64,000 bases of DNA from Ylistrum balloti. Taxonomy: Eukaryota. The notes beneath the pieces are model-generated. The model made no database searches. It was given only the letters and a program-made list of their open reading frames with translations, and was not told where the DNA came from. Location of the stretch: positions 496,001 through 560,000 of the forward strand of contig NW_026782650.1 of NCBI RefSeq assembly GCF_031769215.1. The letters run 5' to 3'. This document shows positions 1 through 64,000 of the stretch, piece after piece; within the stretch, counting starts at the first letter, position 1; every line of letters begins with the position of its first letter. The position numbers and the translations under genes were made by a program.

Positions 1-2
1 TA

Positions 3-42
3 CATCTTACACGTCATGCGAAACGGATAAAAAACATCATCG
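3..42 (+). CDS. Unidentified short-exon gene, partial exon at window edge (HLTRHAKRIKNII-G)
   Basis: Open frame from position 3 ends in phase 1 at the strong donor cg|GTGAGT (43). It is in phase with the exon at 1093. Confidence 0.45.
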
Positions 43-418
43 GTGAGTCGGCAAATGCTTTCGACATTACAATGACACGTCTTCAGGAATTTCTTGATTT
101 TGAGAATGTCTGACTCAGATGTTGTTTGTCAGGAAGTTGGTTCTTGGAATTGCTTAATATTAATGTAAATACAATGTTTATCAGCATGAAACTTTTTTAG
201 AATTTCATTATGATAGCGTCGGTAGTCATATTCTATTGAATAGTCCATTGGCAGAAAGTTTCATGTAAATAAGCTATAAATATGTAAGTTTTACTGTCAC
301 TCGATTGATAGGTTACTTACAGGAAGAATAGGACAGAGAAAAGATATTCATTATGTCGATCGCTTAAAGTTTCATTATGTTGCTTGCCATTCAGCTTGTG
401 ACCTAGCGTTAAACCTAA

Positions 419-422
<4 letters not shown>

Positions 423-492
<70 letters not shown>
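423..492. repeat. (AG)35 microsatellite
   Basis: Pure AG run read directly. Confidence 0.98.
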
Positions 493-496
<4 letters not shown>

Positions 497-1092
497 ATGC
501 CTAAAAGTGGTAATAAGATTGTTGCTGTGATAGAAATTCATATTGTAGGCCTTGTGAATGGAATTAGAATGAGGGACGTAATATCTACAACGATAATGGT
601 GCTAAATTATTACCAATAAGGCCGTGATAAGTATCTATTGAACGTAGATGGTTTTCACAGTTAATCACAATCATCGGTCTGGTTATAAGGACTACCATAA
701 TGTGTAAAGAAATGACTACTCCCAAATCATGTGTTGCATTTATATTTTTGGATAATGCTTGGGATTACTCGGGAGACTTGCGCAGTACAGTTTTCCAATT
801 TTGTGCATAATTCAACATAACGATTTTGCTCATTGAGTTAATGGGTGTGGACATAAAGTGAATTTCAGAGAGTGATCATAACAGTTTACATAATGATTGT
901 GTAATTGAAATAACGTTGAATGTCTTCCTTAATTAAGTTGTGTCATTCATTTTACTCTTCAAGTCTTAATTAAAATTTATTTTAAATAACTATTTGAGAA
1001 CCGTCGAATGAATGACCAAAAACATACAAAACTGTAACTTACGGTTAAATCTGACTGCAGTTTTCAACAGCTATTGAATCGACATATTCTAG

Positions 1093-1164
1093 GTCTTCCA
1101 GTCCACCTCCGTAGCTTTAATTTCGACCAGAATCTCTGTATAAACTTCATCAGTTATATACTAG
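1093..1164 (+). CDS. Unidentified short-exon gene, 72-nt exon (G-LPVHLRSFNFDQNLCINFISYIL)
   Basis: attctAG acceptor, tag|GTAAGT donor, open frame in phase 1 to phase 1. Confidence 0.55.
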
Positions 1165-3197
1165 GTAAGTTCTTTTTTAAAGTGCAAGGCAAATATGGGT
1201 ACTGATTTTGAGAAATGCAGACAACCGAATATTAATGCAGAGCTTGCCGGCGAGCTTGACTAGCATGACTTTGAATCTAGGTATTTTATAACATATTATC
1301 ACATATATAATTTTTAAACAAAAACCGATAAGGTTAGCAGTAATATTATCTTATCGCTGGAGAACATCCACTGCCATTATCTACCTCATACAATCTACCT
1401 TCCCTTCCTTGACGTGACTTTCCTCCTTTGCAATGCAGGTTCATACATTTCTCGTGTTGTGTTGCCTCAAGCATGCTAAATGATACTGTAACAAGTTGAG
1501 CCTAAACACAGTTGTACTTCATGTCATATTCCAAATTTGTTTTCACTTCAGTAAAGTGATGTTTACTACTCAGAATCATTACCAGGAGGATAACCATTAG
1601 TATAAGGAGGGAAGACTAATACTGAGACAGTAAATACAATATACCATGACTTCAACGTGTTTTAGAAGGGCCAGAATTATGTTAATTAGTTCAAGTAATA
1701 AAACGTGTTCAAAATCAGAACAGGATAAGTCAAAACCAATACCTAACATGATCTTTTCTTTGCTATATGTTAGCACCATTACAAAATCATGGGGCGTGTG
1801 AATCTCAGCGATTTGCGAAATATTTCCGTCCCTAGAGCAGCTCCGCGTTTTTTAATATCGCAGTGAAGGTAAACAAAATGTAGATACTAATATAAATAAC
1901 ATTTATTTTGATGAAAAAAGGATTAAATCAGAAAGATTGTTGGTGAAAAATGTATAACCAATTATCATTCAAAAACAATTCGTGTTACATGTAGTAATTG
2001 TTAGAAAGCTAATTATCCAAATACCTAGCAAATTGTAATTCATATCAAAATAGAAATTAGTTACAAATTATACTGTAAATTTTAATGGTCGGTAAGTATA
2101 GCTTATACTTTACCGAACAAGGCGAATACGAACAGATGTTTCAGAAGGGTAAGCGTCTTCTGCTTAACTGACTACACCAGGTATGTTAACCTCGGAGCTT
2201 ATATTAGTTTGCTTTTATCAAAAGGCAATCTTTCGTGTAATGTCAAAGTAATGCCTTTTTTTGTCGCCAATTTTGTTGTTTACAAAAATATAAAGCCTAT
2301 ATCAATACATATAAAAACATTATACAACGTTGTCTGTGATAGACATGGAATAGGGAAGACTGGATCGAAAATCTTTCATGGCCGATTTACCAACGCAGAC
2401 AGAAGAGGTGATCGACTGGAAAATGTTTATTCATGTAGGGAAAATAAAGAAGGAAAATACAAGTTTAGGAAGGTCAAGCCATGTTAGTCTGCAGCTGGGG
2501 TCGTTTTAGTAATCGGTTTTGTGTGAAAGAGAATATGAGTGTCATTGTGAAGTGTTTATGGACAAATGAGCATACAAACGTTTGCATTATACAACAAAAC
2601 GTTGGCATATAAATGTTTCCTTGGGTATCAATCATAGATTAGTAACCGACGTGATAACAGCTGGTAGGAATGAGAAATCTGGTATAAAACATAAGACTTA
2701 ATGTCAATCTTAAAATATCTAGATCGTTACACTTAGGAGGATATTTTGAAAATATTGCGCCACTTCATTTGTCATTTAGCATTTGTTCTGTTTTAAATAA
2801 AACATAACAAAAATGTTGTTGTCGCAGCAAAGTCATGCTCCAATCTGCGCACTTCACACTCATTCAGTTTAGATACGTCGTTATCGTTTGAATTATTTAT
2901 CTCAAACATATTGGTATCACAAAAACGTTTAATTTCTATGGAGAAATTGTAGTCAAATACGTTGTACATCGTGGCAGTTAATGAATTTGCCTTCCACGAT
3001 TATTGACGCCCTTCTGTGCGTAGAAGAAGTCTATTGGGACACAGAGGTTAGCTTTTGTAAATGCTGTGAATATTTACCGATTGTAGCATAAGCCTCAGTT
3101 GGATATAATATTGTGTATGATGCTATGTCTCAGATTTAAACCTTGATGAACGCCCGTCTACAAAATCTCAAAGGCCGATATTTCTTGCTACATTCAG

Positions 3198-3252
3198 AAT
3201 GATGGGAGAAACACCGGCTCTGCTAACACATTCATCCATTTACACCGCCCTG
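3198..3252 (+). CDS. Unidentified short-exon gene, 55-nt exon (MMGETPALLTHSSIYTAL)
   Basis: Pyrimidine-rich acceptor tttcttgctacattcAG and donor ctg|GTAATG. Phase 2 to 0, in frame with the exon at 5110. Confidence 0.55.
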
Positions 3253-5109
3253 GTAATGAGTAGCAAAGCCCAGCTGGGATACACGTTACGTAATGTCAAC
3301 TGACAGCACGTACATGTCGCTTCAGGCATTGACATGGAGGGCAAGTTCAGAACATCAAAAAATTCTCAACACAAAAATCTAATTCACGAGCTTAAAGAAT
3401 ATTTATTTAGGATTTTTAGTTTTTTTTTCAAATTCGTGTTGATTTTCTTTCGAGCGTGGATGAGAAGTGCAGATGATGGAGATATAACTGGTATTTGGTT
3501 TTCATCGATGACGATTTAAGTGTTTAAGAGTCCGTGTTACATGTGACATGAACGCACTATCACCGCATGTTACTTGGGATAAGGGTAACTAATTTTAGGT
3601 TCAGACACATTACATGACCCTCAACAATGATGTTCATGTAATGTTATAACAATCGTTATTTTGCAAAACCTTCGGCTTTACTTATCTTATGGTGATATAG
3701 AATGAGTTCGTTTGAGTCGATGCGAAACCTTAAATGATTTAAACTCATTCGTGACTAGCTGATATTAACCGTGATAAGATATCTTCCTTGGCACCAGAAC
3801 ACTAACTATCTGACTATTTCCTCATAAACCTCTACTGCTAGATTTGGTGAATATTGAAATATGGCTTCTCGTCACAGAATTTCTGTTGTAGGTTCAATGT
3901 GTGGTGTGAATCATGCATCGCATCATTTATACAAAAAATGATGTAAATGTGTCTTAACGATTAAGTCAAGAGATGGAAGGAAATTCTTATTGTATGAAGG
4001 ATGGAAAAATTGATTAATCATAATCGACAGACAGATAAAGCGTTGTGATAAACAACGTTACATATTAGTGATTATAAATAAAACAGTAATATTTATTTTC
4101 TTTAAGTTTATTAGCGTAATTGTTTGCATTATTATTTATTTGTGGGTGAAGGGGGCGTGGCGGGGACGGATGTGAGCTGAAATTGTGTTCGTGTTAGGGA
4201 AACAGAAGTGCTTTTTCATGATTGCCTTTTGTTTTAAATTTCTATTGAAGTACAATACCTTTCTGCCATTACGATTTCAACATTTTTTGTTATGCTTGTT
4301 AGGATTAATGATATAAACACTATTGACAACTAGAAGAACTGTTGTGCTCTCGAGGTACATAGGACATGTTACTTTATTTTCACAAGAGAATTACTACCGG
4401 AAATGGTGGCTTCATTTCCGTTTTCTGATTTCATTTTCGCATTTCGTTTTTCTTTAGCATATTTTCATATTCTATTTTTTATGGGGCAAGTCATTTTAAA
4501 AATAAGACAACTCCCTCGATAAGAAACTAGTCATATGTTGATTTCTATGTCAAAAATCCTTATAGTCCCTATTGTTCTATCAAAAAGCGATACAGTTCTA
4601 TGGAAATCAGCAATTTATGACGATGGTGTAGGAATAACTACCATGATTGCACGTTTGTTCTCCCTGTGGAATGGCCGAACGCTGACCACTAGCTGTGACA
4701 AATTATTTCGTGATTGACCAACGTGGACAGCGTGGTGATCCAGTGACAACCCTCGTTAGTAGCGCTGATGGTGGCAACTTGAGACATTCCGCTCGCCCGT
4801 CCGTGAGACGAATTCTGGCCAACTTCAAAACCATAGAGGTGTGATTGAGTCAAAGACAGCAAAAAGTCTACTTCGTATTTCAACGAACTGTCCATGGTGT
4901 CAATGTTGACACTACTACTTTATATCCAATTACCTAGCTAAAATCAAGAAGCGGTGCCTATGTTGGTGCGAACATTACGTGTATGTTTCAAACTAAGTGT
5001 TGAAAACTGAAATATCTTTAGTATTACATTCATCTAAATTGACAGGAAAATGGAGAATATTAACTAAAGCAAAATTGTGTGTCTTGTCTTATCACCTTTA
5101 TGATTTCAG

Positions 5110-5145
5110 ATGGTAGCCATTGTTGGTGGTTTAGGATTTCCTGAG
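5110..5145 (+). CDS. Unidentified short-exon gene, 36-nt exon (MVAIVGGLGFPE)
   Basis: tgatttcAG acceptor and gag|GTTTGT donor. Only the phase-0 frame is open across the whole exon. Confidence 0.55.
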
Positions 5146-6785
5146 GTTTGTTGCATCCTAAATGTCATGTTTTAATTCAATTAAATACTGACACGGTTTA
5201 GATTGTACTTATGTGCTTGACGTTCTTTTGAAAGTATTAAATATATAAAAATTACGAAATTATTACATTATCGGGCTATTGCAACTCCCATTTAGACATT
5301 TTTTACGATTAATTTTGACTATCATCCGTCGCTTATGTGTCAATATTTACGTTCTTTTAGCATCAATGGCGAGTTTAAGAACGGCGAAACAGCTGTAAGA
5401 TGTAGTTTATTGCATTGATTGATTCTACAGTGTCTAATCATAAATGTGTTTCTTTTGTCCAATCTTATAACATGGTGATTTTCAGTGATGTAAAATGCTG
5501 TAAATTAATCAGAAAAATAGAGAACATCATGTTAACGATCTCTTGTGATCCTTCTCTCGTGAATAGACTTTAGAAATATGTGATCGTTACTAAATACATC
5601 AGTTATCAATAACTGTTAACAAGGCTGACAGCAGTGTAAGAGATAAGTTAGAAAATAAATGATAGCCACTTCAATCTAGTCATTATCTACTATAACACTA
5701 TTGTGATGGTCTCCTGTTAGACTAAATAAACTTCAAATCCATTAATTACATGTAGTGTTGTAAATATCTTAAGCGATGGGTCATGAAACAATCGCGTTCT
5801 TTGTGATTTTGATGATAGATGATGAAGATAATTAAAACTGAATAGCACATTATAAAAAAACTACATACATACGTACTGCTGTGCTACTTGATTGCTTCCT
5901 TTTATTCTAAATACTTAAATCCACACAAAGCATTGGCACTCTCGCTTAAAAACATAATTCCTGGTGCGTTTGTTCTTTACATAAACGTATACTGATTCAA
6001 ACCAACAAATATAATTTGTTCTTCCCCGCATGTCAGTAAATACAATCCATAAAACCACATGCTAATTTTTATGAGGACAAAACCTAAGAAATTACCATGT
6101 CTTTCAGCTGATTCTTTATTTCCTGTGCTCATGCTGGCATTACTTTTCGCTCACTGAAAATAGAGATCAAGATGTACAACGGTACCATCCCAGGGGTCTA
6201 AGATAAGTAAGATCTTCTGTTTCTTCGATTCAGTACTCGAATTCCAGGTCATTATCTATCTAAAAAGTAGTGTTTATTTCCCTCGTTTTGGGAGATGGTA
6301 TTTGGAGAGTATGGTGCATGCCAGATCCGTGCTGCACGTTAATTCGATGTTATCGTCACTTTCTACTTGAATAACAGGAAGCATAGAATCTTACTACACC
6401 AATATATCAGGTCAATGGTAGTTTTTACATCCCGATTGTAGTATGTTAGATGCCGGCTTATTAGTAAACAATTTCCTAACTCAACTGAGGAATAACGACG
6501 AGGTTCAATGAGAAAGTGCATGCCATCTGGCAATGTTTGATATTTGAAGACACCATGAAGTTGCATCCCGCTGCACTGTATCGTTTTCTCGATTAGGTTT
6601 CTTTAAATATTATATAAAACTGTTTAGTAATGACAACATACATTTAAACCGAAATTGTCTTCAGGCATGCAATTAAGAAATCTTCAGATAGGAGGATACG
6701 GTATCTACCTTATCACCTATGATACAACCAATTTATTTTAATGTTATAATTTGTTACGACTTCGGACCCTGCTTAACTAAATAAT

Positions 6786-7765
6786 GTCTATTGTAAGATC
6801 GCTATCTCTGTATCTATTGTGAAATTACTATCTCTATTGTGAGATTGCTATCTTTATATCTATTGTGAAATTACTATCTCTTTATCTATTGTGAGATTGT
6901 TATCTCTATATCTATTGTGAGATTGTTATCTCTATATCTATTGTGAGATTGTTATCTCTGTATCTATTGTGAGATTGTTATCTCTGTATCCGTTGTGAGA
7001 TTGCTATCTCTATATCTATTGTGCGTTTGTTATCTCTGTATCTATTGTGAGATTGTTATCTCTGTATCCGTTGTGAGATTGTTATCTCTATATCTATTGT
7101 GAGATTGTTATATCTGTATATATTGTGAAATTGTTATCTCTGTATATATTGTGAGATTGTTATCTCTATATCTATTGTGCGTTTGTTATCTCTGTATATA
7201 TTGTGAGATTGTTATCTCTGTATCCGTTGTGAGAGTGTTATCTCTGTATCCGTTGTGAGATTGTTACCTTTATATCTATTGTGAGTTTGTTATCTCTGTA
7301 TCTATTGTGAGTTTGCTCTCTCTCTCTGTATCTACTGTGAGATTGTTATCTCGATATCTATTGTGAGATTGTTATATCTGTATATATTGTGAAGTTGTTA
7401 TCTCTGTATATATTGTGAGATTGTTATCTCTATATCTATTGTGCGTTTGTTATCTCTGTATATATTGTGAGATTGTTATCTCTGTATCCGTTGTGAGATT
7501 GTTATCTCTGTATCCGTTGTGAGATTGTTACCTCTCTCTGTATCTACTGTGAGATTGTTATCTCGATATCTATTGTGAGTTTGCTATCTCTGTGTATCTA
7601 TTGTGAGATTGTTATCTCTGTATATATTGTGAGATTGCTACCTTTATATCTATTGTTAAATTGCTATCTCTATATCTGCTGTGAGATTGCTATCTCTGTA
7701 TATATTGTGAGATCGCTATCTCTGTTTATATTGTGAGATGGCTATCTCTCTGTATCTATTGTGAT
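6786..7765. repeat. 26-nt minisatellite (TATCTATTGTGAGATTGTTATCTCTG), ~37 copies
   Basis: Periodicity read directly. It ends about 27 nt before the 8-nt microexon. Confidence 0.95.
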
Positions 7766-7791
7766 AATGCTTTAAAACGTTTATGTCGCAG

Positions 7792-7799
7792 GTGTTCCG
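7792..7799 (+). CDS. Unidentified short-exon gene, 8-nt microexon GTGTTCCG (VF-R)
   Basis: tgtcgcAG|GTGTTCCG|GTAAGT. It supplies exactly the phase 0 to 2 shift needed between the flanking exons. Confidence 0.5.
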
Positions 7800-10575
7800 G
7801 TAAGTACTGGATAGGTATAATGTGAACCCATGAGTACTCATTATTCTCTTGTCATCATATTTTCGTGTCTATATCACCTTGATCAGGTGAGCAATCGTTA
7901 ATTTGAACACACACTTCACTCTATAATATCAAAGGGTGATCTGGTTGGTTAATAAAATGTGATACCCTTGTGACATTCACGCGCCTAATGCAGCAGTAAC
8001 AAACACAAATCTGAGAATAGAGTGGTGTGCATAGACTGACAGGTCGTGTGCAGACGACACCTTGACAACTTAACAAGGTCGACCACCGAGAGGCTACAGA
8101 AGATTAATTTCCGGTGTTGATTGAATTCAGATGTAGCAGCAGACTGGGTTTACTTATTGACCATTATTGCGAGAGTCATTTTTTTTTATTTCTGTAGAAT
8201 TGTCCTCGATTTCTTACGTCTGCAGAGATACATTGCTATATATATGATTCCTTTATACTTAGGTAAAAACAGATACTTAAGCGACATGTGATATACTTTG
8301 TCGGATGTATCAGAACATTGTCTTTTCAGTTTACCTCCATTTTATCATTTTTCTCGTATGATTAAACTGTACATTAACGAAGACGTACAATGAGGTTGAC
8401 ATTGGAAGGAATCGCCACGCGATCTTAATTCAATTTTTTGAGGAAATGAATACAAAATATTTTTTGAAATATATAATATGTAATCTGCATATGATGTAAC
8501 GCTTATAATACACATGGAACAATACATCCAGTATAAGCCATCTGGTCCTATGTTCGTGGTTAAAATGGTTTTCATGCATTACATGACATGGTTAAGGGTA
8601 TCATTATGATTTTGAAAAAAAAAAAAAAAAAAAAGTAGCATACCCGTTACCTTGCAGTTTACCATCTTGATATTACTTAAACTATTGCAGTGACGATATA
8701 ACCAAAATAACAACTATCTATATATGAATATATAGCCACTAAATAATTGATAGTGTTGCATGCAGAAGACCTAACTTGTCAATGTGTGACTGACTGATTC
8801 TTTCACTTTTAATATCATCATTTATTGGCCACAGGCAATTTCATTTTGACGTAACGAAAGCAAATTCAATATTACATACATTAAAGCAGCATGCAAAACT
8901 ATTCCACTAAACTGACTCATGTGAAAGATAAGAAAAATATTGTTCTTCCTTAATAACTCATGAAAGTCTTCTCTCAGTTTTGCTTTCATAAGTATTGACT
9001 CAATAAATAAATACATCAAAAAAATCTTCGACATGTAAAAATTTGATAAAAGATAATTCAAGACGCTCCTAAGACACTCGACTTGTGATAATAAATTAAA
9101 TGTTTTGCATGTTTTATAATCGTCTGCTAGTCGCTGTATCCATATTAATGAGTTCAGGCAGGTTCGTTCCCATGTCTTACAAAGGTTTTATAGTCTTGGA
9201 ATAGTCTTTGTTACAGGATACTATGAGGCATAAGATGTTACTACTGAGGCAATGAAATTCAATGAAAATGTGTTAAGGCGAAAATTATGCTCCCAGCTGT
9301 GTCTGTGTTTCTTTGAATTTTTTTTTTTTTTTTTTTCGTAGATGTAATTTTCAGTGACGGTAAAAGCCATGCTTTGAAATATATTTCATAATGAAAAACG
9401 ATAAAACTATGTTCGATAATGCACTTAAATTACATTAACGCAAAGCATAGTTGATGTTTTTCCCAGTTAAAAATCTATTGCCGACAGTACGTAAATTGTC
9501 CTTCATATTTAATTGGTTCATCTTTCACTTTTCGTTCAAACGACGCCTGTTTACTTCGCTTCAAAGACAACACTGATATCAAATCAAATTCCCTATCTGG
9601 TATAAGTCAATGTGTTCCACCATTAATACAGAGCGAGTTTGGTACATCTCGGTATAAGTGATAAACATCACGTGAACTGGGTACATAGGATTCCTTTATC
9701 AAATAGTAAAACCAGTAGAATCAAAACGGATACACTGGAGAATTTAGAAATATAGTTTAGATGTGAGGCGAATTAAAGGTTTATATCTATCCCGCTGAGG
9801 AACTAATTCAAAACTTTATAAACCTGTGCTTGGTTTTTTCGTCAAAACACATGTGTCGTTGTATCAAACTGCTCAGGCGATGAACAATCAGCCCTAGTCT
9901 GTATGTAGTATTTACAATGTGTGCATATTTTTACATTCTTTCAGACATACACAAGAGAAAGTATTATTAATTGTGTTTCTGGTGTGGTTAACTGATGTAC
10001 ATAAATCATAATTTGGTAACTGATATATCTAAATAGCGCTAATGATAATTGTAAGTTCATAAATCACACGGAGACCGCAGACTTGTTACGTACAATAACA
10101 AAGAACAGAGTAATGAGGTGATTTCTCACCACCCGTTTTGTTATTATCATAAAGCATTTTGTAATCATCAACAACGTCTTAGTTGTTTGTCAGAATGACT
10201 TCGTAGCTTCGGAAACGAAAGTGGACTGTTCGAAAATTGTTTACACCAGAGAACGCATAACAGCATGTCTTTTTTTCTGCACATCTTAAAGAACAATGAA
10301 TACTGTTTTTATCAGACGGAAAAAGCAATTAGTTCTAACAATGCATCAGTCATTTAAAGGTAACTTCCAACAAATCAACATCTAATATTGCCATTCGGGA
10401 TCACAAATGACATTTTAATGCATCTTTCAAACACCATAGCATCTTCAAACAAAGTCGGATAGCTAGCGCCGCAAAAAGACGAAAGAAACGAAAGTGTTAT
10501 TCAAGACATAATGAACCTTAATTAACGTCCGATAGGTGTTATCTACAAACCAATTTATGTAATTGTGTATTTCAG

Positions 10576-10643
10576 AGCTGTACAACCAGACTTTAATGAA
10601 ATAGCCTTATACTTGTTCCTGAGTTCTGTGGAACTTCCATCAG
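10576..10643 (+). CDS. Unidentified short-exon gene, 68-nt exon (R-AVQPDFNEIALYLFLSSVELPS)
   Basis: tatttcAG acceptor and cag|GTATAA donor. Only the phase-2 frame is open; it ends in phase 1. Confidence 0.55.
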
Positions 10644-11510
10644 GTATAAAGCACACCAACAATACCACAAAGCAGGATAGTGTGTTGTTTATCTTGGTCT
10701 GTTGGTGATGATATGTATGACCAACTCATTAGCACTGTAAACTGATGCTGTAATTGATAGTCTTCAGCATGGCGCTGGTAGTTATTGGCTCAGAATAAAC
10801 ATTCCCTGAAACAAACGGAATCCGCGGCATGTCTCATTATTGGTTCAGGACCGTGCGTTTACTACATTAACTAATATCAGGGCAGTACTGGATTTCTGGT
10901 ATGGAACAAAGCATTTGGTAGATACTTCCACATACATTGAGCGAGAAAATAAATGTCACTTTGATATGGGCGTAACGATGGATAAAACTAAACATTTTGG
11001 GTATTAGTCTTAAATTTAAATTAGAACGTTTATCTGTTCGTCGCGAATGATTTGTTGTAAGGTATAAGACTTGTTATATTGTTTCACCAAATTGTATATA
11101 GGAGAATTATCGAACTCTGCACTTTATGTGGAGGAAAATGTTTCAAACGATAGAGTAGTTTATTGGCAATGTAATTAAAACAAGAGAATTTCCATCTCGA
11201 ATTCTCGTTTCATGGAACTAAGGGAAATGAGAGATCTAGTTTCTTTTATATCTATTTTAATTAAAGTTCGATGTAGTTATTGAAATTTCGGTATTTTTTC
11301 ACCTATATCGTTACTGCTCTTTAACATATAATTGATTTGGAAAATGTAACGTGACACCGACTTTAACCACATACATTTGTATATCTATATACAATAACCG
11401 GTATTCTCTAATTCAACATCCGGTAGGGACGTTACATGAAGATAAACTTTCCTAATGGTTACGATTTACGAAGATATAAAATAAAACTACCATAATCAGT
11501 GGATTGATGA

Positions 11511-12154
11511 TTACAAAATATAAGTAAAGAAAATATTCCAATAAGTACACAAAATATTCCAATAAGTACACAAAATATCCAAACAAGTACACAAAATATT
11601 CACAAAATATTCCAATAAGTACACAAAATATTCAAACAAGTACACAAAATATTCCAATATGTACACAAAATATTCCAATAAGTACACAAAATATTCCAAT
11701 AAGTACACAAAATATTCCAACAAGTACACAAAATATTATATGTACACAAAGTACACAAAATATTATGTACACAAAATATTCCAATAAGTACACAAAATAT
11801 TCCAATAAGTACACAAAATATTCCAACAAGTACACAAAATATTCCAATAAGTACACAAAATATTTAAACAAGAACACAAAATATTCAAACAAGTACACAA
11901 TATATTCCAACAAGTACACAAAATATTCACAAAATATTCCAATAAGTACACAAAATATTTAAACAAGAACACAAAATATTCAAACAAGTACACAATATAT
12001 CCACAAAATATTCCAATAAGTACACAAAATATTCCAACAAGTACACAAAATATTCCAATAAGTACACAAAATATCCAAACAAGTACACAAAATATCCAAA
12101 CAAGTACACAAAATATTCAAACAAGTACACAATATATTCAAACAAGTACACAAA
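11511..12154. repeat. 21-nt minisatellite (TACACAAAATATTCCAATAAG), ~30 copies
   Basis: Periodicity read directly. It produces the spurious TKYSNKY / YLLEYFV ORFs. Confidence 0.95.
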
Positions 12155-12809
12155 ATCAAAACCACGAGATTTTCACACAAACCAATTTCACATGAACTAT
12201 TTTCACTCAACTACATATATATGTACATGTGTATGATCGTAACAAGGGGAGATTAGATAGGAATGAAGCTTTAACACCTACTTGGATAGTGTAAGTATGT
12301 ACATTTACATCACAGATACAACCTTTACTGTTGTCAAGCTATCATGTAGTCAGTGATACAATAGCACAGGGCAATCTTGACTGAAACCAGTATCCTATTT
12401 CAAAATTCTATCGTCTTCTATTTTTAAATCTGCATGACGTCAAACGTGTAATGATTCCTGAGTTAGAATAAGAAAGAAGATAAGTCCTCCATCAATGATA
12501 AGAGAGACGGTCAGATAGTGTCAACTTTCTATTATAAAACATCATACGGGAATGGGTAATATTTCGGGTAACGTTCACACATAATTGTGTCTTCCCGATC
12601 AATTCTGGCACATCAATATGGGTCATTTTTCATTACCGGGTGACATTAATCACGTGTAGAAGTGTAGGGCTAGCCAATTTGGTCTTCTGAATGGGCCATC
12701 ACTGCAGTATTATTCCCGATCAGGTACACCGGAGAAAAAGTGGGTCGCATTAGGGAATTTTCCTGTCACTTTTCGGCGCATCAATAACGTCATGTTTTCA
12801 TTACTGTAG

Positions 12810-12850
12810 ATATCGTGATTATCAAGACAAGTGTGCTCCGGCCAGACTAG
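12810..12850 (+). CDS. Unidentified short-exon gene, putative terminal exon (D-IVIIKTSVLRPD-stop)
   Basis: ttttcattactgtAG acceptor. Phase-1 entry gives 13 codons and TAG at 12848-12850. An AATAAA at 13726 could be its polyA signal. Confidence 0.45.
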
Positions 12851-15800
12851 ATTGTTACACTGACCAATCTGGTCAAGCGATACGGTCCGAAAACCTTCCA
12901 GTCAAGACTGTCCTTAATACAACGGATCAGATTTGATATCCTCTTCCCTTGTCAGAGTCGTGACGTTTGTGTGACGTCAGTGACATATTCCGGAAATCGA
13001 GTGGAATTATCACAATGAAGCCAACAGACGACAATGTTGTTGGCCTGTCTGCGGGTTTCGCTTTTTTGATAGAAGTCCATCAACTTGTCTAATTTATAAG
13101 AACTTATTCAGATGAGAGGAATCCTAATATCCTGTAATTGTCTACCATTCTATCTATTTCTATCATTATTTAGGTAAACCTGTTGTTTACACAAACATGT
13201 TTCAATATGTTTCCATTGAAATTGGTTTTTCAGCTTAAAGTTTGAGTTGATCTCTTAACCAAGTCCGAAGATCTGACCATCGGGATGAAGGTGACCATTA
13301 TCTGAGCGACAATTCATACTTAGTCCTATCACGTAAATCGATAAAAGAAACCTTGTACGCCATCTTGTTTTCTCCCAAACTAATCGTTATATAAGATAAA
13401 CTTCAACGAAATTTATTATCAGGTGTCATAGAACTTCGCTCTCATTCGTTGTTTTTTTCGTTTTGTCTCCTTTGAAAGACAGCGGTGCCATTTATCCTGA
13501 AGGGTATCAGTCATTTGTAAAAGTGTAACGATAAACACGACAGTAAAAAGCTAACTGTCGCCTGGCGATCCTTTAGTATGACACAGTAATTAGTCTTACA
13601 GATATACCCATTACAACGGATGTGTATACTTAAACTTTTGCCCTCTATCTCGCAAGATATCTTGCTCATCTTGAAACTCATAAATCCTAAAATAGTTTGT
13701 CTAGACAGAATTACACCACACCGGTAATAAACAAATGCTTATTTTTCTCAAATACAGTTAATATTATCTACGTGATTTACTTAGCATATCTACAAAAAAT
13801 GACGTGTGGTACCTACTTTCGCGAGACCCAGTTTGCAATTGGCAAATCCCGCCGATAAGGACCTTTGTGAATGATATATATGAACACTAGAATGTCCCAA
13901 CACCAGCAACCGGCATGATTATTAGAGAGGTATGATGATGCATATCGTGGGTTCTGGAACGCCATCACCTCACTATCATAACGTGTCGCTGGACTAAGGC
14001 CTTACAATATTGATACCGGCTCTGTTGTTGTCGGTAGACATGGAAACGTGGGGCTCTAATGTATGTTACATATGTAAAACGCTATAAAATCGGTATCATT
14101 TTGCACATGTTCAACCAATCCATTCGTTATTCTTGTCTCAAAATTTACAATCAATTGGAACATATTTAATGTTCATTAAATTTTCACAGCAGGTATTTCT
14201 TTTTTTAAATAGTAATGTTCAAATACGATATTGGCAGACGATGAAAACGTCGTTCTGTATTATCGATGACATGAAAACTTGTAACATCACTATGATAGGG
14301 AACATGTCTACTGGCAATGAAATGTAATTGTACACCACAGAAATCAATCAGTTTTCGCTCAATTGTTTTATCACCAATTCGAAAAAATACGTAAAATTGC
14401 ACATCATTTTCACTAACTTTACAGACACATGTCACATTCTCTCTCTGGATAATGCAGTTGTCTGATTTCCTTCAGTATCTTTTGTTCAAAAATTCAAGAA
14501 GCCATTTAAACAAGTGAAGACGGTAAGACTTAGTTAACACAGCATTACGACGACAGCAGTTTGTCATTCATCTATCTGTTTGAAACCTGGATATTGTCTA
14601 TCTACTTATATACTCATTAATGTCCTGTTTTCCAATCAATGTGAACATTAAGAACCAAGTTTGTCGGGAAGAAATCCTTGACGTTTCAGTTGAGATTTAA
14701 GTGATGTTATTTACACCTAGTGTAAACATCGATCTCAATTGGTATTGTAATGTAAGCTATAAGACAGGGGATGCGTTTCAAATATTCAGGATGATTCAGT
14801 AGTAATTATATAATGTCATTTTAACATGTTCCGTATCAGCTTTCTATTTCATCATAAACCGTATACATCTGTGTAGCTTTGGGTAATTCTGTTTCTGTAT
14901 CAATACATACGTTGCGCCTGATAAACGCCGACCTGTAAGTAACTGTAATACAATCTGTGTCGGATCACTGTCGACCCGTATAGAAGTGTTCCCCAGAGAC
15001 CCGTGCAGTAATGACCCTATATGTCGTATTTCCTATCAGATCATTGGGTTTACGTTGGCCTACTTACAGTCCAACATTTGATAGACTGGTCGAGTGGTCA
15101 TTTCATTTCTCTTGACCCTTCTTTTCCGTACCTTGTAATTACGTGTTGAAATATTTGCTCTCCCTGAAGGGGTCAAATAAACATACAATGTATCACAACT
15201 AGTGCCTCATTGGTGATTAATACAGATCTAATTCTTCCCCCACCCAATACACCTTTAATTGTACTTAAAGTCTATTTCCACTGCTAGGTATATCGACGGA
15301 TATAGTCTACGTGTCACAAGATCCATACAACCTTGGCCCTTGTGACTAGGGAACGCATTTGAATTTTATATTGACGTTGCAAGAACCCAGAATAGATTCC
15401 ACCAACAGCAATGTCTAGTATCAATGTAAAAAACCCGGATGATACTGATATTCCAAAGGTCTGTACGTCTGATAGATATGCTAATTAGACGATGCAGTAA
15501 AATCTATGGATTTCTCTGTATGTGTGGTGAAGGAAAACAAACTAGATCAGGTGTATGACGTAAGTAATAGAATGTCATAATCATGTTGTTTATGAAGTTA
15601 ATTACACCTAAAATACAAAGCATATATTGTTTCATATTTTCGTCATGTGGTTCACATTTTGTTCAAAATAGTTGTTTTTCGTTTTTGTTAATTTGTTTGT
15701 TTGTTTGGGTTTTTTTTGTCTTGTTTATCACTTCAATATGTATTGCATCGTGTTGTATACATATGTCTTACATATCATTGGTTTTGCTGGACTTCATTTT

Positions 15801-15920
15801 ACCAGGCTTTTAGAAATAAAGAATAGTCAGGACTGATCATGGATGATGTTCTGTAGAGGACAAAAATAAGTTTACTGTATTACTATGTAGGTAATATTGT
15901 CGGTATCGCTCGTGATCGGT

Positions 15921-16833
15921 AGTCTGACATCCTAAATAATACATCGTGGTCAGTATTCTGACATCGTAAACAATCTCTCGTGGTCAGTCTGACATCCAAA
16001 GCAATGTCTAATGGTCAGTTGTCTGACGTTCTAAACAATGTCTCGTGGTCAGTCTGACATCCTAAGCAATGTATCGTGGTCAGTCTGACATCCTAAGCAA
16101 TCTCTCGTGGTCAGTCTGACATCCTAAGCAATGTATAGTGGTCTGTTGTCTGACGTTCTAAGCAATCTCTCGTGGTCAGTCTGACATCCTAAACATTGTC
16201 TCGTGGTCAGTTGTCTGACATTCTAAACAATCTCCCGTGGTCAGTATACTGACATCCTAAACAATGTCTCGTGGTCAGTTGTCTGACATTCTATACAATG
16301 TCTCGTGGTCAGTTGTCTGACATCCTACACAATGTCTCGTGGTCAATATTCTGACATCCTACACAATGTCTCGTGGTCAGTATTCTGACATCCTACACAA
16401 TGTCTCGTGGTCAATCTGATATCCTAAACACTGTCTCGTGGTCAGTTGTCTGACATCCTAAACAATCTCTCGTGGTCAGTTGTCTGACATCCTAAACAAT
16501 CTCTCGTGGTCAGTTATCTGACATCCTAAACAATGCCTCGTGGTCAGTTGTCTGACATCCTAAACAATCTCTCGTGGTCAGTTGTCTGACATCCTAAACA
16601 ATCTCTCGTGGTCAGTTATCTGACATCCTAAACACTGTCTCGTGGTCAGTTGTCTGACATCCTAAACAATCTCTCGTGGTCAGTTGTCTGACATCCTAAA
16701 CAATCTCTCGTGGTCAGTTGTCTGACATCCTAAACAATGTCTCGTGGTCAGTTGTCTGACATCCTAAACACTGTCTCGTGGTCAGTTGTCTGACATCCTA
16801 AACAATGTCTCGTGATCAGTCTGACATCCTAAA
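15921..16833. repeat. 34-nt (30-nt variant) minisatellite (TCTGACATCCTAAACAATCTCTCGTGGTCAGTTG)
   Basis: Periodicity read directly; degenerate on the left, homogeneous on the right. Confidence 0.95.
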
Positions 16834-17642
16834 CCAGTGTTGTTGATTGACCGGACGTAAACGCCATTATCGCATTCTTTCAACATCACAGGGTAATATC
16901 ATGTTATGATTCCTAATTAGTTGAACGTTTGATTAAGAGGTTATAAGTTCAGGTTGGAAAATGCAAATAAACATATTATGCGTCATTAGTCTCTGCCCGG
17001 TATCAGTTTCGGAATACATGGATATTACTCTTTATTTACTGTAATTATTACAGAATTCCATTAATAAACATATAACTGTTTAAGAAGTCACAAATAGCCA
17101 TATATGTCCTGGAGAATTATACGTTTCTGTTTGTAGGATTATAACAGTTCGGATAACAAGATTACTCCAGTCAGGTAATATTGATTTACGGGATTGTCGG
17201 GATATCTGTCTTGATACTATCATTATATATTTAAGATCATTTGAATTTTACATACTTCCAAAATACTACCCTAAAGTTGTTTGTAAATAGGTTTACACTG
17301 ATATATATAACAAGATATAGCTCGCTCCTAAGGATTTTTGTGTGAAAGCTAACGAACTTCGTCACAACACAAGAAAGTCAAATTTTGTTAGCATTACAAA
17401 CATAAAAACGATTTGTGTGACCTATCTATGTGTCATCGTACAGAGTGATACAGTTTGGGTAGGTATATATTGATAGTATCAGTACAATTTATACAAATAA
17501 TCATGCCTCGGTCTGGTAAGAATGGCACGCCATCCATCTACTACGTATATTCAGTGAATGAAATATCGTTCTCATGTAACTGGGTTTCACGTATATCACA
17601 TCCATGTTGCTGTATCGTGCTAGCTTATGGCATATGTTACAT

Positions 17643-18290
17643 TGTAGTGTTTCACGTTTTACCTTGTAGTGTTTCACGTTTTACCTTGTAATGTTTCACG
17701 TTTTACCTGGTAGTGTTTCACGTTTTACCTTGTAGTGTTGCATGTTTTACCTTGTAATGTTTCACATTTTACCTTGTAATGTTTCACGTTTTAGCTTGTA
17801 ATGTTTCACGTTTTAGCTTATAGTGTTTTGCGCTTTACCTTGTAGTGTTTCGCGTTTTTTCACGTTTTACCTTGTAATGTTTCACGTTTTACCATGTAGT
17901 GTTTCACGTTTTACCTTGTAATGTTTCACGTTTTACCTTGTAGTGTTTCACGTTTTACCTTGTAATGTTTCACGTTTTAGCTTGTTGTGTTTCACGTTTT
18001 AGCTTATAGTGTTTTGCGTTTTACCTTGTAGTGTTTTGCGTTTTACCATGTAGTGTTTCACGTTTTAACATGTAGTGTTTCACGTTTACCATGAAGTGTT
18101 TCACGTTTTACCTGGTAGTGTTTCACGTTTTACCTTGTAATGTTTCACGTTTGTAGTGTTTCACCTTTTGCCGTATAATTTTGAACGTTTTACTGTTTCA
18201 CGTTTTAATACTTGTGCTGGCTGAGAACACGTTACCTCATAGTGTTCAACGTTTTACCTTATAGTGCTCAACGCTTTACTGTTTTGTGTT
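17643..18290. repeat. 22-nt minisatellite (TGTAGTGTTTCACGTTTTACCT)
   Basis: Periodicity read directly; decays rightward. Confidence 0.93.
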
Positions 18291-18805
18291 TTAACATTGC
18301 TAGAATGTATGTGTTGTGCTGGCTTAGGATACATGATATCTTAACATGAATTGTACTTTACAAAAAATTCCAATTATAGATATGTATTAATTATGTTTGT
18401 ATACAAATCGTGATGAAAATTAAAACGTGACACGATCATTGGATGTTTATTAACACATCTCGATATATACATAGATTACTTATAAATAAAATAAACATGG
18501 AGTGAAACATCGACAAACAAACGAGGTTTTATAATTGTAATATATATCTGTATTATTCACGATCTCGATATTATTCATAAAGTTTTATCAGCAAACAAAC
18601 TGTATATAAAGGGTTGGTATCTTACATTACAATCTTGTGGGTAGTTCTGGAGAACGTGACATTTTGTTCAAGATAGGAGTTCTAGGATCAGGCTGTAAAA
18701 TCATGAAATATCCTTATGTTGCCGGCCTTGACAGACCTCTAGTGATTTGATTGGATGAACTCTCGTGTATTTGATAGTTCCGAGACTGTTCATGCACAAT
18801 CTTTC

Positions 18806-18984
18806 TGTGTCTCAACACAAACTCTCGCGTAATCTTTCACACTGAGACATTTCCAACACAAACTCTCACGTGATCTTTTGTACTGAGACAGTTCCAACAC
18901 AAACTCTCGCGTGATCTGTGACACTGAGACAGTTCCAACACAAACTCTCGCGTGATCTATGACACGGAGATAGTTCCAACACAG
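18806..18984. repeat. 41-nt tandem repeat, ~4.5 copies
   Basis: ACTGAGACA recurs at 18841, 18882 and 18923. Confidence 0.9.
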
Positions 18985-19869
18985 TTACGATCTTATACCT
19001 TTGTTGTGTGACATTAAAAGTACACACTGTAGCACTCTCTGGCTCCACTGCCTTGTTTTGAGTCTTGTTGTTGCGTCAGTGTTTTAACCATTCCTTCACG
19101 ACACTACACCCTCTCTCCATGATACCCTACACGTGAGTGGTGTATTTATCTGTAACTCTCCTAAAAAAGTAATTTAATCTGTGGAAAATGCACATGCAGA
19201 ACTCAATCCTTTCAAATGCTTGATAACGATTGTTTGATCCGAGGAGATCACAGACAAATCCAACCGGCAATACTGTTTATGCATTCGTTCCATATGAAAT
19301 ATGTACTGACGATGTAATAATACGAACCGAGCTGCTACTGACAGGCTGTGTTTTTACATGTTAAGGAAGATAGAGAACGCGAATGTGATAATACAGATAT
19401 TGTTTCAAATATACTTTAAATTTGTTTTCAATATGAAATAATACGCATGTTTAAGACATTGACAGTCATTTTGAATTTTTTCCTGGCGTCATCAGGTCAG
19501 ATGCGGAAACATCGCAGCAACGGTTGACGATGATTGTCAATATCCATTTGTCGTACTGCCATATTTGGAGTCAGCTTTTAGCTAATAATATTGAAAGACT
19601 GGGATCTGATTTCATGTTTCTTTAACATAAATTACCGTTATAATAAACACTACGGCTAATTAAACCCGGAGAGAATATCAAACCCATTACACAGGTCAAT
19701 AACTGCAGAACCAAGTTTCGGTAGAAGTTCGATGTGTAACATTGCTTGTGAGAGTTTAACAGAAAACCATACATACATATTTAAAATCAATACTTGAGGC
19801 CGTGATTATTGCGCGGTTATTGATTCGGTCTACTGAATTACGAATAAAAGTAAAGTTGGGTCGGACCTT

Positions 19870-20340
19870 CCTCTCTACACGTGCGTAGGTGTACAAACCA
19901 CGCCCATCTGGTACACGTGGACACACGTGCATGTATACAGATGATTATTGAATCAGAGTCGCATGGGTGACAGTTGTAGGAATCACATTTCAAGGTGTTG
20001 ATTGAAATTATTGTTTAGAATTTTCAAATAAGAATTTTCGCTCGTTTTTACTAATCTGTTAGCATGGAAAAACTGACCCATGTAAACAGTCAGCTGTGAG
20101 TGAAGATGGGAGATATGATGTGTTTACGTCATGTGTTTTAACACGTCTATAAATATACGCTTACACGTGATACATGTATGTTGCTACAGTATATAAGTCC
20201 AGAAAGTAAGTGTTCTATAACTTTCCCACGATTATCACAGACCACGGCGGACATACTTCATTTACATTCTAAAACGAGACTCACAAATTCGGAGGTACAA
20301 TAAATGCTTACTTCGTCATTTCTCCGTTCTGATGGTAAGT
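19870..20340 (+). promoter_or_regulatory. Candidate GPCR promoter and non-coding first exon
   Basis: CACGTG at 19878, 19914, 19924 and 20164; TATAAATA at 20148; TATATAAG at 20190; perfect donor GTAAGT at 20335, about 1.4 kb upstream of the ATG. Motif evidence only. Confidence 0.3.
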
Positions 20341-21763
20341 TTGTACTTGTTACACTGTAAAATTTGGCACATTTAAGGTAGTCAGCAGGCCTTTAGTTAT
20401 ACAAACCTGATCAAACGGCAACCTGACTAATTTAACGCTCTCATTCTGGTACGTATCAAAAAGTTTCTCTCATCTTGGAAAGAAATGCAGTATCAGTGTC
20501 CAACCTGAGGACCATTTACAGAGAAATATTGGTTTGCTGAGAATGGTCAGTATCGTGCCGAAGTCTTGGTCAGTGTCCTTGGCGCACTATTGAAAATAAC
20601 GTTTGATTTACTTATTATTATTACGATGTGTTTATTTCCGGACACCGACTATTTCATACGCCACTGTATTGATCGGAACAGAGGTCCAGACATTGACCAG
20701 CTGACCACGTGACCACTGATTAGAGGTGCCTTGGTTGTTATGTAATGTGACAATAATGTCTGATTGTATAATATTGTTTACTATCGCCGTCAAATGGTCA
20801 ACAGATACACCATAGTGTGATCACAGAAAGGGGTCCGGTCTGAAATTCTTCACTAGTTCAGGTTGGAAATACTTAGGAAACTCGTATCAGTGTAGACTTC
20901 AGGATTCTTTATAAATCTAATGAGGTCTAGATTGATTCCTTAGACAAGCACTGCCACTAAAATCACTGTGATTTGTACTCCTTCAGTTATCAATAAGGTC
21001 ATGTTTTAATTGGTTTAAATCACAAAATAGTGATAAAATACCTTTTTGATATTTTTTTCATGTAAATGGAATATACAACTATTGCCTTTTTGCTTGAAAA
21101 CTATTGTGGTTAAAATTGAAGTGGAGCCAATACTTCTAAAACAGTCTATAATTTTATTTAAAGCTTTTAACGATCAGCGTTCGGTCAAAGATTAAACATT
21201 GATGTATTTGATATTGACTAATGTATGTTTCTAGGGCATCGGGCAGCTTTGCATGAAGGACTTTTACATTTGTATATTGCAGGTGCTTATCTTGATACAA
21301 GCTGTCGTGATTTGGGCAAGGTAAATACACCACCATCCTGTGACGACCTGGATATACCTAATATTACAGCTATTTTATAGTCTGTTAAACTAAATGGGGT
21401 GACCTAGCTATCTGAGTGCTGAGAGCAAATTAGCGGAAATTTAATAACACACAGTAAGTATAGAGAACATCTACCTGTGTGCTTTAGATGGAGTAAAACC
21501 ATAAGCATCTCTGAGGAATACTCACACGTCACGTCACTTTCTGCGGATGGACACAGTGAGGTGAAGAGTCATGCGTGTTCTTGCGCTACAGCTTGTCCTG
21601 TCAATATGGCTCTTCAATGAAATACTGATGAAATATATTCCAAAATGGTGTTAAACAATTTTGATGCCTTGGTAAATATCTTACTTGGATTGGTGATAAA
21701 AAGCATCAAGCAATTGGAGATAGCAGTAAATAAGTTTGGATAACCGATGTCCCACTGTGTGAT

Positions 21764-22097
21764 ATGATACCCATCATGTCCAACAACAATGACACCCTAC
21801 AACGACTGGCGGCATTAGATACCTACCCTGTGGTGACCATTCTGGACACTACTCTAGGGAATGTTACAAATAGTTCTGTATCAGCTGAGGAACTCCTCTT
21901 GGCTCGTATGGGACCACGGCGGAAGGATATGACTTCTGTTATCTTTCTTCTCGTCATTTATTTGTTGATATTTGTGTCAGGAACGTTTGGGAATATCTGC
22001 ACGTGCATTGTGATAATTAAAAACCATTACATGCAGACCACAACGAACTACTTCCTGTTCAGTTTGGCTGTTTCCGATGTCCTCATACTTATATTCG
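21764..22097 (+). CDS. Class A GPCR, neuromedin U / pyrokinin / CAPA (PRXamide) receptor family, coding exon 1 (N-terminus, TM1, TM2)
   Basis: N-terminus has N-glycosylation sequons. TM1 contains GN (VSGTFGNICTCIVI); TM2 reads MQTTTNYFLFSLAVSDVLILIFG. Donor g|GTAAGG at 22098, phase 1. The start could be ATG 21764 or 21776. Confidence 0.93.
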
Positions 22098-23840
22098 GTA
22101 AGGAGGATTTTTATATTCATTTTACCTCTTTTTACTTTTGTTGTCATAATTATCTTTAAACCTTGGTATAGGAGGTTGATTCTGTGTATTTTAAATTAAA
22201 AAATAACAAAAATATGTATAATTTTATACATCCAATACACAAAATGGAGCCTCCTTGAATGAAATTTCCTGCCACACTTTTGAATTTTATAAATGCATCA
22301 ATTTTAAGTTAAAAACAGTAAGTAACTAATATACATTTCCCAATAAAGGTAATGACAGTCCTGTAATTTGAAATGTAAATTATCGGCGGTGTCTGGTATT
22401 CTATATTTTCAAGCCTCTGTTGCAAAGGCGCGAAACTCGACAACAAATACGTCTATATTGTATTAGAGTATTATTTGTGTTTTGAAATATTGACGACCAG
22501 TTCTGAGCTACAGAGAAATAGTTGTCATCATCAACAGATTTAGAAAGAACAGAAGAAGGGACATACAATATAACTTAGTTACGTCCATACGATTTGAATA
22601 TGTGAGGTATTACACAACGGGGAAGTTAAATGTGAAATTAATTTTAGATGACGGGGTACTGAATTAATGTGATTGATAAACGTATTCGAGTGAGACATCG
22701 GTATTGTAGAACGATAGCCGATATGGCTTTAATGCCTTATATCGATTTCTGACAAATCTGATCGACAGTGCGATCAGTAAGTAACAACTGCTAATAAAGC
22801 GAAATGAACGTTACGTTTATAACATCACTGAAGGTTTTTTTTTTTATTTTTTTATTCATTTTTTTTTTTTTTTTATCTTTTTTTATTTTCACTAGAGAAC
22901 CCGAATATGACCAGTAAACAAAAGTGACGAAATATTCCAATGACCGGAAGTTAATATTTCTTTTATTACAATTTCCGTTCAATCATCATGGTTAAGACTA
23001 TAATGTCTATTATGTAAGGCTCATATCATTATCTATGGGACTTGGGGGGAAATTAATTACGTTCGTCAATGAAATGTGACCTCTTGTTTGATGAGAAAGT
23101 GGCAGGTTTTATTTCTATTAAAACCAGACTATAAAAAGCAAGAAAACTTGAGCAACTATAGACTGATTAGATTCTTTATATCAGATTTACGACAAAGTCA
23201 GGAAATTGTTTTACTGAACACTTTCCTTGTCAGTGTCAATATTTCAAAGCCAGTGTCATATTTGTGAACTTTGGTTGATCTTTTTTTCGATGTTGGTATA
23301 AGCCTCAACGTCAACAAAGGTCTGGGAAGACGTTTATCTGTCGGTACAGTGACACATTTACATACATAGCTGGCTGATGGAAGTTGTTACAAAATCGTCA
23401 ATATTTATTCAATGAATCAGAATTAGTATGTGTCACAACGGGAGGCGACCGATGTTTATGGACTTGAAGACTTCCCTCCATTTAACCCTGAAACATTTTT
23501 GAAATCTGTGATTAAACAAAACAAAGCCATTTTGACTTTATATATCAGCATTATGTTTACTTCGAATTATATTTTTAAAATATGAGACAGTAGGGAATTT
23601 CAATGGCTACGTTCACAGTATCAGATAAAACTCCTGAAGATATTGAGGGACAGAAGGAGTGTATATATATTAACAGAGAAATACTCAAACAAGTTTATAT
23701 ATGATATATACGTATAAGTCAATATTTGTTCTGGCCATTCAATGACCAGAATGACCGAATTGGTACCTAACTGTAACAAGTGTACCTATCGTTTGTTAAA
23801 TTGTGTTCAGTGGGTAACACTCCTGTCCAAATAGTTTCAC

Positions 23841-25185
23841 AGTTAACACTGCTGTAAGTTCCATACATAACATTCCTGTTCACAGTGCCACAGTTAACAC
23901 TGCTGTACATAGAGTGCTATAGTTAACACTGCTGTACATAAAGTTCTATAGTTAACACTGCTGTACATTGAGTGCCATAATTAACACTGCTGTACATTGA
24001 GTGTCATAGTTAACACTGCTGTAAATTGAGTGACATAGATAACACTGCTGTACATAGAGTGCCATAGTTACCACTGCTGTACATTGAGTGCCATAATTAA
24101 CACTGATGTACATAGAGTGCCATAGTTACAACTGCTGTACATTGATTGACATAGTTAACACTGCTGTACATCGAGTGCTATTGTTAACACTGCTGTACAT
24201 AGAGTGACATAGTTAACACTGCTGTACATAGAGTGACATAGTTAACACTGCTGTACATAGAGTGACATAGTTAACACTGCTGTACATAGAGTGACATAGT
24301 TAACACTGCTGTACATTGAGTGTCATAGTTAACACTAATGTACATTGAGTGCCATGGATAACACTGCTGTACATAGAGTGCCATAGTTACCACTGCTGTA
24401 CATTGAGTGCCATAATTAACACTGATGTACATAGAGTGCTATAGTTAACACTGCTGTACATTGAGTGCCATAATTAACACTGCTGTACATTGAGTGTCAT
24501 AGTTAACACTGCTGTACATTGAGTGTCATAGTTAACACTGCTGTACATAGAGTGACATAGTTAACACTGCTGTACATAGAGTGACATAGTTAACACTGCT
24601 GTACATAGAGTGACATAGTTAACACTGCTGTACATAGATTGCCATAGTTAACACTGCTGTACATAGAGTGTCATAGTTAACACTGCTGTACATCGAGTGA
24701 CATAGTTAACATTGCTGTACATAGAGTGCAGTATTTAACACTGCTGTACACAGAGTGACATAATTAACACTGCTGTACATAGAGTGACATAGTTAACACT
24801 GCTGTACATAGAGTGTCATAGTTAACACTGCTGTACATTGAGTGTCATAGTTAACACTGCTGTACATCGAGTGCTATTGTTAACACTGCTGTACACAGAG
24901 TGACATAATTAACACTGCTGTACATAGAGTGCTATTGTTAACACTGCTGTACATAGAGTGACATAGTTAACATTGCTGTACATAGAGTGCAGTATTTAAC
25001 ACTGCTGTACATTGAGTGCTATAGTTAACACTGCTCTACATAGAGTGTCATAGTTAACACTGCTGTACATCGAGTGCTATTGTTAACACTGCTGTACACA
25101 GAGTGACATAATTAACACTGCTGTACATAGAGTGCCATGGTTAACACCTCTGTACAGAGAGTGCAATATTTAACACTGCTATAAG
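23841..25185. repeat. 29-nt minisatellite (GTTAACACTGCTGTACATAGAGTGACATA), ~46 copies, GPCR intron 1
   Basis: Periodicity read directly (for example 24241 to 24270). Confidence 0.96.
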
Positions 25186-28100
25186 TATTGGAAAACTATA
25201 GGTTAGCCAGAAGTGCTGAACTTCTTGACGGGAATAATTAAAAAACAGAAATATATGAATCATTCGAACATAAAACGCCGTTTGATCATTTCTATGGCGT
25301 TTGATTGTAAATACAGATCAAATAACAAAAAAAATATCGCTAAAACCCCTGGTTTTAACACGTACACATTGTATGTACGTTGCAGTTTTTAAAATTAATA
25401 TATTCTACAATGAACATGTTCCAAAACGTGTTACATTGAGCATTTATATATCGTTTGATTATTCATGCCTTGGGCACGGACGGTTCACTGATCATAACGA
25501 CAAAAATGTTCGTGTTATTTAATTTCCCAGATCAAACGTCGATTTGGATAAAAAAAAAAGAAAAGATTAATGAACATGTAACGGCGATGACTGATCAAAT
25601 TTTGAATATAAATTCCATTGTTGAGTATAGGCAGGTACGCACATTAGAGAGTAATATTTTGTATATCTACATATAACATCTGGTATATCAGTCGGCCGTT
25701 AGTAACAGGTTCTCCCGTATCACCTCTGATTTCTATACTCAGTGGCTTTTCATGTGACCACTCTAACAATAATGTATACTAATGTTGATGTAAAGTATAT
25801 ATACATATTTATATTGTATACACGGCTAGGTCTACAGCTCAATCGAAAATGTCTGAGACCATTATACATATGGTACTTTCATTAATGTTACAATTTGACT
25901 GATTTCCCAAAAGTCAGATAAAAATCGCGCTTTTTTGATTTCTTGAAATTCTACTGAAATGTTTATCTATCTTGGAAATGGAATTAACTTGCTTATTTAG
26001 ATTTAATTAAAATCTAATCTCTTCCACTCTTTATCCCGAAGGGTACCTCCTTCTCTGATTATACCGTTATCAGTAATCAGATGTCATATTAGTTTGAAGG
26101 ACTGTCAAGAAATTGTCAGGCCCCATTAATTCGTACATTCATGCAGACAGTTCATCTCCGAAATTCCCGATACTGTGGAAATAGTATCTTCAGTTAACAG
26201 GTTACATGTATAAAACTAGTAACATCAAGCTATGGAATACAACAATGACAGTTCTAATGTTTGTGACACAGCAGCTACATAGTTAATACAAATTTAATAT
26301 CAAATGTACTAGATATAACATGGCAACAGTCCAACATCATATGTCTGTTTTGTCGAGCTAAGACTTTTCAGTGACCGAGAAGAGTTGTGAAGAATATTCA
26401 AAAGCTTTGATAAATAAGTACTGAAATACAGTAAATGACTGGTGTTTACCAGCGGTAAAATCTTGCCACATAGTATTCTCAAAAATACAGCACCCATTGA
26501 GGTATCGCTTTGTAGTACAGTCTGTAAACTCGCTATTGAGTACAGAATATGTTATGGGATACCACATTGAACATTAAAACTTTGGTTGCATAATGCGGGA
26601 TAATTGTTGAAATTCCTAGATTTTATATAAAGGTGGTTAAACTGTGTGGAAAACGTAAGACATCTAGATGTAACTTTACGTTATCTTTATACATATATGA
26701 TGTAAATAGTAAATATAATTTTCTCAATGAATATTTTATTGTCTGACGTCATCAGTAACGACGATGCGCGAGCAATATGTAGCTACAGATGTACCGCAAT
26801 GTAAATTCATTTCGATGCACGCAGAGAAAATAAAAGATACCATTAAATAGTTTCTATTGTAAAGCCCAGCGGTAGTCAGTACTTGAGCAATGAGCGGTCT
26901 AGTGAGAGTTATGTCCCCTGCGTAAACAATGCTATTCCACATTATTTATAAAATTACAATCTTAACCCGCACTCTTTCCTTAGCTGTCATAAGATGGGTG
27001 GTGTAAGGCTGCATGTTCCATGTACGTGCGACAATGAATTCCGGATACTTGAATGCACGTGCATTGAAGTCCGTAATCATATCGTGCACGAGCTCACGTT
27101 CTGCTCATTGGATAACATAGTGTTTATGAATCGATCTGTTGTTCCTTCTCAAGAAGTCAATATTTACAGTTGTTGTGTTAACGGTCATGTTTACCGCACA
27201 CGATCCCGATATAAATAGACATAGTTTGATCACCGCTTCCTCGTGAGAGACATCTTAATCAAATTAGCACTCATGCGTACCAAAATATTTTATACGTAAG
27301 AAAGATTTTGATGTAAATATTTACCATGCTACTGAGTGCGGAAGCTTGGATCTGCCTACAGGATAAGGAGACCTGAAAATAAATTATCGTCATCTTTTAT
27401 ATGAGGACGATTAGAGGTAAAGTAGATTAGATGGAAATCGTTTTGTGTACACACTTTATGTGATGGATTAAGAAGTGAAGGATGGTATAAATCGATTTGG
27501 TTATAGCGTGTCTATCACTATGTAGTATTAAAGTGTTCATGTAGCTTTGTTGACGTGTCCTTGTCCATAATACCTCATTCTAATTTATGTCCAGCCATTT
27601 CTTTATTAAATCAAGCAATCTAATGGATTAGCTAATGTAATATTTCGGTGACTTGATAGGTTTGTTTGTGTTTTCGGGACACATTTTCTACGTCTTACGA
27701 TAACTGAATCGGTCAGTGCGCGGTGATCACTTGTCAGTCAAAGTGTGCCACGAGACATACATTTGTATATTTGTTTTGGTGACGTTTTATGGCTAGTAAA
27801 GCCAAACAAAGACGTTATCCTTAGTAAGTGAAATTCGATGGTCATTTAAAGTGCCATCACACTGAAATATCTTAATCTGGACACAGCAACATGTCACTCA
27901 GTCTGTCAGATCTTTGGATATATTACGGTCGATCTTTTGATTCTAAACATCAAACGGGAGACACACGTTTTAACTGAAATACGTATAGGTCGAAGAAAAG
28001 ACAACTTAACATTGTGTCCATTTCATATACCGCCACAGCTCCGTCAGTTGGTCTACAAAACATTTTGTGGCGGTTTGTGTTGGCCAGGAAGAGATACAGA

Positions 28101-30465
28101 CAGGTCTGTGCTACTGTGGTTGAATCCTTGGGCACAACTTATTTCCCCACTTGAACTTGATTGGATGCAACGGTCCTCGCGTATGTTGTTCAACGAGGTA
28201 GCTATCAACCATTACAAGGAGATGGCGCCTCAACATGAACATGATAGTTCACGCAAAACTAGCAAACAAACAAACAAATATGTTTCATATACAAGGACAA
28301 CGTCGTTATTACAAAGAAAAACTATCGGAAAAGCATTACAGTAATTTCATCTAGCATTAAATGGACCGTACTAATACGACGAAACAGTGAGTTCACTGAT
28401 TATGTACTAAGTATGTATATTTGATCCGGGTTAATAGCTTTTACAGCTCACTAATGAATTCCGTCAAATTCTAAAGAGTCTGAAATATCAGAAGGATTAA
28501 TACGATACGACACGGTACATTGCCTGACCACCTGGAGAGCTGTCACCTAACCATCCAGAGCAATCATAACAATCATAGATAGTATAAAATCTTTTAGCGA
28601 GCAAGTTTGTAGGTGTGTGACATTGTGATAGTTCTACAGAATCTGTTTTTAACAAATCCTAGCATTTCTTTGTCCAGTTGCTTGTTTATTTGCATGCTAT
28701 TTCAATCTAGCACTCATTTCAATATTGAGATGATTTCTTCTGAATTAAAATTAAAAGTTAAAAATCAAGGTTGAAGTGACTACGAGAAATCTATTTGAAG
28801 GAAACCAGATGTTCTGAAACCCATTTTGTTTTTCGTAAGATTTGATTGAAGTCAGACTGTATGACGTGTGTTTCCAAATGAGGGAATAGTTCTGAACAAC
28901 CAACGCCTATTTCAAATGTCTAAACGGTCATCTGAAGGTCAGCGTTTGAAGCTTCAAGTGGGCGCTGTTCCCGAGAGACGTTCTGAAACTGTGCTATAAA
29001 ACTGCAATCTGACGGCCAACATTATCTAAATGGAGAGTCATTACATTCATTTTACGCCACACAGATTCTAAAGATAAATCCTCAAATATCTCTTGTCCGC
29101 TGTTCAACGTTAATAACGCCCGATGTATTCAAATTTTCCTCTACAATGAACTCATAACGGAAGGCTACATTTGCATGCACCATTCTGCAATGTAAGCCGC
29201 AATCGAAACCAGTAGGTCTCTCTGATAACTCTATATCAAATATCTGACACAGCGAGATGACGTCACGTCATTCCGTTGAATTACCCTTTTCAAATAAAAC
29301 AACTTTAAATCATCATAAATCATGAGCATGCCAGTAGTATTAATTCTTATATTGCCGTCTATCTTTCCTCCCTTCTACCACCCGTGATAGGTATTACACA
29401 ATAACATACATTATTAACTATGCTGCGTAATGTCAGCCATCAGATAACGTTAAATCTACCCCGACCAAGCTCTAAAAATGTTCCAATCTTGTAAAAATCT
29501 GCATGTAATGTTTACGTTGCACGACATACCGTAAACATGTCCTGTACTATACGTCCGCTGAGATCGGTTGTAAGATATGACGTTAGAGTTATATATATAC
29601 ATATTTAACCACTCAGTTTGTCTATCCCACTCTTAATTAAGGAAATCTAACAAAATTTCGTGGAACTAAAATATAATCTCCCTTCATTATATTTTATGAT
29701 CAATAAAGATGAAAATTGGTTCTGTATCACTGAAGATCATAGACCGTCCATCGGTATATGTGTGGGGTATTTCGGTTTTTTGTTTTTGTTTTTTGTCAGT
29801 ATGTATATTTTGCTACGGTTCCTGTTAAGTGTCATTGCCCTCACTTTGCTGTGTTGCTGTGGCTTAAATCTTGACAATGACTCTAAAGTGCTATGAATCC
29901 TTGTGTTGACACGCTACATTTCAGTTCCATCGTGACGTTGACTCCAGTGTGCTATGAATCCTTGTTTTTTGACGCTACAAGTGATTTGTTTTGTCTTTGT
30001 GTGTTGGCAGTTTAAACTTAACTTGTGAGCAGTACATTGCCAAAATACATGTTTGTTTTAACTCTCTAGGTTGAGGCTATAAAATTAACGATTTGTTTGA
30101 TTATCTTTTTAGCATTCATGAGTTTATAACAATAGTGTGTTTCTGGACATCAAGATTCATTAATCTTGTCCACCTGAGAGTCAGTTATTTTGATAGGTTC
30201 AGATGACAGAGAAACTCCCGTTGTCATACAGAGCATTGCAATAACCATTTCTTTAAACCATGTGACATTTTGGTCGTGGTAGTCGTTACAATTTTGTCCC
30301 CAGTTTGATAGTCATTTTCCTTCGTCACTAGTTCAGGAGAACCAATAGCATTTGACAGTTTTTTCCCTTTATTGTCCAGCACTACCTAGTGATAAGGTTA
30401 ATGTTATCACAAAAAGAATGCTATTTTCGCCAATGCTTTCAGCCGTAATGAATGTGAATATAACG

Positions 30466-31840
30466 CAATTTCGTTCTTGTGTGTTGACGGTATAGTACAA
30501 TTTTCTCTCTTTATCTTGACATCCTATTACAATTTCAGCCTGGTGTGTAGACGCTGTTGAACAATTTTCTCTCTGTATCTTGACATCCTAGTACAATATC
30601 GTTCTTGTGTGTTGACGGTACAGTACAATTTTCTCTCTGTATCTTGACATCCTAGTACAATTTCAGCCTGGTATGTTGACACTGTTGTACAATTTTCTCT
30701 CTGTATCTTGACATCCTAGTACAATATCGTTCTTGTGTGTTGACGGTACAGTACAATTTTCTCTCTGTATCTTGACATCCTAGTACAATATCGTTCTTGT
30801 GTGTTGACGGTACAGTACAATTTTCTCTCTGTATCTTGACATCCTAGTACAATTTCAGCCTGGTATGTTGACACTGTTGTACAATTTTCTCTCTGTATCT
30901 TGACATCCCAGTACAATTTCGTTTTTGTGTGTTGACGGTATAGTACAATTTTCTCTCTGTATCTTGACATCCTAGTACAATTTCAGCCTGGTATGTAGAC
31001 GCTGTTGAACAATTTTCTCTGTATCTTGACACCTTAGTACAATTTCGTTCTTGTGTGTTGACGGTATAGTACAATTTTCTCTCTTTATCTTGACATCCTA
31101 GTACAATTTCAGCCTGGTATGTTGACGTTGTTGAACAATTTTCTCTCTGTATCTTGACATCCCAGTACAATTTCGTTTTTGTGTGTTGACGGTATAGTAC
31201 AATTTTCTCTCTGTATCTTGACATCCTAGTACAATTTCAGCCTGGTATGTAGACGCTGTTGAACAATTTTCTCTGTATCTTGACATCCTAGTACAATTTC
31301 GTTCTTGTGTGTTGACGGTATAGTACAATTTTCTCTCTTTATCTTGACATCCTAGTACAATTTCAGCCTGGTATGTTGACGTTGTTGAACAATTTTTTCT
31401 CTGTATCTTGACATCCTAGTACAATTTCAGCCTGGTGTGTAGACGTTGTTGAACAATTTTCTCTCTGTATCTTGACATCCTAGTACAATTTCGTTCTTGT
31501 GTGTTGACGGTATAGTACAATTTTCTCTCTGTATCTTGACATCCTAGTACAATTTCAGCCTGGTGTGTAGACGCTGTTGAACAATTTTCTCTCTGTATCT
31601 TGACATCCTAGTACAATTTCAGCCTGGTGTGTAGACGCTGTTGAACAATTTTTTCTCTGTATCTTGACATCCTAGTACAATTTCAGCCTGGTGTGTAGAC
31701 GCTGTTGAACAATTTTCCCTCTGTATCTTGACAACCTAGTACAATTTCAGCCTGGTGTGTTGACGTTGTTGAACAATTTTCTCTCTGTATCTTGACATCC
31801 AAGTACAATTTCAGCCTGGTGTGTAGACGCTGTTGAACAT
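30466..31840. repeat. 64-nt higher-order minisatellite (constant 32-mer plus one of two variable 32-mers), 22 units, GPCR intron 1
   Basis: Period 64 (30721 to 30785). Both halves begin with TACAAT or AACAAT and contain TTGAC or TAGAC. Confidence 0.95.
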
Positions 31841-33402
31841 TTTTTACCACGTGTGCTGACGTTACGTACACACTATAGCACACTATCATGTTGGTGTTTT
31901 GTGTATTGAAAATTTCTTTAATTCATTTTACTCTCTCCCTGCTTTATCGTTTATTTGCATAATTCCCTTTTACTCCTTTCCAAATTAATTTTATTATAAA
32001 TTTGCACCATATTACCTGTAGATCACACTGTAATATAAGCTGTTTATATAATTATTTCTTTCAAATTCGTTCCAAACTATTTCCTAAATGTTCTTACATT
32101 CAGGGTAACGAGTACTTCACATTCATTTATCGCTTTTAGTTCCGTTTGTCATTTGGAAAGTGAAAAAGCATGATGTTAATTTTACTTTGAAAATAAAGAA
32201 ATAAAAAAGGCGTTTCTATTTACACACGTGGTAAGGTTCATTTTAGGGTCCATTTGTGACACCACAAAGAATATTCAAACTTGTTTTTTGTCACGTGAAG
32301 TAGGCGAACTGAATTTTTAAAAACACATAAAATCTCTCTTTTTTAATCGTTTTGATACGTTGACGCTAAGTGCTTCCTTTGAAGACTGTGTCATTCCAAA
32401 CGGTCCCGTTTTACACTCAGAACTGCTTTCATTAATGTATTTAATATCACATATCTGATTTTGTACACGAGATAGAAATAGCACCATCACAATAGCATAC
32501 GTCGTTTAAATGTGAGCAGCGCCACTATCTCGGATGCAGAAATTGCTTCCTATCGGCAGCTTGATATTGTTTTGTAAAGAAATTGTAAAGAAGACACACA
32601 TGTGAACAGAACCTTTCAAATACAAATACTCGTAATAAGATCGAAAGACAGAAAAGATACTGTGGAACTGGTCATTAATTAATCTGCATCATACAACTGC
32701 TGAAGATTGTAATGAGGCCAAAGAGGCGACTGAGAAATTATTAAATCGGTCAAACTAAATGTGAAAAAAGAAGATGAAGAGGTTAATTTACTTCAATATT
32801 TAGTAAAATTTTCACTTTTCAATATTTAATAATTAAAAAAAAAAAACAAAAACAAAAAAAAAACTCGAAGAAGTATTCCACGGACACAATGGTACTCAGC
32901 CAACATAATAACAAGCAGTTAAAGAGAAGTTGTTTTTCTCCTCAGGTCGTGACCAAAATTCTATACATGTGTATAACAAATAAAGAACGTGTCAAATGTT
33001 ATGTCAGATGTTGACCTTTCATTCTGACCTCCGATTACAATGCCGTAAATATTCTGGTCAGTATATATAGATGGAGAGTAGAATGATATTACCATCGTGA
33101 CGTCATGGAGCGTAGACTGATCTTACCATCGTGACGTCACCTTTGTCTAGTCGCTGCTATTAAATTGGACGGGTTCAGAATAGTTATAGATCACATGATA
33201 CCTATGTCTGTGTGTGATACACTGAGTGGTGGCTACCACTTGTGGAGGGAGGAAATGTCTTATTGAGGCACCCGATTACCCTTTTAATACATGTGTACTA
33301 CAGGCAACGTAATATGTCATATATCGTCAATTGTGAAGTTGTATAAAATAGTTAAGCAGTCTATTGTAGCCTTGCATCTAACTTTGAAAATATCTATTTC
33401 AG

Positions 33403-33942
33403 GATTGCCGCAGGAAGCGTATACAATATGGGAGGCCTATCCATGGAGATTTGGAAAGGAGTTTTGTATATTCAAGGCGATGTTGTCGGAAGTGACGTCA
33501 TATGCATCGGTTCTAACCATCACTGCTTTCACAGTGGAACGATACGTCGCTATATGTCATCCATTGAAATCGCACAAGATGACAGACTTGGGACTCACTA
33601 TCAAGATTATTATCGGCATCTGGATATTTTCTTTACTCTGTGCTATTCCGTATCCAATCCACACGAGGATATTCTATTATGTAAATTATCCTGGGACCAA
33701 CACACCGATCCCTGATTCTTTGTCGTGTAATATCCCTCCGCCATGGCAGGCGCGGATGGGGATCATGTTTCAAGTGTCTTCCTTTCTCTTCTTCATCATC
33801 CCGATGACGCTTATCACCGTCCTCTATATCATGATCGCCGTCACCCTCCGTCGCACGACTCTAAACCGGGCGGGGTCAGAAGACTCGACTCGGGGCAACG
33901 GGACCTCATCACATTCCATAAAAGTAGTCCTCAGGATGTTAG
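33403..33942 (+). CDS. PRXamide-family GPCR, coding exon 2 (TM2 end to ICL3)
   Basis: tttcAG acceptor continues G-LPQE. Contains YPWRFG, TM3 SEVTSYASVLTITAFTVERYVAICHPL, TM4 W and TM5 FFIIPMTLITVLY. Donor g|GTATGA, phase 1. Confidence 0.95.
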
Positions 33943-34996
33943 GTATGACTGTTTCCACATAACAAATAACGTACATAGCATAGAAGCCTATATCACTGAT
34001 TCTGGTTTTATACAAAATCTCACATTTATTTCCATTTCATTTGTATAATTTATGAAACTTTTCAGGTAAGGAGAAAATCGGATATTTGTTTAATAAATCT
34101 ACATGAAATGGAAACGAAGTTATAATTCAATTTATCACAGGATTTTGTAAATAATCCTAAAAATGACATTTAATTCACTGATACAAAATTTTAATTGACG
34201 TTATTTTCACTCTCTATCTTTTTGACTTTTATTTCGTTAATTGCGTCATAATGTATATGTCACCATGATTTTATGGCGTAACAATGAGACTCTTTAGTCA
34301 GTTACAACTCCGCTATAGGTCATGTAATAAAGTCGACCATAAAACAATTATTGTTAGGTACATTATGTATTATTTCCTCAATTTCATATCGTTATGTAAA
34401 CTACACCAAAGTTGGAACCTAGAATTAATGAGAAATATTTTCCGTGTTTCCACATTTCCTAATCAATTAGCCGTAAGGACAGCACAGGTATTTGTTTTTA
34501 ACATTCAATATAACATTCAAACTGTCCTGCTTTGTGTATTTATTAGTGTAACATACCGTGAGGCGTTTTTCTCTGACTGCACCAGTCACAAATTGATTGT
34601 GGTGTCATAATATGGAAAATTACCTTACATCATAAATTGAAAATGACACAATGAAATGCCTGTCTTCCTTTGATTTTGTCTTCCACATTTTGACATTAAA
34701 ACCTGTCAAAATGTAACATTTTTGGAGGCATGAGATAAAAAGCATCTTATCATTCCCTATGAGACTCGCCAAGGCTCGAAAAAATAATCACTTCTTCGAC
34801 TGGTTCATAAAATTTCGTGTTAAATAAAAACTTATTTTATATCCTGTATGTGTTACATTTTACTGCCATGATTCAAAATTTGTTTTAAATGTTCTTGGTT
34901 CATTGTGATGTTATAAGTTTATCACCGATATCCCTATTAATCACCATTGTTTTAAGTTAATCCTAATTATTACATTTTCTAGTGTCACTCTCTTAA

Positions 34997-36235
34997 TTGA
35001 AGTCTTTATGCATCCTACATTAACAGTGGGAAATCATTATAATATACCCCGACAGCTGACTAAAATTGATGTCTTTATATACCGTACATTAACAGTGGGC
35101 TCTCATTATAATATACCCCAACAGCTGACTTTTATAATTGATGTCCTTATATACCGTACATTGACAGTGGACTATCATTATAATATACCCCGACAGCTGA
35201 CTTATGATATATTTCTTTTCCATTGACTTTTCATTATTGGCGAGATATTCCTTCTACTTTGACAGCTGACTATAATAACTGACGAGATATTCCTTCTACT
35301 TTGACAGCTGACTATAATAACTGACGAGATATTCCTTCTACATTGACAGCTGACTATAATAACTGACGAGATATTCCTTCTACTTTGACAGCTGACTATA
35401 ATAACTGACGAGACATTCCTTCTACATTGACAGCTGACTATAATAACTGACAAGACATTCCTTCTACATTGACAGTTGACTATAATAACTGACGAGACAG
35501 TCCTTCTACATTGACAGCTGACTATAACTATTGACGAGATATTCCTTCTACTTTGACAGCTGACTATAACTATTGACGAGATAGTCCTTCTACTTTGACA
35601 GCTGACTATAACTATTGACGAGATTTTCCTTCTACATTGACAGCTGACTATAACTATTGACGAGATATTCCTTCTACTTTGACAGCTGACTATAACTATT
35701 GACGAGATATTCCTTCTACTTTGACAGCTGACTATAACTATTGACGAGATATTCCTTCTACTTTGACAGCTGACTATAACTATTGACGAGATTTTCCTTC
35801 TACTTTGACAGCTGACTATAACTATTGACGAGATATTCCTTCTACAATAAAGATGACCATTATTATTGACAAGATGCTCTTCATACGTTGATCGTTGATT
35901 GTAATAATTAAGTATACACTATTTACAAATTAGAAGTTGACTATGATAATTGTCGATACAATGTATATCACACACACATTGGCAACTGTGACATCACTGA
36001 TAACTTGACAGATGACTATTGTAACTGACGGGATATCTTCATATATAGACAGTTAACAATTATAATCTAGATATATCACTGATAACTTGACAGATGACTA
36101 TTGTAACTGACGGGATATCTTCATATATAGACAGTTAACAATTATAATCTAGATATATCACTGATAACTTGACAGATGACTATTGTAACTGACGGGATAT
36201 CTTCATATATAGACAGTTAACAATTATAATTGACG
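34997..36235. repeat. Compound tandem array in GPCR intron 2: 3 x ~70 nt, ~14 x 42 nt, 3 x 82 nt
   Basis: The 42-mer GACGAGATATTCCTTCTACTTTGACAGCTGACTATAATAACT spans 35239-35847. The 82-mer starts at 35995, 36077 and 36159. All blocks share a GACAG(C/A)TGACTA-like core. Confidence 0.9.
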
Positions 36236-36343
36236 AGATATTATTGATACATTGACAGTTGATTATTTTAAATGACGAGATTTTTTTTTTTACATTGGCA
36301 GTTGAATAAAATAATTGACGATGAATCATTTATACGTTTGCAG

Positions 36344-36469
36344 TTGCCGTTGTTGTGGCCTTCTTTGCATGTTGGGCGCCCTATCACGCCCAGCGACTCA
36401 TGACACTGTACAACACCAACTGGACACAACTCCTACTCGAAGTACAGAGTCATCTTTTCTTTATATCAG
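36344..36469 (+). CDS. PRXamide-family GPCR, coding exon 3 (TM6, ECL3); missed by the ORF track
   Basis: tttgcAG acceptor. Reads V-AVVVAFFACWAPYHAQRLMTLYNTNWTQLLLEVQSHLFFIS-G; CWxP plus HAQRL is typical of the family. Donor g|GTAAAC; 126 nt, phase 1 to 1. Confidence 0.95.
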
Positions 36470-36806
36470 GTAAACAGCTCATACACATAGTTGATTCTGA
36501 TTATTTTTAATATTCACATGTTTATGTTGAAGGATGTCTGAAATGCATACCACCCCTGTAAGACCTATTGGTGTACATACCGGCATGCGTTTGATAAAAA
36601 TGCTTTTGAATCTAATAGTTGATAATAATAAGAATACAAAATGTGTCAATCAATTGTGCAATTTGAATTACCGTTTCTTTCCAGGACTAGCGTAATCCTA
36701 CTGAAATGCCTACATCTAAGATTCATATAAATGTATAGTGATGAGTTGATGTCATAGTAAATTGGTATATCTTTATTAATTTCTTTACCTTTGAAATCCA
36801 TTTCAG

Positions 36807-37345
36807 GTATTCTGTATTTCGTGGGATCCACTGTTAATCCTATTCTGTACAATGTGATGTCTAAACGTTACAGACAGGCTTTCAAAGAAACGATTTGTTG
36901 TTGTATTTGGAAAAAGTCGCTCTATAATCAAAGAACGTTTATGAGTTACACCGGATATTACAAAGGACCTGTAGCAACTCACTTCCGGAAAACGTCACCG
37001 GATTGGAAAGGATCCTGTTACGAAGACTCCATTGTAGAAAATGATCGCACACGTATGAGGAATATGGAACCTCCTGCTTACGACGAACAGGTTAAACTGC
37101 TGAATGATCAGATGCTGGATCAAGTTAGCAATGGACACAGTTCTGGTCTCTCTAGAAACGGAAACAAATTGACTGAGCATTGTCCAACATGCTCAGGCAA
37201 CATGAGTTCCGTGAAAGTGAACCAGAACACCATGGTGAGAGCTGGACCTCCCGGCCACCAAACGGAACTGTTAGATATGAACAGACCAAAGCTGTATCCG
37301 ACAGTTGAGCTCAAAAAAGTTCAGAAGATAGGGACGTGTGTATAG
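36807..37345 (+). CDS. PRXamide-family GPCR, coding exon 4 (TM7 NPILY, helix 8, long C-tail, stop)
   Basis: tttcAG acceptor. Reads G-ILYFVGSTVNPILYNVMSKRYRQAFKET, TAG at 37343-37345. The four exons sum to 1539 nt (512 aa plus stop). Confidence 0.95.
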
Positions 37346-37507
37346 CTTTAAGCAAAAGCGTCCACCTGGATAGTGCTGTGTAATGTGTACGTGCTATATA
37401 AAATGTTTTGGGTGTTTTGAAATCATTTGGATAAACATCGTGTGATCTTCATGAAATCAACATTAACCATTCATAGAATATTATATAGAATGTTGAACAT
37501 TCAGTAA

Positions 37508-37513
37508 AATAAA
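37508..37513 (+). terminator. Candidate polyadenylation signal of the GPCR
   Basis: First AATAAA about 160 nt after the stop codon. The motif is common in AT-rich DNA. Confidence 0.25.
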
Positions 37514-37717
37514 ATATTAACCGTTCACATGTCGTTATCATTGTTTAACTTATGATTTACTCTAGAACACCACACAGAAAACGTCTGTAATGTTACAGGC
37601 CACGTTCAGTTAGCTAGTACATCATCGCTTAGGCTATTTTTTTAAATGAGAAAACCCCACCGCATTCAGGTAGCTAGGCTAGCAGATGAAAAAAATGCGG
37701 AGGGAAGGAGGAAGGAA

Positions 37718-39215
37718 CAGTTACAGATTACAGATAACATGGAGAACGGTTACAGATAACATATAGAACAGTTACAGGTAACAGAGAGAACAGTTACTGG
37801 TTACATATAGAACAAAGATAACATAAAGGACAGTTACAGGTAACATGTAGAACAGAGGGAAAATATAGGACAATTACAGGTAACATGTAGAACAGTTACT
37901 GGTAACATACAGAACAAAGGTAACATAAAGGACAGTTACAGGTAAGATATAGAACAGTTACAGTTAACATATAGAACAGTTACAGGTAACATATAGAACA
38001 TTTATAGGTAACATATAGAACAGTTACTGGTAGCATACAGAACAAAGGTAACATATAGAACAGTTACAGGTAATATGTAGAATAGTTACAGGTAACATAA
38101 AGAACAGTTACAGATAACATATCGAACAGTTACAGGTAACATGTAGAACAGTTACAGGTAGGATATAGAACAGTTACAGGTAACATGTAGAACAGTTACA
38201 GGTAACATTTAGAACAGTTACAGGTAACATATAGAACAGTTATAGGTAACATGTAGAAAAGTTACAGGTAACATATAGATCAGCTACAAGTAATATGTAG
38301 AACAGTTACAAGTAACATATAGAACAGTTATAGGTAACATAAAGAACAGTTACAGATAACATATCGAACAGTTACAGGTAACATGTAGAACAGTTACAGG
38401 TAGGATATACAACAGTTACAGGTAACATGTAGAAAAGTTGCAGGTAACATATAGAACAGCTACAAGTAATATGTAGAACAGTTACAAGTAACATATAGAA
38501 CAGTTATAGGTAACATAAAGAACAGTTACAGGTAACATATCGAACAGTTACAGATTACATAAAGAACAGTTACAGATTACATAAAGAACAGTTACTGAAT
38601 ACATAAAGAACAGTTACAGATAACATATCGAACAGTTACAGATTACATAAAGAACAGTTACAGATAACATATCGAACAGTTACAGATTACATAAAGAACA
38701 GTTACTGATTACATATAGAACAGTTACTGATTACATAAAGAACAGTTTTAGATAACATAAAGAACAGTTACAGATTACATATAGAACAGTTACAGATTAC
38801 ATAAAGAACAGTTACTGATTACATATAGAACAGTTACAGGTAACATATAGAAAGGTTACAGGTAACATACAGAACAGTTACTGATTACATATAGAACAGT
38901 TACTGATTACATATAGAACAGTTACAGATTACATAAAGAACAGTTACTGATTACATATAGAACAGTTACAGGTAACATAAAGAACAGTCACAGGTAGCAT
39001 AGAGGACAGTTACAGGTAACATAAAGAACAGACAGAGGTAACATATAGAACAGTTACAGGTAACATAAAGAACAGTTACTGATTACATATAGAACAGTTA
39101 CAGGTAACATAAAGAACAGTTACAGATAACATAAAGAACAGTTACTGATTACATATAGAACAGTTACTGATTACATATAGAACAGTTACTGATTACATAT
39201 AGAACAGTAACAGTT
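37718..39215. repeat. 22-nt minisatellite (GAACAGTTACAGGTAACATATA), ~68 copies, just downstream of the GPCR
   Basis: Periodicity read directly; a GGTAAC variant dominates the left part and a GATTAC variant the right part. Confidence 0.95.
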
Positions 39216-39791
39216 ACGTGAACTACAGTTGAAATCCCTTCTTAAAAGATGCCAATGTTTTATACATGATATAAACTGTAACAATGTTTGACAACACTTA
39301 AACAGCCTGGCTTTCAATACAAACATTCTAGGCGAGAAAGGCGAGCAACACGCTCTTATTTGGAAACAGTTTTTCCGTTCCTTTCCAGTGTTATTGTTTT
39401 AATGTAGATGGATGCTGGAAGAATAATTTTGTTGGACTTACGTACAATGCTGGAGGATGTTCTGATAGCTAATCAGTTTTTTGCTTTTGTTTTTGCTTTA
39501 TGTGTATCGGGACAGAATCAAGTTCGCTAACAACCCGCTATCTTTACACGTGATGTATAAAATTGCCAATTACCTCCCTTGATATCAATAAAGTTATAAA
39601 TATGGAGAAATCTTTTGTATTCCATGCGGGATTCATTAGACACATTACCGAGACAAGGTATCACTAAAACCAGACATATCAACAGGATGTTTAGGAACAA
39701 TATAGACGAAGGAACTGTTGGATACAGGTATCAGTTACGAGAGTCTTATATTGACCCCGACTTTGAAACCTGACGAAAACAGTATCAGCCA

Positions 39792-40795
39792 AAATAATAC
39801 AACGAATCCTGGTAATGGCGTCGAGTGTAGGAACCTGAGGACATCGAAACCGTAGCTGATCAGTCAACTAAACAATAGGACTGATACATACGTGCAAAGA
39901 GCGGGTCGGTTTGGTTTTTACGTTAAAAAATCTCTGCCGCTCAGATTACGGAGCAAGCTCCTTTGGCTCATTTGTTAGAGGCAATGGAATTCCGGAGTTC
40001 CTGGTCAGAATGCTAGGCGAAGAGGCATATATCAATCATTTAGAAGTAAAGTTTTAAGGTTTTTCTTGACAGTCTCGTCAATGAAAAGGTATTGATAATG
40101 AAGCGTAATATTTAGTCAATATTATTCAAAACAGATACCTTTGGATTGATAGTTTTGGCTTTGGAAACGAAAGTGGTAAATTGTCAACACTCATGAGTTA
40201 CATATGTTTCTCACCAGCATGCTACATGGGAGGTAACTCCTACACTTATCAAACTCTCATATATTGGGAGACTGATAAATATGATTATCAGATAAATAAT
40301 ACAACGAATCCTGGTAATGGCGTCGAGTGTAGGAACCTGAGGACATCGAAACCGTAGCTGATCAGTCAACTAAACAATAGGACTGATACATACGTGCAAA
40401 GAGCGGGTCGGTTTGGTTTTTACGTTAAAAAATCTCTGCCGCTCAGATTACGGAGCAAGCTCCTTTGGCTCATTTGTTAGAGGCAATGGAATTCCGGAGT
40501 TCCTGGTCAGAATGCTAGGCGAAGAGGCATATATCAATCATTTAGAAGTAAAGTTTTAAGGTTTTTCTTGACAGTCTCGTCAATGAAAAGGTATTGATAA
40601 TGAAGCGTAATATTTAGTCAATATTATTCAAAACAGATACCTTTGGATTGATAGTTTTGGCTTTGGAAACGAAAGTGGTAAATTGTCAACACTCATGAGT
40701 TACATATGTTTCTCACCAGCATGCTACATGGGAGGTAACTCCTACACTTATCAAACTCTCATATATTGGGAGACTGATAAATATGATTATCAGAT
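39792..40795. repeat. Head-to-tail duplication of a 502-bp unique segment
   Basis: AAATAATACAACGAATCCTGG starts at 39792 and 40294; ATTATCAGAT ends at 40293 and 40795. No differences were seen by eye. Confidence 0.95.
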
Positions 40796-40919
40796 AATTT
40801 CCGACCAATTTCTTGATAAAGTTGGCTATAATTTAAGAAAAAAACAGCAATATTCAGACCTTAGTTATATCATGTTGCATAGACATGGCAGTGCTAGTGT
40901 TTAAACGTGAAGCAGCAAC

Positions 40920-41010
40920 CTGGTGGTGGGTGGGTCAGTGGTAAAACTCTCGCCATTATCGGGACTTCCAGGGGCCATTCCTCGAATGGACGTTAAGAAG
41001 GAAGGAAGTT
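40920..41010 (+). mobile_element. Possible internally deleted tRNA-derived SINE remnant
   Basis: A-box-like TGGGTCAGTGGTAAA followed by a GGACGTTAA-(GAAG)n tail resembling invertebrate SINE/LINE 3' ends. No B-box was seen. Confidence 0.3.
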
Positions 41011-41311
41011 TATATTTATATATTTTATACTTATTTGAGTTAATTATTAAGACTTTGTATAGTAGCTGACATCAATTAGTGATAATAAATAAGCATACAA
41101 TGTGAAGACGATTATCAGGCTAGCGTTGACTTCATTTGCATACGTTATCTATCCAATATTTGTAAATAAACACAAATTATAGACTTAATGAGTTCGTTAT
41201 ATTTCCGATTTATATTAATTAATGCATAGTTTGATGACATGTGTCTGTATATTTCGAACATAATTCTACCTGAGTGAAAACTTAACTGGATTGCCCTTTT
41301 GTCTCAGTTTT

Positions 41312-43514
41312 CTTCACAGTAGTGCCCTTCACAGTGGTACCCTTCACAGAGGTACCCTTCACAGTAGTACCCTTCACAGTGGTACCCTTCACAGTGGTAC
41401 CCTTCACAGTAGTACCCTTCACAGAGGTGCCCTTCACAGAGGTACCCTTTATAGTAGTACCCTTCACAGTGGCACCCTTCACAGTAGTACCTTTCACAGT
41501 AGTACCCTTCACAGAGGTTCCCTTCACATTGGCACCCTTCACAGTAGTACCCTTCACAGAAGTACCCTTTACAGTGATAACCTTCACCGTAGTACCCTTC
41601 ACAGTACTACCCTTCACAGTAGTACCCTTCACAGTGGTACCCTTCACAGTAGTACCCTTCACAGTAGTACCCTTCACAGAGGTACCCTTCACAGTGGTAC
41701 CCTTCAAAGTGGTACCCTTCACAGAGGTACCCTTCACAGTGGTACCCTTCACAGTGGCACCCTTCACAGTAGTACCCTTCACAGTGGTACCCTTCACAAT
41801 GGTACCCTTCACAGTGGTACTCTTCACAGTGGTACCCTTCACAGTGGTACCCTTCACAATAGTACCCTTCACAGCAGTACCCTCACAGAGGTTCCCTTCA
41901 CAGTAGTACCCTCACAGAGGTACCCGTAACAGTGGTACCCTTCACAGTAGTACCCTTCATAGTAGAACAATTCACAGTAGTAACCTTCACAGTAGTACCC
42001 TTCACAGTGGCACCCTTCACAGTGGTACCCTTCACAGTAGTACCCTTCACAGCGGTACCCTTCACAGTGGTACCCTTCACAGTAGTACCCTTCACAGTAG
42101 TACCCTCACAGTAGTACCCTTCACAGAGGTACCCTTCACAGAGGTACCCTTCACAGTGGTACCCTTCACAGTAGTACCCTCACACCGGTACCCTTCACAG
42201 TGGTACCCTTCACAGTAGTACCCTCACAGTAGTACCCCTCACAGTGGTAACCTTCACAGAGGTACCCTTCACAGCGGTACCCTTCACAGTGGTACCCTTC
42301 ACAGCAGTACCCTCACAGTAGTACCATTCACAGAGGTACCCTTCACAGTAGTAACCTTCACAGTGATACCCTTCACAGAGGTACCCTTCACAGTAGTACC
42401 CTCACAAAGGTTCCCATTCACAGAGGTACCCTTCACAGTAGTAACCTTCACAGTGATACCCTTCACAGAGGTACCCTTCACAGTAGTAACCTCACAAAGG
42501 TTCCCTTTACAGAGGTACCCTTCTCAGTAGTACCCTTCACAGTGGTACCCTTCACAGAGGTACCCTTCACAGTAGTACCCTTCACAGTGGTACCCTTCAC
42601 AGCAGTACCCTCACATAGGTTCCCTTCACAGTAGTACCATCACAGAGGTTCCCTTCACAGCAGTACCATCACAGAAGTTCCCTTCACAGTAGTACCCTCA
42701 CAGAGGTTCCCTTCACAGTAGTACCATCACAGAGGTTCCTTTCACAGCAGTACCCTCACAGAGGTTCCCTTCACAGTAATATCCTTCATAGAGGTACCCT
42801 TCACAGTGGTACCCTTCACAGTGGTACGCGTCACAGTAGTACCCTTCACAGTAGTACCCTTCACAGAGGTTCCCTTCACAGTAGTACCCTTCACAGAGGT
42901 ACCCTTCACAGTGGTACCCTTCACAGATGTACCCTCACAGAGGTTACCTTCACAGTGGTACCCTTCACAGAGGTACCCTTCACAGTGGTACCCTCACAGA
43001 GGTTCCATTCACAGTAGTACCCTCACAGTGGTACCCTTCACAGTGGTACCCTTCACAGAGGTACCCTTCACAGTGGTTCCCTTCAGAAAGGTACCATTCA
43101 CAGTCCCTTCCCAGTGGTTCCCTTCACAGTAGTACCCTGACAGTATTACCCATCACAGAGGACACTTCACAGTGGTACCCTTCACAGAGATACCCTTCAC
43201 AGTAGTACCCTTCACAGTAGTACCCTCACAGAGGTACCCTTCACAGCAGTACCCTCACAAAGGTTCCCTTCACAATAGTACCCTTCACAGTAGTACCCTC
43301 ACAAAGGTTCCCTTCACAGAGGTACCCTTCACAGTGGTACCCTCACAGAGGTACCCTTTACAGTGGTTCCCTTCACAGAGGTACCCTCACAGAGGTACCC
43401 TTCACAGTCGTACACTTCACAAAGGTACCCTTCACAATGGTACCCTTCACAGTAGTACCCTTCACAGAGGTACCCTTCACAGAGGTACCCTTTACAGTGG
43501 TTCCCTTCACAGTG
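41312..43514. repeat. 15-nt satellite (CACAGTGGTACCCTT), ~145 copies
   Basis: Periodicity read directly. It produces the spurious VKGTT / VPFTV / SGTLH ORFs. Confidence 0.97.
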
Positions 43515-43575
43515 TAGAATAAGAGAAATGCTCTCCCGGAAGGGAACATAGATGACTTTGACTTTCTTCGGTTAC

Positions 43576-43668
43576 TATTTGTAATACAGAAAACAGAGGG
43601 TACAAATTTAATGTCATACCTCACCCTTTGACCCTGTTCAAGTAGGAGTTCCCCAAGGCTCGGTTCTC
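43576..43668 (+). mobile_element. Decayed non-LTR retrotransposon (CR1/L2/Jockey-type) reverse transcriptase fragment
   Basis: One frame reads YL*YRKQRVQI*CHTSPFDPVQVGVPQGSVL, matching the LINE RT pattern YLxxRxQRV...GVPQGSVL. It carries two in-frame stops. Confidence 0.72.
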
Positions 43669-45034
43669 CGTTCTTAATTGTTTTTAATGTTTTTAAATGT
43701 TATCGTTGAATGTGTTTCTAGAAGATTGGACTTCTTCTTGTATGGTATACGTGACTACCTGATAAGAATCCTGTTGAAATAGCACAAATCTCCCTGATGA
43801 CTAAACTAATATTAAGATTTAGGCAAATAAACGACACATTAGATTTGATCATTTTAAGAATGAATTTATAATTTTCTCAAGGAAAAATATCCAAAAAAAA
43901 AAAGAAATCTTTCTATCTTTATTTCTTTGTTGATAGTTAACCGATTTCTGAAAGTAACTACATACACATCTGGGCCGTACACATGTTAATGAGACCTAAT
44001 GGAATCCACACATATCTAATATATATGTAAAAGCAATTGAAAGAATACATACGTGGAGGGACATCACCCGGTAAATTATACGGGTAATAAGGATGTGAAA
44101 TTTTAAACTGCATATGTTTATGAATCCTGAATGAAACCGTAGACTACATAAGATAAACAGATGTTCCATCAGGACAAACAGATGATACAATCCGACTCTT
44201 TATTATTTATGCAATCCGCTTCTTTGACGCAATTAAAATAGTTTTAGAGTATTTTCGTCCATGTATAACGTACTTGACAAGTACTTATGTATATCTATTT
44301 GCTAAGTTTTGATTCTAAGTTGTAAATGGCTAGGGTGCTAGATGCATGGTCCGTATGGCCTGTATATATGTTGAGGGGACGAATCCAATATCCTTTAATG
44401 TCTATACATTACATGTAGGTACTCAAAAGCTTACCATGTATGTATTTAGTTATGATTAAGCTAATAATACATTTTGTACAGATGAATGAATAAAATTTCA
44501 TTATTGAACATTAGTATTAATAAGAATGGCGATAAGATTTCTTTTTTGTACATATTGCAAACAGTTTACACAATAGTTTTTTTAAAATCTCGTTCTGAGG
44601 AGAATATAAATCATCGTTCTCCTTTTCTCATTGAAACATATCAATAATCCACAGAAACTATGTCCTTGTTCACCAAAACGTTAAAATATACCACTAGTTC
44701 CGCAAAGCTAAAATGATTTTAGTATTTTACATATTTTAACTAATTCAAACAGATTGTACAACTCACCGTTATTTCTCACAATTGTCTTTTAACTCCAGCA
44801 CAGATTTCCCCCTTGTAATCCGTGTTTGTTTCCTCTCTGATACTAGCACATGTGTTATCCAATATACCAATTTTTTTCGCTATCCTCTTGGAATATTTTG
44901 TGTTTAAATATCCATAACAAATATATAAAGTCATATGACTTTTTAACGGAAAATCCATTATAACAGATAATGACAGGACAAAAATTATTATGTTAAGACA
45001 TCAATAAATAAATAGGTAACTGGATAAGTAAATG

Positions 45035-46425
45035 ATGGTACATTGTAGCATGAAATAAGTATTATAGATTAACACGTGATGATGTCACTGTAATATGAAA
45101 TAAGTATTACAGATTATCATGTGATGATATCACTGTAACATGAAATAAGTATTATAGATTAACACGTGATGATGTCACTGTAATATGAAATAAGTATTAC
45201 AGATTATCATGTGATGATATCACTGTAACATAAAATAAGTATTACAGATTAACACGTGATGATATCACTGTAACATGAAATAAGTATTACAGATTAACAC
45301 GTGATGATATCACTGTAATATGAAATAAGTATTACAGATTAACACGTGATGATATCACTGTAATATGAAATAAGTATTACAGATTAACACGTGATGATAT
45401 CACTGTAATATGAAATAAGTATTACAGATTAACACGTGATGATATCACTGTAATATGAAATAAGTATTATAGATTAACACGTGATGATATCACTGTAATA
45501 TGAAATAAGTATTATAGATTAACACGTGATGATATCACTGTAATATGAAATAAGTATTATAGATTAACACGTGATGATATCACTGTAACATGAAATAAGT
45601 ATTATAGATTATCACGTGATGATATCACTGTAACATGAAATAAGTATTATAGATTATCACGTGATGATATCACTGTAACATGAAATAAGTATTATAGATT
45701 AGCACGTGATGATATCACTGTAACATGAAATAAGTATTATAGATTATCACGTGATGATATCACTGTAACATGAAATAAGTATTATAGATTATCACGTGAT
45801 GATATCACTGTAACATGAAATAAGTATTATAGATTATCACGTGATGATATCACTGTAACATGAAATAAGTATTATAGATTATCACGTGATGATATCACTG
45901 TAACATGAAATAAGTATTATAGATTATCACGTGATGATATCACTGTAACATGAAATAAGTATTATAGATTATCACGTGATGATATCACTGTAACATGAAA
46001 TAAGTATTATAGATTATCACGTGATGATATCACTGTAACATGAAATAAGTATTACAGATTAACACGTGATGATATCACTGTAACATGAAATAAGTATTAT
46101 AGATTAACACGTGATGATATCACTGTAACATGAAATAAGTATTACAGATTATCATGTGATGATATCACTGTAATATGAAATAAGTATTACAGATTATCAT
46201 GTGATTATATCACTGTAACATGAAATAAGTATTATAGATTAACACGTGATGATATCACTGTAATATGAAATAAGTATTACAGATTAACACGTGATGATAT
46301 CACTGTAATATGAAATAAGTATTACAGATTAACACGTGATGATATCACTGTAATATGAAATAAGTATTATAGATTAACACGTGATGATATCACTGTAATA
46401 TGAAATAAGTATTATAGATTAACAT
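45035..46425. repeat. 45-nt minisatellite (GATGATATCACTGTAACATGAAATAAGTATTATAGATTATCACGT), ~31 copies
   Basis: Period 45 (45301 to 45346); very homogeneous, with variants arranged in blocks. Confidence 0.97.
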
Positions 46426-47399
46426 GTGGTGGTATCAGGTTTCCTGAACATTCAAATTTGCTATGTAAGAGCTATGTAAAGCTGCTAGTATATTGATTAA
46501 TCCATCTGTCGGTGAATTTGAGTAATTATGACTTTCTTGTACGTGTTTTTGTCTTTTCTAGAATCTGCTAGATTACAGGTGGCATTTACACCGCGAGTGG
46601 ACATGCAACTCACGTTTTAATCAATTCACGTAGAAACATGTGTACAAGGACTTGCCGGTCTGTTGAAATATAATGCGATATTGAAAATCACTTGGTTATA
46701 TCAATTGATATGGAGGTTTTTTTTTTAAATAACTAACACTCTACTGTTCCAGAGTTACACATAACAACGAAACGTATTTTATGGAGTTATCAACTGTGAC
46801 ATCTGGGTGGAGTGTTTGTATAGGGAGCTATATAACAATAAATAACGCACTATAGGGTTATATGTCATGTCGATCAACCATGAACGTTGATGTAAATAAC
46901 TGGAAAACCAGTTCATAGTTTGTGATGTACAGCAAAACCACTGTCCCTGCGATTCACCACCAAAGTGGTGTCATACACTAAAGATATCTTACCTCGGTAA
47001 GGATTACTAGTCATTTTCAGGATAATGTTATTCTCTGTATTTGAAGAATGGCTTGTTACAGTTCTGGCGACATCAGTAAGAATACAGTTATCTCACAATA
47101 ATCCATTAAAACCTGTAGTATATGTTAACCTACGTAAAATGCCAAAATGTGTAAAAGTTATACGTAATATGAAAAATCGCAGCATTATTTAAGCAGAAAA
47201 TTGCCGCTAGAGGGCTCTAACTCTTTTCGATATTTCAGCCAATGAGAAAGCCAGGATCGGTAAATTTTGTCTGAAAGGCCGTCGCAATAGGCTATGCGTA
47301 CTGAGTACGTTTAGCCTAAAAATCCAATTAGAATCATTAATTTAATACTTGCACTGGCAAAAAGGAAATATCAATAAAAGAAAGTGTCACATAAATCGT

Positions 47400-47900
47400 A
47401 AGGAATCAAACGCTTCCATATCTACCAGAAGAAAACATGGGAGGACATATTTGAATTTGACAAAGATAAATGGAGGCAGAGTTACAATGGCTTCAATTTA
47501 GAATTAATCAACACATTTTGATAAGTAGCACATACTTTTATAAAACAGGTCTGGCTGATAGTCCATTTCGTTTCCATTATAAAACTGAAGTTCACACGCC
47601 TTGGGATTGTGAAGAAGTACATTTTTTATAATCAAATGTTGAGTCTGTTAGATGTGTTATTGATTCCATTTGCTTTCATTGGGAAACATTTATCATTTGG
47701 TTTATATGATAAAAACAGTGTGGATAACTTAGTAATGCTGATCTTGAAACTATATATACACTACGCCAGAAGTCTGCAAACTACGTTGTTCATTTCTGCC
47801 CTAAAGAACCTGATTAAAATGTATGTATACCACTCAGAACTATACATCTGTTGGCAAAGGTGAAAATGAATCTTTATTATTCCTTATTATTCTTTCTCTG
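47400..47900 (+). mobile_element. Decayed 3' end of an L1/Tx1-type LINE ORF2 (zinc-knuckle / C-terminal region)
   Basis: Frameshifted pieces read QFRINQHIL...GLADSP...WDCEEV...LSFGLYDKNSVDNLVMLILKLYIHYAR...ISALKNLIKMY...ELYI, the typical L1/Tx1 ORF2 tail pattern. Recognised by motif only. Confidence 0.62.
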
Positions 47901-49266
47901 TCCCTTCCTCCATCTTTTCTTATCTATAACTGTCTTCTTATTCCTCTCAAAGCACGACGTCTTTCAACTCTTGTAATCATGATTCTGCATTGCTTTAGTT
48001 TTCACATGTATAAGAGTAAAACTATATGCTACAAGATATGATTTCTCATATATTTAAAAAAATTCAACATACTTCTTGTGAAACAGTTAATTAATCATTT
48101 AGTCTAATAATTTTCTCGAAATATCATAGCTTCCGACATGTAATTTGATTTGAAATCCCTTTAGGATACCCCATCAAACGACAAAAGATTAATTAATTGA
48201 TTAACTCAAGCAAATGTTGTGGAAAAGTTGTATTGAATAAGTGATGCCTTTGGTAAATCCTTGTATCAAGTGATGATTTTCACAACAACTGAATGGATTT
48301 TATTTTAACATATCATTACTCTTTGTAGTGAAAATAGGAATTGGACACAAGGCATAACCTATCAAAATCTTCTCCATACAATAACAAACAAGTATGCAGA
48401 CATGTCAATTCAATAGTCAGTAAGTTATAGAATATTGAATACCACTGAGACATTAACACTAGAATAAAGAATGTAGTTGTAAATAAATAGATAAAGAAAA
48501 ATGGGAAACATGAAGAAAAATCCACATATATTTAGGCCTTCAGCTAGACCATCGAACATCGTACAAACAAATACTTCGTAAAGAAAAAATTGCATTTTCA
48601 GGTTCAAGTTTTTTTCTGTAAAAAAGTGAACTCATCCAAAACCTAGTAAATTTAGTATATAAGTGAATAACTCGAATGCACTCTACCTTTACACGAGGAT
48701 ATTGCGCTAATGGCTTTAAGGAAGGTTTGAACGCCATTAAGTCTCTACAGGTACAGGTAAGCAGGCTTTACTGATAACAAACCTAGTGGTTTTACCTGAT
48801 ATAAGAGTTTCGACAAACATCGTTATCGTCCAGAGACGTCACACACTGACCCTTATCTAGGATTTCTCCCTGGACAAAAACCGGAAGTAGACGAAATACC
48901 ATATTGGAGAGAAAATGAAACAACATGTGACGTGATGTTTTCCTAAACCCAATGACTGCTGACCAGGGGATGTCACAGCACCGTTTACAGCCTTCACACA
49001 AGGATATCACAAGGTAAACGTTTCGCTTTATTACTAATAAAACACTATATTCAAGTATCAGGGGTAATCTTGAATATTTTCAACGTGCAAATTATTGATT
49101 AACACAAAGTGATTGTATTCAAAATGATATTGCTATAAGACTCTGCTATCAAATTATCAAATGAGTACCAGGTATTGTAATACAATAGGTATCCCAAATA
49201 TATATATTCATATATATGACATAGATATATAAGTATATATGTCATTAAAAGATAAAAAAAATCAAT

Positions 49267-49312
49267 ACTTCGCTAACGATTTCAGGCCTAACGGCCATCT
49301 TCAGGCGATAGT
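49267..49312 (-). ncRNA. Minimal type I hammerhead-ribozyme-like motif
   Basis: Minus strand reads ACU-a-UCGC CUGAAGA U GGCC-GUUA-GGCC U GAAA UCGU UA GCGA-AGU. Core boxes, stem II, a UH site and stem I are present. Stem III is minimal and there is a non-canonical U.U at the base of stem II. Confidence 0.5.
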
Positions 49313-49387
49313 TTTTAATGACATGGAATTTGGTGTAACAAAATCATTAAAAACAATCGCCTGAAGATGGCCGCTAGGCCTGAAATC
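49278..49387. repeat. Inverted repeat with 44-bp arms (2 mismatches) and a 22-nt spacer; probable Penelope-like element terminal remnant
   Basis: Left arm 49278-49321 is the reverse complement of right arm 49344-49387; weaker homology continues outward. Confidence 0.9.
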
Positions 49388-49461
49388 ATAAACGAACTAC
49401 TTACTGTGTTGATTTTATCTTTTTAATTATCTGATCTATTTACAAGCAAAAAACACATAAA

Positions 49462-50058
49462 GAACTTCGTTATCTCAGTGTTACACAACATATATAATAG
49501 AATTTCGTTATCCCAGTGTTACACTACATATATAATAGAACTTCGTAATCCCGGGTGTTACACTACATATATAATAGAACTTCGTTATCTCAGTGTTACA
49601 CTACATATATAATAGAACTTCGTTATCCCAGTGTTACACTACATATATAATAGAACTTCGTAATCCCGGGTGTTACACTACATATATAATAGAACTTCGT
49701 TATCCCAGTGTTACACTACATATATAATAGAACTTCGTTATCCCAGTGTTACACTACATATATAATAGAACTTCGTAATCCCGGGTGTTACACTACATAT
49801 ATAATAGAACTTCGTTATCCCAGTGTTACACTACATATATAATAGAACTTCGTTATCCCGGGTGTTACACTACATATATAATAGAACTTCGTTATCTCAG
49901 TGTTACACTACATATATAATAGAACTTCGTAATCCCGGGTGTTACACTACATATATAATAGAACTTCGTTATCTCAGTGTTACACTACATATATAATAGA
50001 ACTTCGTAATCCCGGGTGTTACACTACATATATAATAGAACTTCGTTATCACAGTGTT
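49462..50058. repeat. 38/39-nt minisatellite (GAACTTCGTTATCCCAGTGTTACACTACATATATAATA), ~15 copies
   Basis: Period 38 (49692 to 49730), with an interspersed 39-nt CCCGGG variant. Confidence 0.96.
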
Positions 50059-51103
50059 CGCAATTGAAACAACAGGTAAGCTAACGAGCATCAATTACGT
50101 CCATCTTCATGTCACACAAAAAATAAGCACAATAATACATACAAACTAAGTTTAATAACATGGAGATACTTTTTCATTTTACATTTGTTGTGAGTTTTTA
50201 TTTTATAGAAGGATAAAGAATGTTTCATTAATTTAGTCAGGGCATAACTGCTCCCGAAATTTGCAGAGGGTTTGTCAGCTTTAGCATCTGGGTTTCCTTA
50301 ACCCTTGCAGGTATTATCACGGTAGACTCATATCTTTCAACAAAATGATTGATCCTGATGAACTGTCCTAGCTTTGTACACTTCCAAAATATTGAAAACA
50401 AATTTTAGATCATCACAAATTTCAATTTTATAACTGCTAAATGGTAGATAAAAGCTTTCATCATTGAAGATTTTAGTTGGTACTATAGACTATAAACTGA
50501 TATGTTAATTGTTAAATTGATAGTGTTTTCAGTACCTCTCGCAAAATGTACCATTATTAACAGAATGGACGAAATTGACTTCCCTGCCGTCTACAATACC
50601 AATAGACTTACTGTAAAAAAATATTTTAATTCGTGTTTTAAAGACAGCTTTTACCTAAATATGTCAATGATGAAGGTCTACAAAAAATGACAAAACGTTT
50701 GGTTTGTGTCATTGAAATTGACCATCTGTTAACTGTTCACAAAGACATACTCCTAAACATATGTCTCGCTTTCAGATAAACAAAATCACCACATCAGTAT
50801 TTTATCTTTCAGAAATACGACACTATTGTAATGAAAAAATACAAAAAAAAAAACAAAACGAAAATTGATTTGTACATAGTATGACTCGAAATGACGGCAA
50901 CAGTTGTCACTGTTCATTGAATTGGGTTGCATCTGTTGGTATCTGTCGGTGTGTACGTAGAAACTAAGTAATTGATGAAAATTACCACGTGATACGCGAC
51001 AAATGCTGTATACGTTACAGTTGTTCTTGCCTTATATGTCTGGTATGCTCTCTTTCTTTTTTTTCCAGAAAATTCGGATGCGGAATATTTTGAAATTCGA
51101 GGA

Positions 51104-51410
51104 ATGGCGGAAAATAGTAGATGTTCGCGAAGCTACGTATTTAAAAGTGGCATAATTGCCGTTCTTGTCCTCACGGCTTCAAATCTAGTGTTCTTCATGG
51201 TGTATGAACGCTTCAGTTACCATGGTATTCACACTAGAATGAGCAATTTGCTGACTTATAGTAGAAATATATCATATGAAATAGAACAAATAGTTCAACG
51301 ATTCAATGGAACTGTGCAATTCAATGGAAGTTCATATATGAGGACGGACGTAACCAATGATACCATCCAGAGTTCGCTAGCCAAATGTCCTGAGAACCCG
51401 CCAAAACTAG
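51104..51410 (+). CDS. GT7-family beta-1,4-glycosyltransferase (predicted beta-1,4-N-acetylgalactosaminyltransferase, BRE-4-like), coding exon 1
   Basis: Type II membrane topology: short cytosolic tail, TM GIIAVLVLTASNLVFFMVY, glycosylated stem, and the conserved CPENPPKL. Acceptor ttttccAG at 51068, so a 5' UTR exon lies upstream. Donor g|GTAGGT, phase 1. Confidence 0.88.
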
Positions 51411-52005
51411 GTAGGTCGTATGTTTTCTACTTACTGCTCCGCTGCCCAGACTCGGACCATAGGGATTTGAAACTAATACCCGACTCTCAATCCATTTATA
51501 TATATATATATTCTATGAGCCACAATTCTTAGTCACACATATATTACCTTGAAGAAAAATGTTTGATTTTTTCCAATGAGTGCTTGATTGATCAAGCGTA
51601 AACCAAGTTATTACCTGACAAATTCAGTAATACAGGTAGACATGGCTATCTAGCTATTTCCTTGTCCGGTTGTAACACGCTCTCGTCTCTAATGGGTACT
51701 TTGTTATATCTATGCCAAAATCGCTGATTCTACGCTTACTGCGGTAAAAAGTACCCACGACCTTGTCTATACGGCATTCCCTTTGATGTGATCATGTCTC
51801 GTACGTTGTAGAAGCTGGACATTTACGTGTATTGTTTATACCTACGATTTGTATTTTTGAGAGGGTGGAAATTTGAATGCAGCAGTCAATGTAATTTGAA
51901 ATGAAACTGTCCGACACTATGTAATAACTAATCCTTTTCTATCCTCTATTTCGCTTTCTTGGGAAAAAGGTTTATATTGTTTTAGAGTTATCATTGGGGA
52001 GAATG

Positions 52006-52345
52006 ACAATTTATTCACAGTAGTATCGATACACCTGTTACTTATCATTCAATAACAATTTATTCACAGTAGTATCGATACACCTGTTACTTATCATTCA
52101 ATAACAATTTATTCACAGTAGTATTGACATACATGTTACATATCATTCAATGACAATTTATTCACAGTAGTATCGATACACCTGTTACTTATCTTTCAAT
52201 AACAATTTATTCACAGCAGTATCGATACACCTGCTACTTATCATTCAATAACAAATTATTCACAGTAGTATTGACGCACCTGCTACTTATCATTCAATGA
52301 CAAATTATTCACAGTAGTATTGACGCACCTGCTACTTATAATTAA
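52006..52345. repeat. 49-nt tandem repeat, ~7 copies, glycosyltransferase intron 1
   Basis: TAGTATCGAT recurs at 52021 and 52070. Confidence 0.92.
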
Positions 52346-53421
52346 TGATACTGTATGAATGCCGAACTGTTTCTTTTTCAACTGCCCATAGTATCAATAA
52401 CAGAGCAATAAACATAGTCGTTACTATGTTCCAATGCTGTAATATTACACTAAGTTATTGTATGAAAATAAAGATAAAATTATCATTGAAATGTTGATTC
52501 AGATCAGCGGAAGGTTTAGTCCTTGATGTCTTGATAATACATAATTCATAATATTATTTTCTATTTCTCATTATTTATAATTATAAGATAGTACAAAAGA
52601 TAAACAAATGAATAACACCTTTTTTTTAAAATTGATACTTAGATACATTAGGTTTAAAATCAATTTAAAAGCGTCATACAGCTGTTTCGTTCTGCTATCA
52701 CGAAGCATCGTAGGCGACTGAGGAAAATCTAAAGTGATCGAAAGAAAAGTCAAAATCTAGACGGGAAGGTGCAACAGTACCGTAATTGAATAATTTATAA
52801 TCTATTCGGTAGGCTTAGTAAGACAAACCTTTGTAAATCACACGTATAAGACATAAATAGTGAGTGCCCAATATTTGTATACTATTTAGAAATACTTAAC
52901 TAAAATAAATTCGTCCTTGTTTTAAAACAGTACATGAGTAAAAAGAACTCTCAAACTTAAGGAAATGGACGTCATTTTGTTGTATGTTCGGTAGTTTGAA
53001 CGCATTGGGATCAAAACTTATAACAACTAGTGGCAATGTTTGATTAATTTCATGTTTATTACTTGTCAACATTGACTTTGACATTGAGATGAATGCGGAA
53101 ATTATCAGTACTTTGTTGTTGAACACGATTGTAAAAAAACGAACAACTGCAAAGGGGAATAACTCAATAAAATGGCGTTTCAATGTTTTAATGCTCTTTT
53201 ACTTAGTAATTAAAGACAAATTAAGTAACAGATTAAAATGAAAAATATCAGATAAGCAATATAAGGATATTCTTTTTCATGATTTTTTATGCCTAATCCT
53301 CAAATTTCAGTTTTTATTTAGTGTTTTGCAGTATTAGATATACATTTACGTATTTAATCGAGTCCAGTAGCTCTGTATGATGAAATATGCTCTCCATCGT
53401 TAGTCGCGTTTCTCTTTACAG

Positions 53422-53654
53422 TTGGACCACTGGCTACTTATAAGAGATCGCCATCCTTTCCAGAGATAGAAAAAGAATACTCGTGGTTACTTGCCGGTGG
53501 CTGTTATACTCCTCTGGAGTGTCAAAGTGATCACAGAGTGGCCGTCATTATACCATATAGGAACAGACAGCAACAGTTAAAGACTTTTCTCTATAACATC
53601 CACCCCATTCTTCAACGACAGCAAATACACTACGGAATTTACGTTATAGAGCAG
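53422..53654 (+). CDS. GT7 glycosyltransferase, coding exon 2
   Basis: V-GPL...GGCYTPLEC...RVAVIIPYRNR...HPILQRQQIHYGIYVIEQ, hallmark GT7 motifs. tttacAG acceptor, cag|GTAATA donor, phase 1 to 0. Confidence 0.95.
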
Positions 53655-54164
53655 GTAATATTATTATAAATATAACTATGGTGTTATGTCTCCAAATAAC
53701 GTTCCTGTTGTAAGATTTGATCTGTTGTTCTCGTTGTGATTTTAGTGTACCATCATACAATGTTTAAATACTTCACAAAGCAATGATTACTACACAGATC
53801 TAGAAAAGGAAAATGGTTTTCTCTCAAACAAATCGTCTTTAGAGTAGGCGTGATGAATAAATCCAAAGATGCCGGAGGAATATGATCTGCTCGCCATTTA
53901 TCCATTAAAACATACGTCAATTAACATTAAGATTGGTTCTTCATTTCAAATGAAGAGAATCACATAAGCTGTCGAAAAAATACGAACAATGTATATTGGT
54001 ATATTGATAAACCATTTGTATGACTTATTTCAAAGCGCTCCATGGGCTATGCCAATTCTTTTTCTGAAGGAGCAGAATGCAGTTTATTCATTGTTACTAC
54101 AGTAATGTTTAACGACGTTAATCAATAGGTATAGGCTTGATAAACATTATTATGAGATAGCGCT

Positions 54165-54790
54165 GCATGGTTAACTTGGCTTATAAATAGGGATGGTTAA
54201 CTCTGATGGTAGCTATGGTGATAAACTGTGCTGATAGCTGGGGATGGTTAATTTTGCTAATAACTGCGGGTTGTTAACTGTGCTGCAGCTAGGGCTGGTT
54301 AACTATGCTGATCGCTTGGTGTAGTTAACTGTGTTTATAGCTCGGGTGGTTTACTGTACTGATAGATGGAACGGTTAACTATGCTGATAGCTGTGGTGGT
54401 TAACTACGTTGATAACTGGGGACAACAAATATACTGATAGCTGGGATGGTTAGTCGTGCCGATAGCTGAGATGGTAGACTATGCTGATAGCAGGGGTTAC
54501 TTAACTGTGCTGTAACTGAGAATGGTTAACTGTGGTGGCAGTTTTGTATAATTTACTGTGCTGATAGTTGGGGTTGCTAAATGTTTTACTGTTAGCTTGT
54601 TGTGGTTAAATGTGCCGATAGCTGGGGGAGGGGGGTAAACTGTGCTGATAGCTTGGTGAAGAGACTGTGTTGTGCTATTCTCGTGTAATTTGCTGATGGC
54701 TTGGGTGGTTTACTTTGATGGTAGCTGGGGGTTGTTTACTTTGCTGATAGCAGGTAGGAATGGTTATCTGTTGGTGGTCTTTTTTCAACC
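54165..54790. repeat. Old, degenerate ~24-nt minisatellite (GGTGGTTAACTGTGCTGATAGCTG-like)
   Basis: Recurring GGTTAACT / GCTGATAGCT motifs with many substitutions. Confidence 0.75.
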
Positions 54791-55113
54791 TACATGAACA
54801 GGTAAATATAAAAGTGGTGAAACTGAATCTGAAGACTTATTTTATATTATATGTAATGAACTACCAAGCATGGGCTCACATTCAAATCTATATGATATCT
54901 TTTGTTTTTGGTCAATTTTTAATTTCTAAACTCGACTTCTTGACATCCACCCTTCATATCCATGGTATTAACGACGAATCTCCCGAAAACAAAATGCTCT
55001 GTGATGCACGTGTTATTTCGCATGGTAAATTTTAATTCTTGGAAGTCATACCAAATTGAAATTCAGCAATGAGGTTAATGCTTTCTGTATCTATCCTTTG
55101 GTTAAAAATCAAG

Positions 55114-55695
55114 TAGTAGGATGGTACAGTGATGTGAAGCAGTTTTATTAATAATTCGGCTGCTAGGATCACTTTGTATAATAGTAGGATGGAACAGTGA
55201 TGTGAAGCAGTTTTATTAATTATTCGTCTCCAGGCTGAAGACGAAGACAAAACTGCGACATGTCGCAACTTATTACAGGCATTTACTGTATCTATAATTT
55301 CATTTGTGTTAGCATGGTAACCCAGCTTAGAGACTGCAGCTTGTTGTTTGTTGTACATATCTTATAAACAAAAAACAGCAGAGAAAAGAAATGTTGTCAA
55401 ATGGTCATTTATTAAATGTCAGGAACATTTCAAATACAACCATAATATCAATCACTGTTGTTATATAATATATAGATCTGAATGACATTAACTTCAGTCT
55501 ATATGTACAAAAAAAGATGGGGTACAAATTATCGGCACCGATGAGGGGCGCAAGATACATATACATGGAGGGATACATGATATGTAGAAAAATGCATCTC
55601 ATCACCCCTTGTTCGACTCCAGGCTGAAGACGAAAACAAAACTGCGACATGTCACAACTTATTACAGGCATTTACTGTATCTATGAATTCATTTG
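55114..55695. repeat. Two short direct duplications: ~45-nt core at 55114 and 55182; ~83 nt at 55224-55306 and 55613-55695
   Basis: TAGTAGGATGG..CAGTGATGTGAAGCAG occurs twice; CTCCAGGCTGAAGACGAA...CATTTG occurs twice. Confidence 0.85.
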
Positions 55696-55940
55696 CATTT
55701 CTATATATTATTCACGTGTATTTTCAACTTGCCTTCATTGGAATAACTCTACTACGTAAATGTCAAACCCTCATTCATTAATTCTGACAGGTTAGATATA
55801 AAGTCTTGTTTATTTCATTTCATATAACATACAGCAATCATTGTTATCCTTCAACAAATAGAACACAAACATTTAAACGTCTGTCCTTACCTTAACATTA
55901 CCTGACATAATTGGTATAATTTGGATTGTTACAATAACAG

Positions 55941-56128
55941 TCTGGTAACAGCACGTTTAACCGGGCCTTGTTGATGAACATCGGTTACGCCGAGTCTGTG
56001 AAGATCAACAACTACAATTGTTTCGTTTTCCATGACGTTGACCTGATACCGGAGGATGACCGGATTCACTACGGATGTGGCAAGCAGCCCCGCCATCTAT
56101 CGGCTGCTATTGATAAATTCCAATACAG
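55941..56128 (+). CDS. GT7 glycosyltransferase, coding exon 3
   Basis: SGNSTFNRALLMNIGY...CFVFHDVDLIPEDDR...PRHLSAAIDKFQY-R, including the DxD metal-binding motif. Phase 0 to 2. Confidence 0.95.
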
Positions 56129-56499
56129 GTGAAAGAATCGGCAACATTTTACAATAAAAGAAATAAACATGTATTGTAGCCGATATTATTTTACAAATTG
56201 CATCAACATATGCATATGTAAGTTTATCCAAACAAATATAAATACATTAAGATAATGTGATTAGGAGAATTCTGAACTTAACTTTATAATTCACGGTACT
56301 GAAAAAGAGACAGGACCAAACCATAGATTTGATCAGTTCATTTGGATGACCAATTCTATTTTAGAAGTAGTCCTGGTAGTATATTGTGTTACTGTTCTTA
56401 GTTGTTAAATTTTAAGACCTTAGTGTCCTGGTTTTATTTCATATTCACTTTATTGTTTATCGATATTCCTTGATCCGTTACGAAAGACAACATGAAATT

Positions 56500-56670
56500 T
56501 AAAAAATATCCCTTGAAACATCGCCAGAAACAACAGGTATTATCAAATATCTTCCTCGAAACATCACCACAAACAACAGGTATTATTAAATATCTCCCTC
56601 GAAACATCACCAGAAACAACAGGATTCTTTTAAAGATATGCCTCAACACATCACCAGAAACAACATGAAA
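56500..56670. repeat. 43-nt tandem repeat, ~4 copies, glycosyltransferase intron 3
   Basis: CAACAGG recurs at 56531, 56574 and 56617. Confidence 0.88.
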
Positions 56671-56744
56671 TAAAACGTGTTACACAGTTCACATGTTGAA
56701 TCACTGCTTGTATGACATTGTAGTTAACACTGTTTTGCTTGCAG

Positions 56745-56867
56745 ACTTCCTTACAAAAATCTGTTTGGAGGAGTCTCACAATTACCCAAAGAAGTCTTTG
56801 TTAGGATAAACGGATTCTCGAACAAATATTTTGGTTGGGGAGGAGAGGATGACGACTTAAGCGTAAG
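56745..56867 (+). CDS. GT7 glycosyltransferase, coding exon 4
   Basis: R-LPYKNLFGGVSQL...INGFSNKYFGWGGEDDDLSV-R, the catalytic GWGGEDDD motif. ttgcAG acceptor, ag|GTGAGG donor, phase 2 to 2. Confidence 0.95.
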
Positions 56868-57073
56868 GTGAGGGCGAGAATAGTAACCAAAATACTATGA
56901 CTATCTGATAATGAAGATTGTTGAAAAGTGATCACTCAAGCTCCTGTGAATGACCATCTTTCTACCATTTAATTCTTTTCCAACGATGGCAATTTGGAAT
57001 TTTATTATAAGGTAGTTTAAGTGTTCTGAATTGTTATAAAACAGTATACAGATGATAGTTGGTATATTGACAG

Positions 57074-57159
57074 AGTACGTACTGAAGGATACACTGTGGA
57101 GAGGTATTCAATGAATATTGCCAGATACAGAATGATCAAACATGAGCATGAAAGCAGTA
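57074..57159 (+). CDS. GT7 glycosyltransferase, coding exon 5 (3' end missing or undefined)
   Basis: ttgacAG acceptor. Reads R-VRTEGYTVERYSMNIARYRMIKHEHESS with the conserved ARYxMIxH metal-ligand motif. The expected NxxNPxR end and phase-2 donor are absent; the sequence runs into the 38-nt satellite. Confidence 0.85.
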
Positions 57160-57164
57160 TAGCA

Positions 57165-60100
57165 CAAAAACAAACTACCAAGCATCTTATCACAGATATA
57201 ACACAAAACAAAACAAACCACCAGATATATCATCACAGACACACTACAAAACAAACCACCAGATATATCATCACAGACACACTACAAAACAAACCACCAG
57301 ATATATCATCACAGACACACTACAAAACAAACCACCAGATATATCATCACAGACACACTACAAAACAAACCACCAGATATCTCATCACAGACACACTACA
57401 AAACAAACCACCAGATATATCATCACAGACACACTACAAAACAAACCACCAGATATCTCATCACAGACACACTACAAAACAAACCACCAGATATCTCATC
57501 ACAGACACACTACAAAACAAACCACCAGATATCTCATCACAGACACACTACAAAACAAACCACCAGATATCTCATCACAGACACACTACAAAACAAACCA
57601 CCAGATATCTCATCACAGACACACTACAAAACAAACCACCAGATATCTCATTACAGACACACTACAAAACAAACCACCAGATATCTCATTACAGACACAC
57701 TACAAAACAAACCACCAGATATATCATCACAGACACACTACAAAACAAACCACCAGATATCTCATCACAGACACACTACAAAACAAACCACCAGATTACA
57801 TACACAGTACAAAACAAACCACCAGAAATTTCATCACAGACACACTACAAAACAAACCACCAGATATCTCATCACAGACACACTACAAAACAAACCACCA
57901 GATATCTCATCACAGACACATACACAGTACAAAACAAACCACCAGATATCTCATCACAGACACACACAGACACACTACAAAACAAACCACCAGATATCTC
58001 ATCACAGACACACTACAAAACAAACCACAGATATATCATCACAGACACATACAAAACAAACCACCAGATATCTCATCACAGACACACTACAAAACAAACA
58101 CCACAAAACAAACCACCAGATATCTCATCACAGACACACTACAAAACAAACCACCAGATATATCATCACAGACACACTACAAAACAAACCACCAGATATC
58201 TCATCACAGACACACTACAAAACAAACCACCAGATATCTCATCACAGACACACTACAAAACAAACCACCAGATATATCATCACAGACACACTACAAAACA
58301 AACCACCAGATATCTCATCACAGACACACTACAAAACAAACCACCAGATATCTCATCACAGACACACTACAAAACAAACCACCAGATATCTCATCACAGA
58401 CACACTACAAAACAAACCACCAGATATATCATCACAGACACACTACAAAACAAACCACCAGATATCTCATCACAGACACACAACAAAACAAACCACCAGA
58501 TATCTCATCACAGACACACAACAAACCACCAGATATCTCATCGCCGACACACTACAAAACAAACCACCAGATATCTCATCGCCGACACACTACAAAACAA
58601 ACCACCAGATATCTCATCACCGACACACTACAAAACAAACCACCAGATATCTCATTACAGACACACTACAAAACAAACCACCAGATATCTCATCACAGAC
58701 ACACTACAAAACAAACCACCAGATATCTCATCACAGACACACTACAAAACAAACCACCAGATATCTCATCACAGACACACTACAAAACAAACCACCAGAT
58801 ATATCATCACAGACACACTACAAAACAAACCACCAGATATATCATCACAGACACACAGACACACTACAAAACAAACCACCAGATATCTCATCACAGACAC
58901 ACTACAAAACAAACCACCAGATATCTCATCACAGACACACTACAAAACAAACCACCAGATATCTCATCACAGACACACTACAAAACAAACCACCAGATAT
59001 CTCATCACAGACACACTACAAAACAAACCACCAGATATCTCATCACAGACACACTACAAAACAAACCACCAGATATCTCATCACAGACACACTACAAAAC
59101 AAACCACCAGATATCTCATCACAGACACACTACAAAACAAACCACCAGATATCTCATCACAGACACACTACAAAACAAACCACCAGATATCTCATCACAG
59201 ACACACTACAAAACAAACCACCAGATATCTCATCACAGACACACTACAAAACAAACCACCAGATATCTCATCACAGACACACTACAAAACAAACCACCAG
59301 ATATCTCATCACAGACACACTACAAAACAAACCACCAGATATCTCATCACAGATATCTCATCACAGACACACTACAAAACAAACCAACAGATATCTCATC
59401 ACAGACACACTACAAAACAAACCACCAGAAATTTCATCACAGACACACTACAAAACAAACCACCAGATATATCATCACAGACACACAGATATATCACACA
59501 GACACACTACAAACCACAAACCACAGATATATCATCACAGACACACTACAAAACAAACCACCAGATATCTCATCACAGACACACTACAAAACAAACCACC
59601 AGATACAGACATCACAGACACACTACAAAACAAACCACCAGATATCACAGACACACTCATCACACAGACACACTACAAAACAAACCACCAGATATCTCAT
59701 CACATACACACTACAAAACAAACCACCAGATATATCATCACCGACACACTACAAAACAAACCACCAGATATCTCATCACAGACACACTACAAAACAAACC
59801 ACCAGATATCTCATCACAGACACACTACAAAACAAACCACCAGATATATCATCACAGACACACTACAAAACAAACCACCAGATATATCATCACAGACACA
59901 CTACAAAACAAACCACCAGATATCTCATCACAGACACACTACAAAACAAACCACCAGATATCTCATCACAGACACACTACAAAACAAACCACCAGATATC
60001 TCATCACAGACACACTACAAAACAAACCACCAGATATCTCATCACAGACACACTACAAAACAAACCACCAGATATCTCATCACAGACACACTACAAAACA

Positions 60101-61870
60101 AACCACCAGATATATCATCACAGACACACTACAAAACAAACCACCAGATATATCATCACAGACACACAACAAAACAAACCACCAGATATCTCATCACAGA
60201 CACACTACAAAACAAACCACCAGATATCTCATCACAGACACACTACAAAACAAACCACCAGATATATCATCACAGACACACTACAAAACAAACCACCAGA
60301 TATCTCATCAGATATCTCATCACAGACATAACAAAAATCAAACCACCAGATATCTCATCACAGACACACTACAAAACAAACCACCAGATATCTCATCACA
60401 GACACACTACAAAACAAACCACCAGATATCTCATCACAGACACACTACAAAACAAACCACCAGATATCTCATCACAGACACACTACAAAACAAACCACCA
60501 GATTACATACACAGTACAAAACAAACCACCAGATATATCATCACCGACACACTACAAAACAAACCACCAGATATATCATCACAGACACACTACAAAACAA
60601 ACCACCAGATATCTCATCACAGACACACTACAAAACAAACCACCAGATATCTCATCACAGACACACTACAAAACAAACCACCAGATATCTCATCACAGAC
60701 ACACTACAAAACAAACCACCAGATATCTCATCACAGACACACTACAAAACAAACCACCAGATATCTCATCACAGACACACTACAAAACAAACCACCAGAT
60801 ATCTCATCACAGACACACTACAAAACAAACCACCAGATATCTCATCACAGACACACTACAAAACAAACCACCAGTTATCTCATTACAGACACACTACAAA
60901 ACAAACCACCAGATATATCATCACAGACACACTACAAAACAAACCACCAGATATCTCATCACAGACACACTACAAAACAAACCACCAGATATCTCATCAC
61001 AGACACAGTACAAAACAAACCACCAGATTACATACACAGTACAAAACAAACCACCAGATATCTCATCACAGACACACTACAAAACAAACCACCAGATATC
61101 TCATCACAGACACACTACAAAACAAACCACCAGATATATCATCACAGACACACAACAAAACAAACCACCAGATATATCATCACAAACACACAACAAAACA
61201 AACCACCAGATATATCATCACAGACACACAACAAAACAAACCACCAGATTACATACACAGTACAAAACAAACCACCAGATATATCATCACCGACACACTA
61301 CAAAACAAACCACCAGTTATCTCATCACATACACGCTACAAAACAAACCACCAGTTATCTCATCACAGACACACTACAAAACAAACCACCAGATATCTCA
61401 TCACAGACACACTACAAAACAAACCACCAGATATCTCATCACAGACACACTACAAAACAAACCACCAGATATCTCATCACAGACACACTACAAAACAAAC
61501 CATTAGTTATCTCATTACAGACACACTACAAAACAAACCACCAGATATATCATCACAGACACACTACAAAACAAACCACCAGATATATCATCACAGACAC
61601 ACTACAAAACAAACCACCAGATATCTCATCACAGACACACTACAAAACAAACCACCAGATATCTCATCACAGACACACTACAAAACAAACCACAAGATAT
61701 CTCATCAGATATCTCATCACAGACATAACAAAAATCAAACTACAAAATATTACAGACACACTACAAAACAAACCACCAGATATATCATCACAGACACACT
61801 ACAAAACAAACCACCAGTTATCTCATTACAGACAACAAAAAATCAAACTACAAAATATCACAGACACAAA
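57165..61870. repeat. 38-nt satellite (CCAGATATCTCATCACAGACACACTACAAAACAAACCA), ~120 copies
   Basis: Periodicity read directly. Three units give the 38-aa pseudo-repeat of the 1592-aa ORF; the + strand unit contains no TAA, TAG or TGA. Confidence 0.98.
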
Positions 61871-62080
61871 ATAAGACAAAACTACAAGACACCTGATCAT
61901 AAATACAATACAAATCTCAGTTTGTTCCGTTGCACATAATTTATTCAATCTGTTATCCTTTACGTAAAGACACAACCGAAGGCAGTATTACTTGTCTGTA
62001 ATAAAGAATTAATATCCAAATGCTGTATATTCATATGAGCACCATTTACATTTTTTATATCTGATGTAAATCTTTTCTAG

Positions 62081-62216
62081 ATTTGGTCTCCTTAAAAAAG
62101 CAAATAAGCGATATAAAACTGACGGACTGAACAGCCTCAAATACCAAGTGTTAAATATCACGTATAACAAGTTGTACACGATGGTGTCGGTGTTGGTGAA
62201 ACAATCAGACTACAAG
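62081..62216 (+). CDS. GT7 glycosyltransferase, coding exon 6; missed by the ORF track
   Basis: tcttttctAG acceptor, phase 2. Reads R-FGLLKKANKRYKTDGLNSLKYQVLNITYNKLYTMVSVLVKQSDYK with the conserved DGLNSLxY and LYT. It either ends at donor aag|GTAGGT (62217) or reads through to TAA at 62316-62318. Confidence 0.9.
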
Positions 62217-64000
62217 GTAGGTAACACTGACGACGAATCTTTTCTGCAGAAATGTTTTATCAAGTTCTTGTTATTTAAGATGCTGCAACCAAACTGTCGT
62301 TATAACAGAACAAAATAACACTACTATTGGTGTAATGACACTCAGTTAAGAAAATAAAATATTGAGACCACACGTGTGCATTATCACGTTATGAAAGACA
62401 CATTATGATGCTAACATCGCTAATCTAAAATTTGCGTCTGTCTAATAAAATGCAGTTTTAATTTTTTTGCAAAAGGAATTTATATGATATGCGGAATCTT
62501 AAAGTTGTTTCCATTGAATGTGACATTTTTAAAACTCGTTTTTTGGGTTTCTTTTATTCATAATTCTAAACCAATTCATCATTCTATCATGTGAGCAGAA
62601 AGTCATGTAATAATATCACCTAGACAATAATTACTGTTAAACAACAGTTCGATGGTTAAATATATCCATACTATAACACTAATACAATAGTGTTTTTGTT
62701 TTATAAGTCTCTACTGGTTTAGAGTCCACATTATATGATATGTGATTTCTGCAATACAAAAGTAGTGTTTATGCAACCTCTTTATATTTGCCAATTCTTT
62801 ACATTTTAGTGAATACGTGATGAACACGTCCAGCTCCCGATATGCTGACTTCACAGCAGCTGTACAAGAGACCTCGCTGCCTCGTTGTGCATGTGAAAGA
62901 TAAATATGGCGTTCCATTTTGCTTCAGGTCCAGCTATAAAATGCTGTTCCAAGGCGCATTTATTTGAGAAAAATGATTACCTTAATTGGATGTTCACATA
63001 AGAACCGAAAGGTATGAAAGGAAAGGCCTAGGTTTTGTCCATGACACTCCAGCGTAATGATTTTACATTTAATGCAATTGATATTTCTCAGATGTTTTTA
63101 GTTTTTTCTACTTGAAGATGACAACTTTAGAATAAATACTATGCATGTGTTTGTAATGACGTTGTACTGTCGTTATTATTTTACCGTGGTGAGTAAACGT
63201 TATCTTGGTAACACTAGTACTCCTTTGAACTCTTTGCAACATTTCGCCATATTGTCACAGAGCATTCACATATTCAAATGAACCCATACAAGAAACTTAT
63301 ACAGCAAATATTGAAAAGTACAATGGATAATCATTAACATCGACTTTGCCTTTTTAATTTGTGTACACCTGTGATCTTCAAATCTAACGATATTATGTGT
63401 TGGTATGCATAGATTTTGATACACCTTCTATTGTTTCATATGTAAGAAAATACAATTTTCCCATGACCGACCGATATAAGTTTTTCATCCATTTTAACGA
63501 AGACGTACAACAGGCTTTCCATGAATGTTCAGTAACAGGAATATATATCATTGCTTCCATACCTATTAATACGTATTTGATGTTCACATGCATTCTGGTA
63601 TAAACGCAATCCGTATAGTATCGTCATATTTAGCAATAAAGATGTGACAAATTGTTTTTCGTTTTGAAAACGTCTTTCTCTGTTTTCCATAATCTTATAT
63701 TTACACCAATGAAAGGAATATTATAATCCAAACTTTCTATTCTTTGAATGTTGAAATCAATTTGGATACAACTTTGTTTGAAAATCTTCTTACCGTAGAC
63801 CTTAATTCAAACATCTTCAAACGTGCAGCCCTTAATAAAGTTTAGCAACAGATTTTGATTTGGACAGTAATAATTGTTGTATTTTCAATGTATGTATGTT
63901 TCCTTGATAGTAATTGTTTTCCAATGTAATGTAAATTAGGAGGTATAAAGAAGTTGTAATAACTTGTACCTCATCTCTTTTTCTGATGTTGACAATGCAT

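Follow-up and report, generated by a model that had tools for sequence, protein, structure and literature searches.

The exon 5 end that seems to be missing from a glycosyltransferase gene of the scallop Ylistrum balloti was probably lost in assembly, where it borders an intronic minisatellite; the gene is probably not dead. In the 64,000-nucleotide stretch of DNA that we analyzed (the window), exon 5 runs directly into a tandem repeat, whereas contigs from sequencing reads of four DNA runs carry 279 additional letters at the break.

Results

The gene encodes a β-1,4-Gal(NAc)-transferase of family GT7 (RefSeq XP_060082044.1), and its features are listed in Table 1. Both Pfam domains of the family (Glyco_transf_7N and Glyco_transf_7C) score above the gathering threshold, and P0157, the database protein that served as full-length query, carries both. 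The motifs FHDVDLIP (D-V-D), FGWGGEDDD, and RMIKH (with the M..H metal ligands) are present in the window translations and align with bovine B4GALT1. The scallop gene belongs to the same GT7 fold family as B4GALT1 (bovine/human; PDB 1fgx, 1nf5, 2ae7) and the invertebrate beta4GalNAcT Caenorhabditis elegans BRE-4. Common to them are the motifs DVD, WGGEDDD, and M..H, together with the DGLNSL strand at the C-terminus. It differs from bovine B4GALT1 in having a Leu, encoded in exon 4 (LPYKN-L-FGGVS), at the position of bovine Tyr289. Work on Y289L/I substitutions reportedly predicts a preference for GalNAc as the donor when Leu occupies this position, and the same preference is predicted for the Y. 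balloti enzyme. The gene is probably an ordinary, functional bre-4-like β-1,4-N-acetylgalactosaminyl/galactosyl-transferase. The locus is single-copy, with no second copy or haplotig in the assembly.

Table 1. Coordinates of the gene, the intron 5 array, and the break (positions within the window)
Feature	Position	Strand	Details
Exon 1	51104..51410	+	Start codon, cytoplasmic tail, membrane anchor, stem; donor G|GTAGGT; tblastn P0157 residues 1-102 at 100%
Exon 2	53422..53654	+	Glyco_transf_7N region (VAVIIPYRNR...); Pfam PF13733 85 bits; P0157 103-180 at 100%; acceptor ...ctctttacag
Exon 3	55941..56128	+	FHDVDLIP metal/UDP motif; Pfam PF13733 68 bits; bovine B4GALT1 E=6.5e-19
Exon 4	56745..56867	+	FGWGGEDDD; LPYKN-L-FGGVS; Pfam PF02709 64 bits; donor AG|GTGAGG
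Exon 5, as assembled	57074..57159	+	...RYRMIKHEHESS plus one A; last ~19-20 nt (N-x-x-N-P-x-R) and donor missing
Breakpoint	57159..57160	.	279 letters extra to the window in contigs of 4 DNA runs
Extra letters in contigs			X1 record 2, letters 308-586; X2 record 8, letters 86-364; X4 record 22, letters 1580-1858
Degenerate edge units of array	57160..57238	+	
38-bp minisatellite	57201..61873	+	~122 units; A/C-rich, GT-poor, and stop-poor on + strand; in intron 5; TRF
Unique 3′ part of intron 5	61874..62080	+	Ends ...ttttctag; contains hypothetical 43-nt exon 61921-61963, not conserved, unsupported
Exon 6	62081..62216	+	Phase 2 in; (R)FGLLKKANKRYKTDGLNSLKYQVLNITYNKLYTMVSVLVKQSDYK; donor AAG|GTAGGT; B4GALT1 C-terminal strand match; P0157
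Exon 7, coding part	63118..63135	+	MTTLE plus stop; agrees with P0157 C-terminus

The break at exon 5

All exons other than exon 5 match XP_060082044.1 at 100%, and these six show no decay, in agreement with the initial annotation, which had described them as intact. That annotation had also reported that exon 5 is intact up to MIKHEHESS and then turns into repeat. Indeed, an AG acceptor precedes the first base of exon 5 at 57074, and the translation as far as 57158 is RVRTEGYTVERYSMNIARYRMIKHEHESS; the break point lies at 57158/57159, and degenerate repeat units begin at 57160. The absence of the conserved NxxNPxR tail could be reproduced as well, as the pattern N..[NS]P.[RK] has no match in any forward frame between 57000 and 62100. 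The complete long flexible loop (H-x5-N-x-x-N-P-x-R-F) is not found in any frame of the window; the reads hold 279 more letters at that place. Similarly, the phase-2 donor needed for exon 6 is absent at the exon 5 end in the window. The GT at 57157 is in phase 1, and use of the phase-2 donor AG|GTATTC at 57103|57104 would delete YSMNIARYRMIKH, both as noted earlier. Two further earlier observations hold: read-through gives a 1592-aa open reading frame (57096-61874), and a cryptic path from 57156 through 61921-61963 to 62081 is in frame and has AG and GT sites. The broader claim, of an exon end lost to a satellite, is true of the assembly as given but does not extend beyond it, since the reads carry 279 letters at the break.

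The RefSeq protein crosses the gap by means of a non-consensus AC..AT intron: the split 57169|62072 is the only one that reproduces its residues. The result is the sequence IAQNFS, where orthologues have N-S/A-Q/E-N-P-N/K. In the same-genome paralogues, exon 5 ends in ...N..NPKR followed by AG|GT, and the exon 5/6 boundary of the scallop gene would likewise fall after N-P-x-R.

The minisatellite of intron 5

TRF delimits the 38-bp array at 57201-61859 (121.8 copies, 90% matches). As had been claimed, the array almost lacks GT, with 11 in 4659 nt, and it has only 3 stop trinucleotides. The term "satellite" was, however, too strong. All 101 genome matches of the unit (≤2 mismatches) lie in this one array (C793:553239-557793) and none on the reverse strand; the repeat is a locus-specific minisatellite and not a dispersed satellite family. 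Nor does it behave as a protein-coding repeat, given its period of 38 and an array translation that gives only sub-threshold Pfam noise. Insertion of a transposon with target-site duplication was rejected, because the unit occurs at no other locus and the array is not followed by the remainder of the exon. Across the window, tandem repeats of period ≥10 make up 29% of the sequence.

Extra letters in the reads

The read evidence consists of Logan contigs (k=31 assemblies) of four DNA runs from two studies, designated X1 to X4. In all four runs, the exon 5 contig matches the window to 57159, continues with 279 letters that are absent from the window (identical length in every run), and then resumes with 57159-57243. 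The identity with the window extends one base beyond the codon AGT, to the A at 57159, which is compatible with Asn (AAY) as the following codon, the residue that orthologues have there. The tail of the extra piece is repeat-like, comprising a copy of 57167-57203 plus 28 letters. A 28-mer from the piece, AAACTTCAAACTACAAAATATCACAGAC, is absent from the whole 648-Mb assembly (≤1 mismatch). No contig in the four runs bridges the window junction 57159|57160, and the depth over 57150-57189 is that of the single exon 5 contig. The two breakpoints have weak similarity only (CAGTA versus CAGACA), and a simple repeat collapse is therefore not self-evident. A word search with the exon 5 open reading frame yielded no candidate, and exact look-ups of five ATG open reading frames around exons 3-5 and of the exon 1 frame gave no entry in the protein collection. 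No RNA run covered the stretch, and no Y. balloti protein derived from a transcript turned up with P0157 as the query.

At four heterozygous sites of X1 (56883, 56897, 56918, and 56928), the window is a mix of both X1 haplotypes. This mixture suggests that X1 is the assembled animal, and it is expected from site-by-site polishing of a collapsed consensus. The depth of the X1 contig (11.2, versus 13.8 in the shared flank and 7.7 in a single-haplotype branch) would fit the presence of the 279 letters on both haplotypes.

Arrays in other scallops

The corresponding residues are HESSNSQNPNR in Pecten maximus and HESGNAENPKR in Mizuhopecten yessoensis, and a Logan transcript also reads HESSNSQNPNR. 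Both orthologues have a minisatellite at the exon 5 donor too, and the window array likewise adjoins exon 5. In P. maximus, exon 5 ends at 10015 and the array occupies 9989-14989, with its first unit spanning the boundary between exon 5 and intron 5; in M. yessoensis, the array begins 48 nt past the donor. The P. maximus unit reproduces the exon end together with the donor. The 29-nt exon end occurs eight times without mismatch (one authentic, seven in the intron), and the intron holds 75 copies of AATAGGTAGGT; perfect pseudo-donors in tandem number more than 75. The M. yessoensis units contain exon-end/donor copies in diverged form (CAG|GTAGG). The Y. balloti units in the window are without GT and are not copies of the exon end and 5′ splice site; the boundary units would fall within the first 214 of the 279 letters. 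The annotated proteins of P. maximus and M. yessoensis imply that the first donor would be the one used.

The alignment of the Y. balloti unit with that of P. maximus is marginal (39 of 1000 shuffles reach the score), and its alignment with the M. yessoensis unit is not significant. The edge units give a similar value (41 of 1000 shuffles). In the right flank, Y. balloti shares GATCATAAAT.CAAT with P. maximus, and in both it lies about equally far from where the array ends (20 of 300 shuffles reach the score). Since arrays make up 29-39% of these loci, a shared position counts for little by itself. From these comparisons we would claim that the arrays occupy the same position in the scallop species; common descent is not proven.

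Discussion

We propose that a 279-bp piece at the array's left edge dropped out of the assembly. The lost piece, in which we infer the content of the first 214 letters, would hold the last 19-20 nt of exon 5, encoding N-x-x-N-P-x-R of the long flexible loop, then the AG|GT donor, and then roughly 260 nt from the start of the intron. Splicing to exon 6 would, in the animals, proceed from exon 5's own donor and take out the array together with intron 5. The 1592-aa open reading frame would then be a side effect of the repeat unit, which contains a stop trinucleotide in none of its frames and hence leaves the frame open. An amphioxus "mirage" that was aberrantly assembled in a genome draft offers a precedent for mis-assembly of such repeats (PMC3087553). 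An assembly error was among the explanations offered in the initial annotation, and it is supported by the reads of all four runs, but the missing piece measures 279 bp and not the 25-50 bp envisaged there.

It is possible, though unlikely, that the window instead represents a real 279-bp deletion allele, null or severely impaired, that segregates in the population and arose, for example, by slippage or a microhomology-mediated event at the unstable array edge. Arrays of this type are unstable in length (PMC3087553), the breakpoints are not perfect repeats and so are as compatible with a deletion as with a consensus error, and a clean junction with all other exons intact is what a young allele would show. 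Yet the junction occurs in none of the four read sets from two studies, all of which have the 279-letter form; the recent null allele that had been suggested earlier thus finds no support in any read set. X1, which resembles the assembled animal, seems to be long-form on both haplotypes, and the assembly has no second copy or haplotig of the locus. Because contigs can drop rare variants, the assembled individual may still be heterozygous for such a deletion. An error in the opposite direction, in which the window is correct and the 279-letter insertion is an artifact of de Bruijn paths in repeat-like sequence, seems very improbable to us. The k=31 assemblies behind the contigs and the repeat-like end of the extra piece (the copy of 57167-57203 plus 28 letters) would permit it, but the same unbranched path was found independently in four samples, and a true 57159|57160 junction would have shown up as a branch or as a separate contig, neither of which was seen.

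We give equally little credence to a fixed lesion that the 279 letters do not restore, whether as a young pseudogene, a gene rescued by the cryptic path, or a fusion of the catalytic domain with the repeat. The cryptic path does preserve the frame and has AG and GT sites, and the array is open in all frames, but the cryptic exon encodes ICSVAHNLFNLLSFT, unlike the conserved loop, and the similarity of the intron 3′ flank to P. maximus is weak and non-significant. The composition of the unit explains the open frame, a period of 38 bp, not being divisible by 3, shifts the frame with each unit, and the array translation has no Pfam match above cut-offs. The six other exons, moreover, show no decay. 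The fusion protein and the rescue exon, both raised in the initial annotation, are thus unsupported.

Minisatellites of this kind are already known. In intron 7 of human F7, a 37-bp VNTR starts at the exon/intron boundary, with the authentic donor followed by tandem copies of itself, and splicing takes place at the donor farthest upstream (Borensztajn et al. 2006, PMC1557585). The P. maximus orthologue comes close to this arrangement: its first unit lies over the boundary, its intron contains 75 copies of AATAG|GTAGGT, and its annotated protein implies use of the first donor. The scallop array is far larger, at ~5 kb and >100 units as opposed to a handful in F7. Y. balloti departs further from F7 in that the window units lack GT and the boundary unit is missing from the assembly. 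The amphioxus "mirages" are minisatellite-like tandem duplications of exon-intron boundaries in Adh3 and globin genes; they are intronic and length-unstable, leave normal splicing undisturbed, and are prone to mis-assembly in drafts (PMC3087553). The arrays of P. maximus and, in diverged form, of M. yessoensis are akin to them, with tandem units that derive from an exon end and its splice signal. The scallop arrays differ in coming from another phylum, the molluscs, and in occupying one and the same donor across three scallop genera; the "mirages" were described within species or haplotypes. A more far-reaching reading, which we regard as doubtful, is that an old "mirage"-type minisatellite has resided at the exon 5 donor since before the split of Ylistrum, Pecten, and Mizuhopecten. 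It might be maintained (e.g., as landing pads for U1 snRNP) and might also spawn real exon-end deletions time and again, with the window junction as one natural null allele.

If, as we favor, the assembly dropped the exon end, XP_060082044.1 has six wrong residues (IAQNFS) and a non-consensus intron in its gene model because 279 bp are missing, and it would be wrong to score the gene as a pseudogene or fusion protein. Where a minisatellite begins at a splice donor, an assembly can lose the end of the exon, and, given the share of the window taken up by tandem repeats of period ≥10 (29%), similar false lesions are expected elsewhere in the genome. The biology of interest would lie in the minisatellite, of a kind already known, that copies the exon-intron junction in the orthologues from Pecten and Mizuhopecten.

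Gene and protein family

The seven-exon gene at 51104-63135 (+ strand) encodes a member of the GT7 beta-1,4-galactosyl/N-acetylgalactosaminyl-transferase family: Pfam Glyco_transf_7N hits exon 2 at 85 bits and exon 3 at 68 bits, and Glyco_transf_7C hits exon 4 at 64 bits. Bovine and human B4GALT1 align to exon 3 (E about 1e-18), and the C-terminal DGLNSL...YT..V strand of B4GALT1 aligns to exon 6. Every exon is matched at 100% by the RefSeq protein XP_060082044.1, [quoted passage not shown] The enzyme is most likely a Golgi type II beta4-GalNAc/Gal transferase. In the window translation, exon 4 has Leu where the bovine enzyme has Tyr289 (LPYKN-L-FGGVS); in the light of the Y289L/I work, this residue suggests GalNAc as the donor sugar.

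Exon 5 breaks off at a tandem array

Exon 5 starts at 57074, reads ...RYRMIKHEHESS to 57158, and turns directly into degenerate repeat units (from 57160), followed by a 38-bp array of 121.8 copies (57201-61859), as the initial annotation had described. The expected NxxNPxR tail is missing: N..[NS]P.[RK] occurs in no + frame between 57000 and 62100. The splice sites noted earlier are present too: the GT at 57157 (phase 1), the internal phase-2 AG|GTATTC, whose use would delete the M..H metal ligands, and the cryptic path via 61921-61963, which is in frame. The 1592-aa ORF likewise exists, and the array is poor in GT (11) and in stop trinucleotides (3) over its 4659 nt. Because stops are so few, this ORF does not require a coding function. 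The 38-bp period is not divisible by three, and a Pfam search of the array translation gave no match above the cut-offs. The term satellite, in its dispersed sense, does not hold: all 101 genome matches to the unit fall inside this one array.

Beyond the array, GAAGGCAGTAT (61979-61991) shares 10 of 11 bases with GAAAGCAGTAT where exon 5 breaks off (57150-57161); the likeness could be accidental, or the last array unit could preserve a remnant of an exon-end copy. Upstream of the gene, a tandem repeat (TRF array 49457-50058) gives rise to overlapping 44-aa ORFs at 49478-50067.

Alignment of the P. maximus orthologue to bovine B4GALT1 needs no gaps (...KMFKHQHESSNSQNPNRFHLL versus ...RMIRHSRDKKNEPNPQRFDRI). 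In the closest orthologues, the sequence at this point is HESSNSQNPNR|F (protein P0156 of P. maximus; also the Logan transcript P0155) or HESGNAENPKR|F (protein P0158 of M. yessoensis), and exon 5 of two same-genome paralogues ends in ...NAVNPKR and ...NMPNPKR, then AG|GT. What is missing from the window therefore amounts to seven residues (about 20 nt) together with the donor. The missing residues belong to the long flexible loop, which bears the metal site and shuts over the donor sugar (PMC4202792). A protein without them would very likely be inactive.

Sequencing runs carry additional sequence at the break

Five DNA runs from two studies, and no RNA run, contain the stretch. Logan contigs of four of the five DNA runs (X1 to X4) were aligned to window positions 56690-57260, a range that keeps out the long array. 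In all four runs, the exon 5 contig aligns to 57159, continues with 279 unmatched letters, and realigns at 57159-57243. The last 65 of these letters, the part read, comprise a second copy of 57167-57203 and a 28-mer. Because the depth at 57150-57189 equals that of this single contig in each run, the window's junction at 57159 is present in no contig of the four runs. The locus is single-copy in the assembly. Given that the extra letters are found in all four runs and that this 28-mer occurs nowhere in the whole 648-Mb assembly, the assembly lacks sequence common to all sampled animals, and this missing sequence sits exactly at the exon 5 break point. Read identity reaches one base past codon AGT, to an A that would fit the expected Asn codon.

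Coordinates of the extra letters in run contigs and of further tandem arrays in the window
Feature	Source	Position
279 extra letters	X1 record 2	letters 308-586
279 extra letters	X2 record 8	letters 86-364
279 extra letters	X3 record 15	the same
279 extra letters	X4 record 22	letters 1580-1858
43-bp array, intron 3	window	56487-56672
Tandem array	window	41312-43514
Tandem array	window	23844-25180

The HESSIAQNFSRFG residues of XP_060082044.1 can be derived from the window only by joining 57169 to 62072. The ends of this intron are AC..AT, and the annotation has therefore spanned the gap by means of a non-consensus intron. IAQNFS, six residues of the deposited protein, is an artefact by which the annotation papered over the 279 bp that are missing.

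At four sites in intron 4 that are heterozygous in X1 (56883, 56897, 56918, and 56928), the window mixes both X1 haplotypes, and X2 to X4 show additional differences from it. Polishing a collapsed diploid consensus site by site produces just such a mosaic, and the window represents no real haplotype here. The mosaic also suggests that the assembled animal is X1. The depth of the X1 contig (11.2, compared with 13.8 for the shared flank and 7.7 for a single-haplotype branch) fits the presence of the long form on both X1 haplotypes. We consider it probable that the break is an assembly dropout. That the assembled haplotype is instead a true deletion allele appears unlikely, and a fixed lesion or misleading contigs, even taken together, are less likely still.

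Arrays at the same donor in Pecten and Mizuhopecten

At the orthologous locus of P. maximus (GCA_902652985.1 LR736842.1), the last base of exon 5 is 10015 (...GAGAGTAGTAACTCACAGAACCCCAATAG|GTAGGT), and a ~5-kb array (9989-14989) begins inside exon 5 and fills intron 5. Each unit (44 or 66 bp) copies the exon 5 end, the donor, and 34 nt from the start of the intron. The locus has 8 perfect copies of the 29-nt exon end (1 authentic and 7 in the intron), and the intron contains AATAG|GTAGGT (AATAGGTAGGT) 75 times. The array thereby forms an exceptionally long natural row of identical pseudo-donors. In M. yessoensis, a 46-bp array of 18.7 copies (18896-19760) starts 48 nt past the exon 5 donor; its units, ...AACCTATACAG|GTAGGTATAAC, carry CAG|GTAGG and copy, in diverged form, the AACCCAAAGAG|GTAGGT junction found in the same species. 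The same intron holds a second, unrelated 53-bp array (20131-20448).

Tandem repeats with a period of 10 or more occupy 39% of the Pecten locus and 18.6 kb of the 64-kb window (29%, 22 arrays), and an array in a shared intron is therefore, on its own, weak evidence. The units of Y. balloti and P. maximus resemble each other (core AAC[C/T]ACCAGAT..CTC) at a level that 39 of 1000 shuffles also reached; the match of the right flanks was reached by 20 of 300.

Repeats made of copies of an exon end and its donor are of a known kind. Among the identical donors of the human F7 intron 7 VNTR, only the most upstream is used (PMC1557585), and one of the amphioxus "mirages" was reported to be aberrantly assembled in the genome draft (PMC3087553); both are the same kind of repeat as the P. 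maximus and M. yessoensis arrays. Unlike those junction-copying units, the Y. balloti array units within the window hold no GT and therefore are not pseudo-donors; the boundary units lie in the first 214 of the 279 extra letters, ahead of the 65 that were read. If the break is an assembly dropout, exon 5 of Y. balloti would end in an AG|GT donor of its own, with the array leaving as part of intron 5 on splicing.
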